Part shown: positions 1 through 64,000 of the stretch, piece by piece
How the letters are laid out: the number at the start of each line of letters is the position of its first letter
How positions within the stretch are numbered: the stretch's first letter is position 1
From: Phyllobates terribilis
Taxonomy: Eukaryota
NCBI RefSeq assembly: GCF_046119375.1
Contig: NW_027362762.1
Coordinates: 933,348,001-933,412,000, forward strand
Direction of reading: 5' to 3'
DNA length: 64,000 nt
Program-made: the position numbers and the translations under genes
Notes under the pieces: generated by a model
Databases searched by the model: none
What the model saw: only the letters and a program-made list of their open reading frames with translations
What the model was told of the DNA's origin: nothing

Positions 1-323
1 TGCAGGTTCTCCTGCTCCTTCGCTGCCGGCAGCGCCCAGCTCTCCTGCGGGCAGCACTCCGCCACACTCTCCGCTCTCTTCTTTGCAGCGACCGTGTTTT
101 CCAAACTGGCGAACGGGTTCCTGCGCTTCCCTGGCCCGCTGCCGCTTCTTTGTGGTCCCGGAGAGAACGGCCGGACTCCAGGAACCCGCTTGGTCACATC
201 TCCCGGAGAAAACAGCCCTGTCCTGACTCCAGCCTCGCTGCGGCTCCTCCGCCGGCTCAGCCGCAGGATCTCAGACGGCTTCTTGAAGCTGGGGGAGTAG
301 CCGGGTAACTTGTCGGAGGACAT
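1..323 (-). CDS. DONSON: DONSON, first coding exon (continues off the left edge)
   Basis: Reverse strand from the ATG at 323 (context gccgccATG) reads MSSDKLPGYSPSFKKPSEILRLSRRRSRSEAG...KRRNPFASLEN. This matches the recalled vertebrate DONSON N-terminus (PGYSPxFxKP..vRL, RRNPFAxL). The position next to CRYZL1 fits the known DONSON-CRYZL1-ITSN1 synteny. Confidence 0.9.
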   Translation of the reverse strand, partial: MSSDKLPGYSPSFKKPSEILRLSRRRSRSEAGVRTGLFSPGDVTKRVPGVRPFSPGPQRSGSGPGKRRNPFASLENTVAAKKRAESVAECCPQESWALPAAKEQENL

Positions 324-420
324 GGCGGCCGCTCTCAGGATCTGCGGACCGACCAGCAGCAGCTCATTCCGAATGTGGCGCGCTTTCCCTGGTGACGTCA
401 GGCCCCGCCCATACGAAAAC
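324..420 (-). promoter_or_regulatory. DONSON 5'UTR/proximal promoter (CpG-rich; CRE, GC box, E2F-like motif)
   Basis: TGACGTCA at 393-400, GGCCCCGCCC at 401-410 and TGGCGCGC at about 376-383, directly upstream of the DONSON ATG. Confidence 0.6.
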
Positions 421-572
421 AGGTTACCGCCTCCTGCAGATACTGCCCGTCACCACCAGAGGTCACTGCTGCTTCTCGATAAATAATGGTGCATTACTCA
501 CAACCACCAGTAGGTGTCGCTACATGCTTACAATTCAATTACATATAAAATGATAATTGTTGAACGTGTTAA

Positions 573-681
573 AGGGGTTTTTCACCTTTAGGGATAAATA
601 TTACTTTTTTTTTCTTATTAAATGCATGTATTATGGATAAAGATCACTCTTTGTAATTGGGTTTCAATAAAAATGTACCAT

Positions 682-722
<41 letters not shown>

Positions 723-1073
723 TTTTATTTTGATAGTGCCAACATATTCCACAGCACTTTACAAATTTAATCATTTGCCTTCTGTAGCCTCCGCGTTTGC
801 ATTGTACACTGCTGGAATGAGTTAACTAAGAGTTCATCAGTGAGTTCATTTTGATGGTCTGACAGGGAATTTGTAGCTCATTAACCTGTCTTTTTCTGGG
901 CTCCTTTCCGCTGATTTCTGACTACAGACTATATCAGAGTTGAATGTGCAGGAAAATAAAGAGTCTGTAATAACCAAATGGTAAAATATTTTAAACAAAT
1001 TACAAAAATGATTTTAAATCCCAAATACATGTATTTAAAAAATTTAAAAGAGCATTAGAGGTGGACTATCCCT
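573..1073. mobile_element. Kolobok/T2-type MITE (degenerate)
   Basis: TTAA at 569-572 and 1074-1077 flank imperfect TIRs (AGGGGTTTTTCACCT / AGGTGGACTATCCCT). Confidence 0.45.
684..763 (-). repeat. (AAT)n microsatellite forming the tail of an L2/SINE 3' end
   Basis: About 13 AAT units are followed by GATAGTGCCAACATATTCCACAGCACTTTACA. The same tail motif occurs on the SINE at 63371-63420. Confidence 0.65.
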
Positions 1074-1205
1074 TTAAATATAAACGTGTCTTTTTTTCAC
1101 CATTCAGTTGCAGCTTTATTTGCAGGACAGGAATATTCTCCTTGTGGAAAGAATCATTTAACGCATCACCTTATTCTGTGCTGTTAATTAATTCCTTTAT
1201 ATTCT

Positions 1206-1340
1206 GTACATATAAATAATACCCCCATATACAGTACATATAAATAATACTCCCCATATACAGTACATATAAATAATACTCCCCATATACAGTATACACA
1301 AATACCACCGTATACTGTACATATAAATAATACCACCGTA
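1206..1340. repeat. ~29-bp AT-rich tandem repeat
   Basis: About 4 degenerate copies of TACATATAAATAATAC(T)CCCCATATACAG. Confidence 0.75.
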
Positions 1341-2408
1341 TACACAAGACTCATTGACTTCTATGGGAGAATATTGCAGTCTGTTTGAGGTATTTGTGCA
1401 GGGAGGTGGAAGACGTGAGCTGAGACCATCATCTGTTTTGAATGGTGTATCCCATGTTATCTGTATATACAGTCATGGCTGAAAGTGTTGGTTGCGGGGT
1501 GCCAGTGGGTTGCCATGACAGAAGACCCCCGTGCCTGTCATTATGAACCTCCTGTGAATGCCGGTTCAAGACCGGCATTCATAGAAGATCATAATTTCTG
1601 CTGTACATAGCAGTACTGAAGCCCTGCTATGTATAGCACAGGCGATCGGACGATTGGAGGTTCAAGTCCCCTAGGGGGACTATTAAATACAGTACAAATT
1701 GTAGAAAAAAAAAGGTTTAAAAAATATGGGAAAAAAAACACTAGTTCATATCACCCCCCCCCCCCCTTTTCTCCATTGAAGATAAAACAAAAAATAAAAA
1801 AAATACATATATTTGTTATCGCTGCCTTCAGAAATGTCTGATCTATCAAAATATTAAATAAATTAATCTGGTCAATAAACGATGAAACAAAAACCAAATC
1901 ACCAGAATTACGTTTTTTTGGTTGCGGCAACATTGCAATAAATTGCAATAAGAGGCGATCAAAACATCGTATCTACCCCAAAATGGTATCAGTAAAAACC
2001 TCAGCTCAGGGCGCAAAAAAGAAGCCCTCACCCAACCCCACGTGAAAAATCAAAGCTTTACCGGTGGCAGAAAATGGCGACTAAATGCAGAAGAATTTTT
2101 TCATCTACATTTCCTTTTTTTTTTCACCATGTAAAAAAAACCTACATGTTTGGTATCTGCGTGCTAGTACTGACCTGGAGAATCATATTGCCAGGTTAGT
2201 TTTACCATATAGTGAACATGGTAAATAAAAAAAACAATTGTTGAATTGCAATTTCACCACAATTTGAATTTTTCCCAGTTTTCCAGTGAATCACAGGATA
2301 AAGTGAACGGCGTCATTCAAAAGTACAACTTGTCCTGCAAAAAACAAGCCCACATGCAGCTATGTGGACAGAAAAATAAAAAAGTTATGGCTCTTGGGAG
2401 AAGGGGAA

Positions 2409-2600
2409 TGTCACACAGGGTCACCCAGATCCCACCACTGTTACACCTTTGTCACAGATGACACCGGAGGGATCACACAGATCCTCCCACCTCTGTCACC
2501 AGCTGTCAGGAAACACAACTCCGCTGCCTCCAATCGTCAGGATAATTACGCAATTGGCTGATGAGTGATGGACGAGGCAGCAACTGTTTCCACTACTAGG
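2409..2600. mobile_element. LTR fragment related to 21300-21470
   Basis: Colinear similarity (CCCACCACTGTTAC..TTTGTCA.AGATGACACC...AATTACGC.ATTGGCTGATG...CACTACTAGGC) to the LTR beside the PBS at 21246. Confidence 0.6.
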
Positions 2601-2670
2601 CCAGTTATTGGGGAACTCACAGTGAGCGTATGGTATATACACCTCCGATTACAGTTCATGAGATATACAG

Positions 2671-2675
<5 letters not shown>

Positions 2676-2708
<33 letters not shown>
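2676..2708. repeat. (TA)n microsatellite
   Basis: Run of TA dinucleotides seen directly. Confidence 0.9.
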
Positions 2709-2712
<4 letters not shown>

Positions 2713-3593
2713 CAGAGTGATCTATTTCAAGTTTTATTTCTGTAAGGCTGTGTGCCCACGATGCGTTTTTTAAGCGTTTCCGCAGCGGCAATTCCACTAC
2801 AGAAACGCTTAAAAAACGCTTGGTAGAAGGTCTGCCATGTTCCCCAATGATAATCCACATGTGCTGTGCACATGCTGCGGAAATTTCCACTGCTGATTAT
2901 CATTGCAGAAAAATCCGCAGCACTACCAATTATTTTGCGGAAGTGCGGCGTTTTCGCTGCCATTGACTTGCATTGGAACGCATGGATTACGCATCACTGC
3001 ATCTGTACATGCAGAATCCATGCGTTTAAATGTGCAGATGGTACCCGGGTCTGGAGGACAGGAGACTCTCCTCCGGACCCGGGTACCATAGAACCTGTGA
3101 AAAAAAGAATAAAATAAATATTATATATATATATTTTTTTTAAATCAGATATTTTTTATTAAAAGACTTTTTATAACATTATACATAAACAACAGTGAAG
3201 CATCACTAAACTAGCAGTGCCTCTCAAGACCCACCCGTTCCCCTTCCCCCCACCCATAACAGCCCCAAGAACCATATGGCAAAAAACAAATTTTGTTACA
3301 GACCGTATACCATCATAAAGCTTATCCGACTGTTAAAGCATTACTAGTTTGATCCATGGGTACAGAGCTTAGTATCTGATAATCAGTAATTAGTTATACA
3401 GAACATGAGAGACCACAACATTTTAAATTCAAGTGATATTTAAAATAGACATAATATGATAACCATGAAACATGCTCCATTTACCCCAGATTTTATCGAA
3501 TTTACGTATAGCCTTCCGCTTTTTGTACACTCCCTCTTCTAATCTTAATAAAAGACGCATTCTATCCAAGAATTCCTGGAGCCTGAGAGGGGA

Positions 3594-3707
3594 GGGATCC
3601 AACCAATGTGCAGCTATAAGCTTTCTGACCTGGGATCCAACCAATGTGCAGCTATAAGCTTTCTGACCTGGGATCCAACCAATGTGCAGCTATAAGCTTT
3701 CTGACCT
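3594..3707. repeat. 38-bp exact triplication inside L1 ORF2
   Basis: GGGATCCAACCAATGTGCAGCTATAAGCTTTCTGACCT starts at 3594, 3632 and 3670. Confidence 0.95.
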
Positions 3708-4656
3708 GGTATAGAGTCCTCTTAAAGGCTATTATTTCATCCTCTTCACATCCTATTATTTCTACATGGCCTAATACACACACTTTAGAATATAGGGGTA
3801 AATTACACTCAAACACATCATTAATGTATTGCACACACTCATTCCAGAATACAGCGACCCTTCTACACATCCACATCATATGCATAAGATCTGCTCCTTC
3901 CTCTCCACATTTTGGACACGCACTGTCATTCCTTGCCCCAATGCGCTGTAGAAATTTGGGGGTTCTATATACCCTATGTAATAAGTACAACTGTGAAAGT
4001 CTATGTGCCTCACATGTAGATAGTATCGGAACGCTCCCCACCACATCTTCTCACTCCTCTGAGGATATAGTACCGATGTCGCGTTCCCACCTCTCCTTAA
4101 CATTTAAGGGTCTGTCCCACTGAAATTGCTGCATAAGTATCCCGTAAATTCTGGAAATCAATCCCTTCCCACCTCTATGGCATAATAATGTGTTAAACAG
4201 TAGATGATGTTGGATTTTACTTTGCATATGTCGCGGCTGTACAAACCATGCATGCCTCAATTGGAGATAAAAATAAAAACTAGTTTGTGGAATATAGTAT
4301 TCTTCTTTTATCTGTTGGAACGATTTAAATATTTCCCCCTCTAATATTTGCGCCACATTAGTTATTCCCAATTTTTCCCATATTCCAAATCCTTTCAGTT
4401 TATGGATCTCTGGAAGGCCCGCATTATGCCACAGCGGAGTAAACGGGGTAAAGCCTTTTATTCCCAACAACAATTTGATTTTCTGCCACGTTTTCCCCAT
4501 AAGTGTTAGGGTCGGGAGGTGTCTCCTAGCATCCCACCCCGAGATTCCTATTTCTAGAAAGGAGGTAATTGGCAGATTGTGTGATAATAGACGTATCAGT
4601 TTACCTAGGTTCCCCTGGATTAACCAGAGCTGTTGCATTTAAGAAGCTAGAAAATA

Positions 4657-6306
4657 CAGTCATATGAAAAAGTTTGGGCACCCCTATTAATCTTAAGCTT
4701 AATGTTTTATAAAAATTGGTGTTTTTGCAACAGCTATTTCAGTTTGATATATGTAATAACTGTTGGACACAGTAATGTTTCTGCCTTGAAATGAGGTTTA
4801 TTGTACTAACAGAAAATGTGCAATCTGCATTCAAACAAAATTTGAAAGGTGCATAAGTATGGGCACCCTTATCATTTTCTTGTTTTAAATACTCCTACCT
4901 GCTTTTTACTGACTTACTAAAGCACTTTTTTTGGTTTTGTAACCTCATGGAGCTTTGAACTTTATAGCCAGGTGTATGCAATCATGAGAAAAGCTACTTA
5001 AAGTGGCCACTTGCAAGTTGTTCTCCTGTTTGAATCTCCTCTGAAGAGTGGCATCATGGGCTCCTCAAAACAACTGTCAAATGATCTGAAAACAAAGATT
5101 ATTCAACATAGTTGTTCAGGGGAAGCATACAAAAAGCTGTCTCAGAGATTTAACCTGTCAGTTTCCACTGTGAGGAACATAGTAAGGAAATGGAAGAACA
5201 CAGGGACAGTTCTTGTTAAGGCCAGAAGTGGCAGGCCAAGAAAAACATCAGAAAGGCAGAGAAGAAGAATGGTGAGATCAGTCAAGGACAATCCTCAGAC
5301 CACCTCCAGAGAGCTGCAGCATCAACTTGCTGCAGATGGTGTCACTGTGCATCGGTCAACTATACAAGGCACTTTGCACAAGGAGAAGCTGTATGGGAGA
5401 GTGATGCGAAAGAAGCCGTTTCTGCAAGCACGCCACAAACAGAGTTGGCTGAGGTATGCAAAAGCACATTTGGAGAAGCCAATTTCTTTTTGGAAGAAGG
5501 TCCTGTGGACTGATGAAATCAAGATTGAGTTATTTGGTCATACAAAAAGGCGTTATGCATGGTGGCAAAAAAACACAGCATTCCAAGAAAAACACTTGCT
5601 ACCCACAGTAAAATTTGGTGGAGGTTCCATCATGCTTTGGGGCTGTGTGGTCAATGCTGGCACTGGGAATCTTGTTAAAGTTGAGGGACGCATGGATTCC
5701 ACTCAGTATCAGCAGATTCTTGACAATAGTGTTCAAGAATCAGTGATAAATATGAAGTTACAAAGTGGATGGATCTTTCAGCAAGACAATGATCCAAAAC
5801 ACCGCTCCAAATCTACTCAGGCATTCATGCAGAGGAACAACTACAATGTTCTGGAATGGCCATCCCAGTCCCCAGACCTGAATATCATTGAACATCTGTG
5901 GGATCATTTGAAGAGGGCTGTCCATGCTCGGCGACCATCAAACTTAACTGAACTGGAATTGTTTTGTAAAGAGGAATGGTCAAAAATACCTTCATCCAGG
6001 ATCCAGGAACTCATTAAAAGCTACAGGAAGCGACTAGAGGCTGTTATTTTTGCAAAAGGAGGATCTACTAACTATTAATGTCACTTTTCTGGTGAGGTGC
6101 CCATACTTATGCACCTGTCAAATTTTGTTTGAATGCAGATTGCACATTTTCTGTTAGTACAATGAACCTCATTTCAAGGCAGAAACATTACTGTATCCAA
6201 CAGTTATTACATATATCAAACTGAAATAGCTGTTGCAAAAACACCAATTTTTATAGAACATTAAGCTTAAGATTAATAGGGGTGCCCAAACTTTTTCATA
6301 TGACTG
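4657..6306 (+). mobile_element. Full-length Tc1 transposon (family A, IR/DR type), copy 1
   Basis: TA at 4655-56 and 6307-08. 211-bp TIRs (4657-4867; 6096-6306) carry outer AAAAAGTTTGGGCACC and inner ATAAGTATGGGCACC direct repeats. Removing the element and one TA restores the L1 frame (PWIYFLAS). Confidence 0.95.
5056..6078 (+). CDS. Tc1 DD34E transposase, open 340-aa ORF
   Basis: MGSSKQLSNDLK...RSGRP...WTDE...QQDNDPKH...SPDLNIIEHLW...KGGSTNY*. There are 34 residues between the second D and the E. Confidence 0.92.
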   Translation: MGSSKQLSNDLKTKIIQHSCSGEAYKKLSQRFNLSVSTVRNIVRKWKNTGTVLVKARSGRPRKTSERQRRRMVRSVKDNPQTTSRELQHQLAADGVTVHRSTIQGTLHKEKLYGRVMRKKPFLQARHKQSWLRYAKAHLEKPISFWKKVLWTDEIKIELFGHTKRRYAWWQKNTAFQEKHLLPTVKFGGGSIMLWGCVVNAGTGNLVKVEGRMDSTQYQQILDNSVQESVINMKLQSGWIFQQDNDPKHRSKSTQAFMQRNNYNVLEWPSQSPDLNIIEHLWDHLKRAVHARRPSNLTELELFCKEEWSKIPSSRIQELIKSYRKRLEAVIFAKGGSTNY

Positions 6307-7401
6307 TATATCCATGGATTAGGTGCGGCTAGTCCCCCCTGATCTTTGGGCCTTTGAAGTGTATCCAAGCTGATTCTGGCCACCCCTTTTTTCCAGATCA
6401 ATTCCCGAAACAGTGCCTGAAATTTATAAAATATTCTCATGGGGATCCAAACCGGTGAATTATGAAGGATATATAATAATTGGGGATAAATATTATATTT
6501 ACCTTCTGATGGCCCCCGGTATCCTTGTCTTCACTTGCCGGCAGCTCGCGGTGGACTGAAGGACCTGCCATAACTTCATAGTCATGTGACGGCTGGTCCT
6601 TCAGTGCACCGCGAGCTGCCGGCTAGCCAGGACGGAGCGAAGCAAGACTGCGGGGGCCGTCAGAAGGTAAGTATAGATTTTTTTTTTATTTTTTACCATT
6701 CTATCGGTCACACTATATAAATACATGTACAATCCACATGTACAATCCGCATGTACAATCCGCATGTACAATCCACATGTACAATCCGCATGTGATTTTT
6801 CTGCCAGGGAGATGCAGAAACGCTCAGGAAAAAATCCTGAGCATTTCTGCATCATGGGCACATAGCCTTAATCTTGATTATGGCTTACAGCCAATGAAAA
6901 CACAAAAGTCATTATCTCAGTAAATTGAAAAAATTAACAAAAAACATCTGCAAAGGCTTCCTAAGTGTTTAAGAAGGTCCCTTAGTCTGTTTCAGTAGGC
7001 TCCACAATCATGGGGAAGACTGCTGACTTGACAGATGTCCAGAAGGCAGTCATTGACACACTCCACAAGGTCCCAGAATCTGGAGGAAGAGTGGAGAGAC
7101 CACAATCCAAGCTGCTTGAGGTCTAGTGTGAAATTTCCACAATCACTGATGGTTTGGGGAGCCATGTCATCTGCTGGTGTAGGTCCACTGTGTTTTATCA
7201 AGACCAAAGTCAGCGCAGCCGTCTACCAGGACATTTTACAGCACTTCATGCTTCCCTCTGCCGACAAGCTTTTTGGAGATGGAAATGTCATTCTCCAGCA
7301 GGACTTGGCCCCTGTCCACACGGCCAAAAGTACCAATACCTGGTTTACAAACAACAGTATCACTGTGCGTGATTGGCCAGCAGACTCGCCTGACGTTAAC
7401 C

Positions 7402-9285
7402 CAGGCCCGGCGTCAGCACCCGGGCAAGTGCCGGGGCCCTGAGCAGGCGGGGGGGCCCACTCGCGCTATGAAACCCGTGAGCGGTGCCGGTGCCAGCTCC
7501 CGCCACCACCCCCTTCCCCCTGCTAGCTCAGGGCCCCGGCGGCCGGCGGCACAATACTTACCTCTCCCCGTGCCTCCGCAGCAGCTCAGGTCTTTTCCAT
7601 GGCTGCTGAACTGTGACGTCTCAGGTCAGAGGGTGCGGTGACGTCTTTCCATGGCGCTCTCTCCTGAACCGTCACAGGCAGCGCAGAGCGGGAAGACGCC
7701 GGCACGGATGAGGGGTCCGGAGCAGCGGCAGCAGGTGAGAGGTGAGGTATTTGATTTTTTTTTCCTTTATGTATGGACGTATGGGGCATTATATGGGGGG
7801 GGGAGTGACATCCTGCATGAGGCATTATGTGGGGGAGGGGAAACAGCCTGCATGGAGCATTATATGGGGGCATACTGTGCGCTGCGAGAATTCACCGGTT
7901 TCTGAGCTATTGTAGAATTTACTATAGATATCGCTCATGTAATGTAAGAAGTGAAATCTTTGGCCTTGTACTATATATATATATATATACACTGCTCAAA
8001 AAAATAAAGGGAACACTGAAATAACACATCCTAGATCTGAATGAATGAAATATTCTCATTGAATACTTTGTTCTGTACAAAGTTGAATGTGCTGACAACA
8101 AAATCACACAAAAATCATCAATGGAAATCAAATTTATTAACCAATGGAGGCCTGGATTTGGAGGCACCCCCAAAATTAAAGTGGAAAACACACTACAGGC
8201 TGATACAAATTTGATGTAATGTCCTTAAAACAAGTCAAAATGAGTCTCAGTATTGTGTGTGGCCTCCACGTGCCTGTATGACCTCCCTACAACGCCTGGG
8301 CATGCTCCTGATGAGGTTGTGGATGGTCTCCTGTGGGATCTCCTCCCAGACCTGGACTAAAGCATCCGCCAACTCCTGGACAGTCTGTGGTGCAACGTGA
8401 CGTTGGTGGATGGAGCGAGACATGATGTCCCAGATGTGCTCAATCGGATTCAGGTCTGGGGAACGTACGGGCCAGTCCATAGCTTCAATGCCTTCATCTT
8501 GCAGGAACTGCTGACACACTCCAGCCACATGAGGTCTGGCATTGTCCTGCATTAGGAGGAACCCAGGGCCAACCGCACCAGCATATGGTCTCACAAGGGG
8601 TCTGAGGATCTCATCTCGGTACCTAATGGCAGTCAGGCTACCTCTGGCGAGCACATGGAGGGCTGTGCGACCCTCCAAAGAAATGCCACAGAACACCAGG
8701 ATTGGCAAAGTCGCCACTGGCGCCCTGTGCTCTTCACAGATGAAAGCAGGTTCACACTGAGCACATGTGACAGACGTGACAGAGTCTGGAGACGTCGTGG
8801 AGAGCGATCTGCTGCCTGCAACATCCTTCAGCATGACCGGTTTGGCAGTGGGTCAGTAATGGTGTGGGGTGGCATTTCTTTGGAGGGCCGTACAGCCCTC
8901 CATGTGCTCGCCAGAGGCCACACACAATACCGAGCCTCATTTTGACTTGTTTTAAGGACATTACATCAAAGTTGGATCAGCCTGTAGTGTGTTTTTCCAC
9001 TTTAATTTTGGGGGTGACTCCAAATCCAGGCCTCCATTGGTTAATACATTTGATTTCCATTGATGATTTCTGTGTGATTTTGTTGTCAGCACATTCAACT
9101 TTGTACAGAACAAAGTATTCAATGAGAATATTTCATTCATTCAGATCTAGGATGTGTTATTTCACTTTATTTTTTTGAGCAGTGTATTTCTCTGCGGTAT
9201 CTGTGCATCCTGAATCGTGGTATGTGTTAAAGGGGCCACTGAGACTCTTTCGCCCAGGACCCAGAAAAACCTGGAGCTGGCCCTG
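7402..9285. mobile_element. hAT-type non-autonomous element inserted in the Tc1-B transposase
   Basis: Ends CAGGCCCGGCGTC and GGAGCTGGCCCTG. 8-bp TSD CGTTAACC (7394-7401) / CCTTAACC (9286-9293). It splits the Tc1 codons D-L-N-P. Confidence 0.75.
7990..9184. mobile_element. Rearranged Tc1 (family C) with two 3' ends
   Basis: TA|CACTGCTCAAAAAAATAAAG ... CTTTATTTTTTTGAGCAGTG|TA. The transposase C-terminal half is on the minus strand (8247-8690) and a central segment is on the plus strand (about 8690-8920). Confidence 0.85.
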
Positions 9286-9478
9286 CCTTAACCCCATAGC
9301 ATAGAGATTCTATGGGGTATTGTCAAGAGGAAGATGAGAGACACCAGACCCAACAATGCAGACGAGCTGAAGGCTGCTATCAAAGCAACCTGGGCTTCCA
9401 TAACACCTCAGCAGTGCCACAGGCTGATCGCCTCCATGCCAGTAATTGATGCAAAAGGAGCCCCGACCAAGTATTGAG

Positions 9479-11143
9479 TGTTACGAGTCCAGGTGGGGGA
9501 ACCTCTGTGCTTCGGTGCAAGGAGGGACCAGAGGGGCGTGACTAAGTGCCTACACGTCCTGACCAAGGTCGCACGGCGGCTCAATCGACTCCGTGAACCA
9601 GGGAGGGACCGGGCAGGTGGACCAGGTACAGCGGATGAGCATGGCAGGAAGGCTGACGTGTGGACCGGGTAGATAAGCAGGCTGATTCGGCAGATAGCCA
9701 GACGGGTGCTCCGGGTAGGCAAGCAGGCGGGCACGGCAGGTAACTAGCAGGTCCTCCAGGTAGGCTGGCTGGCAGGCACGACAGGTAACAGGCAGGTGCT
9801 CCAGATAAGCAGGCTGGCGAGCACAGCAGGTTACAGGCAGGTGCTCCTGGTAAGCAGGCTGGCGGGCACAACTGTAGACAGACTGGAGAACAGAACTGTT
9901 CTAGACCGACTTCACGCTGGGTCTTCTCCCTCCTGCCCTGCGCTTCCCCACTCTCAGTCCCGCTCGGGTGCTCTGATAATGGACAGAGGCGGTGCGGTGC
10001 AGTCATCCGAGTCTTTACTCACAGTTCTTTAGTTCCTCAGGGTGCACTGTCAGCTTACAGCCTCCCGCGTCGCGCTGCGCTCACCAGGCAGGGGTTCAGC
10101 TCTTCCTCAGGCAAATTAGGAGTACCTGACAAAACCCCACTTTCTCGTGTTCCTAGCCAGACCGACTTCACACTGGGTCTTTCTCCCTCCTGCCCTGCGC
10201 TGCCCACTCTCAATCATGCTCGGGTGCTCTGAAGTCCCTCCTGTCCGTCGGAGTTCACAGACCTGCTTGACCCTCACGGGGATTAGAATGCGGCTTACGA
10301 TCCCTCTGTCTTCTGACAGATTTGGGGCGTACGGGTGCCGTCCTGCACTCGCCGTACCCCCTAGGATCCCTTCTTAGAACGGAGCCTACTCCCTGCTCCC
10401 CTCCGGGGCCTCCAGACCAGGCCCTACTTGCGGAGCAGAGCTCCTAATGAGACTCTGCTCCCAGACTGTTTTTCTGAACTGTCCTGAGCTGTTCTTCTGA
10501 ACTGCTCTCCTCTCACTGACTAACCATTTTGTTCAGTCACCCTAAGATGGCTTCCCTATTTATATCTCCTACCAAAGTGCTTCCCCTAACTACTTCCTCC
10601 ACCCACACCCACTACTGGTTCCCCCTACCTTTGGGTTCCCCCCACTCCAGCCAGGGTCAGGGCTCAGCAGGAACATACATTGCGTCTTGCCCTTCCAGCC
10701 GGCCTGGAGCAGTGTAGTGTTGGATGCAGGTGTTAGGGTTCCGGGCAGCACTCCCTCCTTACCTGAGAGGAGGAGATACCACACCTCAGGGTGAGGTGCA
10801 GTACCTCTGTGGCGACTGAACCCTCAGGGGCGCCACACTACAACGCCCAGCGCAATCAACAACCCCTACACTGCCCTGGAGCTATCTCTTCCTGTGGAGA
10901 GCCATACCATCCCTGCTGCAGTAACATCAGCTTCAGAGGACTGCTCCGCAGCGGCGGCTCCCTTTGGCCGCATTCCACAGGTGGCGTCACGAACACTTCC
11001 TAAACCTACAAACCCCTTACAAATATCAAGCCCCCTTTTTTGTTGACCGCCCTGGGCCACGGACCGGGCCAGCCGCCGTGATATCCCCCACCAGCATCCA
11101 TAGGCCCAGCTGTCGAGTACCCCCCGGCCCTGGGGGTGCGTCA
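9479..11143. mobile_element. Cluster of LTR-retroelement fragments
   Basis: A TGTTACG...CCTGACA block (9479-10130) has a purine-tract-like flank on the minus strand and internal ~40-bp repeats at 9650-9870. A minus-strand LTR start (rc TGTGGCGCCCC) ends at 10837. A plus-strand LTR 3' part ends GGGTGCGTCA at 11143. Confidence 0.5.
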
Positions 11144-11313
11144 TCTTCATTGGCTGTAAGCCATAATCATCAACATTAACAGAAATAAACACCTGAAATA
11201 GATCACTGTTTGTAATGACTCTATATAATATATGAGCTATACTTTTTGTATTGAAGATCTGACATAAATTTACTTTTTGATGATATTCTAATTTAGTGAG
11301 ATGCACCTGTATA

Positions 11314-12385
11314 TGTCGCGCCCTGCTGCGCACTTGTGCCACAGAACCCAGAAGGGTGCATGGATGGACTTCTCCACAAGAGGCCCTCACACATTCACAC
11401 ACCTCCACCCTACCACCTCAAACCAGCAGAGGGAGCCCGTTAGGGATATATATATGGAGGGTGGAGCCAGGCAGCTCAGTTTAGTTTAGTGTTCAGTCTG
11501 TGAGCAAAGAGCGTGCTGACGCTCAGAGAGCAGCGAAGAGCAACACGCTGCTGCGGTGCTTAGGCGAGCCAAGGCCTACAGCACGAGGTGAAGCCTAGTG
11601 AGGGCCCTGAGTGTGGCCGAAGGCGAGAGGAGAAGGAAGAAGTAGCGAGGGGGCAGAGGAGCGTACCAGGCTCACCCCAGATATACACCGGACACCGGGT
11701 CCGCGCCTACGGGGTCCCTTTATACCCAGTAGGAACCACTGGACACCTGGAAGACTACAGGTCCCAGGTTTACCAAACGCTGACTACAGTACCAGGGCTA
11801 GGAGTCACGGAGGCCCCAGCGTCCAGGGAGAGTGATCTCCAAGAGAAGGCCCTACCACCAGGTCAGCAGGTGCAAGAGAGAGACAGTAATCAAGCTAGGC
11901 CTAGCTCCAGGCAGGTCAGAAGCTTAGCAAGAGGAAGCAACTGATCAGGAGGCCCTACACCTGCTCACTGGGGAGAGTCCAAAAGTGCACCCTTCGCCCG
12001 GAGTACCCTGGACCGTGCCTGCATCATCACCAGTAAAGGTACAGCTTACCCCCGTGTGAGTGTCCGTCTTTCCTCCGGGACCGTCCTGCCGTCTCTCACC
12101 AGCATCCACCATCTACCCCTACACTGCCCTGGAGCTAGCTCTACCTGTGGAGAGCCACACCATCCCTGCCGCCGTAACACCAGCCCCAGAGGACTGCTCC
12201 GCAGCGGCGGCACCCCTTGGCCGCATTCCACAGGTGGCGTCATGAACTTACTATAAATCCCCTATAAATCATATCCCTTTTTGTTGACCGCCCTGGGTCA
12301 CGGACCGGGCCAGCCACCGTGATATCTCCCCCCAGCAACGACCAGGCCCGGCTGCCGAGTACCCCACGGCCCAGGGGGCGCGTCA
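11314..12385 (+). mobile_element. Solo LTR, Gypsy family related to the 29872 element
   Basis: TGTCGCGCCC...GGGGGCGCGTCA, with flanks TATA/TACA (4-bp TSD, 1 mismatch). The 3' third resembles the LTRs at 29872 and 36766 (CACGGACCGGG, GCGTCA end). Confidence 0.75.
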
Positions 12386-12859
12386 TACACATATACCCCA
12401 GTATGGTCACTGCCAGCTTCAAAAAGAGTTTGAAGTGTCAGCTCTTTCTCCCTTCTGGAGATGTCTAATGGATTTTAATTTTTCTCTATGACACCTCCCC
12501 TTTATTAGAAGTGGCACAGATTTACAGATCGTCACGGCACAGCCTCCCTGGACCCCACAATACCCTCTCCTTCTTGGACTTGGAGATGGGCTTCTCTGTG
12601 AGGTCACTCAGTGCCTCCAGACTGGCATCTGTGGGTAGTGCAGTCTGAAACTCCTGGCCAGAGGTAGCCAGAGATGACGTTAAGGCCGAAACCTCACAGG
12701 AACCCTTTGGTACCGGCTTTAGGGCAGTAACTGGTCCTGTTATCCCGCTGGATGGGGGTCCAGAAGGCAGCACATTACTTGTGTTCTGGGCTCTCTGACT
12801 GCTGACTGACAGCGACTATGTAGGCTGTCTCCCCAGGGAATAACAACACTTTCTCATCA

Positions 12860-13390
12860 GCCTAACACACTGGGGATACCACTTTCCTACCACCATGCCA
12901 GGCTGTGGGACACCCTTTCAAACCATTCTGATAGGCTGTGGATACTACTTTCCCACCACCCTAACAGACTGAGGATACAACTTTCACACCATCCTGACAG
13001 GCTGTGGGTACTGCTTTCCCATCATCCTGACAAATTGGGGATACTACTTTCCCACCACCCTGATAGGCAGTGAGACACACTTTCCCACCATTCTGACAGA
13101 CTGTGGGTAACTTTTTTTCCTCACCCTGACTGTCTGTTGGACACACTTTCCCACCATCCGGACAGGCCGTGGATAAAACTTTCCCACCATCCTGACAGGC
13201 TATGGGTACTGCTTTCCGATTATCCTGACAAACTGGGGATACTACTTTCCCACCACCCTTACAGGGTGTGGGACACACTTTCCTACTACCCTGATAGACT
13301 GTGTATAACACTTTTCCCTCACCCTGACCGGCTGTGGGACACACTTTCCCGCCATTCGGACAGGCTGGGGATAAAACGTTCCCTGCCTCC
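12860..13390 (-). repeat. 33-bp tandem array encoding 11-aa Cys-containing repeats
   Basis: About 15-16 units resembling CACTTTCCCACCATCCTGACAGGCTGTGGGTAC. The minus-strand ORF reads (D/G)GGKVCPTACQ-like repeats. Confidence 0.85.
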
Positions 13391-14013
13391 GTCACCTCAG
13401 GAGCAGTGCTAATCATGGGGCATCTACAATCGGCCATGTCACAGTCTGTCGTGACACTGGTCAGCTGGACGGGACCATCTGCTTCCTGATCCCCGTGCCT
13501 GTCACCATTGTCCCTAGCACTGATTCTCACTCCTTTTAGGAGATCCTCAGCAACATCACCCCGCAGCGTAACATGGCTGAGTTCTCCTGTACCACGAGAC
13601 ATATTATCATTATGCATGACATTGACATTCACATTAACGAAGTTTGAAACACATGAAGTACCAGAGCTGGGATAGTTGTCAGGAGCATATTGAGCGAGCA
13701 ACCGTCCCAGATCAGAACATTTGTGGGGAGGTTCTCGGACACCCCCACTTCCCTTAACCCCCTCCCAGCACTCCAATCCAGGAAAACCTGGGCCATCAGT
13801 AAGGGACGGAGAACACCCTGTGACAAAGTCACTGGCAAAGTACTAGAGGGGAGATGTGTAGCACTGAGGTTGTTAGCTTCAGTAATAAACCTAGGAAAAA
13901 TGATCCAGCACACAAACTGGTGAGAAGGGTTAATCAGCCATGTTTAGTGCTAGGATGATTGAACATCTGCAGAGTGGGAGGATTCCAGAGGACAAATACC
14001 CAGCCTTCTAGAG

Positions 14014-14175
14014 CAGGGTTCCCCAACTCCAGTCCTCAAGGCCCACCAACAGGTCATGTTTTCAGGATTTCCTTAGTATTACACAGGTGATAATTCCATC
14101 ACCTGTGCAATACTAAGGAAATCCTGAAAACATGACCTGTTGGTGGGCCTTGAGGACTGGAGTTGGGGAACCCTG
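14014..14175. mobile_element. 162-bp hAT (Charlie-like) palindromic MITE
   Basis: 78-bp arms with one mismatch and a 6-nt loop. Perfect 8-bp TSD TTCTAGAG at 14006-14013 and 14176-14183. Confidence 0.92.
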
Positions 14176-14302
14176 TTCTAGAGCATTCAGTGTGGGGTGG
14201 GCCTGGAGGTTTGACAAGGTTTGTCATGTGAAAGAAATCTAAACCTTGTGTTGTTTTTTCCTGAGGCGGGCAGTTATTCGTAGCAACACGGACTGTGCCA
14301 TA

Positions 14303-16708
14303 TGTGACATGCAGAAGTAGTGCTGTTGCAGAGTATGATATGTTGCTTTAAAAGCATTCAGCAACTATTAGAAGTAACACAAGCACATGAGACAGGAAGT
14401 GTTGTGCTCCAGAAGCATCCAGCAACTAGAGGGTTTAACGCAGTCACAGGAGAAGGGGAGTGTTTTAGCAGAGCCCCAGGGGGATTGTGGGGAAGTTGTT
14501 TACTGTCTGGCTGGAGCCGAAGAGAAAGGTGGTGTGTGTGTTCTGCATCTGACAGAAGCGCGCCCGCAAGTGAAAAGGATTCAAGTCAGGAGTGAAGCTA
14601 AGCACAGGTCAGGTAGAGTTCCTGAACTAGCAGTGCAGAGTATTGTCAAGCAGAAAGATAAGGACTGTAAGAAATGGTGTTACAGGGATCATCTCCCTCA
14701 GCAAACCCTCCCCCCTCCTCCATCTCACTGTACTGTAAAGAATGCTGTGTTCATTAATGTGCCTTTGCATTAGAACTGTGCTGTCCTGTACTACTGGGAA
14801 GACTGTGAACTGCTGTGCTGCTAAGGAAACTGTACTGTTTGTCACTGGAGCCTGTTGCTGATAAGACTTAACTTGCACTGGCTGTGCGGCTTCTTATTAA
14901 ATGCTACTGTTCTACTGTTTATGAGGACTCTTGTCAAGTGTGTCTGGTCAGCAAGTGAAACAACCTACGTGTCTGTGCCTGAGGGTCAATACCCCTATTT
15001 GCCTGAAAGAAGCTGCAGCACATGGTCTATGGTCGCCCTGAGTAACGGTTCCCCCAGGATTCCAAAGAATTCATGTAACCTGTCTCGCCCCTATCTGAAC
15101 TTAGCGGCGTGCGTGTAACATTGGTGGCCCATACGGGGAGTCCTGAGCAGGAATTAGTGTATAGAGGGAGAAGAGGAAAAGAGTCTGGAAAAACACAGCA
15201 GCACAGCACCTCAACTCAACTCTACTACACCAGTTAAAGGGGACCAGCCCTAAAGAAAACTCACTAGCAGCAATGGATAAGAATACAAATGGACAGAATT
15301 AGTGAGCTGCTTCTTCAGTTAACCTGTGAAGAATTTAGAGTAAAGAAAGCACAGAATACAATGGACCTAAAAAAAGTCAAGGTAGGCTGGCGCCCAGCCA
15401 TCATCCCTGCAAACCAAATGGGGGGGTGAGGTGTGGAGTTCGGGTAGAACCAGGAAGAAAAGTCCAGAAAAGACAGTTTGTGCCAAAAGACTCCTCAGAA
15501 CTTCCAGAAGGCCTAGTTCAAGGTGAGACTGTTCTTACGATTCCTACTGGTGGGTTTGTTCGAGTGACAGTACCGGTGATGAATACTACGAGACACGAAA
15601 TTAGACTGGATCCAAAGACTGTGTTAGGTCACATTGAAACCGTTAAAACGGTATATCCAGCCAGTGTGAGACCCTCCCAGGGGTTTACAGTGAATTCAGT
15701 CTCCCTACCAAGAAACAAGAGTTGCCCAGGGGAAGAAATTGCACGACCCACCTCGGAGTCCTGGGATCCCCCAGTACCCCTGGAACACTTGTGTGCTGAA
15801 GATCGAGCGGTAGCAAAACAGATTTTGAGAGAAGAGTGTCATGCATTCTCCAAAGATGACTCTGATATAGGCTGTATCCCATAATTGCAGTTGAAAATCA
15901 ATTTGAAAGACAAAACCAGAAGTTACATGTCTGTGCCGAAACCATTACACCGTGAAGTGAAAGAGTATTTACAAGACCTAATCAACAGAGGTTGGGTCCG
16001 AAAGTCGAAGTCGTCTTATTCCTCTCCTATTGTTTGTGTTAGGAAGAAGGACGGTACGGTGAGACTCTGCTGTGATTACGGGGAAATAAACCGAAAGTCA
16101 GTACATGATCGGCACCCAATACCAAAAATCCAAGATGTGCTGGATAGCCTATCAGGAAGTACCTGGTTCTCTGTCCTCGATCAGGGTAAGGCATACCACC
16201 AAGGGTTTGTCGAAGAGTCCAGTAGACCCTTGACAGCATTCATCACACCGTGGGGATTATATGAGTGGATCCGCATACCGTTTGGGCTCAGTTCAGCTCC
16301 AGCAGAATTCCAGAGGAGCATGGAGACATGTTTAGAAGGATTGAGGGACGATATCTGCCAGCCGTACTTGGATGACTATGTGGTACACAGCAAAACCTTC
16401 CGGGAGCATGTTGAACACATGAGGACCGTATTAAAACACGGAGTTAAGTTGACCCCAAAGAAGTGTGAACTGTTCAAAAGGCAAGTCCGATTTCTAGGGA
16501 AAATTGTGTCTGGAGAAGGCTATACCATGGACCCAGCAGAAATCGCTCCGGTACTGGCCTTAAAAGACAAGCGGCCCTCTACCGTCGGGGAGTTGAGGCA
16601 GATATTAAGATTCCTCTCCTACTATCGTACTTATGGTTCCCCCAGGACTCCAAAGAATTCATGTAACCTGTTTCGCCCCTATCTGAACTTAGCGGCGTGT
16701 GAGTAACA
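14303..16708 (+). mobile_element. Internally deleted Ty3/Gypsy inserted in the 5' LTR of the Gmr1-like element
   Basis: 4-bp TSD CATA at 14299-14302 and 16709-16712. 5' LTR 14303-15120. PBS TGGTGGCCCCATACGGGGA (tRNA-Ile-like, imperfect). RT fragment 15885-16630 ([30 protein letters not shown]). Only the last ~75 bp of the 3' LTR remain. Confidence 0.85.
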
Positions 16709-19700
16709 CATACATAATGTTTTGTGTTTCCTGTTAGGCTGGGAAGGCCGTGTTTGTTTTGCTAACGTTGCCATGGTTAATGCAGTACTCTTAATAAACC
16801 AGTGGAATATTTAAAGAGACAATGTTCCTGTATGTGCAGACGCGTGAACCAATCTACCACAGTTGGTGCTAGAAGTGCGGCAAGATCCCCAGGAAGCAAG
16901 TGTGACGGCTGTGGACAACTGCATGTCCTGGGTGAAGGCGGCTGTAAGGATGGAACAGCGGTCAGGCAAAATGGAGGCGCTGATCAAGCACCTGGTCCAA
17001 AGCCAACACCAACAGCACCTGCAACAGCTTCAGCAGCACCGGGAGCAGCAGAAGCTACAGCAGCAACGGCTGGCACAACAGTAGAAAAGTAAGCTGCTGA
17101 TGCAAGAGCTCCAGTAGCAGCAACGGTACCAGCAACAGAGCCAACAACAGCAGCAGCAGATTGATTTACTCACAGACGCAGTTCGTGGCACTGCAGCAGC
17201 TCCGATCCCAACGTCAGCTGGTGATTTCTCTGTCCGGAAGGCGGTGAGGAGAGCCTTGCAGAAGATGACCCCAGGTGACGACACAGAGTCCTTTTTAACA
17301 GTTTTTGAAAGGGTCGCCGATAGGGCGAAACTTCCACCAGAGCAGTGGGCAGAAGTCCTGGCGCCCTACTTAACGGGGGAGCCACAAAAGGCCTACTATG
17401 ATTTAGCCTAACAGGATAAGATACAATATGAAAAACTGAAAACGGAAATTTTGGCGCGCTTGTCCTTCAGGGCACAACGGGTCCCCCTCGCTCCCAAATA
17501 TTTGATCTGCTACACCTTGTCCAAAAGTGGCTACAGCAGGAGTCCTCTACACTAGCGCAGATGGTGGCATGAGTTGTAATGGACCGGTTTGTGGACTCCC
17601 TTCCGAACCCGATGCAGACTTAGGTTGCCCAGGGAGAGCCCTGGAACACCGATGACTTGGTTGGACTGGTCGAAAGGTATCATGGGGTCGACGGGACCTT
17701 GGGGAGGCAACCCACTCCATATTGGGGGTGGGGGGAGGTTAAAAAGGGGGTTGGGCATCCAAAGTCCAAGTGGGTGGCGGAGGTCATGCCAAGGGCCTCA
17801 TCGGGGGATGTAATTTGGTGGAGATGTTACGGCTCAGGTCATATAGCAGCCCATTGTCCCCTGACCACCGAGCAAATGGACTGTAGCATGGGATGCCGGT
17901 GTTCATTCTACGCCTATCCAGCTGGCAGTATGGACTGTCCACCTCGCAAGGGGCCCCAAGTTTGTCCTGTAAAAGTGAATGGCCTGCAAATGACTAGATT
18001 ACTGGACTCAGGGAGTTTGGTGACTCTCTTGAGGGCTACACCCTCTCTAATTGATCTCTGGGAAGAAGGTCCGCTGAATTCACGGGGATGCTGAAGACCA
18101 TCCGGTGGCCAGAGTGGTCATTGAGACAGCCCAAGATACTGAGTCCCATGAGGTCGGCATAGTCCCGGATTTATTGCACCCAATTATCATAGGTTGGGAC
18201 TTTGTGTTGTTTTTGGACGTTTGTGGGAGGGGCGGAGACCACTATTGTACGGGTAAGAAACAGGTTGGCCCTAAAAAAGTCTCACCAACCCCAGAGTTTG
18301 ACGGGTTTCCCTTCTGTGTAATGGGAGAAGAGGAGAAATTAGTATTCCCTGAGGCAGACATTCCTGAGATAGGGGTGACCAGAGAAAATTAAATTTTAGG
18401 GACCTATCTCTAAAAAAAAGTGTTCAATAAGGTAACCGTCATAAATGGCATAGCACAGGAGTTGGAGGCTGACACCAGGTTTCCCTATTTCATGTTGAGT
18501 GGGGACTTATTGTACTGAGTTACTAAGGTGAGGAAGGAGATAGTGTAGCAATTGTTGGTACCAGAGCCCTATAGACAAAGGGTGTTGGACAGGGTCCATT
18601 CACATGTCTTAGGTGGCCATCTGGGGGTTGACAAAACTCAAGAAGGGGTCATGCAGAGGTTCTGTTGGCCCAGATGTCACAGAGAAATCCTAAGATATTT
18701 CAAGTCCTGTCCCACCTGCCGGTTAACCGCTACCACATCTCACTCTCAAAATCCTCTCATGCCGATATCCATCAAGGCAGGGCAACAGAGGGACGCCGTT
18801 GAAACTCCATGTTGGCTGGACAAGCCAGATGGGGACATTGAGGATGTCACAATGGCACAGACACTGTCACTGGCCCAGAAATAACAGTGCCAAGAACTGC
18901 TCCAGCAGAACAGGGACCCGTTTTTGGAGTTGCCAGGATGTACGCAGATGGTTGAACATGAAAGCCTGATGGAACCACATGTGCCGTATATGTGCCGAAC
19001 AGTCGTAAAGAATCCCCGAAGCCCACCATGAGGTGATTTCAAAGGAGGTGAGGAAAAAGTTGACCCAATGCGTCATCAAGGAGTCAAAGAGCAACGGGTC
19101 CAGACCCCCTTTCCTTATGCGGCAGCCTGGGGGAGAATCACGTTTCTGCAACAACCACAGGAAACTAAATGTGGTGTCAAAATGTGATGTGTATCTGATG
19201 TCCCGCATCAATGATCTCAGAGAGAAGCTAAGGTCAGCTAGATACATCACCACCCTTGACCTAACGAAAAGGGTATTGGCAAAGTGCAAAGTAGAAGATG
19301 GCCTCTTCTACACCTGAATGTTGCTTCCAGTATACCAGAGTTCCGTTCTGGCTGCAAGGAGACCCAGCTACCTTCCAGAGGGCCATGGACTGGATCTTAG
19401 CCCCTCCCAAAAAATATGCCGCAGTTTACCTCGACAACATTGTGATATTCAGCCCGGATTTGGGAAGTCACCTGCAGAAGGTCCAGGTCGTGCTGCATGT
19501 GCTGAGGAAGTGGGGGTCTACCATAAACCCAAAGAAGTGTGCCATGGAGAAAAAAAAGGGAAAATACTACATCGTCGGAAGAGGCGAAGTAAAGCTGCAA
19601 GTAAATAAGGTGGAGGAAATCCAAAATTGGCGAAAACGGTCTCCAAGAAACAGGTTTGGACATTTCTAGGAATGGTGGGATACTATCATCGGTGTATCCT

Positions 19701-22700
19701 TAATTTCACCATGACAGCCATACCCCTGACCGACCTTCTTGAGGGCACGAAGACGTCAATGGCCAAATGGTCTCTTGAAGCAGAGATGGCGTTCCAAGAG
19801 TTGAAACTCAGGGCTACAGGAATTGTAGAACAACAGCCTAAGAAGCTGCACAACAAGGCAGATGCCCTGTCTAGACTTCCCTGTTTGGTGACTGAAGGTG
19901 CCAAAACCCCCGGCTTTAGGAAGAGGAGGGGGGTATTTGTGACAGTACTAGAGGGGAGATGTTCACAAAAAGAACAGATGCACCAGGCCCCTGGGTCCAG
20001 GGCGTGGGGTTCCTCTTCTGCCTCTCCGGGCAGGTGAGGCTCATGTGACCAGTTCGGTCGCAGATATAGCACCAGTGGGAGTCTGATGCAGGGTGCTAAC
20101 CCCTTTCCAGCTCGCGACGGCTGACTTCCGCGCCTCAGGTATATGGTTGGCCTCATAGGTATCTGCAATCTGTGCGGCCTTGACACCTCCACAGGGCAAA
20201 GTTGAAGAAATTGGTCTTTCACCATCAGGTCTCTCAGTTCCTCGAAGGTGGTAACCAATAGTCCCTGGAACCACTGCTTGAAGTTGGCCCTAAGCCTGTC
20301 CACCACATCACCGTAGCTGTCGTGATGTTCACGTTGGAGGATCCAGAACTTTTTTCTGTACACCTCAGGAGTTAGCTGATATTTCCTGATCAGGGCCTTT
20401 TTGATGGCCTCATAATCTCCATCATGTTCTCGAGGGAGAGAGGCGAACACCTCTGGAGGTTTGCCTCATAGCCCTGTGGTTAAATATCGGGTCCACTGGT
20501 CATCAGGCAGCTCGTACTGTCTGCAGGCCTTTTCAACCCCCATCAAAAATGTGTCCAGATCCGCATCCTTATCCATGACAGGAAAATGCTCAAGACGGGG
20601 TTTAAAGATTTTGGTATTACTGGACTCACTGTTCAGTAGGGTAGATGGCTCCTACTGGGGTCGGGCTAACGCGAACTAGTGGTCTTCATCAGCCTGTCAC
20701 TCTTGTGCCTCTTGCTCGGCCTGACAAGGCTTGACGCTCAGCAGCCTCTCGCTTGGCCTGACGCTCGGCTCACTTTTGGAATTGTTGAATCAGATTGAGT
20801 CATCCCTCACGATCGTCTGCGTCAAGTTGCAGTAAGGCCATATGTAGTTGGGGGTTCCCACTACCCTGGGTGTGGATGTGGCTATGCCTTGGCTTGCCTC
20901 ACTTTCAACAGGGCTTGAGTGATGGATTTGCTCTGTGTCCTGTTGCACCAGTGCAGTGGGCATTTGCTGCCTGTTTTTGCCAGTAAAGTCAATCTGTCTG
21001 ACCATACAGATGGCAGCAGGAGCCTCCTTTTTCATCTGGTTGTACCAGGCCTTCTCAACTGTAGCCATGCTTGGCAAATAAAAGATAGGACAGAAAAACA
21101 AGAGAGGTGAGAGGGATGTAACTGCTACATGTACAGTATTGTTCCAGGTAAAAAAAATAAAACATGTAGTCTGATCCTCACAATGACCATGCAAGTTTTT
21201 AGTGACAGGGATGATTGCTCAATCCAGCCACTAATGCTCTGTAATATCCCACTGCTACCACCAATATTTCAAGGATACATAGCCTTTGGGGTGGGGGGGG
21301 GGTCGCACAGAACCCACCACTGTTACCACTTTGTCAAAGATGACACCAAAGAGATCCCACAGATCCCACCAGTTGTCAGGGAACTGCAACTCGGCTACCT
21401 CCAATTGTCATGACAATTACGCCATTGGCTGATGGACAAGACCGCGGCTGCTTTCACTACTAGGCTGATTACTGAAAATTACTAAACCTGGTCACGGAAA
21501 TGGCTCAGAGCTTAGCGGAGGGAGGCACTCCGATTGGAAAACAGACAGAACATACAGTAAGCTGTACCTTCCAAGTACTGACATCCAAACCCAACTACCG
21601 CTTTTTATTAGCTCAAGGTTACACCTACACTCCTCCCCTTGATGAGCTCATTTAGGGGCTGATTGTGGGATGTGCTCAGCCCTTCAGAATTTTATGAGAT
21701 CCACAAACTTACAGGGTATCTTTGCACCTGGAGGTCGCAGACGGTAGATATTGTTATGTTTCTTAATGCCATTTTATCTTTCGATAGATATGAAATATGG
21801 CAGGTATAGCATTGGCTATCGGAGCGTTATTAAGTTGGAGGGGTTCTAATGGCCCTACAGTGATGTGAGTGAATGCCTTCTATTCGTCCCATCACTTACA
21901 TTTTCAGTGTATCTGCCATATATAATCAGATTGATGTAAAACCCCAATATTCATATCTTAACATCGGAGGTCTGGGTGGCTGTTCCCACAATAGACCTCT
22001 GATGTAATTACCTGGTCACTGCAGGAGGTCTCTGCTTCAAAAGAGAGGTTAAAGCTTTTCCGGTATTTTTAATTACCTCATTTCCCTTGTTAGAATTAGT
22101 TTCTTTCTCCCTTCCCCAAATGTTCAATGTGAGGCCTACTTCAAAAGAAGTTTGAAGCGTAAGCTCTTTCTCACTTCTGGATTTAAATTTTTCTCTCCGA
22201 CAGGGAGGAAAAAACGAAAATGAGAAAAACAGAAAAGAGCCCGGGAGCTCTAAAAGCAACAATTTTTTTTATTGTGACTTCATTAAAATAATAAAATGGG
22301 CATAAAAATATGACACGTTTCGAGTCTACGATTAAGAGTCAGCCAGACTCGAAACATGTCAAATATTTTGCCCATGCTATATTTTAATGACATGACAAAT
22401 AATTTTTGCTTCTAATTCTTGTTGTTGGATTAAAAAAAACTTTTTCATTACTGCAAAGAAGTGGATCTCTAGAGTGTCAGCCTATTTGGAGTAAAAAAAA
22501 TTTCAGAATGTAATTAGAGAATGCCAAGGATAGTAGAAAAAAATGTAAATGATTTTATAAATATGTTTAAACACAAGAAGTTGATTTAAAAGAAATGTTG
22601 GAAAATATCTAATTTTTTCAAAGGGGTAATTCCATCTTATAAAGTAATGGTCAATCGTTAACATATGCCATCACATAATGATCTACGGGTGTCTGGCCTA

Positions 22701-23101
22701 TAGAGTCTGCACTGATTTTGAGAATTCAGGGTCCACAGCATTGACTCAGTGCCGCAAACCTTTGCCGTTTTTCCCTATACATGAGCTCCAGACCATCCAG
22801 CAGTGCCGGGAGCTGCAGCTGACCATTTCTTCTTGAATGGGCTATTCTGCAGTTCTATGTACAGGTGGGCCAGGAGCTCAAGAGCAGAGAAAGGAGCGAA
22901 CACAGAGCTACACTAGAGCTTAGTGCTCTTCAGTCTCAGGATTAGTGGGGGTCTAAAGGTCAGATTTCTAACAATCATAGGGATGGCAAATCCTAACGAG
23001 ATGGAAAATCCCCTTTAAGCCACATTTCTTAGCAATATATGAGCTACAAAACTTAATTTTACCAGTAAAAAGCCACGCAATTTGTTTAAACCATCTGTTA
23101 T

Positions 23102-23107
23102 TTTATT
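23102..23107 (-). terminator. Candidate CRYZL1 polyadenylation signal
   Basis: AATAAA on the minus strand about 100 nt after the stop codon. Confidence 0.6.
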
Positions 23108-23204
23108 AAATGAACATATACATCACCAACTTACAAAATGCTATTAGATTAACTACTGTGTAAATTATGGGCGCTTGAACTTTTCTATGGCCAAATTAGC
23201 ATTC

Positions 23205-23304
23205 TCATAATTGAACAACCAGCCGTTTATTTACTTCTTTCCTTTGGACCATTTCCATGAACACTTTAGCTTCATACATTGGGACAGGTTCATCCAGATA
23301 AGGC
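23205..23304 (-). CDS. CRYZL1: CRYZL1 coding exon 12 (last)
   Basis: ttttatttcag|G CCT TAT...: (R)[32 protein letters not shown]; 100 nt. Confidence 0.93.
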
Positions 23305-24257
23305 CTGAAATAAAAAATTAACATATGAAGTAAATAGGTGTGGAGATATACGTGTACATATATGAAGTCAGTCATAGGGCCCATAGCAAAAAAGAATCTG
23401 TTTAAATTCCCCTACTACTTCATCTTTATTAATATAAATATCAATTATGTTGTCGGGGTAATATCTACCATCTGTCGAATTCTGTATGAAATGATTACAA
23501 AAGATATAGACAGATATATTATGGAGAGGAGGGGAGGTAATGATCGTTGTAAACTTCTAAATTGGACATGAAGGCATTCTCATAATCTGGGGTCAAACTC
23601 GTACCCATTGTGGTTCTCAGAGACAGCATATTGTATTTTGAAGATTAATTTTACTTGCAATGTTAAACAGCTGTTTAAGAATTTGCTTTACTCATTCGGT
23701 GTGGTTTTCCTGGTTTGATAAATTCTATAATTTTGGGAACCTACAAGCACATGGTGTTGAATCCTTAAGTGGGTAAACCTGTATGCAATGAATTCCACTA
23801 AGTGGAGAATGCAGGTAGCTTTATGGATAACGGCACCACGCCAAAACACTCAGATTTCAGGGCGAGCGCCACTTGCCATGAAGTCCCTGCCCTAACACGA
23901 TGACCTGATATGCTACTTTAGGCCTGCTGGAACACACACAGGAGGTGCAATCACATCACCACATTGCTCCCTCCACCTGCACATGGACTTAACGGTGCAG
24001 TAATGCCTTATATGATCTACAGTCTATCACTTTATGACGGTAATATTGTTCTTTGTCATTTCATACAATGGTTTTTATTCAGTAACAGCAGTGCCATCTG
24101 CCGAGGTGCCCACTATAGTTATGGTGCGCTTCTGTAGTTGTAAACATACGTGAGTTGGGAGCCCACTTTGAAGTTTGTGGCCCTCACACCATCATGAGCT
24201 TCTAGCTACTCCTCACAGGTCCAGCAGGGCTACTAATCGCAAATATCACCATATAAT

Positions 24258-24686
24258 TGTTAGAACCCTCCTGTTAGTTTTTTCCATCTTGTGTTTTGCA
24301 GTCACGTGACCATCTGCCTTTATATTCCAGCTCCGCTCTTCTGGCTTTGCTGGACTTCAGTGTTCTACTGTCTCTCTAGCCTGGTGCTTCGGTGCCTTTC
24401 TCTGTCAGTTTGCTTGGTCCTCTGGGACCTCTAGTACTTTTTGTCAGTTTGTCCTTTTTGCTCTGCAACAACTTCTGTTAGGAGGTGTCCCATTTTTGTC
24501 CCAGTCCTTAGTTCTTTTAGGGACCCCTCCCTTAATTCTATAGGTCTTCGTTCAGACTAGCCGAGGACTAAGGCGGGTCTGTTCACTAGGAACAGGCAGC
24601 CCGCTACATCGTAGGGATTCAGCTTAGTCTTACTGTAGGGAAAGCTTTCCCCTATCTTTCCTTAGTTCTTGTTGCAGATCATAACA
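24258..24686. mobile_element. Solo LTR (429 bp) in the last CRYZL1 intron
   Basis: TGTTAGA...CATAACA with a perfect 5-bp TSD ATAAT (24253-57, 24687-91). Confidence 0.75.
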
Positions 24687-24761
24687 ATAATCCAAGCCCA
24701 ACTCTTCTACAGAAGTCATTAGAAAATTACCAAAAATGGACAATATACCGAATTTTCTTAC

Positions 24762-24807
24762 CTGAATATTCCACCCCCCAATTTGTCCATAATATCTTTT
24801 AGGATAT
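24762..24807 (-). CDS. CRYZL1: CRYZL1 coding exon 11
   Basis: 46 nt, (H)ILKDIMDKLGGGIF(R). Preceded by an AC acceptor and followed by GTAAG. Confidence 0.92.
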
Positions 24808-25456
24808 GTGAGGGATACAGTTAAGGGTTTACTTGATTTTGTACAGAATTAACATAACATGGTGGTGGCCTCAAAGAGGACCTGCCACTTACCGTAAAAT
24901 AAGTATTTTGCTTTTTACCTGCTGTGAATGCCGCTATTTTCCTGACTCTGGCGTTTTTCTTTCTTTTCCTCTTCCCTGTATATAAATCTAGTCTGGTTAG
25001 CCAAGTGGCGTCTTCTTGAGGACCACACCTAGGTGCTTTACAAGGCTAGATTTATATACAAGGAAGGGGAGGCCATATCTCAGGAATGGAGTGGTGCAGG
25101 ATCAAAAAGAAAAAAAAAACAAAAAACAAAAAAAACACCAGATTCAGAATAATTGCAGCACTTTACACCAATTAAAAAAAAAAAGTCCGTACTTCCCACA
25201 TACACTGGAACTCACTTCCCCAACTAATTAGATAATTTCCAAGCATCCCGATCTTCTAAAGCAACCTTACAAGAAAAACTTACGTCCGGCAATAGAGTAC
25301 AGTATGAGCAGCTTCTACCTTCACCTGCACGGAAATGTCATTCTCTCCAGCAGGGTCCTCTCCCCTTTAATCTCAGGTTTATCATACTTGTTTATTGTGC
25401 ATGTATCAGAAAATCTATCACAAAAACACAGATCATTGTACATTATAAAAGGATAT
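24808..25456 (-). other. U12-type AT-AC intron (649 nt)
   Basis: The 5'SS is ATATCCTTTT (25456-25447), the branch site is CCCTTAAC (24827-24820) and the 3' end is ...CTCAC. Splicing here keeps the CRYZL1 frame. Confidence 0.93.
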
Positions 25457-25562
25457 GAAGATATTTTCCTTGCTGAGAACTTGACAGGTTCCAGGTTTCC
25501 TCATTGAGGTATGAAAGTGACGCACCTTTAAGGAAGAGAATATTGCTGTCCGGTGGATCAAG
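25457..25562 (-). CDS. CRYZL1: CRYZL1 coding exon 10
   Basis: 106 nt, [35 protein letters not shown]. Confidence 0.93.
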
Positions 25563-27548
25563 CTGAAATCAAATGGAAAAAAAACCAAACACTTAACAAG
25601 TCTGATGAAGCTTGTAGTTCCAGGATCATTATTCTGAAATGTACCGGGGTCAGACCCCCAATATAACGTTTTTTGTTTTTTTTCTCATGGGGCTGGGTGG
25701 CCATTGCGATGCAGGGGAGACAGACTGGGTCATCTTCACATGACAAATGGCTGCGTTTTTTACATACGAGGTTCTGAAAAAAAAAGGAATCTGGAATTTT
25801 CCATCTATCCATTTCTTTATTAAAGGGTCATTCCCAAAAGCATAATGTAGTCTCAGTTTTCTCAAGATGCTGAATTATGTGTGCCAATCTATTAAATCTT
25901 CACTAATTTTTAGCTATCACCCCCAGCCCCAGTCATGACCCGACCCCAGGGTTCTCTTTAACCTTCCATTACTGCTGGATCTATCCTCCAGCAGTACTTA
26001 TGCAGTCGGCCGTGTATGATCAGATGGACCCAATGGCTCCGTATATATGAAACATCCGACAGCTGGTTTGCAGCACAGCTCTGCTACGCTATGCTGAAGA
26101 TCCCACGGATATCTGCTGCAATTTGCAGCTAATGACCCGTCTAATTCATGAAAAAAAGATGCACCTAATGACCCAGTCTAATAAAACATCCCCCAGATAT
26201 TCTCACGGCATCCCCATGCTCCCGACAGCCGAGTTGCAGCACAGATCAGCTGCGCTATGCTGAAGATCCCACTGATACCAGATAACATTTGCACCTAATG
26301 ACCCTGTCTAATAAATGAAAAAAAAAAGATGCACCTAATGACCCTGTTTAATAAAACATCTCCCAGACACTTTCATGGAATCCTCATGGCGCAGACATCT
26401 GGGATGTACCACAGCTCAGCTATGCTATGCTCTACATGCAGGGGCGATCATGATCACGCACTGAAAATTCCCATGAACCACCAATATAATGTGGTTTCGG
26501 GAGCTTCTAGCTATGCCTCCCTGTTTAATATCTTTCTGTACATCTCTTATGTCTATACACAATATATTTCTGATATTTTCCACAATGTCAACTTCACTCG
26601 TCTGTGCAACTACATAAGGCACCTACGGAAAAATTCTAAAATTGTAAGGCTACGTTCACACGTTGTGTGCTCGCTGCATTTGTTATGCAAATTAAAAGCT
26701 GCTTTTTACAGTAGCAGCAAAAGCTATGAAATTTCAGAAATCTCATGCACACACGGGTTTTTTCCTGACCAAATTGGAAAACTGCTGCTTTTTTGAAAAC
26801 TCACACTTTTCAGCTTTTTTTGCAGAGTTTTTTTTTTTCACCCATAGAAAGCAATGAGTAAGTGCAAAAATGCCCCAAAAAAAATAGATCAGTTTTTGCA
26901 GCATTTTTAATGAAATAAGAAAAAAAAAAAAACACGTACAGCAGGATGTGAAACCCACTTATTTTTGTGATTTTTCCAAGTATAAACCAAAATGTCTTGG
27001 TCTCCTCACCTGAGCAGGAATCTTACTATTCAGACAGTTTAATGATATGTGTGAAAGTAAAAGCCTGAGCAACTCCATTCTCTGCCAATGACTTATGCAA
27101 ACTATGCCTGACCAATACACCTCCCCCCGCTGTTTTTACATTTGCAATTGTGTATTTTTTCATAAATTTTTTTTTTTTTGTTCAGAAGAGTCACTATTGT
27201 TTCAGATATATATATAAAAAATTCCACTAAATAATTTGATCAAATTGTCCTTTTTTTCCCAAAAATGTTTCATGGTTTCACATATATGTCTTACACTGGT
27301 GGCCTAACACCTTGCGTTGTTCATAATTGTACGGTGGAAGCAAAGCTGAAGTTTGGGATCTTGACAAACGTAGCAAAAAAGCCAGCAAAACCTGCTTTTT
27401 TTGTCTGCAGCTTTTTTACTGCCAAGAGGTCAGGTTTTGGCTGCAGAAAAAAAAAAAGCAGCAAAAAAGCAAAAGTATGAACATAGCCTAAATCCTTTTA
27501 AATAAAAATAAAAATTTTGCACTGAGAATTACTTGTGATAGTTTGTAC

Positions 27549-27667
27549 CTGAAGATGTTGCTCTCTCGTTACCCAGTGGCTTCCGACAGCGAGAAGAGAG
27601 AGGATTTCATGTTTGTGCGGCAGAAGCGATGGTTTTGTAATGGAGCCTCCGGTGTTGTACATTATCA
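27549..27667 (-). CDS. CRYZL1: CRYZL1 coding exon 9
   Basis: 119 nt, AG/GT bounded, (V)[39 protein letters not shown]. Confidence 0.92.
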
Positions 27668-28497
27668 CTGGGAAAAGAGAAATGCCTCCAATTACAGATG
27701 TACAATCTGCACTGACACTGACGCTTTTCTTCCTGACTCGCCCAGGAGGATCACTCTCAGCGGAGCAGCCGCTCTCTCCCCCTGTATGTCATGTGCACTG
27801 GCTCCATTGCCTTATACATGCACACGGTGTCTGCACCTCCTGTCGGCAGTATACAGTCCTGACTTATCTGTCTGACAGTGGCCAATCTTCATGGATGCTG
27901 TGGCCAGAGCCGGCTCCGGGATGACGTTTGCCCCTTGAGTCCCACCCAGTGCACCAATCTTGCTTTTACTATGTTTTATTAACATATAGAGTTGTATCAG
28001 GTCTTGTTTTTGTTTTTTTTTGCAGTTTTTATCATCACCATTTTTAAAGTCCATGTGACTTTCTGATCGCTTTTTATTCCAATTTTTTTGGGAGAGGCCA
28101 AGTGACTAAACATCAGCGATTCTGTCATTTTGATTTTTGTTTTCTTTAGCCGTTCACTGTATGGGATAAATATTTCTAAGATTTCATTTGCTCGGACAGT
28201 TCCGCACACGGAGATACCATATTTGGATGAGTTTTTTAATCCACTGGGAGAATATACAATTAGAGCTGCTAATTCAATAACAGCATACAGAGATCCTAAA
28301 AAACTATGGTGCAGAAAGAATATTGGAAACATACAGAAAACTTTATATCATGTCATGAAGAACAGTTATTTATTAAAACCAAGTATCCCTTTAAAAAAAG
28401 CAAAAACAACAAAAAAAAAACCCACTAATTTTAGAGCTGATCAGAGGGACCCCAGGAAACTTAACACCTATCCCTTCCAGAACCGGATATCACTGAC

Positions 28498-28596
28498 CTC
28501 CAGCATCGATGATTATGTCAAACCCCAGTCCTCCGGTCTCCTCGATGCCTTTGTCGGTCAGATTTACGTTGCCTTTAGACACATCAATAATACGGG
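28498..28596 (-). CDS. CRYZL1: CRYZL1 coding exon 8
   Basis: 99 nt, (A)RIIDVSKGNVNLTDKGIEETGGLGFDIIIDAG. Confidence 0.93.
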
Positions 28597-28795
28597 CTGG
28601 AAACAAGAAGACACATTTGCTTACTTTGGATGGTTCTCATCACTTGAGTTCTTGGGTCTCATGGATAGAAAGTCGCTTTTTATAAAGCAGCCAATTTGAA
28701 TAAGCAGAGCTGCAGTGTAAAGTTTAGGGGACACGGTGGACTTCTCTTATGAAATAGATTTCTAAAGCTAGACCTAGTACACGGGCAGATCTCAC

Positions 28796-28907
28796 CTACA
28801 GGGGGTCTTATTTTATCCAGATACTGCTTGTCCTTCTCGCTGTGTGCGGTTGTGACCACAGTGGCTCCTCTATGATGGGACAGCTGAATAGCCAGCGTGC
28901 CAAAAGG
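28796..28907 (-). CDS. CRYZL1: CRYZL1 coding exon 7
   Basis: 112 nt, PFGTLAIQLSHHRGATVVTTAHSEKDKQYLDKIRPPV. Confidence 0.93.
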
Positions 28908-29384
28908 CTGGAAAAATATATAAATTATAGTAGATCAGTAATATTAAAATACTAAAAGTCTATAGGATATAAAAGAATGAATGTGAAATAAAAATAGTAA
29001 AAGTACCAAAATATTAAATAGTAATACCATAAATTATTGTTCATTTATTCCGATGTAATATTTTATTTCATTATTATATCTTAAATATTACAATTTATAT
29101 AAATAGAAAAGTAATAGTATATAAAAGTAATACAAAATAAAAGGGCACACTAATATTCATTTAAATTTGTACTATTTAATGTTAGTATTTTTCACTAGAT
29201 CAGTAACCTAAAATAATTGTTATTTATCCTATTGCTATTCACTATTTGATTACTTAATTTTTTTACATTTATCTTATGTTCCTATAATAAGTAGATTTTT
29301 TATTTTTTTTAAATCCTCCATATAGTTTTAGAGATCTGGTCTTTTTTATTTGGTATTTTATGGTCCTTCCAAGGCAGCGTGGTT

Positions 29385-29871
29385 AACAGGATTCCAGGGG
29401 GGAGGGGCGGCGTGCTTCACAGGATTCCAGGGGGGAGGGAGGGGCGGCGTGCTTCACAGGATTCCAGGGTGGGAGGGAGGGGCGGCGTGCTTCACAGGAT
29501 TCCAGGGTGGGAGGGAGGGGCGGCGTGCTTCACAGGATTCCAGGCGGGCGGCGTGCTTCACAGGATTCCAGGGTGGGAGGGAGGGGCGGCGTGCTTCACA
29601 GGATTCCAGGGTGGGAGGGAGGGGCGTGCTTCACAGGATTCCAGGGTGGGAGGGAGGGGCGTGCTTCACAGGATTCCAGGGTGGGAGGGAGGGGAGTGCT
29701 TCACAGGATTCCAGGGTGGGAGGGAGGGGAGTGCTTCACAGGATTCCAGGGGGGGCGGGCGGCGTGCGTCACAGGATTCCAGGGTGGCAGGGAGGGGAGT
29801 GCTTCACAGGATTCCAGGGTGGGAGGGAGGGGCATGCTTCACAGGATTCCAGGGTGGGAGGGAGGGGCATG
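29385..29871 (+). repeat. G-rich minisatellite, left part
   Basis: About 14 units of ~35 bp: (GCG)TGCTTCACAGGATTCCA plus GGGTGGGAGGGAGGGG variants. Confidence 0.95.
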
Positions 29872-30873
29872 TGTGGCACCCCAGGGGTCTGGTTTCCACA
29901 GTAACGGCAATGTTATGTCTGAGAGCAGGTGGGAGGTCTCTTGGTCAGGGATCCTGTGCATGCCACACCTCCTGCCCAGTCCTGGGAGGGGAAGAACTTC
30001 CCCTATAAAAACCTAGGGCTGAGGCAGGGTTAGTGAGTAGAGAAGAAGTAGAGACAGAGAAGAGAAGCAGCATAGGAAGAAACAACAGGAGCTCTGTGGG
30101 AGCAGTACTACAAAGAGTCAGGGGCTGGCAGCTGCAGAGCTCGCCCTGACTGAGAAGCTATCACCGGACCTGGAGTCCGAGGCTGTGGGGACTAACTCCT
30201 ATCCAGCAGCAGAAACCGACCGGCAGGGGATTTCAGGTCCTCTGGCCAAGAAACCCGAAGGCACGGTCACACGCGTGGGACCAGCACCGCCGTCGTGGAG
30301 CGGAAGCTACTAGAAGGCCCCGAGTCACCGGCCATACGGGTGAGCACCACACGGTACACTCAGGGACGTGGGCTACTTATACCCGCCTCTAGCAAGGTAG
30401 CCAGAAGAGTACAGTTAGTTTGGGAGGCCTACAACTCCGCCTGGCCAGGGGAGATCCCATCTGCTCAAGGACTGACCAGGCCCCAATCGCTAGCCAGTAC
30501 TCCGGGAGGGTCTATCTTTGTCACCAGTAAAGACCCTGAACTACACCGTACCGTCTCCGAGTGGTTCCTGCTACCCCCATCATCCACGTCGGCTGCCCTG
30601 AGGCCATACCCCTCCCGTTGGGGGTGATACTATCACGCTGCACAATCCTACCACCGGCCTCAGCGGTCTGCCCTGCAGCGGCAGCTCCTTCGCTGCATTC
30701 AACGGGTGGCGTAGTCGTACAACATCTACCACTAATACAGCGCCACTTAGTCTGACTCCCTGGGCACGGACCGGGTCACCGCCACGAGACTACAACCCTC
30801 AACAGATCCGGCTCCGGGTAAGCTCCCGCGTGCGCAACGCTGCGCGACACAGGCCCAGGGGTGCGTCAACTTT

Positions 30874-30892
30874 TGGCGTAGTCGGCAGGATT
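30874..30892 (+). other. Primer-binding site, tRNA-Ser
   Basis: TGGCGTAGTCGGCAGGATT is complementary to the vertebrate tRNA-Ser(AGA/TGA-type) 3' end AATCCTGCCGACTACGCCA. Confidence 0.9.
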
Positions 30893-31308
30893 TCGTGCCC
30901 GCAACCACCGGGTACTGCGTGCCTGAAAAAGACTGTTCAAACTTACCAGTGGTGAAGATTCCCGCCATCCGGCGCCATCTTCAGCCTTCCTCCCGCCATC
31001 GGTGAAGATTCCCGCCATCCGGCGCCATTTTCAGCCTTCTTCCCGCCTTCCGTGGAGTTTTCCCGCCGTTGGACGCCATCTTGAAGACGCCGCGCGGGAA
31101 GAAGAGGGGCGTGGACTCCAAAAGCGCGCGAGAACTGAAGCCCCGCCTCACGTCCAGACGTCGCGTAAGGTCCTGGAAGGAGCCCAGCAGACGCTGACGT
31201 CACAGGAGCGCGACGGAAGGTCCTCAACCCTGACGATCCACTGCGGAGCCGCGGCCTACGGAAGAGGATCATCGCAAGGTAGGCCACGGTCCACTAGGGG
31301 GGAGAAGG

Positions 31309-32289
31309 ATGTCGGATACGGAGGAGAGCTTCACCGCTTCAACCCCCGCCAGCGCCACCGCTGTTGCGGTCATGCCTTTCACCATGCCCTATATCCCGGG
31401 GGCAGCCTGGCTACCCCAGTACTCAGGGGAGTCACATACCCTGCATGACTTTAGAGAAAAGCTGGATAGCCTCTTCCAGGTGTATCCCCTCACAGAGGAG
31501 CAAAAAGTGAGCATCCTGGTGGCCCAATTAACCGGGGCAGCCCAAAGGGAGGTAAAGTCCTGGCCACCTGGGAGGAGGACTGTCGCAGAGATACTAACCC
31601 GGCTGAGGGACACCTTTGATACCCGCACCTCAGCCGAGATCAAGCTTAGATTCTACGGGTGCAAACAGCGGGCACATGAGAGTATAAGGGACTATGCCCT
31701 GAACCTACAAGAGGCCCTGAGAGCCATTAAGCAGACCGACCCTGACGGCGTGGGAGACGAGGACAGGCTGTTGACTGAACAATTTATAGAGGGTTTATAT
31801 TGCAATACCCACCGAACCCAGTTGCGGGCAATGGCCTTACAGGACCCTCATCTGGGATTTGCACAGTTCAAGGACAGAGCCATCCGGGTGCTCCGAGAAC
31901 CGGCACCAGGTGGCGTTGTGACCCACAGACGCCCCACTACCACTTACCACCAGGAGGCGGCACCCATCTCGGCAGGGCCTGTGGGAGCTGATGCGCAGGC
32001 TTTGAACAATGACCCGGCTCCAGACCTGCACCATCAGGTCCAAGAGCTAGCTAAAAGCGTTGCCGCGCTAACCCGAACTGTGCAGTCTTTACAGGTTTCC
32101 AATCCAGGGAAGATCCAGCTGGCATCCGGACCGGAGGACATCCCGTGGCGTCGACCAAGGAGGACCCCACCGGCCAGAGGAAGACCCAGCGACCGATACA
32201 ACGAGGACGGACAACCCATCTGCCGCCGCTGCAATCAACCCGGACATATGGCAAGGTACTGTCCTTTAAACTGGCACAACCTGGGGTAG
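31309..32289 (+). CDS. Gypsy Gag (326 aa) with CCHC zinc knuckle
   Basis: Open ORF with CRRCNQPGHMARYC near the C-terminus. Confidence 0.9.
   Translation: MSDTEESFTASTPASATAVAVMPFTMPYIPGAAWLPQYSGESHTLHDFREKLDSLFQVYPLTEEQKVSILVAQLTGAAQREVKSWPPGRRTVAEILTRLRDTFDTRTSAEIKLRFYGCKQRAHESIRDYALNLQEALRAIKQTDPDGVGDEDRLLTEQFIEGLYCNTHRTQLRAMALQDPHLGFAQFKDRAIRVLREPAPGGVVTHRRPTTTYHQEAAPISAGPVGADAQALNNDPAPDLHHQVQELAKSVAALTRTVQSLQVSNPGKIQLASGPEDIPWRRPRRTPPARGRPSDRYNEDGQPICRRCNQPGHMARYCPLNWHNLG
32265..32271 (+). other. -1 ribosomal frameshift slippery heptamer
   Basis: T TTA AAC is in the gag frame (X XXY YYZ), and pol lies in the -1 frame overlapping the gag end. Confidence 0.75.
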
Positions 32290-35200
32290 AGGGCCAAACC
32301 CCAGGAAAAAGATCATCAGGCCCATCGAACTGGCGCGACAGATATGTGGGAGGACGTCCAGTCTTGCCTGTGGTACTGGATGGCATCCCTATGAGTGCCC
32401 TATTGGACACCGGGTCACAGGTCACCACTATCCCGTACGTGCTCTTCAAGCAGTACTGGAATGACTCGGATATCACCCGCTACCCTGACGACGACTTGAG
32501 TATCATCGCCAGCAATGGTCAGCCCGTGCCACAGATTGGATTTAAAGAGGTGACCATTAAAATCGGTAGAGTCGAACTGGCAGCACAGGGACTGATCATT
32601 GTAGACATTGACAAACACGAGAGTCACCCAAAGATAACTCTAGGAACTAATGTAATTGAAAATTGTCTTGCAGAGGTGATTTTCCTTTTACAACAGGTTG
32701 CCAAGAACGCCAGCTCCGGCAAGCAGCGAGTGCTCCAGAAAGAGATCCGGGCACTGATGCGACGGCAACAGATAGAACTCTCCGGTGGTGAGATTGGTAG
32801 CGTAAGAATGTGTGACCCTTTCCCTATTGCCATGCCCCCAAAAAGTGAAATGATGATTTGGTGCCGGGCAGCTATTGGTCTGAGAGGTAGAGATTACCAG
32901 GCAATGGTAGAACCAGTTTACTCAGACAGTAGGCCGACCATTTTGACAGCACGGGGGGTGGTCAATGTACGCCATGGGAGGGTGCCCGTTCGCATAATAA
33001 ATATCGGGAAGAGGGAAGTGTACCTGCCCCGGTATGCCACGCTAGCCAAATTGTATACCATCAATCAAAATTCCATACAGTCCGTAGAACCCTTGCCTCC
33101 ATCTTCCCCGGAGGAAGGTAACGGCTCTAAAGAAACAATGGAGGACTGGTGTCAGCAACTACATTTGGGTACTGACTCCACTCCCTCACACCAGAAACAG
33201 GGAGTCTATCGGGTGGTTCAAGAGTACGAGAGAGTGTTTAGTAAACACCCGTTAGACTTCGGGCGAGTCAAAGGGGTAGAACACCACATCCCCACGGGAG
33301 ACCATCCTCCCATAAAAGAGAGGTATCGACCCGTACCCCCTGCACACTACCAACACGCCAAGGGGATGCTTAGGGACATGAAGGAGGCTGGGGTGATCAG
33401 GGATAGCTGTAGCCCCTGGGCAGCTCCACTAGTCTTAGTCAAAAAGAAAGACAACACCATGAGGATGTGTGTAGATTACCGGAAAATTAACCGTATCACA
33501 CACAAGGATGCGTACCCCTTACCAAGGATAGAGGAGTCTTTGGCTGCTTTAAGATCTGCTAACTTCTTCTCTACCTTGGATCTCACTAGCGGGTACTGGC
33601 AGGTTCCTGTAGCAGAGGCGGACCGGGAGAAGACCGCATTCACCACCCCGATGGGACTTAGCGAGTTTACCTGCATGCCGTTCGGACTCTGCAACGCACC
33701 GGGAACCTTCCAACGATTAATGGAGTGCTGTCTGGGCCACAGAAACTTCGAGACAGTCCTGTTGTACCTGGACGATGTCATCGTATATTCCAAGACTTAT
33801 GAGGACCACCTGAAACACCTGGCGGAAGTGTTTTAAGCCGTAGCTTGCCAGAGCTTCGAGGTAAAACCCTCCAAGTGTCACCTCTTGAAACCAAAGGTGC
33901 AGTACCTGGGACACGTGGTGAGCGCTGACGGAGTGGCTCCCGACCCTGATAAGATCACCGCAATTAAGGAATGGCCAAGTCCCTCCAGTGTAAAGGAAGT
34001 GCGGCAGTTCCTCGGGTTGGTAGGCTATTACCGCAGATTCATCCCCGGTTTCACCAAAAAGGCAGATCCTATGCAGGACCTCATGATAGGCCAGTCCCGG
34101 AAGGCCAAGAACCAGAAGCCGCCCTTCAAATGGGAGAAGTTAGAAGAAGAGTCCTTCCGCCAGCTGAAGATGGCCCTCACGGGGGATGAAATCCTGGCGT
34201 ACCCTGATTACAGCCAGCCCTTTATCCTCTACACCGACGCAAGTAACATCGGGCTAGGAGCCGTACTGTCCCAGATCCAGCAGGGGAAAGAACGAGTAAT
34301 CGCTTACGCTAGCCGAAAACTGCGACCCACCAAAAGAAACCCTGAGAATTACAGCTCATTTAAGCTAGAGTTCCTGGCAGTGGTGTGGGCAGTCACCGAA
34401 CGCTTTAAGCACTACCTCGCTTCTTCCCGGTTCACCGTGTACACGGATAACAACCCGTTGACACACCTGGACACGGCAAGACTCGGTGCCCTACAGCAGA
34501 GATGGATGGCCCGTCTGTCCAACTACGAGTTCACAATCAAATACCGGGCAGGACGCTCCAATACCAACGCGGACGCCCTGTCCAGGATGCCAAACCTACC
34601 GGACGTAGGAGAAGATCCAGAGGGACTGGAAGAAGTCGAACTCCCCGCGTTCCACCGTCATGGGACTATCCAGTATTCCCATCGGGTAAGGAGTAAGCAA
34701 GCCGCTACGTTTAACCCCTTGCCTCACTACAACTGGGAGGAAACGCAAGACAGTGACCCTGCCGTCCGGCTGGTAAAGGAGATGCTGACTCGGCCAGAGG
34801 CTCGCCTTGACCCAGACGCTCCGGAGGAAGCCAAGCAACTGTGGGCTGAGAAGAGTCGACTGTTCCTTTACAAGGGGAAGTTGTGCCGCAGAATGGTTAA
34901 CTCCCGGACGCATGAACTAATCTGGCAAGTAGTGGTGCCACGGAGAGACGCAGCCATGGTGATGGAGGCATACCACGACGGGGCTGGACACTTCGGATGG
35001 AAGAAGCTGGAGTTCCTGCTGCGTGGGCGGTTCCACTGGGTAGGCATGAGGGGAACCATCGAGAGGTGGTGCAGAGACTGTGGCCCGTGCAACCTAAGAA
35101 GGAAGGACCGTGCCAGCCAGAAGACTCCCCTGCAGTCCATCGTCACCCGGCAGCCGTTGGAACTGGTAGCCTTGGATCATGTAAAACTGACCCCAAGCAG

Positions 35201-36401
35201 AAGTGGCTACGTCTACGCGTTAACCATTGTGGATCATTACTCCCGGTTCTTGGTTGTCGTCCCCGTTAAGGACTTAACGGCTCAAACAGCAGCTAGAGCC
35301 TTCCAGCAGCACTTCTGCCGTCCACACGGGTACCCGGACTAAGTGCTGACGGACCAGGGACCTGCCTTTGAAGCGGAGGTCTTCCAGGAATTCTGCAATC
35401 TGTATGGCTGCCGGAAGATAAGGACGACACCCTATCATCCGCAAACTAATGGACTTTGTGAGAAAATGAACCAGGTGGTAATGGATCTCCTGAAAACGTT
35501 GCCCCTGGAAGAACGCAGTCTGTGGCCTGAGAAGCTGCCCGATCTGGTGGACCTATACAACCACATCCCGGTAGGTTCCACCAACTGTACCCCGGCTTAC
35601 CTAATGAGGGCGAGACCTGGTAAGTTACCTGTTGACCTGGAAATGGGAGTCCTGACACCCGAGGACACTTCCCCAGAAGCAGACTGGGACACAGAGAGGC
35701 AGCAGCAGTACCGGAAAGTACAGGAGAGCGTGGAGCGAAGTCTCTGTCAGGCTAGGGAAAGACAAGAGAAAACTTACAACCAGTATGCTCCCGCTGTTCC
35801 CCTGGTACCCGGAGAGCAGGTCTTGAAGAGGAAAAGACGGCTCCACAAGTTGGACGACCAGTGGGAGAAGGACCCGTACACCGTACTGCCCTCAAGCCAC
35901 GAGAACCCGAAAGTCTGTACCATCAGTAAAGACGGAGGGGAGACCATAGCCATTGTATCCCGGGATCACCTGAAGAAGTGTCCTGAACAGCTACGGAACC
36001 CTGAAGAGGAACAAGAAGACCATCGACCCGTAGAGGAAAGGGAGGATATGGTTAGTACTGTGCTCGGAGACTTCCCTCGGTCCTGGACTCAAGTCAATGG
36101 TGCAGTTGTGGTACCCGTCCTCACGTTCCTCCAACCAGCATCCCAAGTGCCTACGGAGCAACAGGTAGAGCTGGAAGAGCAGCCGGTCCAGGAGGCAGAA
36201 GACTCCACACAAGCAGAACAGGAGGATCAACCCTCTGCTTATAGTGAGCCTGCCGTACCCCTAGTGAGCCAAAGAGCCGGTAGACAGCTGCCCAGTTTAC
36301 CCTTGACAGCTCCTACACCCTGTAGTTCAGGGCTAGACAGTCAGCTCCGTAGGTCCACTAGGGCCACTAGAGGCCAGTTACCCGCACGTTGGAGGATTTG
36401 A
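32271..36401 (+). pseudogene. Gypsy Pol (PR-RT-RNaseH-IN) with two in-frame TAA stops
   Basis: Motifs LLDTGSQ, YLDD, YTDAS, HDGAGH...CRDC, ALDH, TDQG and GLCEKMN all lie in one frame. Stops are at 33834-36 and 35340-42. Confidence 0.92.
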
Positions 36402-36756
36402 AGTGTATAAATTGTTTTATTTGTGGTTACCTGTTTTTCTTGTTGCTTGTGTATAATTATGTGTTTCTAGTTATTTATACGAGTCCTTGGTGGATTTACC
36501 GGGAATCCTTGTACATGGTTGGAGCGTAACCTAGGAATGGACTAAAGACTGTTAAGGACTCGGGGCAGGACAGACCCCTACCTGGTTACGTCTCCCTGTT
36601 TTGGTGAAATGGACACCTTGCTTTTCTTCAAAGACTGCACCCGGTTGCGGACACGCCGTAACCATCTTTATGTGTTTTTCTTATTGTATTATTATTGTTT
36701 ATACCTTGTTATGTTTTTCTAAAAATATGTTTAGTCCCGGAGTACTAAATTTCACT

Positions 36757-36765
36757 AGGGGGGAA
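36757..36765 (+). other. Polypurine tract
   Basis: AGGGGGGAA immediately before the 3' LTR TG. Confidence 0.85.
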
Positions 36766-37762
36766 TGTGGCACCCCAGGGGTCTGGTTTCCACAGTAACG
36801 GCAATGTTATGTCTGAGAGCAGGTGGGAGGTCTCTTGGTCAGGGATCCTGTGCATGCCACACCTCCTGCCCAGTCCTGGGAGGGGAAGAACTTCCCCTAT
36901 AAAAACCTAGGGCTGAGGCAGGGTTAGTGAGTAGAGAAGAAGTAGAGACAGAGAAGAGAAGCAGCATAGGAAGAAACAACAGGAGCTCTGTGGGAGCAGT
37001 ACTACAAAGAGTCAGGGGCTGGCAGCTGCAGAGCTCGCCCTGACTGAGAAGCTATCACCGGACCCGGAGTCCGAGGCTGTGGGGACTAACTCCTATCCAG
37101 CAGCAGAAACCGACCGGCAGGGGATTTCAGGTCCTCTGGCCAAGAAACCCGAAGGCACGGTCACACGCGTGGGACCAGCACCGCCGTCGTGGAGCGGAAG
37201 CTACTAGAAGGCCCCGAGTCACCGGCCATACGGGTGAGCACCACACGGTACACTCAGGGACGTGGGCTACTTATACCCGCCTCTAGCAAGGTAGCCAGAA
37301 GAGTACAGTTAGTTTGGGAGGCCTACAACTCCGCCTGGCCAGGGGAGATCCCATCTGCTCAAGGACTGACCAGGCCCCAATCGCTAGCCAGTACTCCGGG
37401 AGGGTCTATCTTTGTCACCAGTAAAGACCCTGAACTACACCGTACCGTCTCCGAGTGGTTCCTGCTACCCCCATCATCCACGTCGGCTGCCCTGAGGCCA
37501 TACCCCTCCCGTTGGGGGTGATACTATCACGCTGCACAATCCTACCACCGGCCTCAGCGGTCTGCCCTGCAGCGGCAGCTCCTTCGCTGCATTCAACGGG
37601 TGGCGTAGTCGTACAACATCTACCACTAATACAGCGCCACTTAGTCTGACTCCCTGGGCACGGACCGGGTCACCGCCACGAGACTACAACCCTTAACAGA
37701 TCCGGCTCCGGGTAAGCTCCCGCGTGCGCAACGCTGCGCGACACAGGCCCAGGGGTGCGTCA

Positions 37763-38552
37763 CATGCTTCACAGGATTCCAGGGTGGGAGGGAGGGGAGT
37801 GCTTCACAGGATTCCGGGGGGGGGGGGGGGGGGCGTGCTTCACAGGATTCCAGGGTGGGAGGGAGGGGAGTGCTTCACAGGATTCCAGGGTGGGAGGGAG
37901 GGGCGTGCTTCACAGGATTCCAGGGTGGGAGGGAGGGGCATGCTTCACAGGATTCCAGGGGGGGGGGCGCGTGCTTCACAGGATTCCAGGGTGGGAGGGA
38001 GGGGCGTGCTTCACAGGATTCCAGGGTGGGAGGGAGGGGCGTGCTTCACAGGATTCCAGGGTGGGAGGGGGGGCGTGCTTCACAGGATTCCAGGGGGGCG
38101 GCGTGCTTCACAGGATTCCAGGGTGGGAGGGAGGGGTGTGCTTCACAGGATTCCAGGGGGGAGGCGTGCTTCACAGGATTCCAGGGTGGGAGGGAGGGGC
38201 GTGCTTCACAGGATTCCAGGGGGGCGGCGTGCTTCACAGGATTCCAAGGGGGGGGGCGGCGTGCTTCACAGGATTCCAAGGGGGGGGGGGGGGGGGGAGT
38301 GCTTCACAGGATTCCAAGGGGGGGGGGGGGGGGGAGTGCTTCACAGGATTCCAAAGGGGGGGGGGAGTGCTTCACAGGATTCCAAGGGGGGGGGGCGTGC
38401 TTCACAGGATTCCAAGGGGGGGGGAGGGAAGTGCTTCACAGGATTCCAAGGGGGGAGGGGGGGCGTGCTTCACAGGATTCCAAGGGGGGGGAGGGAAGTG
38501 CTTCACAGGATTCCAAGGGGGCGGCGTGCTTCACAGGATTCCAAGGGGGCAT
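37763..38552 (+). repeat. G-rich minisatellite, right part
   Basis: About 24 units with the same core. Distal units switch to CCAA followed by long G runs. Confidence 0.95.
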
Positions 38553-38840
38553 GTCTTTTGGTTACTTTGCATAATTACCCTGTGAGCCACACCCCTTTGG
38601 TAAGGACCATATACAGTAGCACTAAATAAAAATGCCTGTATGACAGATTTAAAAACACAAAAAAGACTAATAAAAAGACAATCCATTGCCACTGGTGAAG
38701 AGGTTATCACCCGGCTTTACTAGTGGCAAATCTGCACAGGTAGTCAGAGGTAGATCCACCTGCTCCCAATCTTTGTAGCCATATTTTTCCCCTTTGCCAC
38801 AAAAAAAAAATACTAAAAATAATAGCAGAATGATACGTAC

Positions 38841-38974
38841 ACTTGCTCCATCGGGTATTAGCACAGACTTTCCTGGGGCCAGGTGCGCCAGACTATGCAG
38901 GGCGGTATAGACACATAATCCATCCCGTATTGTTCCGGCCGCCTCCACCCAGCTCACCTTATCCGGCTTGTGAA
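38841..38974 (-). CDS. CRYZL1: CRYZL1 coding exon 6
   Basis: 134 nt, (V)[44 protein letters not shown]. Confidence 0.95.
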
Positions 38975-40746
38975 CTGGTAATGAGAATATCACACAGGAA
39001 TTACTTAAATGGTCGCCATTTCATCAAACAATATAAATAGTGTAAGCAAATATAAGAACCTTAGTAACATACTGTATATTATCAGAGAAATATGCCAGTT
39101 TCTCCACTTAGCAGCCACTTCTTCCCCCTCCCCCCTAAACTCATCATCTATGTGGAAAAAACACTAAAATCTACCAGATCACTGAGGGATCAGATTACAG
39201 CTGCCTATTTAAGTCTATGAAGAGAGAAAGTGGAAAGAACAATAGGCAGATCACTTCCATTTTCTATTACGGTGTTTTATTTCATCCTGGATTCACAGCT
39301 ACACTGCTGAATACCTATTATTGCCGGCCACTGTGCTATATAGAGCCAAGCAGAGGGGAAAATGGGTGATAAATTACTGCACTTGGTTCGATGTTGTTAT
39401 CGGACCTGATTGGGTTCACATGGCGGTCTACCATCATATCCAGTAACCTACTTTCATACACCTCTATTCACCCGCTGTTAACTCTCGCACTGCTGACACT
39501 CAGAGATTTCACGGCGACACGTTGTTCTGCTGACGCTCACCTACTGGGATCATAATTTTTGTAGATTTCCTCGAGCTTCTCATAATCCTCTCCTGGGTGT
39601 CTGCAAATTTTTTTCTTTTTTTGGCATTGGCCATAAATCCTGGGTTACACCACTTCCCCGCCATAGCATGCATACCGCTTTATGTAGGAACAGAAAGGTC
39701 AGGAAATTTCCCAGCAGAACAGTAGTGTGTTTTTGTAAATGACCCTGTAAGTACATCGGCCTCCACTGTCAAAATTCACCAACTTGTACGCTCAAACAGC
39801 ACTACTGCCCTCTGCAGAGAACTACCCTGCTGGCAGCACTGCCGTATAAGAGAGAAAAAAATCCTAATACTAACTCACCATGTAGATTGCATACTAAAAA
39901 TATGGTTAAAAGGAGTTTTCCAGGATTAAAAAACAAACAAAAAACAAAAACAGTGCCACACTTGTCTACAGGTTGAGTCGGTATTGCATGTAAGCTGAAT
40001 TAATCATGGTTAAGGGTGAGTTGCAATACCATGCTTGACCTGTAGACCATAGTGGCGCTATTTTTAGGAAGAAAGTACCTATGTTTTTCTAGTTCTGGAT
40101 AACGTCTTTAAAAGTATGGCATTTTGGCTCAAAGTTGACTGTGGTGCGATCCACATCTTTTAATACAATGCAGATGAAAGAATTCATGTCTGGGAATGAC
40201 TGAGATGACCCTGGACAGGAAAGACGGAGAAGAAGGACGGGGGTCCTGGAACAGGAAGCACAGGATACAGCAGCAGATGAGGGGGAACAGACACAATGCT
40301 GACACAGGAAGGATGAGCGAAAACAATGAAAGTAAGTGATAAAACGCTGCGCTCGTGATCGGTGGGATCACTTCCATAGATTTGCTTTCTAGGTGATCCA
40401 GGTTCAGGTCCCATTATTTTTTTTAAAACACATAATACAAAGACTTTACTTTTCCATTTTTCCATAGAAAAAGATTTTAATATTCTGCATTGAATCTGTG
40501 ACTGCCGGATGGGTCTTGCTGGGAATATAGCTAGGGTGGGCTATCGGGGCAGGTATCCTAGGTCCATTGTGGAAGGGAGACCACCAACAAACCATTTTAT
40601 TTGACCAAGATGTTAAAGAAGTTCATAAATACATAATTTTTGTTACTTGGTGTAAATGCCGCTGTTCTCCTGAATCCAGAGCTGTTTTTCTTTTGTTCCT
40701 GCTCCTGTCCCTTCTTGAGATATGGCCTCCTCTTCCATGTATAAAA

Positions 40747-40784
<38 letters not shown>

Positions 40785-41140
40785 CCAAGTGGGTGTGGTC
40801 CTCTCTTTGGGAGTCTCCTTGTGGACCAGGCCCACTTAGCTAAAAAGATGAGTGCGGAGCAGGATGTTAGGCAAGAATCAGGGAAATCATTATTCAGTGT
40901 GTACTGAGCGCTGAGGGTTCACAGCACCGCCCTCATGACTGTAGACAAGCGGCTGCAGGAAGAATAGGACATTTTTCTCCCTGCACCTGTGCGCACAATT
41001 AGACACCCACGTATATTTAAAACTTCATTTACCTGCATACTATCGTTGCAGGTAAATACTGTTTTTTTTTTTTTTTTTTTGCTGACTGGTTCCTTTAAAG
41101 ACTTTGCAGAAACAAAGAAAATTACACATTTTTACTTTAC

Positions 41141-41209
41141 CTAAATGATGCTCATGCATCCAGATGACATCACAAAGGCCGGACTCTTCAAAATCAAGAG
41201 GCAAAATCC
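41141..41209 (-). CDS. CRYZL1: CRYZL1 coding exon 5
   Basis: 69 nt, (G)ILPLDFEESGLCDVIWMHEHHL. Confidence 0.93.
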   Translation of the reverse strand, partial: GFCLLILKSPAFVMSSGCMSII

Positions 41210-42391
41210 CTGTAAGATAAAAATAGTAATAAACAATAAACTTCATTCCCATGTGCTTATATAGTCACATCTGAATTAGGCCATAAACAACCCACATCTG
41301 ATCATTCCCAGGAAAGACCATCCGCTAAGAATGAAGAAGACCAAATCTACCTAAAGTGCTCGTATGGAGATATCAGAAAATGACGCCCGAACCCGTAAAA
41401 CGGAAATCCCAACAATGAGAAAACAAGCTCATTTTTTACATTTCTGATAAAAAGAATATGATCCTGATTTAGCAAGCAGTTTTCTGGCATTAAAAAAAAA
41501 TGCTTGAAAGGTCACAACATTTTTGCACAATGTGAATTTGGGCAAATTTTTTTTTTTTTTTTTTTTTTTTATACAATTTTTGGAGTTTTTACTCCAGTCC
41601 TGGCCATCTCTGACAACTTTATGATAAGTGAGAGTAAGGGTGAAATGGGTCAAATTCATCATAATTTACGCCACAAAAGGTGGCATAAAATTATGACAAA
41701 CACATTCCAGTCCCTGGCTGGAGTAATATTTCTTTAAGTTGAAAAAAAAGCTCAAAATTAATTAAAAAAACAATTTATTTATTTTTTACACTATACGTCT
41801 AAAAACTAACAGGCGGGTAGTTGGTTTCTACCTGCCTGTTGTGCACGGCGCCGATCTGTCGACACAGAGTGTTCACGGACCGCTCCTGCCAGCGATTCAG
41901 CGGCTTCCGCTGACGTCACGTCGACAGGGCAGCGGCTTCTCTTCCGCTCTGCTTTGTCGATGGCGCACCACTGTCAACGTTATGCTGATTGACAGCCGGC
42001 TCCCCGCTGCAGAACAAAAGCGCCATCTGCTGTCCACTCAAGATAATTTCTGTAACATAAGCCTGCAGCTGTTGTATACTCCGACAGAAATTGTTGGGAC
42101 TTTCATAATAAGAATATTAATTTATCTAATTTCCATCTGAAACAACTTTATATGTGGTTGAATAATTCCTTTAAGCAAAGAGAGTGCAGAAACACATGGA
42201 CTCCAGGATCAGACTGCACAGGGTGTGTTTGAAGTTAATAACCACAGAGACACATAGTTTGGCACAGGAGCTGCATACAGAAAACGGTGACAGATTTTTT
42301 TAAATCAAAATTAATTAACTTCAGACACTAGCAAAGCATGAAGAAATCCAGTCATAATTAGGTTGCCTTTCGGCATAATTCGGACACTCAC

Positions 42392-42436
42392 CTACAACTT
42401 CATCATCTGGCTTAAAGAAGGATACTTTAGGTCCCA
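42392..42436 (-). CDS. CRYZL1: CRYZL1 coding exon 4
   Basis: 45 nt, (V)GPKVSFFKPDDEVV; donor GTGAGT. Confidence 0.93.
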   Translation of the reverse strand, partial: WDLKYPSLSQMMKL

Positions 42437-43386
42437 CTAAAGTAAAAAAAAAAAATAAAATTGCCTTTAATATCCGAGATACGTTTAGGACGTCTTAGAG
42501 CGTTGTGTAAATCTAGTGTTGCTTATGCTGTATTCACCAATACCTGTTGAGGAATAAGCAGTGGGCAGTGTCTGGTGTCATTCGCGGTCACTTTCTGCAC
42601 TGCCAGATAAAAGTTTACAGGGATCGTCGTTTTTAGACAACACATTTTTATTTGTTGGCCTCCTAATATGCTGAGCATAGAGTTTGCCTCTGTTTAGCCC
42701 CCGAGCCATTGTCTGAAATTACTTTTTCATTTCCCTACAGCTCCCCCGCAGGAGAAAAGAAGTATCACACAGTTCCAACTAAAATCATGTAATGTGCAGG
42801 GTCTTATTATAACACAAAATATGTTCTGTGTAGATGGTGTCCGCTGTAGTAAAATACACGGGGGTGCTGAATCCCCTCTTAACAAGCTTAGAATTCTGCA
42901 ATAGGATATTGGGGTTTCTAAATTATATAGACAAATGGTTCAGCTGCGTCAGACTAAAATGGAGATTATCATTCACATCTACCTTATCTCTCTTTCCCCT
43001 AAACAGCTCATTATTCCCCCCCCCCCCCAAAATCAAAAGAACGGGGCTCTGCAACGCCAGGAATGAGTAGAGGTGCACAGACTCCCATTACTGTCTATGG
43101 GACTTCTGGCCGAGTGCCGTGCTCAGCAGTCCCATAGACAATGAATGGAGCGGATCTCCACTCCATTCAGGACAAGGATGTAACACCCTGATCTTTGGAT
43201 GCCTGGGGGTCCCAGCACTCAGACCCCTGGCGATAAGCAAGCTAGAGTAGGAAGATAACTTTTTTTTTTGGGGGGGGGGGGGGGATAGCCCAAGACTGCA
43301 ATAAAAGAATAAAAATGTATAAAACACAAACAAAGAAATACATTTTACCCAATGCACCGTAATGTGCGATAATCACCCGCACTCAC

Positions 43387-43459
43387 CTTCCAGGATCACT
43401 CCGGCTATGTCTCTCCCCACTGGAACATATTCTTTGCTTTGATAAAATGCTGAAATAAG
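43387..43459 (-). CDS. CRYZL1: CRYZL1 coding exon 3
   Basis: 73 nt, LISAFYQSKEYVPVGRDIAGVILE; donor GTGAGT. Confidence 0.92.
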
Positions 43460-43844
43460 CTGAATAAAGGTAAAAAAAAAATCTATGACTTCCCTTATTG
43501 GATAATATTCACACTAGAATGAGCTACAGTATATCCTGCCCCTAAGCCATAGCGATATAAAGAAAATCTATACATCTCCACCTGGAGAAACCTAGGAGAA
43601 AGAGTAGTCAGAAAACGACCTAGTCTGTCAATCGGGTTTTATGTTAATGGATTTTTTTTTTTTGACTATTTTTTCCCCCATATCATTATCTTTAAGTAAA
43701 AATAAAATACAATACATGTCACTAGGCCAAATATTAGACTCCTACTTCCTGTTCTTTACATGGACATTAGCAGCAGTAGACTCAACCAGACCCCATATAT
43801 TTGTATTATCTAGCAGTATCCGAACATGCTGTAATCTGGAAAAA

Positions 43845-44870
43845 GAGGAGGAGGTGAGCTGTGATATCACCCATTGTGAATGATGGATCCTGTGTTATCT
43901 ACTGTATATAGAGGTATTATCAGTCATTGTACAGGAGAAGGTGAGCTGTGATATCACCCATTGTGAATGGCAGATCCTGTGTTATCTACTGTATATAGAG
44001 GTGTTATCAGTCATTGTACAGGAGGAGGAGGTGAGCTGTGATCTCACCTATTGTGAATGGTGGATCCTGTGTTATCTACTGTATATAGAGGTGTTATCAG
44101 TCATTGTAGAGGAGGAGGAGGTGAGCTGTGATATCACCGATTGTGAATGGTGGATCCTGTGTTATCTACTGTATATAGAGGTGTTGGTGTATGAATAGAT
44201 GAAGTTTTACAGATAGAAATGTAATAGAGATACAGCGAAAAGTATTGCCTCACTGGATATTTTAGAATTACTAGTCAACTTTAATCAATTTACGTTTCAG
44301 TTCAGACTCCCAGGTTTTTTCTTTGCAGTCTAGTGTGCTTTAGTGCATTTAAGGGTGTGGCCGCCCTTTGTCTGAGTTGAAAGGTTCATTCTGCCTCCCA
44401 GGTCTATGTCTCTACTACGGGTTCAGTCTCTCTGCCCTTATCCATATGTATGTCACTTGACAAATGATAAGATTTTAATATTAGAGTTAGGACTGTCCCA
44501 TAAGGGTTACCGTGAAGTGGTGGGATGGCTTTTACATTATTTTGATTAAAATTATGTTAACTAAATACCCTTTATTATTTATCATTATTTTTGCACTGTG
44601 TGATTTACCCATTTACTTCCAGTTATTTGGGTATTTTGCTTGTTTTTGGTTTTTCTCTGTATATAGAAGTGTTATCAGTCATTGTACAGGAGGAGGAGGA
44701 GGTGAGCTGTGACATCACCTATTCTGAATGGTGGATCCTGTGTTATCTACTGTATATAGAGGTGTTATCAGTCATTGTACAAGAGGAGGAGGAGGTGAGT
44801 TGTGACTTCACCTATTCTGAATGGTGGATCTTGTGTCATCTACTGTATAGAGGGGTGTTATCAAGCACCG
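43845..44870. repeat. ~90-bp tandem repeat (about 6 units) split by a 471-bp insert
   Basis: The GTGAG(C/T) anchor occurs at 43854, 43941, 44031, 44121, 44702 and 44795. A non-repeat insert lies at 44186-44656. Confidence 0.85.
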
Positions 44871-45577
44871 GATGACAATGATCAATGATAATGAGACAGT
44901 TGAAATTTTCCCTGTATAAAGCAGAACGTATAAGCCTAGAGAAAAGTGCAAGATTTTTTTTATTCTTAATATGAAAAATTATCACAATTTTAAATAAATA
45001 TATTTAACAAAAAAAACTGATATAAATAATTGATCACATTCCAATTCATATTTCTTTTAACATTATGTCACTGAACTGTCATTTATGCAGGTATTCTATA
45101 ATATGATACATAACGGGGTTTTCACTGATGGGACCCCCAGTGATCACACATACATACTGCTGTCTATTCATTGTCTATGGACTGCCAAATAGCCGAGACT
45201 CTATTCATCTGTCTCTGCCAGTCCCATAGACAACGATTGGAGTGGTAGTGCAGATGCTTAACCAAATATTTATTTACACGGGGTACTCAAGACCCTTCCG
45301 TTGGAGATCAATAGGCGTCATGGCTGTGGGCCCCCCCCCAACAGCGGTTAGACACTTATTACCAATGGTGTGAATAGGAGGTAAATGGTTTTTTTTTAGC
45401 GTGATAACGCCTTTAAAAAGGAGTGTAATCAGAATGTGTTGAACACTATATGAAGTGAGAAGTGATTGGGAGAGATACAGGGAAGACACAACCCGCTCAT
45501 CAGATGGAGACATAGCTTTCATCTCTAATCTCTGTGAATGATCCATACTTCCCAAAGATGTCATAAAGAGAAGTTAA

Positions 45578-46011
45578 AGGGCATTTGTCAGCAGGTTTTT
45601 GTTATGTAATCTGATAGCAGCATGATGTAGGGGCTGAGACCCTGATTGCAGCGATGCGTCACTTACTAGGCTGGTTGTTGTTTTGATAAAATCAGAGTTT
45701 TATCAACAGGAGATTATCACTCCAGGACTAGGTGTCTCGTGCCTCATGGTTCAACCACACCGACAACTCTGATTGGCAGCTTTCTGTGTACACTGTATAT
45801 TTACAGAAAGCAGCCAATCAGTGGTGGTGGGCGGGGTTACACACAGCTTAGCATTCTGAGCTCTGCTAGATCTGCAGGAGAAAAAAAAAGGGATTCTATC
45901 ACAACTGCTGCACCCAGTAAACTAAGTGATACATCACTGGAATTGGGGGTCTCAGCCCCTATATCAGCTTGCTCTCAGAATACATAGCAAAAACCTGCTG
46001 ACAGATTCCCT
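45578..46011. mobile_element. Kolobok/T2-type MITE
   Basis: TTAA at 45574-77 and 46012-15. TIRs AGGGCATTTGTCAGCAGGTTTTTG / CAAAAACCTGCTGACAGATTCCCT. Confidence 0.8.
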
Positions 46012-47114
46012 TTAATTTTTTTTTTGGAAGTTTTGGGGGCATTATGGGGCAAAACAGGGATGGGACTTAAAATGTTCCACTATTTGGAATTTAACCATTG
46101 CCATCTTACTTTATGATCAACAGTGGTTCAACCTCCGGGATCGCAGTGCTGACTCTTAAGGTATGTGACCACGATCCGGAGCCACTGTGGCCCCGATGCT
46201 GCAGAATGGCCGCACCACTTCCGGCCTCATTATGCAAATGAATGTCCGCAATTTTTTTTTTTTTTCACATGCGGACTTTGATGATAGATGTTAGTCTATG
46301 GGCAAAGTCCACATGTGGACCCGCAAGAGAAATTGACATGCTGCGGTCCTGAAAGACGAGCCACATGTCAGTTTCCGCGGATGACCCACAGGTGCACGGA
46401 GACGCATATCGGACATGGGATTTCTAGAAATCCATCCACTATGCTGTAACATCTGGCCGCTGCGGGTTTGACGCTGCATAAATATGCAGCGTCAAAACCG
46501 CAGCAAATCCTGATCATGGGCACATAACATACCCTTAAAGGAGTATTCCCATCTCCAAGATCCTATCCCAATATATAGTAGGTGTAATATTATTAGCAAA
46601 TACCTCCAATTAGAAATGTAGTATAGTTCTTCTGATTTGCTATGTCACTTTCCCCTTGTGCAGGGCATTGCAGTAGCTTAGGTACCCATGATTACGACTG
46701 CTAACAATTAACTAAATGTCACTATGTGTGCAGTGCTACTGCAATGCCCTACACACTGGATAAGCGACATAGTGAATCAGAAGAACTAGACTACATTTCT
46801 AATTATTTATTAATGTCATTATTATTACACCTACTACATATTGGGATAGACATTAGACTAAACATCGGCCGAACCGGCTGATATCAACAGGTTTATCCGA
46901 CAGTCGAATGAGTATGGGGTGGTGGGGGGGTCTCCCGACTGTCCCCTGATGAATGATGTTGGGGGACAGAAGTATCCAGAATGTTCAATTTCAGACTTTC
47001 GATTCTTTTGTTCTCCAAGACATCATTGGTTTAACTAACATTCGTCTGACAGCCAACCGATGTGTATGGGGGGCTTTACTGTATTTATTTACCATGAATG
47101 CACTGGACAGATAC

Positions 47115-47192
47115 CTTAGTATTTATGGGGGTCAGGGCACAGGCTTTCACTTGTAGTTTCACATGATAGTCACTAGGTGAAGACGCAGGTTC
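47115..47192 (-). CDS. CRYZL1: CRYZL1 coding exon 2
   Basis: 78 nt, EPASSPSDYHVKLQVKACALTPINTK. Confidence 0.94.
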
Positions 47193-47300
47193 CTGAGAAA
47201 TATAAAGAAATCCGGAAATTATATAAATGAACAGGTAAAAAAAAATAAAATAAATAATGCACTTAAAATCTGTATATTCCAGAAATGAAGGACTCCTTAC

Positions 47301-47366
47301 GTTTTCCTGAAACACAAACGTCTCCTCATCCCGGGAGGTGGTAATTCTGTAGTACAGCCCTTTCAT
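47301..47366 (-). CDS. CRYZL1: CRYZL1 coding exon 1 (ATG); exon begins at 47372
   Basis: cttgctctag|GTCGGC ATG...: MKGLYYRITTSRDEETFVFQEN|gtaagg. Matches the recalled CRYZL1 N-terminus MKGLY...FVFQE. Confidence 0.94.
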
Positions 47367-50300
47367 GCCGACCTAGAGCAAGGAGAGGATTAGAGGTGTG
47401 CCAGATAAAAGACATGGGGTTCCCTGCCGCAGCTTCATAAGAAAAATCACAGGACCCCCAAGACCACTTTGATTGACAGCCGCCTTTGCAGTGCATCAGT
47501 CAGTCAGATAGGTGGCGTGCTGACAGCTGCCGCTCACTACATGCTAACCGGTGGCTGCATGCCGGCCGACCACCTTCCCCTTTAAACCCTATATCTGCAG
47601 GTTAATAGCTTTTTCCGGCCTGACCGATTCCTTTTAAATTTCTGTACCACTTTTACAGACGGTTTCTCTGCACTTTCAACTTAGATGTGGTCCGTGGTCA
47701 TATGTCGGATTTAAAAAAAAAAAAAAAAATTAAAAAAACTCTCCGGCCACAATGAGCTCACTGATAGATTTTCTGTTGACTCATTCAGCAGCCAGCAATA
47801 AACAATGCAACAAAAGGCTGTGCAAAATTTCTAATGAAAACCCAAAACACAAATTACTTTTTTTTTTTTTTTTTTTTTTAGCCAAATATACAAGCATTTA
47901 GGTAAGAAAAAAAATGCAACCAAAAGTGGACAAAACTGAAAAACGACAGACGCAATTTTTAGCAGCTTAGTGCAAACTATCGCGACATCCTGTAATCTAG
48001 CAATGCCGTGATTTTATCTAGACATTTGTGAAATACTGCATTTTTTTTTACATGGTGGCAAAACCCATCTTGGCGCCATTCCTCATAGATTGAGCCACCA
48101 AAGTAAAAATAGGGATTTTTTTAATTCTTTTTTTTTTTTTTAAAGCAAGCGGCTGTAATAAGACACAGGAAACGCACAGTGCACGGTATAAATACCCGGC
48201 TGGATCAGGTCTCAGGATTTCAGGGCGACAGAATACAACACAGATCTAGAATGCGGAAAACAAAGCTGCTGTGTCAGCAGGACATGGCGCAGAAAACAGG
48301 AACCCTTGTGAACCGGGCTGTGCTCCAGAGCTGCGCTCCCAGCCTCTCCTCACCCTATGGCTTCTCAGCTGGAGAAGTGAAATCTCTTATTTTTCCGCTG
48401 CTGAATGGGTCTGGAGGAAAGTGGAAGAGGAGGAGTCGCCACGAGCAGCGAGGGTGGAGAACAGCCATTAACCCTCCACCGTCACTGCAGGAGAGTTCCA
48501 GGCATAACATATCACAAAAACTGATATTTTTTTTTCAACTTTTTAATTTCTTTGCTGCATGCTTTATTATCGGTAGCAAATTTTTCCTTTATTGCGTTCG
48601 GAATAAAATACTATCTTATATATAATAAAATTCTAAAGAAAGTTAGAAAAAAATTTTTTTAGGAAAAATTTTGCCAAGAGCAGGCGCACAGAATGCAGAA
48701 TATGACAAAATTGTTGCTACAGTGTTGTAGGTCCATGTGTTTGTTTTACGGACGCAAGGGACATATATGCACCTTTTTTCATCTGTGTGATGGAACATTG
48801 TTCACACAATTGCATCAATTTTATCAAGTGTCAAAAATAGTTAAAAAATAAAAAAATAAAAATTCAGATATACACAGAAAAGTAGTGCATGCTGCAAAAA
48901 TTAGCAGAAAATCGTCTGAGTTTTCTGGATAAAGTTCGGACAGTTTTTCATACGCTCATCTGCAGCCGGCCTAAAAATGGACAAACTGACCAAACAAAAT
49001 ACCGATGAAAATCTGATGGAAATCGATCTAGTTTTTTTTCAGGTACAATATAAAAACAAAAGACGTCTTTTACTGCTTCTGCTCCAGTTTCCTCTAGATG
49101 CCCCTTCTGCAATGGTTGCTGCCCCCATAGAACTAGCCAAATATTCATGAGTGTAGAAGTCGACCCTCCATATTCACAGGGGTCCATCCGTCATATTCAC
49201 GCGTGTTCATCCATCATATTCACACGTGTCCATCCGTCATATTCACACGTGCCCCTTTCAAAGCATTTTTGTTAATTGCCATTTCCTGTAACTTTGATAC
49301 AAAATGTAAGGAAAATTCCAAGCTCCATCACACACGGACAACACATTGCACTGAAATATGCTTGCCTGAACAAGCCCTAAGGCTGCGTCAGCACATATTC
49401 ACACACGTCATTTCTATTTTCTATAAGAAACTTCTTTTTTTGAAGGCAAAAAATTCTGATGAGTATTTCCAGCATAATCTGCTTCAGGGAAAGCTGCTTT
49501 TTTTTCTTTGAGTTTTTTAGGCTTTTTTTTAGCTCTTGAATTGGGGGGTTTTGAAGAGATTTTGGAAGCTTTTTTTTTGCAGCCTTTTTATTTACCAATG
49601 TCAAAAATGGAGAGAACTCCAAGAGGAATCCAATTCTAAGAAGTAACGCGTCACTTTTTCCCGAGGGACGTTTTTCAAAACCTGATTGGAAAAGAAAGCT
49701 CAAAAAAACTGGTCACAAAGTAGATTTTCTATTGATATTAATAGCAAGAGTATTCAAAGTCCTTCTACGTGGAGTGTGAATGCCGCCGTACGCTGTGATA
49801 CATGAACTTACGTTCAGTCCGTCTGGAATTGCGAAAGTAAAATCCGATGTGGATTACAGTATCAGACGTGTCCATGTTGTTTGGACGCATCTCATTCACA
49901 TAAAATCTGCAGTGTGTGGATTTCTGTGGATTTTCACCCCTTTTAACCCCTGGACGACATGAAGCATGCCACCACTATATAGTGTGGTCTCAATCCATAG
50001 AGCGCAGGTGTCGGCTGTGTTGTACAGCCGACATAGGAGAGTAACTGCTGTGATTGGAACTGGCTCTGATCACAATAGCTTAACCATTTAGATGCCACTG
50101 TCAAGCGTGAAAGCAACATCTAGGGGGTTTAGAAAAGTATGGGTATGGCACTTTCGACTCCCATTGCTCCCCTCCGCTGCAGTTGCAGGGTGAAGATAGG
50201 TTGTTATGGGAGTCTCTCTGTCTGCCATGTTACTACTCCAATGGAGTCCTACTTGTGGGCTTCTTCTTCACTCTATGTGACTGCAGACTTGTGAATCCTC

Positions 50301-51049
50301 ACAGTGTGCGCACTGTCAGGATTCTCTGGGAGCGAGAGGTCATGTGACTGCAAGTATGAGATTTGCATGCTTTTGGCCACATTCTGACTAGACGTGTCTG
50401 GCCTCGCACGACTAGTCGGCATGTGACTGCATGTGTACAAATTGCCCTGGAGAATCCTTACAGCGTGCACGGTGAGGATTAACAATCTATGTGACTGCAG
50501 AATTGAGCCCCCGAAGCCTGGACAACCCCTTTAATTATACATTAGACTGCGATATTACAGTATCGCAGCGTATTCTGTAGGCAATCAAGCAATTATATGT
50601 TCACGTCCGAGCCCTGGGACCCCCACCACCTCTGTACTATGTCCGGCGGTCCCACACTGCTACATTCACATGGGGATCTTCAGATGTTGGGATCGCTGGG
50701 GGTAACAATGGTCAGACCCCCAGATATTGGGTCGTTATCCCCTATGGAAAGTGCGATAACTTCCAAACGTGAGAATACAAATATGGGAGTCTAAAAAATT
50801 AACATATCACCTGGAACATAATTGTCCGAACTAATAAAATATAAAAAAATATTTATGCCGCACAATGAATACCAAAAAGGGAGGAAAAAATTTATGTCAG
50901 AAAGAGTTTTTTGGTTTCGTCACCTATAGCAACCATTTATTACCCATAGCAACCATTTATTACCATAGCAACCATTTATTTTTCAGCCTGGGAGTGGATA
51001 AAGAGGGGTATTCAGGGATAACGGGACTAGAGAGGGCGGGGCAACATCT

Positions 51050-51930
51050 GCACAAACAGCAGCCTTAGCTGCTGTGTCACACATCACGTGATCGCACACG
51101 CACCGCCCCTCCAGCGGCCATTTTACATTCTGGCAAGGGTCAAATACCTTACGTCTGCTCTACCAGTCCGTTCGCGTCGTAAAAATATTCCAATCGCGAT
51201 ATGATTTACGTCGCTTTCTGCACTATCAGGTAAAAATGTATTTTTAACTCTCAGGTAAAAAGTCACAGTCCGTACCCCGACACTGATATAAAACAACAAA
51301 AGCGGTAATGTCTGTCACGTCTTGTAATAAATCACTCCGGAGCCCACCTCCCGCCTTCCTCTATATAATGTGAAGGGTCAGCACTGGAAGAAAGATTTTA
51401 TGCCCGGATAAGAAATGGCCGCTGTAGAGCAGCTGTCGCAATCACGTGCTCCGGGCTCCCTGCTGATGACGTCAGAAGCTTGCCGCAACGACGCGCGGAG
51501 AAGAACAAAGTTTCTGATAGGCGCAAGCAGGAAGTGGGCGCGGCTGAGACTGAAGCTGATTGGTTGCTTGACGTTAGGGCGTCAGAGCGAGCGGGTTATG
51601 GTGTGCCGTCGTCGTAGTAGGTAGGAGCTGGGAGGTGCTGCGGGTGAGGGACCGACAGCTGAGCTCATGTCTCACCGGAGCCGCCACTGCGCTGCCTGAA
51701 TGACCCCGGGCCGGGTCCAACGCCTAGTGCACAGAGCGCTATGAGGTGAGAGGCCTGCAGGGTGACCCCAAACAGGTGTGCACTCATTCATCAAACGTGG
51801 ATGGGGGGAGGAGGAGGTGACCGCTGCCTGGTTTAGATTATGTGTAGGGGTGAGGAAAGGGTTAACAGCCAAAATAACATTGACACCCGAAAAGGGGCAC
51901 ATAGGGGTCTACAGGGTGAGCGGTGCCGGA
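51050..51930. promoter_or_regulatory. CpG-rich, probably bidirectional promoter (CRYZL1 leftward; ITSN1 rightward by synteny)
   Basis: TCACGTGA 51084-91, AAATGGCCGC about 51413, CACGTG 51443-48, TGACGTCA 51467-74, CAGGAAGTG 51528-36 and ATTGG 51559-63. A minus-strand donor candidate GCAGAC|GTAAGG lies at 51153, and there are several plus-strand GTGAG donors. No ITSN1 coding exon was seen. Confidence 0.6.
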
Positions 51931-51944
51931 GATGTGAGCTCATG

Positions 51945-53115
51945 TTATTACAGCATAGCATAACATTCTAGCGATATTATAGCGTTACATTATGGCCATA
52001 TTATATTATAGCGTTACATTCTAGCCATATTATAGCGTTACATTATAGCCATATTATATTATAGCGTTACATTCTAGCCATATTATATTATAGCGTCACA
52101 TTCTAGCCATATTATATTATAGCGTTACATTCTAGCCATATTATAGTGTTACATTATGGCCATATTATATTATAGCGTTACATTCTAGCCATATTATATT
52201 ATATTATAGTGTTACATTATGGCCATATTATATTATAGCGTTACATTCTAGCCATATTATATTATAGCGTTACATTCTAGCCATATTATAGCGTTACATT
52301 CTAGCCATATTATAGCGTTACATTCTAGCCATATTATAGCGTTACATTCTAGCCATATTATAGCGTTACATTCTAGCCATATTATAGCGTTACATTCTAG
52401 CCATATTATATTATATTATAGCGTTACATTCTAGCCATTTCATATTATAGCGTTACATTCTAGCCATATTATAGCGTTACATTCTAGCCATTTTATATTA
52501 TAGCGTTACATTCTAGCCATATTATAGCGTTACATTCTAGCCATATTATATTATAGCGTTACATTCTAGCCATATTATATTATAGCGTTACATTCTGGCC
52601 ATATTATATTATAGCGTTACATTCTAGCCATATTATATTATAGCGTTACATTCTAGCCATATTATATTACATTATAGTGTTACATTATGGCCATATTATA
52701 TTATAGCGTTACATTATGGCCATATTATATTATATTATAGTGTTACATTATGGCCATATTATATTATAGCGTTACATTCTAGCCATATTATATTATAGCG
52801 TTACATTATAGCCATATTATATTATAGCGTTACATTATAGCCATATCATAGCGTTATATTATAGCGTTACATTATAGCCATATTATATTATAGCGTTACA
52901 TTATAGCCATATTATAGCGTTACATTATAGCCATATTATAGCGTTAGATTATAGCCATATTATAGTGTTACATTCTAGCCATATTATATTATAGTGTTAC
53001 ATTCTAGCCATATTATATTATAGTGTTACATTCTAGCCATATTATATTATAGTGTTACATTCTAGCCGTATTATATTAGTGATATAGTGATATTATATTA
53101 GTGATATATTATAGT
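51945..53115. repeat. AT-rich satellite, 24-bp core with variable TATTA insertions
   Basis: About 40 copies of TATTATAGCGTTACATT(C/A)TAGCCA. Confidence 0.92.
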
Positions 53116-54679
53116 GTTAGTGATATTAGATATTATTTGTGTTATGTCTTTGTTGTATTGTATTATATTGCTGTTATTAGTGTCATGGCATGTTTTATTA
53201 TATATTTGTTATATAAATGTATATAATAGTGTATTGTTGTATCGACTGTTGCCGTGTCTGATATGGTATATGTACCACTGTGCCATTATATGGTGTTATA
53301 GGGTTGTATGTTAATAGATTTTCCTGTTATTGTATTTGCCGTACAATATATTTGTATTTTGGTGTTTAATGTTGTTATTTTCCATATTACAGTGTTTCAT
53401 ATCTTTTTGTGTACACGGTATTCCTGTTGTGTGTTTTATTATACACAAAAAAATAAATGTTCAGCTCACCTGATTGTGGGGAAGCTTTGAACTCTTAAGA
53501 TGTGCAGGGATGCGGAGTCCCCAATTGAAAGGCTAATAGAGAACATGAAAAAAAAAGCTGCAATCTTGTCCAGCACTCAATTTCCAAATAAAAAAAAAAA
53601 AAAAAGTTTTATTGATCCATTAAAAGATACAAAAAACACACAAGTTTAAAAACAGGACCATTCTACGCGTTTCAAACCATACATATTTCTAAGATCAAAA
53701 CACGTAGGTTTATTTTCTCGGGTTCTGTCTTTTTTTTTTTTTGTCTTTTTAATAAATTAAAACTTTTTTTTTTTTTTTCCTTTGGAAGTTGGAGATAACA
53801 ACTGATATTTTTATTATACTAGTGTTTGATACTGTATTATAGCTTTTAAATATCTTGATTTTATTACCTGTGGAGGTCCGATCATCACCCGTCCTGATAA
53901 TGTCTGTTATAATAAATATTTTTTTTTTCCACGTGAAATAAGAATTCTGGAGCTTTTTTTATTTTTTTAATTCTGCACTGGATGTTTCTCTGTTGTTCCT
54001 CCTGGAAGTTTATGAATAAATTGCCAAATGGGCGTAAACTGTTGGGGTGGGGGATGTTCCAGCACAGAAAAGCTCTGTCCTGTCAGAGCTGATTGATTAG
54101 GGATATGCCCCTTAAACATGAAGGATGATAGTCCGCCAGCTTTCTCGGGGTCCTGACAGACCCAGTCTCTCCCTGCTCCCTCGTTCTGGGGTCTGATAAA
54201 CTGTTGCTTTTTGTACTTTTTTATTTTTATACCCCATCTTTCCCAGGTCAACTGATCAAACTAGGAAACAAGAGAATAAGTTTTGGAAGTGCTTGATGGA
54301 AGAGGACAACTGAGGGACCTCAGGGGTTTCCTACATTTAGACAGAACTTGTCTTACATTGGATTCTGCAACTACTTTGGGCCCAATTCATCATTTTGCAT
54401 TTTCTTAAACTTCCTTAATTTTTTTTTTGTTGTGCCAAATTACACATTGACTCCTGTAGTTCATAAATTTTACAAAAAAAATAAACAAAAAAAAATTGGC
54501 TCTTTATTTTGGTCTTCTTTCACTTAAAATTTAACATTTTGTAGGGGGGTGAGGGGGGAATTCAGACTCACAAAAACTCATCCCAGAAGTATATTTTGTT
54601 CAAAAATGTTTCTACTAAAATGTCTGGAAACTACAAAAGTTTGCCCACATTAGCGAATATGTATGTATATGTGTGTGTA

Positions 54680-55590
54680 CAGTACAGACCAAAAGTTTGG
54701 ACACACCTTCTCATTTAAAGATTTTTCTGTATTTTCATGACTATGAAAATTATACATTCACACTGAAGGCATCAAAACTATGAATTATCACATGTGGAAT
54801 TATATACTTAACAAAAAAGTGTGAAACAACTGAAAATATGTCTTATATTCTAGGTTCTTCAAAGTAGCCACCTTTTGCTTTGATGACTGCTTTGCACACT
54901 CTTGGCATTCTCTTGATGAGCTTCAAGAGGTAGTCACCGGAAATGGTCTTCCAACAATCTTGAAGGAGTTCCCAGAGATGCTTAGCACTTGTTGGCCCTT
55001 TTGCCTTCATTCTGCGGTCCAGCTCACCCCAAACCATCTCGATTGGGTTCAGGTCTGGTGACTGTGGAGGCCAGGTCATCTGGCGTAGCACCCCATCACT
55101 CTCCTTCTTGGTCAAATAGCCCTTACACAGCCTGGAGGTGTGTTTGGGGTCATTGTCCTGTTGAAAAATAAATGATGGTCCAACTAAACGCAAACCGGAT
55201 GGAATAGCATGCCACTGCAAGATGCTGTGGCAGCCATGCTGGTTCAGTATGCCTTCAATTATGAATAAATCCCCATCAGTGTCACCAGCAAAGCACCCCC
55301 ACACCATCACACCTCCTCCTCCATGCTTCACGGTGGGAACCAGGCATGTAGAGTCCATCCGTTCACCTTTTCTGCGTCGCACAAAGACACGGTGGTTGGA
55401 ACCAAAGATCTCAAATTTGGACTCATCAGACCAAAGCACAGATTTCCACTGGTCTAATGTCCATTCCTTGTGTTCTTTAGCCCAAACAAGTCTCTTCTGC
55501 TTGTTGCCTGTCCTTAGCAGTGGTTTCCTAGCCGCTATTTTATCATGAAGGCCTGCTGCACAAAGTCTCCTCTTAACAGTTGTTGTAGAG
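54680..55590 (-). mobile_element. 5'-truncated Tc1 (family D)
   Basis: TA|CAGTACAGACCAAAAGTTTGGACAC TIR at 54680. The minus-strand transposase runs from TTVKRRL through WSDESK, QQDNDPKH and SPDLNPIE to EEPRI* (54843). The N-terminus and second TIR are absent. Confidence 0.88.
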
Positions 55591-56339
55591 AAAAAAGTTT
55601 TATATAGCAACTTTTTAAGGGTTTGTCTGGGATGGCTACAGAAGAATTGGCGTCCCGTGACCCCTGTTGGCCCATTCACAGCACCACTTATCTGGCCCTT
55701 TTACTATAAAATCAGTGGAGAGGTGGTCTCATGTCTTTTGTCAGTGGAGTTGTGGGAACCAATTTCTCTTGGTTTGGACACTTTTTAAACCAGTGAATGG
55801 TCTCCTGAATTTTGAGGATCCCAGGTGTCAGATTGTTACAGTATCTTATCTAGGTGTTAGTTTTGAATACTCCTTTAAGTCTGCACACTATAGCCTATCT
55901 TTACCCCGCATCCAGTGTTAGAGCGTATGAAGCAATAGTTGAGAGGCGTGGCTTAGTGTGCTCAGTGGGAGGGGCTGAACCTCAGCTCCTGAAGAAGTGC
56001 TAATCTAAAGTGGAGGGAGCAGAAGTGATCACACCCCCGACTTCTCTCTCCATGATTGAACATATATTTAATATGTATTTGGTTCTAGTGACAGGGTCCA
56101 GCTCTGTTTCTCCCCACCTCCCTAGATTACTAGTACAGAAGACTTGAGTATTGTCACGGACAGGACTGGTGGTGCAGAGCTCACTGATACCAGCGCGGTC
56201 CTGTAACAAGTCCATTCATGATATTTCTTCCTCCTGAATCTTCTCCCATTACCTGTGAGTGATATTATTAAGTAGTGGAAGGAACTGCTGCAACTCAGAC
56301 ATGGCTGAGCAGCTGCTTGCAGCCTTGCATCACCAAGCA

Positions 56340-57720
56340 CAATGCCGAGCGTCGGATGGAGTGGCGTAAAGCCGCCACCACTGGACTCTAGAGGAGACGT
56401 GTTCTGTGCAGTGACGGATCACACTTCTCTACAAAAAGAAAGCACAGCAGCACTCATTAAGGGCTAAGATATATGTAAACACCTAGAACACAAGATCTAA
56501 ACTGCGTTATTGCTAAATATAATGTACTTACAAAAAACGAAGGTTCTTAGCGCATAAATTGGCCAATTCATGTATGTCCTTGAACCCCGGCAAGGTGACC
56601 TCCGCATGATGGGTAACTATCCCCCTAAACATAGAAATCAACACTAATTAATTAAAAGCACCCTTGGGCTGATGGGTGGAGAGGCATGTTTGCCCATTTA
56701 AACTGTAGGTGCATAGCCCAAGAGAGGGCATGTTTAGGAGGACAGTTACCCATCATACGGAGGTCACCTGTATGGAGGTGCTGGTCAGGTTTTGTTTTCT
56801 TGCAGTGTACCATGGAGGTTGTGACTGCCTCCTTTCCTGACTCTGCACTCCACCCATCAGCCCAAGGGTGCTTTTAATTATTGTTGGTTTCTACCTGCCC
56901 ACTTAAAATTGTAGACGTATAGCCCAAGAGAGGCATGTTTAGGAGGATATTTACCCATCAGTGGGAGGCCACCTTGCCGTGGTTGATGGGCATGCATGAA
57001 TTGGCCAATTTATGCGCTAAGAACCTTCATTTTTTTTATAACTACATTTTATTTAGCAATAATGCAGTTTAGATCTTATGTTCTCAGTGTTTGCATATAT
57101 CTTGGCCCTTACAGAGTGCTGCTGTGCTTTCTTTTTGTATGTTATGCAGTCATTGCAGTGTACACCTATTCACACTGTATGGAGGTGCTGGTCAGGTTTT
57201 TTGTTTTTTAGCGGAGCACACTTCTCTATCTGCATCTGATGGAGGAGTCTGGGTTTGGTGATTCTAGGAGGACGTTACCCCCTGACTGCATTGTGCCGCT
57301 GTACAGATGATGGAGGAGGATAATGCTACGGGCTGTTATCATGGGGTGGCTTCGGCCCCTTAGTTCCAGTGAAGGGAAATCTTAATGCTTCAGCACAAGA
57401 CCTTGTAGCTTCAGCTTTGTGGGAACAGTTTGGGGAAGACCCTTTTCTGCTCCCCATGACTGAGCCCAGTGTACAAGCTCCATATTGACATGGTTTCGGG
57501 GGGTTTGGTGTATAAGAACATGACAGAGCCCGGACCTCAGCCCCATCTAACAACTAGAATGGAGATTGAGCCCAGCCTCTCCCCAACGTTGGGGTCTGAC
57601 CTCAAAACTGCTCTTCTGGATTATGGGGCAAAAATTCCCACAGACTCCTCCAAAATGTTGTAGAAATCCCTCCGAGAAGAGGGGGAGCTTCTCGTATCAA
57701 TATGAGGTTGACGAGCTTGT
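56340..57720 (+). mobile_element. Old Tc1 transposase remnant (family E) carrying a fold-back insertion
   Basis: Broken frames resemble ERRMEWRK..HWTL..VL.SD.S.FS and, after 57229, VWVW/GGIM/GPLVPVKGNLNAS. Confidence 0.55.
56432..57216. mobile_element. Fold-back insertion with 12-bp TSD (possibly Penelope-like)
   Basis: CACACTTCTCTA occurs at 56420-31 and 57217-28. Inverted arms lie at about 56431-56575 / 56995-57138, with an inner inverted pair at about 56645-56680 / 56850-56885. Confidence 0.6.
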
Positions 57721-59469
57721 CATATTAATGCATATGGATGGACGATGGGAGGTCAGGAAAGCTGGTGGAGGTGTTCCCCATACTTGTGTGTATGTATCAC
57801 TATGTGTTGTGTTGTGTAATCATTAGTTAATGCTGCCTGGAAGAAAGGTCCCTCCATTGATGTTTAAATAGGGGGCAGCGGGAAGTTGGCAAGGAGTGAA
57901 TGCAGAGGGGGTACCATGGTAGGCGCTAGGGAGAGAATAATAATGATAAGCGGGCAGAAGAGAGAGCCAAGATCCAGGGGGTGACGAAACGCACCAGCGG
58001 GGTTAGACGTGAGCTCTGGGAGTTGGGAATGTCATATGTATGGTAATTGCTATTCCCCACTGCTGTTGTAACCCGTCACCCACATCACAGAGCAGGTTGC
58101 CCGTCTAGACAATGTCAGTGGTTAACCCCCAAAAAAATATTTTCAGGGGCCAAAACCTACATAAAGACCAATTTCTCCATGATGAGTCCCCGTGGTGCTT
58201 TGTGCATGGAATAACAATGGTGCTGAACTGATCGCTTTACAGTCGGCCCCCAAGTCTGATTGCTGCTTTTTTTTTTTTTTTTTTCCCTCCGATTTGAAGC
58301 GGCAGCCACTTGGCTGATTACCGTGTCGGTCCCTGGATTCAATCTTACAACTTCATTTAAAAGGATCGCCCATGACATTTAAAAAGTTTCTTAATGGTAC
58401 CAGGATGGAGCAATGATGGATTTTGAGTCAGGCCCATCTCGCTATTAATATACTGATACTCCCATTACTGCATACATGTCAAACTCTGGCCCGTGGGTCA
58501 AATCTGGGTGGTTCTATTTGGCCCGCGACACCAGAACTACCACCCCTATGTGGGGCCCATTATTCTGTATACTGGTTGGCTCTTGACTTTGTCCACTTTT
58601 TTCATTTTTTATCCGTGCATTACTGGGAGAAATAACTGCAATCACCGCCATGATGTGAGACTTAACGGTTTATTTTCTGAACAGTGTGGAATATCTTATT
58701 AGGAAGTGAAGGATATAGATAAGCTGTTCTGTCCATATATAATACTGACCACATTTCCTGTTTACTGTGTTTGCCTGATTTCTTATTGGGGAAAGCGGAG
58801 TAACAGTCAATTGGCTGGATCCAGCTTTGCCAGACTCCAGAAAGGCTATTCTGGATAGTTACGGTGTGTTAACATGTTTGATTTTTTTTTTTTTCATGCA
58901 AAAAGATTAAAAAAAAAATAATTGACCCACAATGCGCTCATTTTTGCAGCTTTTTCGCCAATTCATATGAATGGATACGCGTCACGTCTTAGTAAAAACA
59001 AAGCACGGCTCAGAAAAAAAACAGCCCCAGTGTGTACATGAAATTTCATAAATCTCATTGATTATGCTGCTACTGTAAAATGCTACATATTTTCTCCTTC
59101 TGATACGTTGCGTGTGTAAAAAAAAAAACCAAAAAAAACCGACCTCCAGTTAACGTACATTTAAAGGGGGGTTTTCAGGACTGTGTAATTTTAAAATATT
59201 GATGACCTTGGGATAGGTCATAGTTATGACGTGTAAGGCATGGGTCTGGCTAACGTTCAATTGATTTGAAGAGGTCGAGGCCGAGCGCCATATATTTGTG
59301 TAGTGACTAGGAAGGGTCTTAAAAGCTTTTTCTGAGCTTTTGTAGCCAAAGTGGAGAATTACTTTAAAATAAGGCCTCTTAAAGGGGTTGTCTGTGCTAA
59401 TGATGGTCTATTAATATCAAATTGGTGAGGATCCAACATCCAGCGGTGGCCGGATGTAAATAACAGAGC

Positions 59470-59610
59470 AGAACAGCTCCGTAACATGTCTAGTGGTCGC
59501 TGCCGAGCGCTGCAGCTCTGCTCCGTACCTTGTCTAGTGGTCGCTGCCGAGCGCTGCAGCTCTGCTCCGTACCATGTGTAGTGGTCTCTGCCGAGCGCTG
59601 CAGCTCGGTC
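59470..59610. repeat. ~45-bp tandem repeat x3 within a Kolobok-like MITE
   Basis: GCTCTGCTCCGTACC(T/A)TGT(C/G)TAGTGGTC(G/T)CTGCCGAGCGCTGCA repeated. Confidence 0.75.
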
Positions 59611-60181
59611 TTTATTCTTTAACTGCAGTTCACATAAGCTTCTTTCTGAATTAGACTAAACCTGACAATTGTGGATACCCCTGATTTGAGGTTGCTGCCC
59701 GGCATTCCTATCTCCTGTGAATCTGGATGGGGTTTATATTCACATGCATTGCTGGTGACATGTCAGTGATTTTCGGCACGGATTCCCTTTTGTCAGTTTT
59801 TAAATACGACTTCCATCTCACTGTGTTACATACCTAAAACTACTTAAAATTAAAATGTTTTTATTTTTATTTTTTTTATCAAAATTTGTCATTTACTATC
59901 AAACTGCAGCTCGACCCGTAAATAACAAGGTGTCTCACTGCTCCATTGACACAATTTAAGTTATCGACACAATATTTTTTTTTTCTTGTTAACCATGGGT
60001 ATTTTTTCTATTTTTCAGTACTCCAACCCGTATTACATTAACAAGCTCATTTTTCTGTCGACATAAAGATCCTCATCAGATAGGTGGAGGTTCCGGGTGT
60101 GTAGGTGTGTAGCTGCGGCCAGGAATAAACCATGTATAAAGCTACGACGCCACACCTCTGTATTTCACTAAAAAGGACATA

Positions 60182-61830
60182 CAGTTATATGAAAAAGTTT
60201 GGGCACCCCTATTAATCTTAAGCTTAATGTTTTATAAAAATTGGTGTTTTTGCAACAGCTATTTCAGTTTGATATATGCAATAACTGTTGGACACAGTAA
60301 TGTTTCTGCCTTGAAATGAGGTTTATTGTACTAACAGAAAATGTGCAGTCTGCATTCAAACAAAATTTGACAGGTGCATAAGTATGGGCACCTCACCAGA
60401 AAAGTGACATTAATATTTAGTAGATCCTCCTTTTGCAAAAATAACAGCCTCTAGTCGCTTCCTGTAGCTTTTAATGAGTTCCTGGATCCTGGATGAAGGT
60501 ATTTTTGACCATTCCTCTTTACAAAACAATTCCAGTTCAATTAAGTTTGATGGTCGCCGAGCATGGACAGCCCTCTTCAAATGATCCCACAGATGTTCAA
60601 TGATATTCAGGTCTGGGGACTGGGATGGCCATTCCAGAACATTGTAATTGTTCCTCTGCATGAATGCCTGAGTAGATTTGGAGCGGTGTTTTGGATCATT
60701 GTCTTGCTGAAAGATCCATCCCCTGCGTAACTTCAACTTTATCACTGATTCTTGAACATTATTGTCAAGAATCTGCTGATACTGAGTGAAATCCATGCGT
60801 CCCTCAACTTTAACAAGATTCCCGGTGCCGGCATTGACCACACAGCCCCAAAGCATGATGGAACCTCCACCAAATTTTACTGTGGGTAGCAAGTGTTTTT
60901 CTTGGAATGCTGTGTTTTTTTGCCGCCATGCATAACGCCTTTTTGTATGACCAAACAACTCAATCTTGGTTTCATCAGTCCACTTGACCTTCTTCCAAAA
61001 AGAAATTGGCTTCTCCAAATGTGCTTTTGCATACCTCAGCCGACTCTGTTTGTGGCGTGCTTGCAGAAACGGCTTCTTTCGCATCACTCTCCCATACAGC
61101 TTCTCCTTGTGCAAAGTGCGTTGTATAGTTGACCGATGCACAGTGACACCATCTGCATCAAGTTGATGCTGCAGCTCTCTGGAGGTGGTCTGAGGATTGT
61201 CCTTGACTGATATCACCATTCTTCTTCTCTGCCTTTCTGATGTTTTTCTTGGCCTGCCACTTCTGGCCTTAACAAGAACTGTCCCTGTGTTCTTCCATTT
61301 CCTTACTATGTTCCTCACAGTGGAAACTGACAGGTTAAATCTCTGAGACAGCTTTTTGTATCCTTCCCCTGAACAACTATGTTGAATAATCTTTGTTTTC
61401 AGATCATTTGACAGTTGTTTTGAGGAGCCCATGATGCCACTCTTCAGAGGAGATTCAAACAGGAGAACAACTTGCAAGTGGCCACTTTAAGTAGCTTTTC
61501 TCATGATTGCATACACCTGGCTATGAAGTTCAAAGCTCAATGAGGTTACAAAACCCAAAAAAGTGCTTTAGTAAGTCAGTAAAAAGTAGGTAGGAGTATT
61601 TAAAACAAGAAAATGATAAGGGTGCCCATACTTATGCACCTGTCAAATTTTGTTTGAATGCAGATTGCACATTTTCTGTTAGTACAATAAACCTCATTTC
61701 AAGGCAGAAACATTACTGTGTCCAACAGTTATTACATATATCAAACTGAAACAGCTGTTGCAAAAACACCAATTTTTATAAAACATTAAGCTTAAGATTA
61801 ATAGGGGTGCCCAAACTTTTTCATATAACT
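60182..61830 (-). mobile_element. Near full-length Tc1 (family A), copy 2
   Basis: TA|CAGTTATATGAAAAAGTTTGGGCAC at 60182. The right end reads ...CATATAACT|AAAG and lacks the terminal G and TA. Same IR/DR TIRs as copy 1. Confidence 0.93.
60410..61432 (-). CDS. Tc1 DD34E transposase, open 340-aa ORF
   Basis: About 16 aa differ from copy 1, including VLWTDE to VKWTDE next to the first catalytic D. Confidence 0.88.
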   Translation of the reverse strand: MGSSKQLSNDLKTKIIQHSCSGEGYKKLSQRFNLSVSTVRNIVRKWKNTGTVLVKARSGRPRKTSERQRRRMVISVKDNPQTTSRELQHQLDADGVTVHRSTIQRTLHKEKLYGRVMRKKPFLQARHKQSRLRYAKAHLEKPISFWKKVKWTDETKIELFGHTKRRYAWRQKNTAFQEKHLLPTVKFGGGSIMLWGCVVNAGTGNLVKVEGRMDFTQYQQILDNNVQESVIKLKLRRGWIFQQDNDPKHRSKSTQAFMQRNNYNVLEWPSQSPDLNIIEHLWDHLKRAVHARRPSNLIELELFCKEEWSKIPSSRIQELIKSYRKRLEAVIFAKGGSTKY

Positions 61831-63370
61831 AAAGTCCGAAAAACTTGACAGAATAAAGCAGCCATGCTTACCAATACCTGCAGGGGGCAGCAGACTGCAT
61901 GATAAAAGGTGTGCAAAATACTGATGAACAACACTCACACCTATCATCCACAATAGGTGTGAGGAAGGGGTTGCTTAGTATTAAATCTGCACATATACAA
62001 GTGCATCATGCAGTGGCCGTTCCCTGATGCTGCAGCTCAGGTCACATTCACTTCAATAGGAGCTAGGCTGCAGTACCTGATAACTGCCACTACACGGTGT
62101 ACGGAGCTGTGAACTTCCAGCATTATTGGGACCGGGACCATGGGATGTAAATCTCCCTTTAATATGATTTTGGGGTCTGTTCACACATCAGATTTTTTTT
62201 TTCTTTATAGGAGATGACATTTCATCCATGCGTAGAGACAAGTATGTAAAATGCTGACACTAAGTGACTTGTACATAATAAAATCCTTTTTGGACTGTAT
62301 GGTAGGTTCAGTTTTGCTGCTGGCGTTCCCTCCGGGCCGTGGAGACGGCCGCTCTCACCCCTCAGAATTGCTGAATGTGCTCTTCTGGAAATGTCTGTCC
62401 TTTTTCCTGTGAATGAGCTTCTTCTTGCATAACTCTCATTACCACTGAAAACACTGAGTAATGCAGGGGTTGGCACATTCGGCGGTGGCCTCCTTACTGC
62501 GCTGACTTCTGCACAATGAAGGGGGAAAGCTGCGCTTTATCTGGAGGCCTCTCGGATGAGTCAGGCTCTGCTCACACTTAGTGCTGAGACATCCATCAAG
62601 ATTGGCTAATGCAGTTTAATTTCAGCTACTCGTAAGATGAAACTGCTGATAGCTGATCTACAAAACATGCGGGAATTTATTAAGCCCCTTATTATATACA
62701 CCTATCTTAAAGGGGTTTCTGAGACCCAAGCAAAAATCTAAAAACTTCCATATTTCCTTTTAATATCCGTAAGCAGTTTAGCTTTGATAGTTTCTCTGCA
62801 GATACATGCACCTCTCACCTTTTTGTTAGTTTACATTCTGGTAATGAGCATTGCTTCACACTCTACATTTCCCATTCGCCTTCCCCTCCACCAGAACTTC
62901 TCCTCTGTATCATTGCCTTCTCCTTACCTCTGCACATTGAGCATCTGTAACTGCTTCAGATGGCGGTCGCAACATAGTCATTATCTCCACTGCTTGGTTG
63001 TCTGCCACTTTTATCCATCTTTTGAAAGTAAGACCCATCTTGGCGGTACGTTGCCCCTTTCATCCTCTGTATATACGGACTCATCCTGCAGTACATCACT
63101 TTTTTCAGCCCCTCTATATGCAGACCCATCCTGAAGTACTGCTCCACTCATCCCCCTCTCTATACAGTTACATCTTGCAATACATCACTCTTCTCAGCCC
63201 CTTTATATACAGATTCATCCTACCTCAGCTACTCTATATACAGCCCCATCCGTACATGACTCTTCCCAGCCCCTCTATATGCAGCAATCTCTCATCCTGC
63301 AATACATCTCTTCTCACCGCCTCTATATACCGCTCCATCCTGCGGTACATCGCTCTTCTAAGCCCCTCTA

Positions 63371-63618
63371 TTTATTATGCTTACATTATATAGCACTATC
63401 AGATTCCGCAGCACTTTACAGACATAAACATCACTGACCCCAATGGATCTCACAATCTAAATTCCCTATCAATAAGTCTTTGGATAGTGCAAGGAGAACC
63501 CAGAGGGAAACCCAAGCAAATACGCAGATATGTGCAAATATTGCAGATGTTGTTCTTGTTGGGATTTGAACCCAGGAAGCCAATGCTACAAAGCAGCAGT
63601 GCTAACCACTGAGCCACC
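63371..63618 (-). mobile_element. tRNA-derived SINE with L2-like tail (V-SINE-like)
   Basis: Minus strand: A box GGTGGCTCAGTGGTTAG, B box GGGTTCAAATCCC (63573-63561), central TGGGTTTCCCTCTGGGTTCTCC, and tail TAAAGTGCTGCGGAATCTGATAGTGCTATATAA. Confidence 0.75.
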
Positions 63619-63689
63619 TTGATGCCCAATTCTGTAGTGCATCACTCACCAGCACCTCTACACACACACATCCTACAGTACTGCTGCGC

Positions 63690-63895
63690 TAAGCCCCCTC
63701 CATATACAGCCCCATCCTGCTGTAAGCCCCCTCCATATACAGCCCCATCCTGCTGTAAGCCCCCTCCATATACAGCCCCATCCTGCTGTAAGCCCCCTCC
63801 ATATACAGCCCCATCCTTCTGTAAGCTCCCTATATATACAGCCCCCTCCATATACAGCCCCATCCTGCTGGAAGCCCCCTATATATATACAGCCA
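63690..63895. repeat. 33-bp tandem repeat
   Basis: AAGCCCCCTCCATATACAGCCCCATCCTGCTGT, about 4-6 copies. Related degenerate repeats lie at 63060-63365. Confidence 0.85.
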
Positions 63896-64000
63896 CAACC
63901 TGAAGCACATAGCTTCTCTCACATAGATGAATGAATCAGGAATGTGATCCCCACTTACTCTCTTGCTCTACACAGGACTCCTGATGGAGATAACCCCCAT

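What the first reader, a model, noticed from the sequence alone, without database searches (positions are those of the whole stretch)
33833..33858. 26-bp micro-inversion creates the RT stop codon; flipping it restores a consensus-like RT
The observed frame reads VF*AVACQSFEVKPSKC. Reverse-complementing 33833-33858 (TTAAGCCGTAGCTTGCCAGAGCTTCG to CGAAGCTCTGGCAAGCTACGGCTTAA) gives GTG TTC GAA GCT CTG GCA AGC TAC GGC TTA AAG GTA = VFEALASYGLKVKPSKC, the typical Gypsy RT pattern after YLDD. One event thus explains a stop and about six apparent substitutions. The ends form an imperfect inverted repeat (AAGC/GCTT), as expected for template switching at a quasi-palindrome by the host polymerase or by RT itself.
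Basis: seen in the sequence. Interest (0 to 1): 0.7.

Follow-up and report, generated by a model that had tools for sequence, protein, structure and literature searches.

The report
One-off micro-inversion in a dead retrotransposon
In one of about 480 near-identical copies of a young jumping gene, a 26-28-base piece lies back to front and creates a stop codon; it is likely an ordinary slip of the host's DNA copying or repair, because the same kind of flip also appears in this genome's DNA transposons, which use no reverse transcriptase.

Summary
The inversion is real in the assembly. Window 33833-33858 (breakpoints blur to 33832-33859) matches the opposite strand of 100 of 100 sister copies checked. 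Of 483 exact 26-mers in the genome, only this one has these junctions. It sits in the RT gene of a young Ty3/Gypsy element whose LTRs differ at 2 of 997 bases. It is private, so it was not spread by retrotransposition, and pol has a second private stop at 35340. The 4-base arms lie inside the flipped piece, with 1 base of homology outside and no unusual hairpin.

A survey found further in-place inversions of 20-36 bases: 2 in 132 other Gypsy copies, 2 in 96 Tc1 DNA-transposon copies and 2 in flanking repeats. Rates per substitution are alike with and without RT (1 per ~1,700 and ~1,300), which favours host template switching or microhomology repair. The pooled rate, about 1 per 2,000 substitutions, is far above ape estimates and nearer bird estimates, but rests on 6 events. 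Read support was untestable. The scan has noted this mutation class on other DNA. Ordinary.

The parts
33833..33858 (.). In-place micro-inversion relative to all sister copies checked; breakpoints ambiguous out to 33832-33859; 12 of 26 bases differ
33834..33836 (+). Premature stop codon in RT, inside the inverted piece; sense codon in 100 of 100 sister copies
33835..33838 (+). Left 4-base inverted-repeat arm, internal to the inversion
   Evidence: sequence
33853..33856 (+). Right 4-base inverted-repeat arm, internal to the inversion
   Evidence: sequence
29872..37762 (+). Full-length Ty3/Gypsy LTR retrotransposon copy, defective; at least 483 family copies hold the exact 26-mer
29872..30868 (+). 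5' LTR, 997 bases, TG...CA
36766..37762 (+). 3' LTR, 2 mismatches to the 5' LTR
29868..29871 (+). 4-base target-site duplication, left copy (right copy 37763-37766)
   Evidence: 74 of 86 sister copies also have 4-base duplications
30874..30891 (+). Likely primer-binding site; the match to a serine tRNA is recalled, not tested
   Evidence: sequence printed
31234..32289 (+). gag frame (PNMA-like, Retrotrans_gag, zinc knuckle)
32055..36401 (+). pol frame (protease, RT, RNase H, integrase), broken at 33834 and 35340; no room for env (365 bases to the 3' LTR)
35340..35342 (+). Second, independent private stop codon, in the integrase core
36757..36765 (+). Polypurine tract
   Evidence: sequence printed

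Best explanation
A 26-28-base stretch of this one retrotransposon copy lies inverted in place, likely made once by the host's own DNA replication or repair after the copy had integrated. Shown: the inversion, its polarity, its privacy, the stop it creates, and events of the same kind in elements that use no RT. Inferred: a polymerase left its template, copied the 26-28 bases from the opposite strand and returned (type 1-3-2-4 of the four-point template-switch model), or a break was repaired by microhomology-mediated synthesis. The internal 4-base arms plus one outer pair likely guided the return step. It has no function: it is one of two independent lesions in the pol gene of a redundant copy.
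For: Polarity and privacy. Pure inversion, no length change. Same class in Tc1 DNA transposons: a private 36-base event in L252 and a 36-base event shared by 15-17 copies among 96, and a 23-base event in another Tc1-like element, L257. Rates per substitution agree: Gypsy 2 in ~3,450 (window event left out), Tc1 2 in ~2,600. Per aligned base the older Tc1 family has about 5 times more (10.5 against 2.0 per Mb), as expected if events build up with age. The size falls within 17-33 bases for ape micro-inversions (PMC8755829) and 5-38 bases, median 22, for birds (PMC3123225).
Against: Event counts are tiny and the intervals overlap widely (Gypsy 1 per 478-14,245; Tc1 1 per 360-10,735). All three Gypsy events sit in copies no older than average (relative ages 0.87, 0.91, 0.49), which leans slightly towards an origin at reverse transcription. 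Only 1 base of homology lies outside the breakpoints, thin for a classical template switch. The copy carries at least one rare change in both LTRs (30008 and 36902), so some of its private changes predate integration and the inversion could be one of them.
Confidence: 0.7

Rival explanations
1. The element's own reverse transcriptase made the inversion during the round of reverse transcription that produced this copy, by a brief switch to the opposite strand.
For: The event is private to one very young copy. Three of 133 Gypsy copies (2.3%) carry one; 2 of 78 HIV-1 proviruses had inversions of unstated size (PMC9278108, passages). Carrier copies are no older than average.
Against: DNA transposons without RT show the same events at the same or a higher rate per substitution, so RT is not needed. 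No inversion was found in both LTRs of any copy; none was found in an LTR at all.
Confidence: 0.22
2. The inversion is an artefact of sequencing or assembly.
For: It is seen in one place of one assembly only.
Against: The copy is otherwise clean (LTRs 99.8% alike). The event is an exact reverse complement with no indel. Events of this class scale with family age rather than with bases read, and one is shared by 15-17 dispersed Tc1 copies, so the class is biological.
Confidence: 0.06
3. The piece is a reversible genetic switch that turns RT on and off.
For: It creates a stop in RT just after the YLDD motif.
Against: 1 of 483 copies; a second independent stop in the same gene; arms of 4 bases lying inside the piece; PMC8755829 argues that pieces under 33 bases cannot loop for site-specific recombination.
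Confidence: 0.02

Closest known systems
Definite micro-inversions between human and chimpanzee (Potapova, Kondrashov, Mirkin 2022; PMC8755829; read parts 1-3 of 5 of the text)
   Same: Pure in-place inversion, 26-28 bases within their 17-33 range, with short inverted repeats at the ends; they propose microhomology-mediated break repair for short or imperfect repeats.
   Different: Their repeats' inner edges lie -5 to +4 from the breakpoints in 57 of 59 cases; here the inner edge is at -6 and only 1 base pairs outside. None of theirs hit coding sequence. They put the rate five orders of magnitude below substitutions; here it is about three.
Type 1-3-2-4 short template switch, four-point model (Loytynoja and Goldman 2017, PMC5453318, passages; Walker et al. 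2021, PMC7954356, passages and part 2 of section 8)
   Same: Inverts a fragment and creates no new repeat; needs an inter-strand switch.
   Different: Found there in ape genomes (45% of 794 events; Walker et al. later overturned the claim that it is the commonest type); here in a retrotransposon copy of a 10.6-Gb genome.
Avian intronic micro-inversions (Braun et al. 2011; PMC3123225; passages and section 10)
   Same: Length (median 22 bases), no need for stem-loops, occasional recurrence. 0.25 per Mb per million years is about 1 per 4,000-12,000 substitutions at a recalled bird rate, within 2-6 fold of the estimate here.
   Different: Measured across species in introns, not across transposon copies in one genome.
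Ty3/Gypsy LTR retrotransposons (yeast Ty3 RT, PDB 4ol8 and 7q5b)
   Same: Best solved-structure hits of the RT (E 2e-42); order protease-RT-RNase H-integrase; LTRs, PBS-like site, polypurine tract, 4-base target duplication.
   Different: Vertebrate-type PNMA-like gag; this copy is defective; no env; the clade was not placed on a tree.

Membership tests
Pure micro-inversion | Segment equals the reverse complement of the homologous segment, in place | tested here: met
   27 of 29 exact; 100 of 100 opposite orientation
Pure micro-inversion | Length of 15 bases or more, beyond chance | tested here: met
   26-28 bases, 12 differing positions, p about 4e-33
Pure micro-inversion | Polarity fixed by outgroups | tested here: met
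   Subfamilies down to about 80% identity also match on the opposite strand
Pure micro-inversion | Inverted repeat of 3 or more bases with inner edge -5 to +4 from the breakpoints (PMC8755829) | tested here: inconclusive
   4-base arms with inner edge at -6; such arms occur in 4.1% of background stretches; 1 base outside
Pure micro-inversion | Present in raw reads | not testable with these tools
   Only assembled contigs of runs were available; they drop rare variants of a 480-copy repeat
Classical quasi-palindrome (Ripley-type) spacer inversion | Pre-existing near-perfect inverted repeat flanking the inverted spacer | tested here: not met
   Arms lie inside; two mismatched bases beyond each arm were inverted too; folding z 0.32 and 0.01
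RT-made rearrangement | Confined to retroelements | tested here: not met
   Three events in Tc1-type DNA transposons
RT-made rearrangement | When in an LTR, present in both LTRs | tested here: inconclusive
   No LTR-located event in the copies surveyed
Ty3/Gypsy LTR retrotransposon | Two LTRs with TG...CA ends and a target-site duplication | tested here: met
Ty3/Gypsy LTR retrotransposon | pol order protease-RT-RNase H-integrase, RT closest to Ty3 | tested here: met
Ty3/Gypsy LTR retrotransposon | tRNA primer-binding site and polypurine tract | tested here: inconclusive
   Purine tract seen; PBS-like site seen, tRNA match recalled only

The most novel reading that the evidence does not exclude
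This 10.6-Gb genome makes 20-36-base in-place inversions about once per 1,500-2,000 substitutions, some 50-fold or more above great-ape estimates, in retrotransposons and DNA transposons alike. Its host repair or replication would then be unusually inversion-prone, and its young transposon families (48,596 exact hits for one Tc1 family alone) would form a ready-made mutation-accumulation panel holding hundreds of such events, enough to decide between template switching and break repair.
Probability: 0.25. Interest if true: 0.5.

Novelty: new member of a known kind. Interest (0 to 1): 0.22.

Why it matters
The single event matters little: it is one scar in one dead copy of a large family. Its use is as an example of a method. 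Young transposon families give hundreds of near-identical controls that fix polarity, breakpoints and age, and a DNA-transposon family separates host errors from RT errors. The side result, about one micro-inversion per 2,000 substitutions, would matter if a like-for-like comparison with mammals confirmed the excess, because the mechanism of micro-inversions with very short arms is still disputed (PMC8755829).

Tried and rejected
Read support: one run search found 12 holders in 3 studies, all kept as assembled contigs. Laying X1-X4 and X1, X2, X5, X6 showed only the family orientation. Contigs drop rare variants and this one is about 1 in 480, so this says nothing about the assembly.

Closest relative: none of 112 copies shares more than two of the window's rare bases; DNA searches on two clusters of private changes found no identical copy. 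The inversion therefore cannot be dated against integration: about 8 post-insertion substitutions are expected from the LTRs and 14 private ones lie outside the inversion.

Young Tc1 family as control: 31 copies held only 106 singleton substitutions and 0 events, so it has no power; a DNA search for it returned nothing.

Dropped candidates: four 12-base opposite-strand hits in L072 (two), L120 and L051, explained by single changes or ordinary polymorphism; an intrinsic 12-base palindrome at 34435; the L231/L261 hit, a 5-base loop of a long palindrome with ambiguous alignment. L201, L203 and L204 were dropped as tandem duplicates of L202.

The first cluster test missed the L110 event because of its 1-base loss; the opposite-strand search found it. 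A strong-hairpin origin was rejected. A paper on MLV vector rearrangements (PMC189744) was not held. No supplements were read; the table of event types in Walker et al. could refine the ape comparison.

Full report
Setting. The window comes from an unnamed 10.6-Gb animal genome; an amphibian is my guess from size and repeat types, and was not tested. The finding lies in a full-length Ty3/Gypsy LTR retrotransposon at 29872-37762. Its LTRs are 997 bases with 2 mismatches, it has a 4-base target duplication, and it is inserted in a 35-base minisatellite. Pfam gives gag, protease, RT, RNase H and integrase in that order. The best solved-structure hit of the RT is yeast Ty3, and there is no room for env.

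The observation. A DNA search scored 40 of 1,771 candidates; 37 of the 39 other copies also gave a 28-base perfect hit on the opposite strand at 33832-33859. Of 29 loci fetched, 27 match the 26-mer exactly on the opposite strand and 2 with one change, while 12 of 26 bases differ on the same strand. The 26-mer occurs exactly 483 times in the genome, but a 43-base pattern across both junctions occurs once, here; a copy with the inversion plus a change in the 8-9 flanking bases would have been missed. I fetched the first 100 listed of the 483 (contigs C1 and C2): 100 of 100 carry the opposite orientation and a sense codon at the stop. Diverged subfamilies agree. The window copy is therefore the derived state, and the event is private.

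Breakpoints. The inversion is pure, with no length change. Five of 7 symmetric positions pair, which 1.6% of 5,800 background stretches also do, and 4.1% have a 4-base arm in a comparable range; both tests were chosen after seeing the site. Neither state folds better than shuffles (z -0.45, 0.32, 0.01). This is microhomology, not a quasi-palindrome.

Age and other lesions. Only 8 of 86 sister copies have LTRs as alike (median 5 mismatches), but the spread is nearly Poisson, so most copies belong to one burst. The copy has 14 other private changes, including a second stop at 35340 that none of 98 covering copies has. One rare change is in both LTRs, so some changes predate integration. No close sister copy was found, so the inversion cannot be placed before or after integration directly.

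Family survey. Pairwise comparison with 100 copies (770,739 aligned bases) found one more event: 21 bases with a 1-base loss in L110, homologous to 34087-34107. Twenty more diverged relatives gave one more: 20 bases including 4-base flanking arms in L149. Twelve further copies gave none.

Control without RT. A young Tc1 family was uninformative (31 copies, 106 singleton substitutions, 0 events). An older Tc1 family (48,596 exact 22-mers) gave two 36-base events among 96 sequences, all but one from the first 14 Mb of C1. One is private to L252. The other is carried by 15 copies by one test and by 17 of 86 covering copies by another; no linked variant was found, so one origin or recurrence is undecided. 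An all-against-all search of 559 kb of flanking DNA gave 3 candidates. I kept 2: L257, in a Tc1-like element, and L263, in an unclassified repeat. I dropped 1, a loop in a long palindrome.

Rates. Leaving out the window's own event: Gypsy 2 in ~3,450 substitutions (1 per 1,725; 95% interval 478-14,245); Tc1 2 in ~2,600 (1 per 1,300; 360-10,735); pooled with the flanks 6 in ~13,000 (1 per 2,175; 999-5,927). Denominators are rough: LTR divergence for Gypsy, half-distances for Tc1, and about half of the best-partner differences for the flanks. Equal rates per substitution and a 5-fold higher rate per base in the older family point to a host process that builds up with time. Against this, the three Gypsy carriers are no older than average (0.87, 0.91, 0.49), and 2 of 78 HIV-1 proviruses carried inversions of unstated size (PMC9278108, passages), so RT stays possible.

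Mechanism. Shown: inversion, polarity, privacy, consequence, and occurrence without RT. Inferred: an inter-strand double template switch of type 1-3-2-4 (PMC5453318, passages) or microhomology-mediated break repair, proposed for short or imperfect arms (PMC8755829, parts 1-3 of 5). My data do not separate these two. I give the host route 0.70, RT 0.22, artefact 0.06 and a switch 0.02.

Comparison. Apes: 59 definite events of 17-33 bases, put at five orders of magnitude below substitutions; about 357 type 1-3-2-4 events in human-chimpanzee (45% of 794), roughly 1 per 100,000 substitutions using a recalled 35 million differences. Birds: 0.25 per Mb per million years, median 22 bases, with the authors arguing that mammal rates were underestimated (PMC3123225); this is about 1 per 4,000-12,000 substitutions at a recalled rate. 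The rate here is well above the ape figures and near the bird figure, and methods differ. Six paper searches (listings only) showed no survey of micro-inversions across transposon copies or in amphibians; the library lacks most subscription journals. Earlier notes of this scan report the same mutation class in other genomes and none in this one.

Verdict. Observation confirmed; interpretation partly supported. It is an ordinary, known class of mutation in a dead copy. The only lead beyond that is a possibly high genome-wide rate, resting on 6 events. Interest 0.22.

Noticed in passing
L110 (G000:C2:330293185-330301410), homologous to window 34087-34107: Second independent micro-inversion in the same Gypsy family: 21 bases with a 1-base loss at one end, 1 of 100 copies.
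   Followed up: yes
L149 (G000:C2:381691881-381700549), homologous to about window 35417-35436: 20-base inversion (12-base core between 4-base arms) in a related Gypsy subfamily, private among 20 diverged copies.
   Followed up: yes
L202, L193 and others; oriented position about 2025-2060: 36-base inversion carried by 15-17 of 86-95 copies of the older Tc1 family, with no linked variants found: one early event spread by transposition, or a recurrent hotspot.
   Followed up: partly
L252 (Tc1), L257:5049-5071, L263:1501-1536: Three more private in-place inversions of 23-36 bases, two in Tc1-type DNA transposons and one in an unclassified repeat similar to window 14.3-15.1 kb.
   Followed up: partly
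window 4654-6313 and 60175-61830: Two copies of a very young Tc1 family with open 358-residue transposase frames and 210-base terminal repeats; 791 exact 22-mers in the genome, most of 31 copies 99.4-99.8% alike, so recently or still active.
   Followed up: partly
window 54680-55590: Truncated member of a Tc1 family with 48,596 exact 22-mer hits, about one per 217 kb.
   Followed up: partly
window 29365-29871 and 37763-38430: The Gypsy element inserted into a G-rich 35-base minisatellite and split the array.
   Followed up: no
window 14300-20500: Decayed second LTR-type element (RT, integrase zinc finger), a further RT fragment and a SCAN-domain frame on the minus strand.
   Followed up: no
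window 30008 and 36902: A rare change present in both LTRs of this copy, so acquired before or during its reverse transcription, or by conversion between LTRs.
   Followed up: partly
window 14007-14182: Near-perfect hairpin, 85-base arms 98% complementary with a 6-base loop.
   Followed up: no
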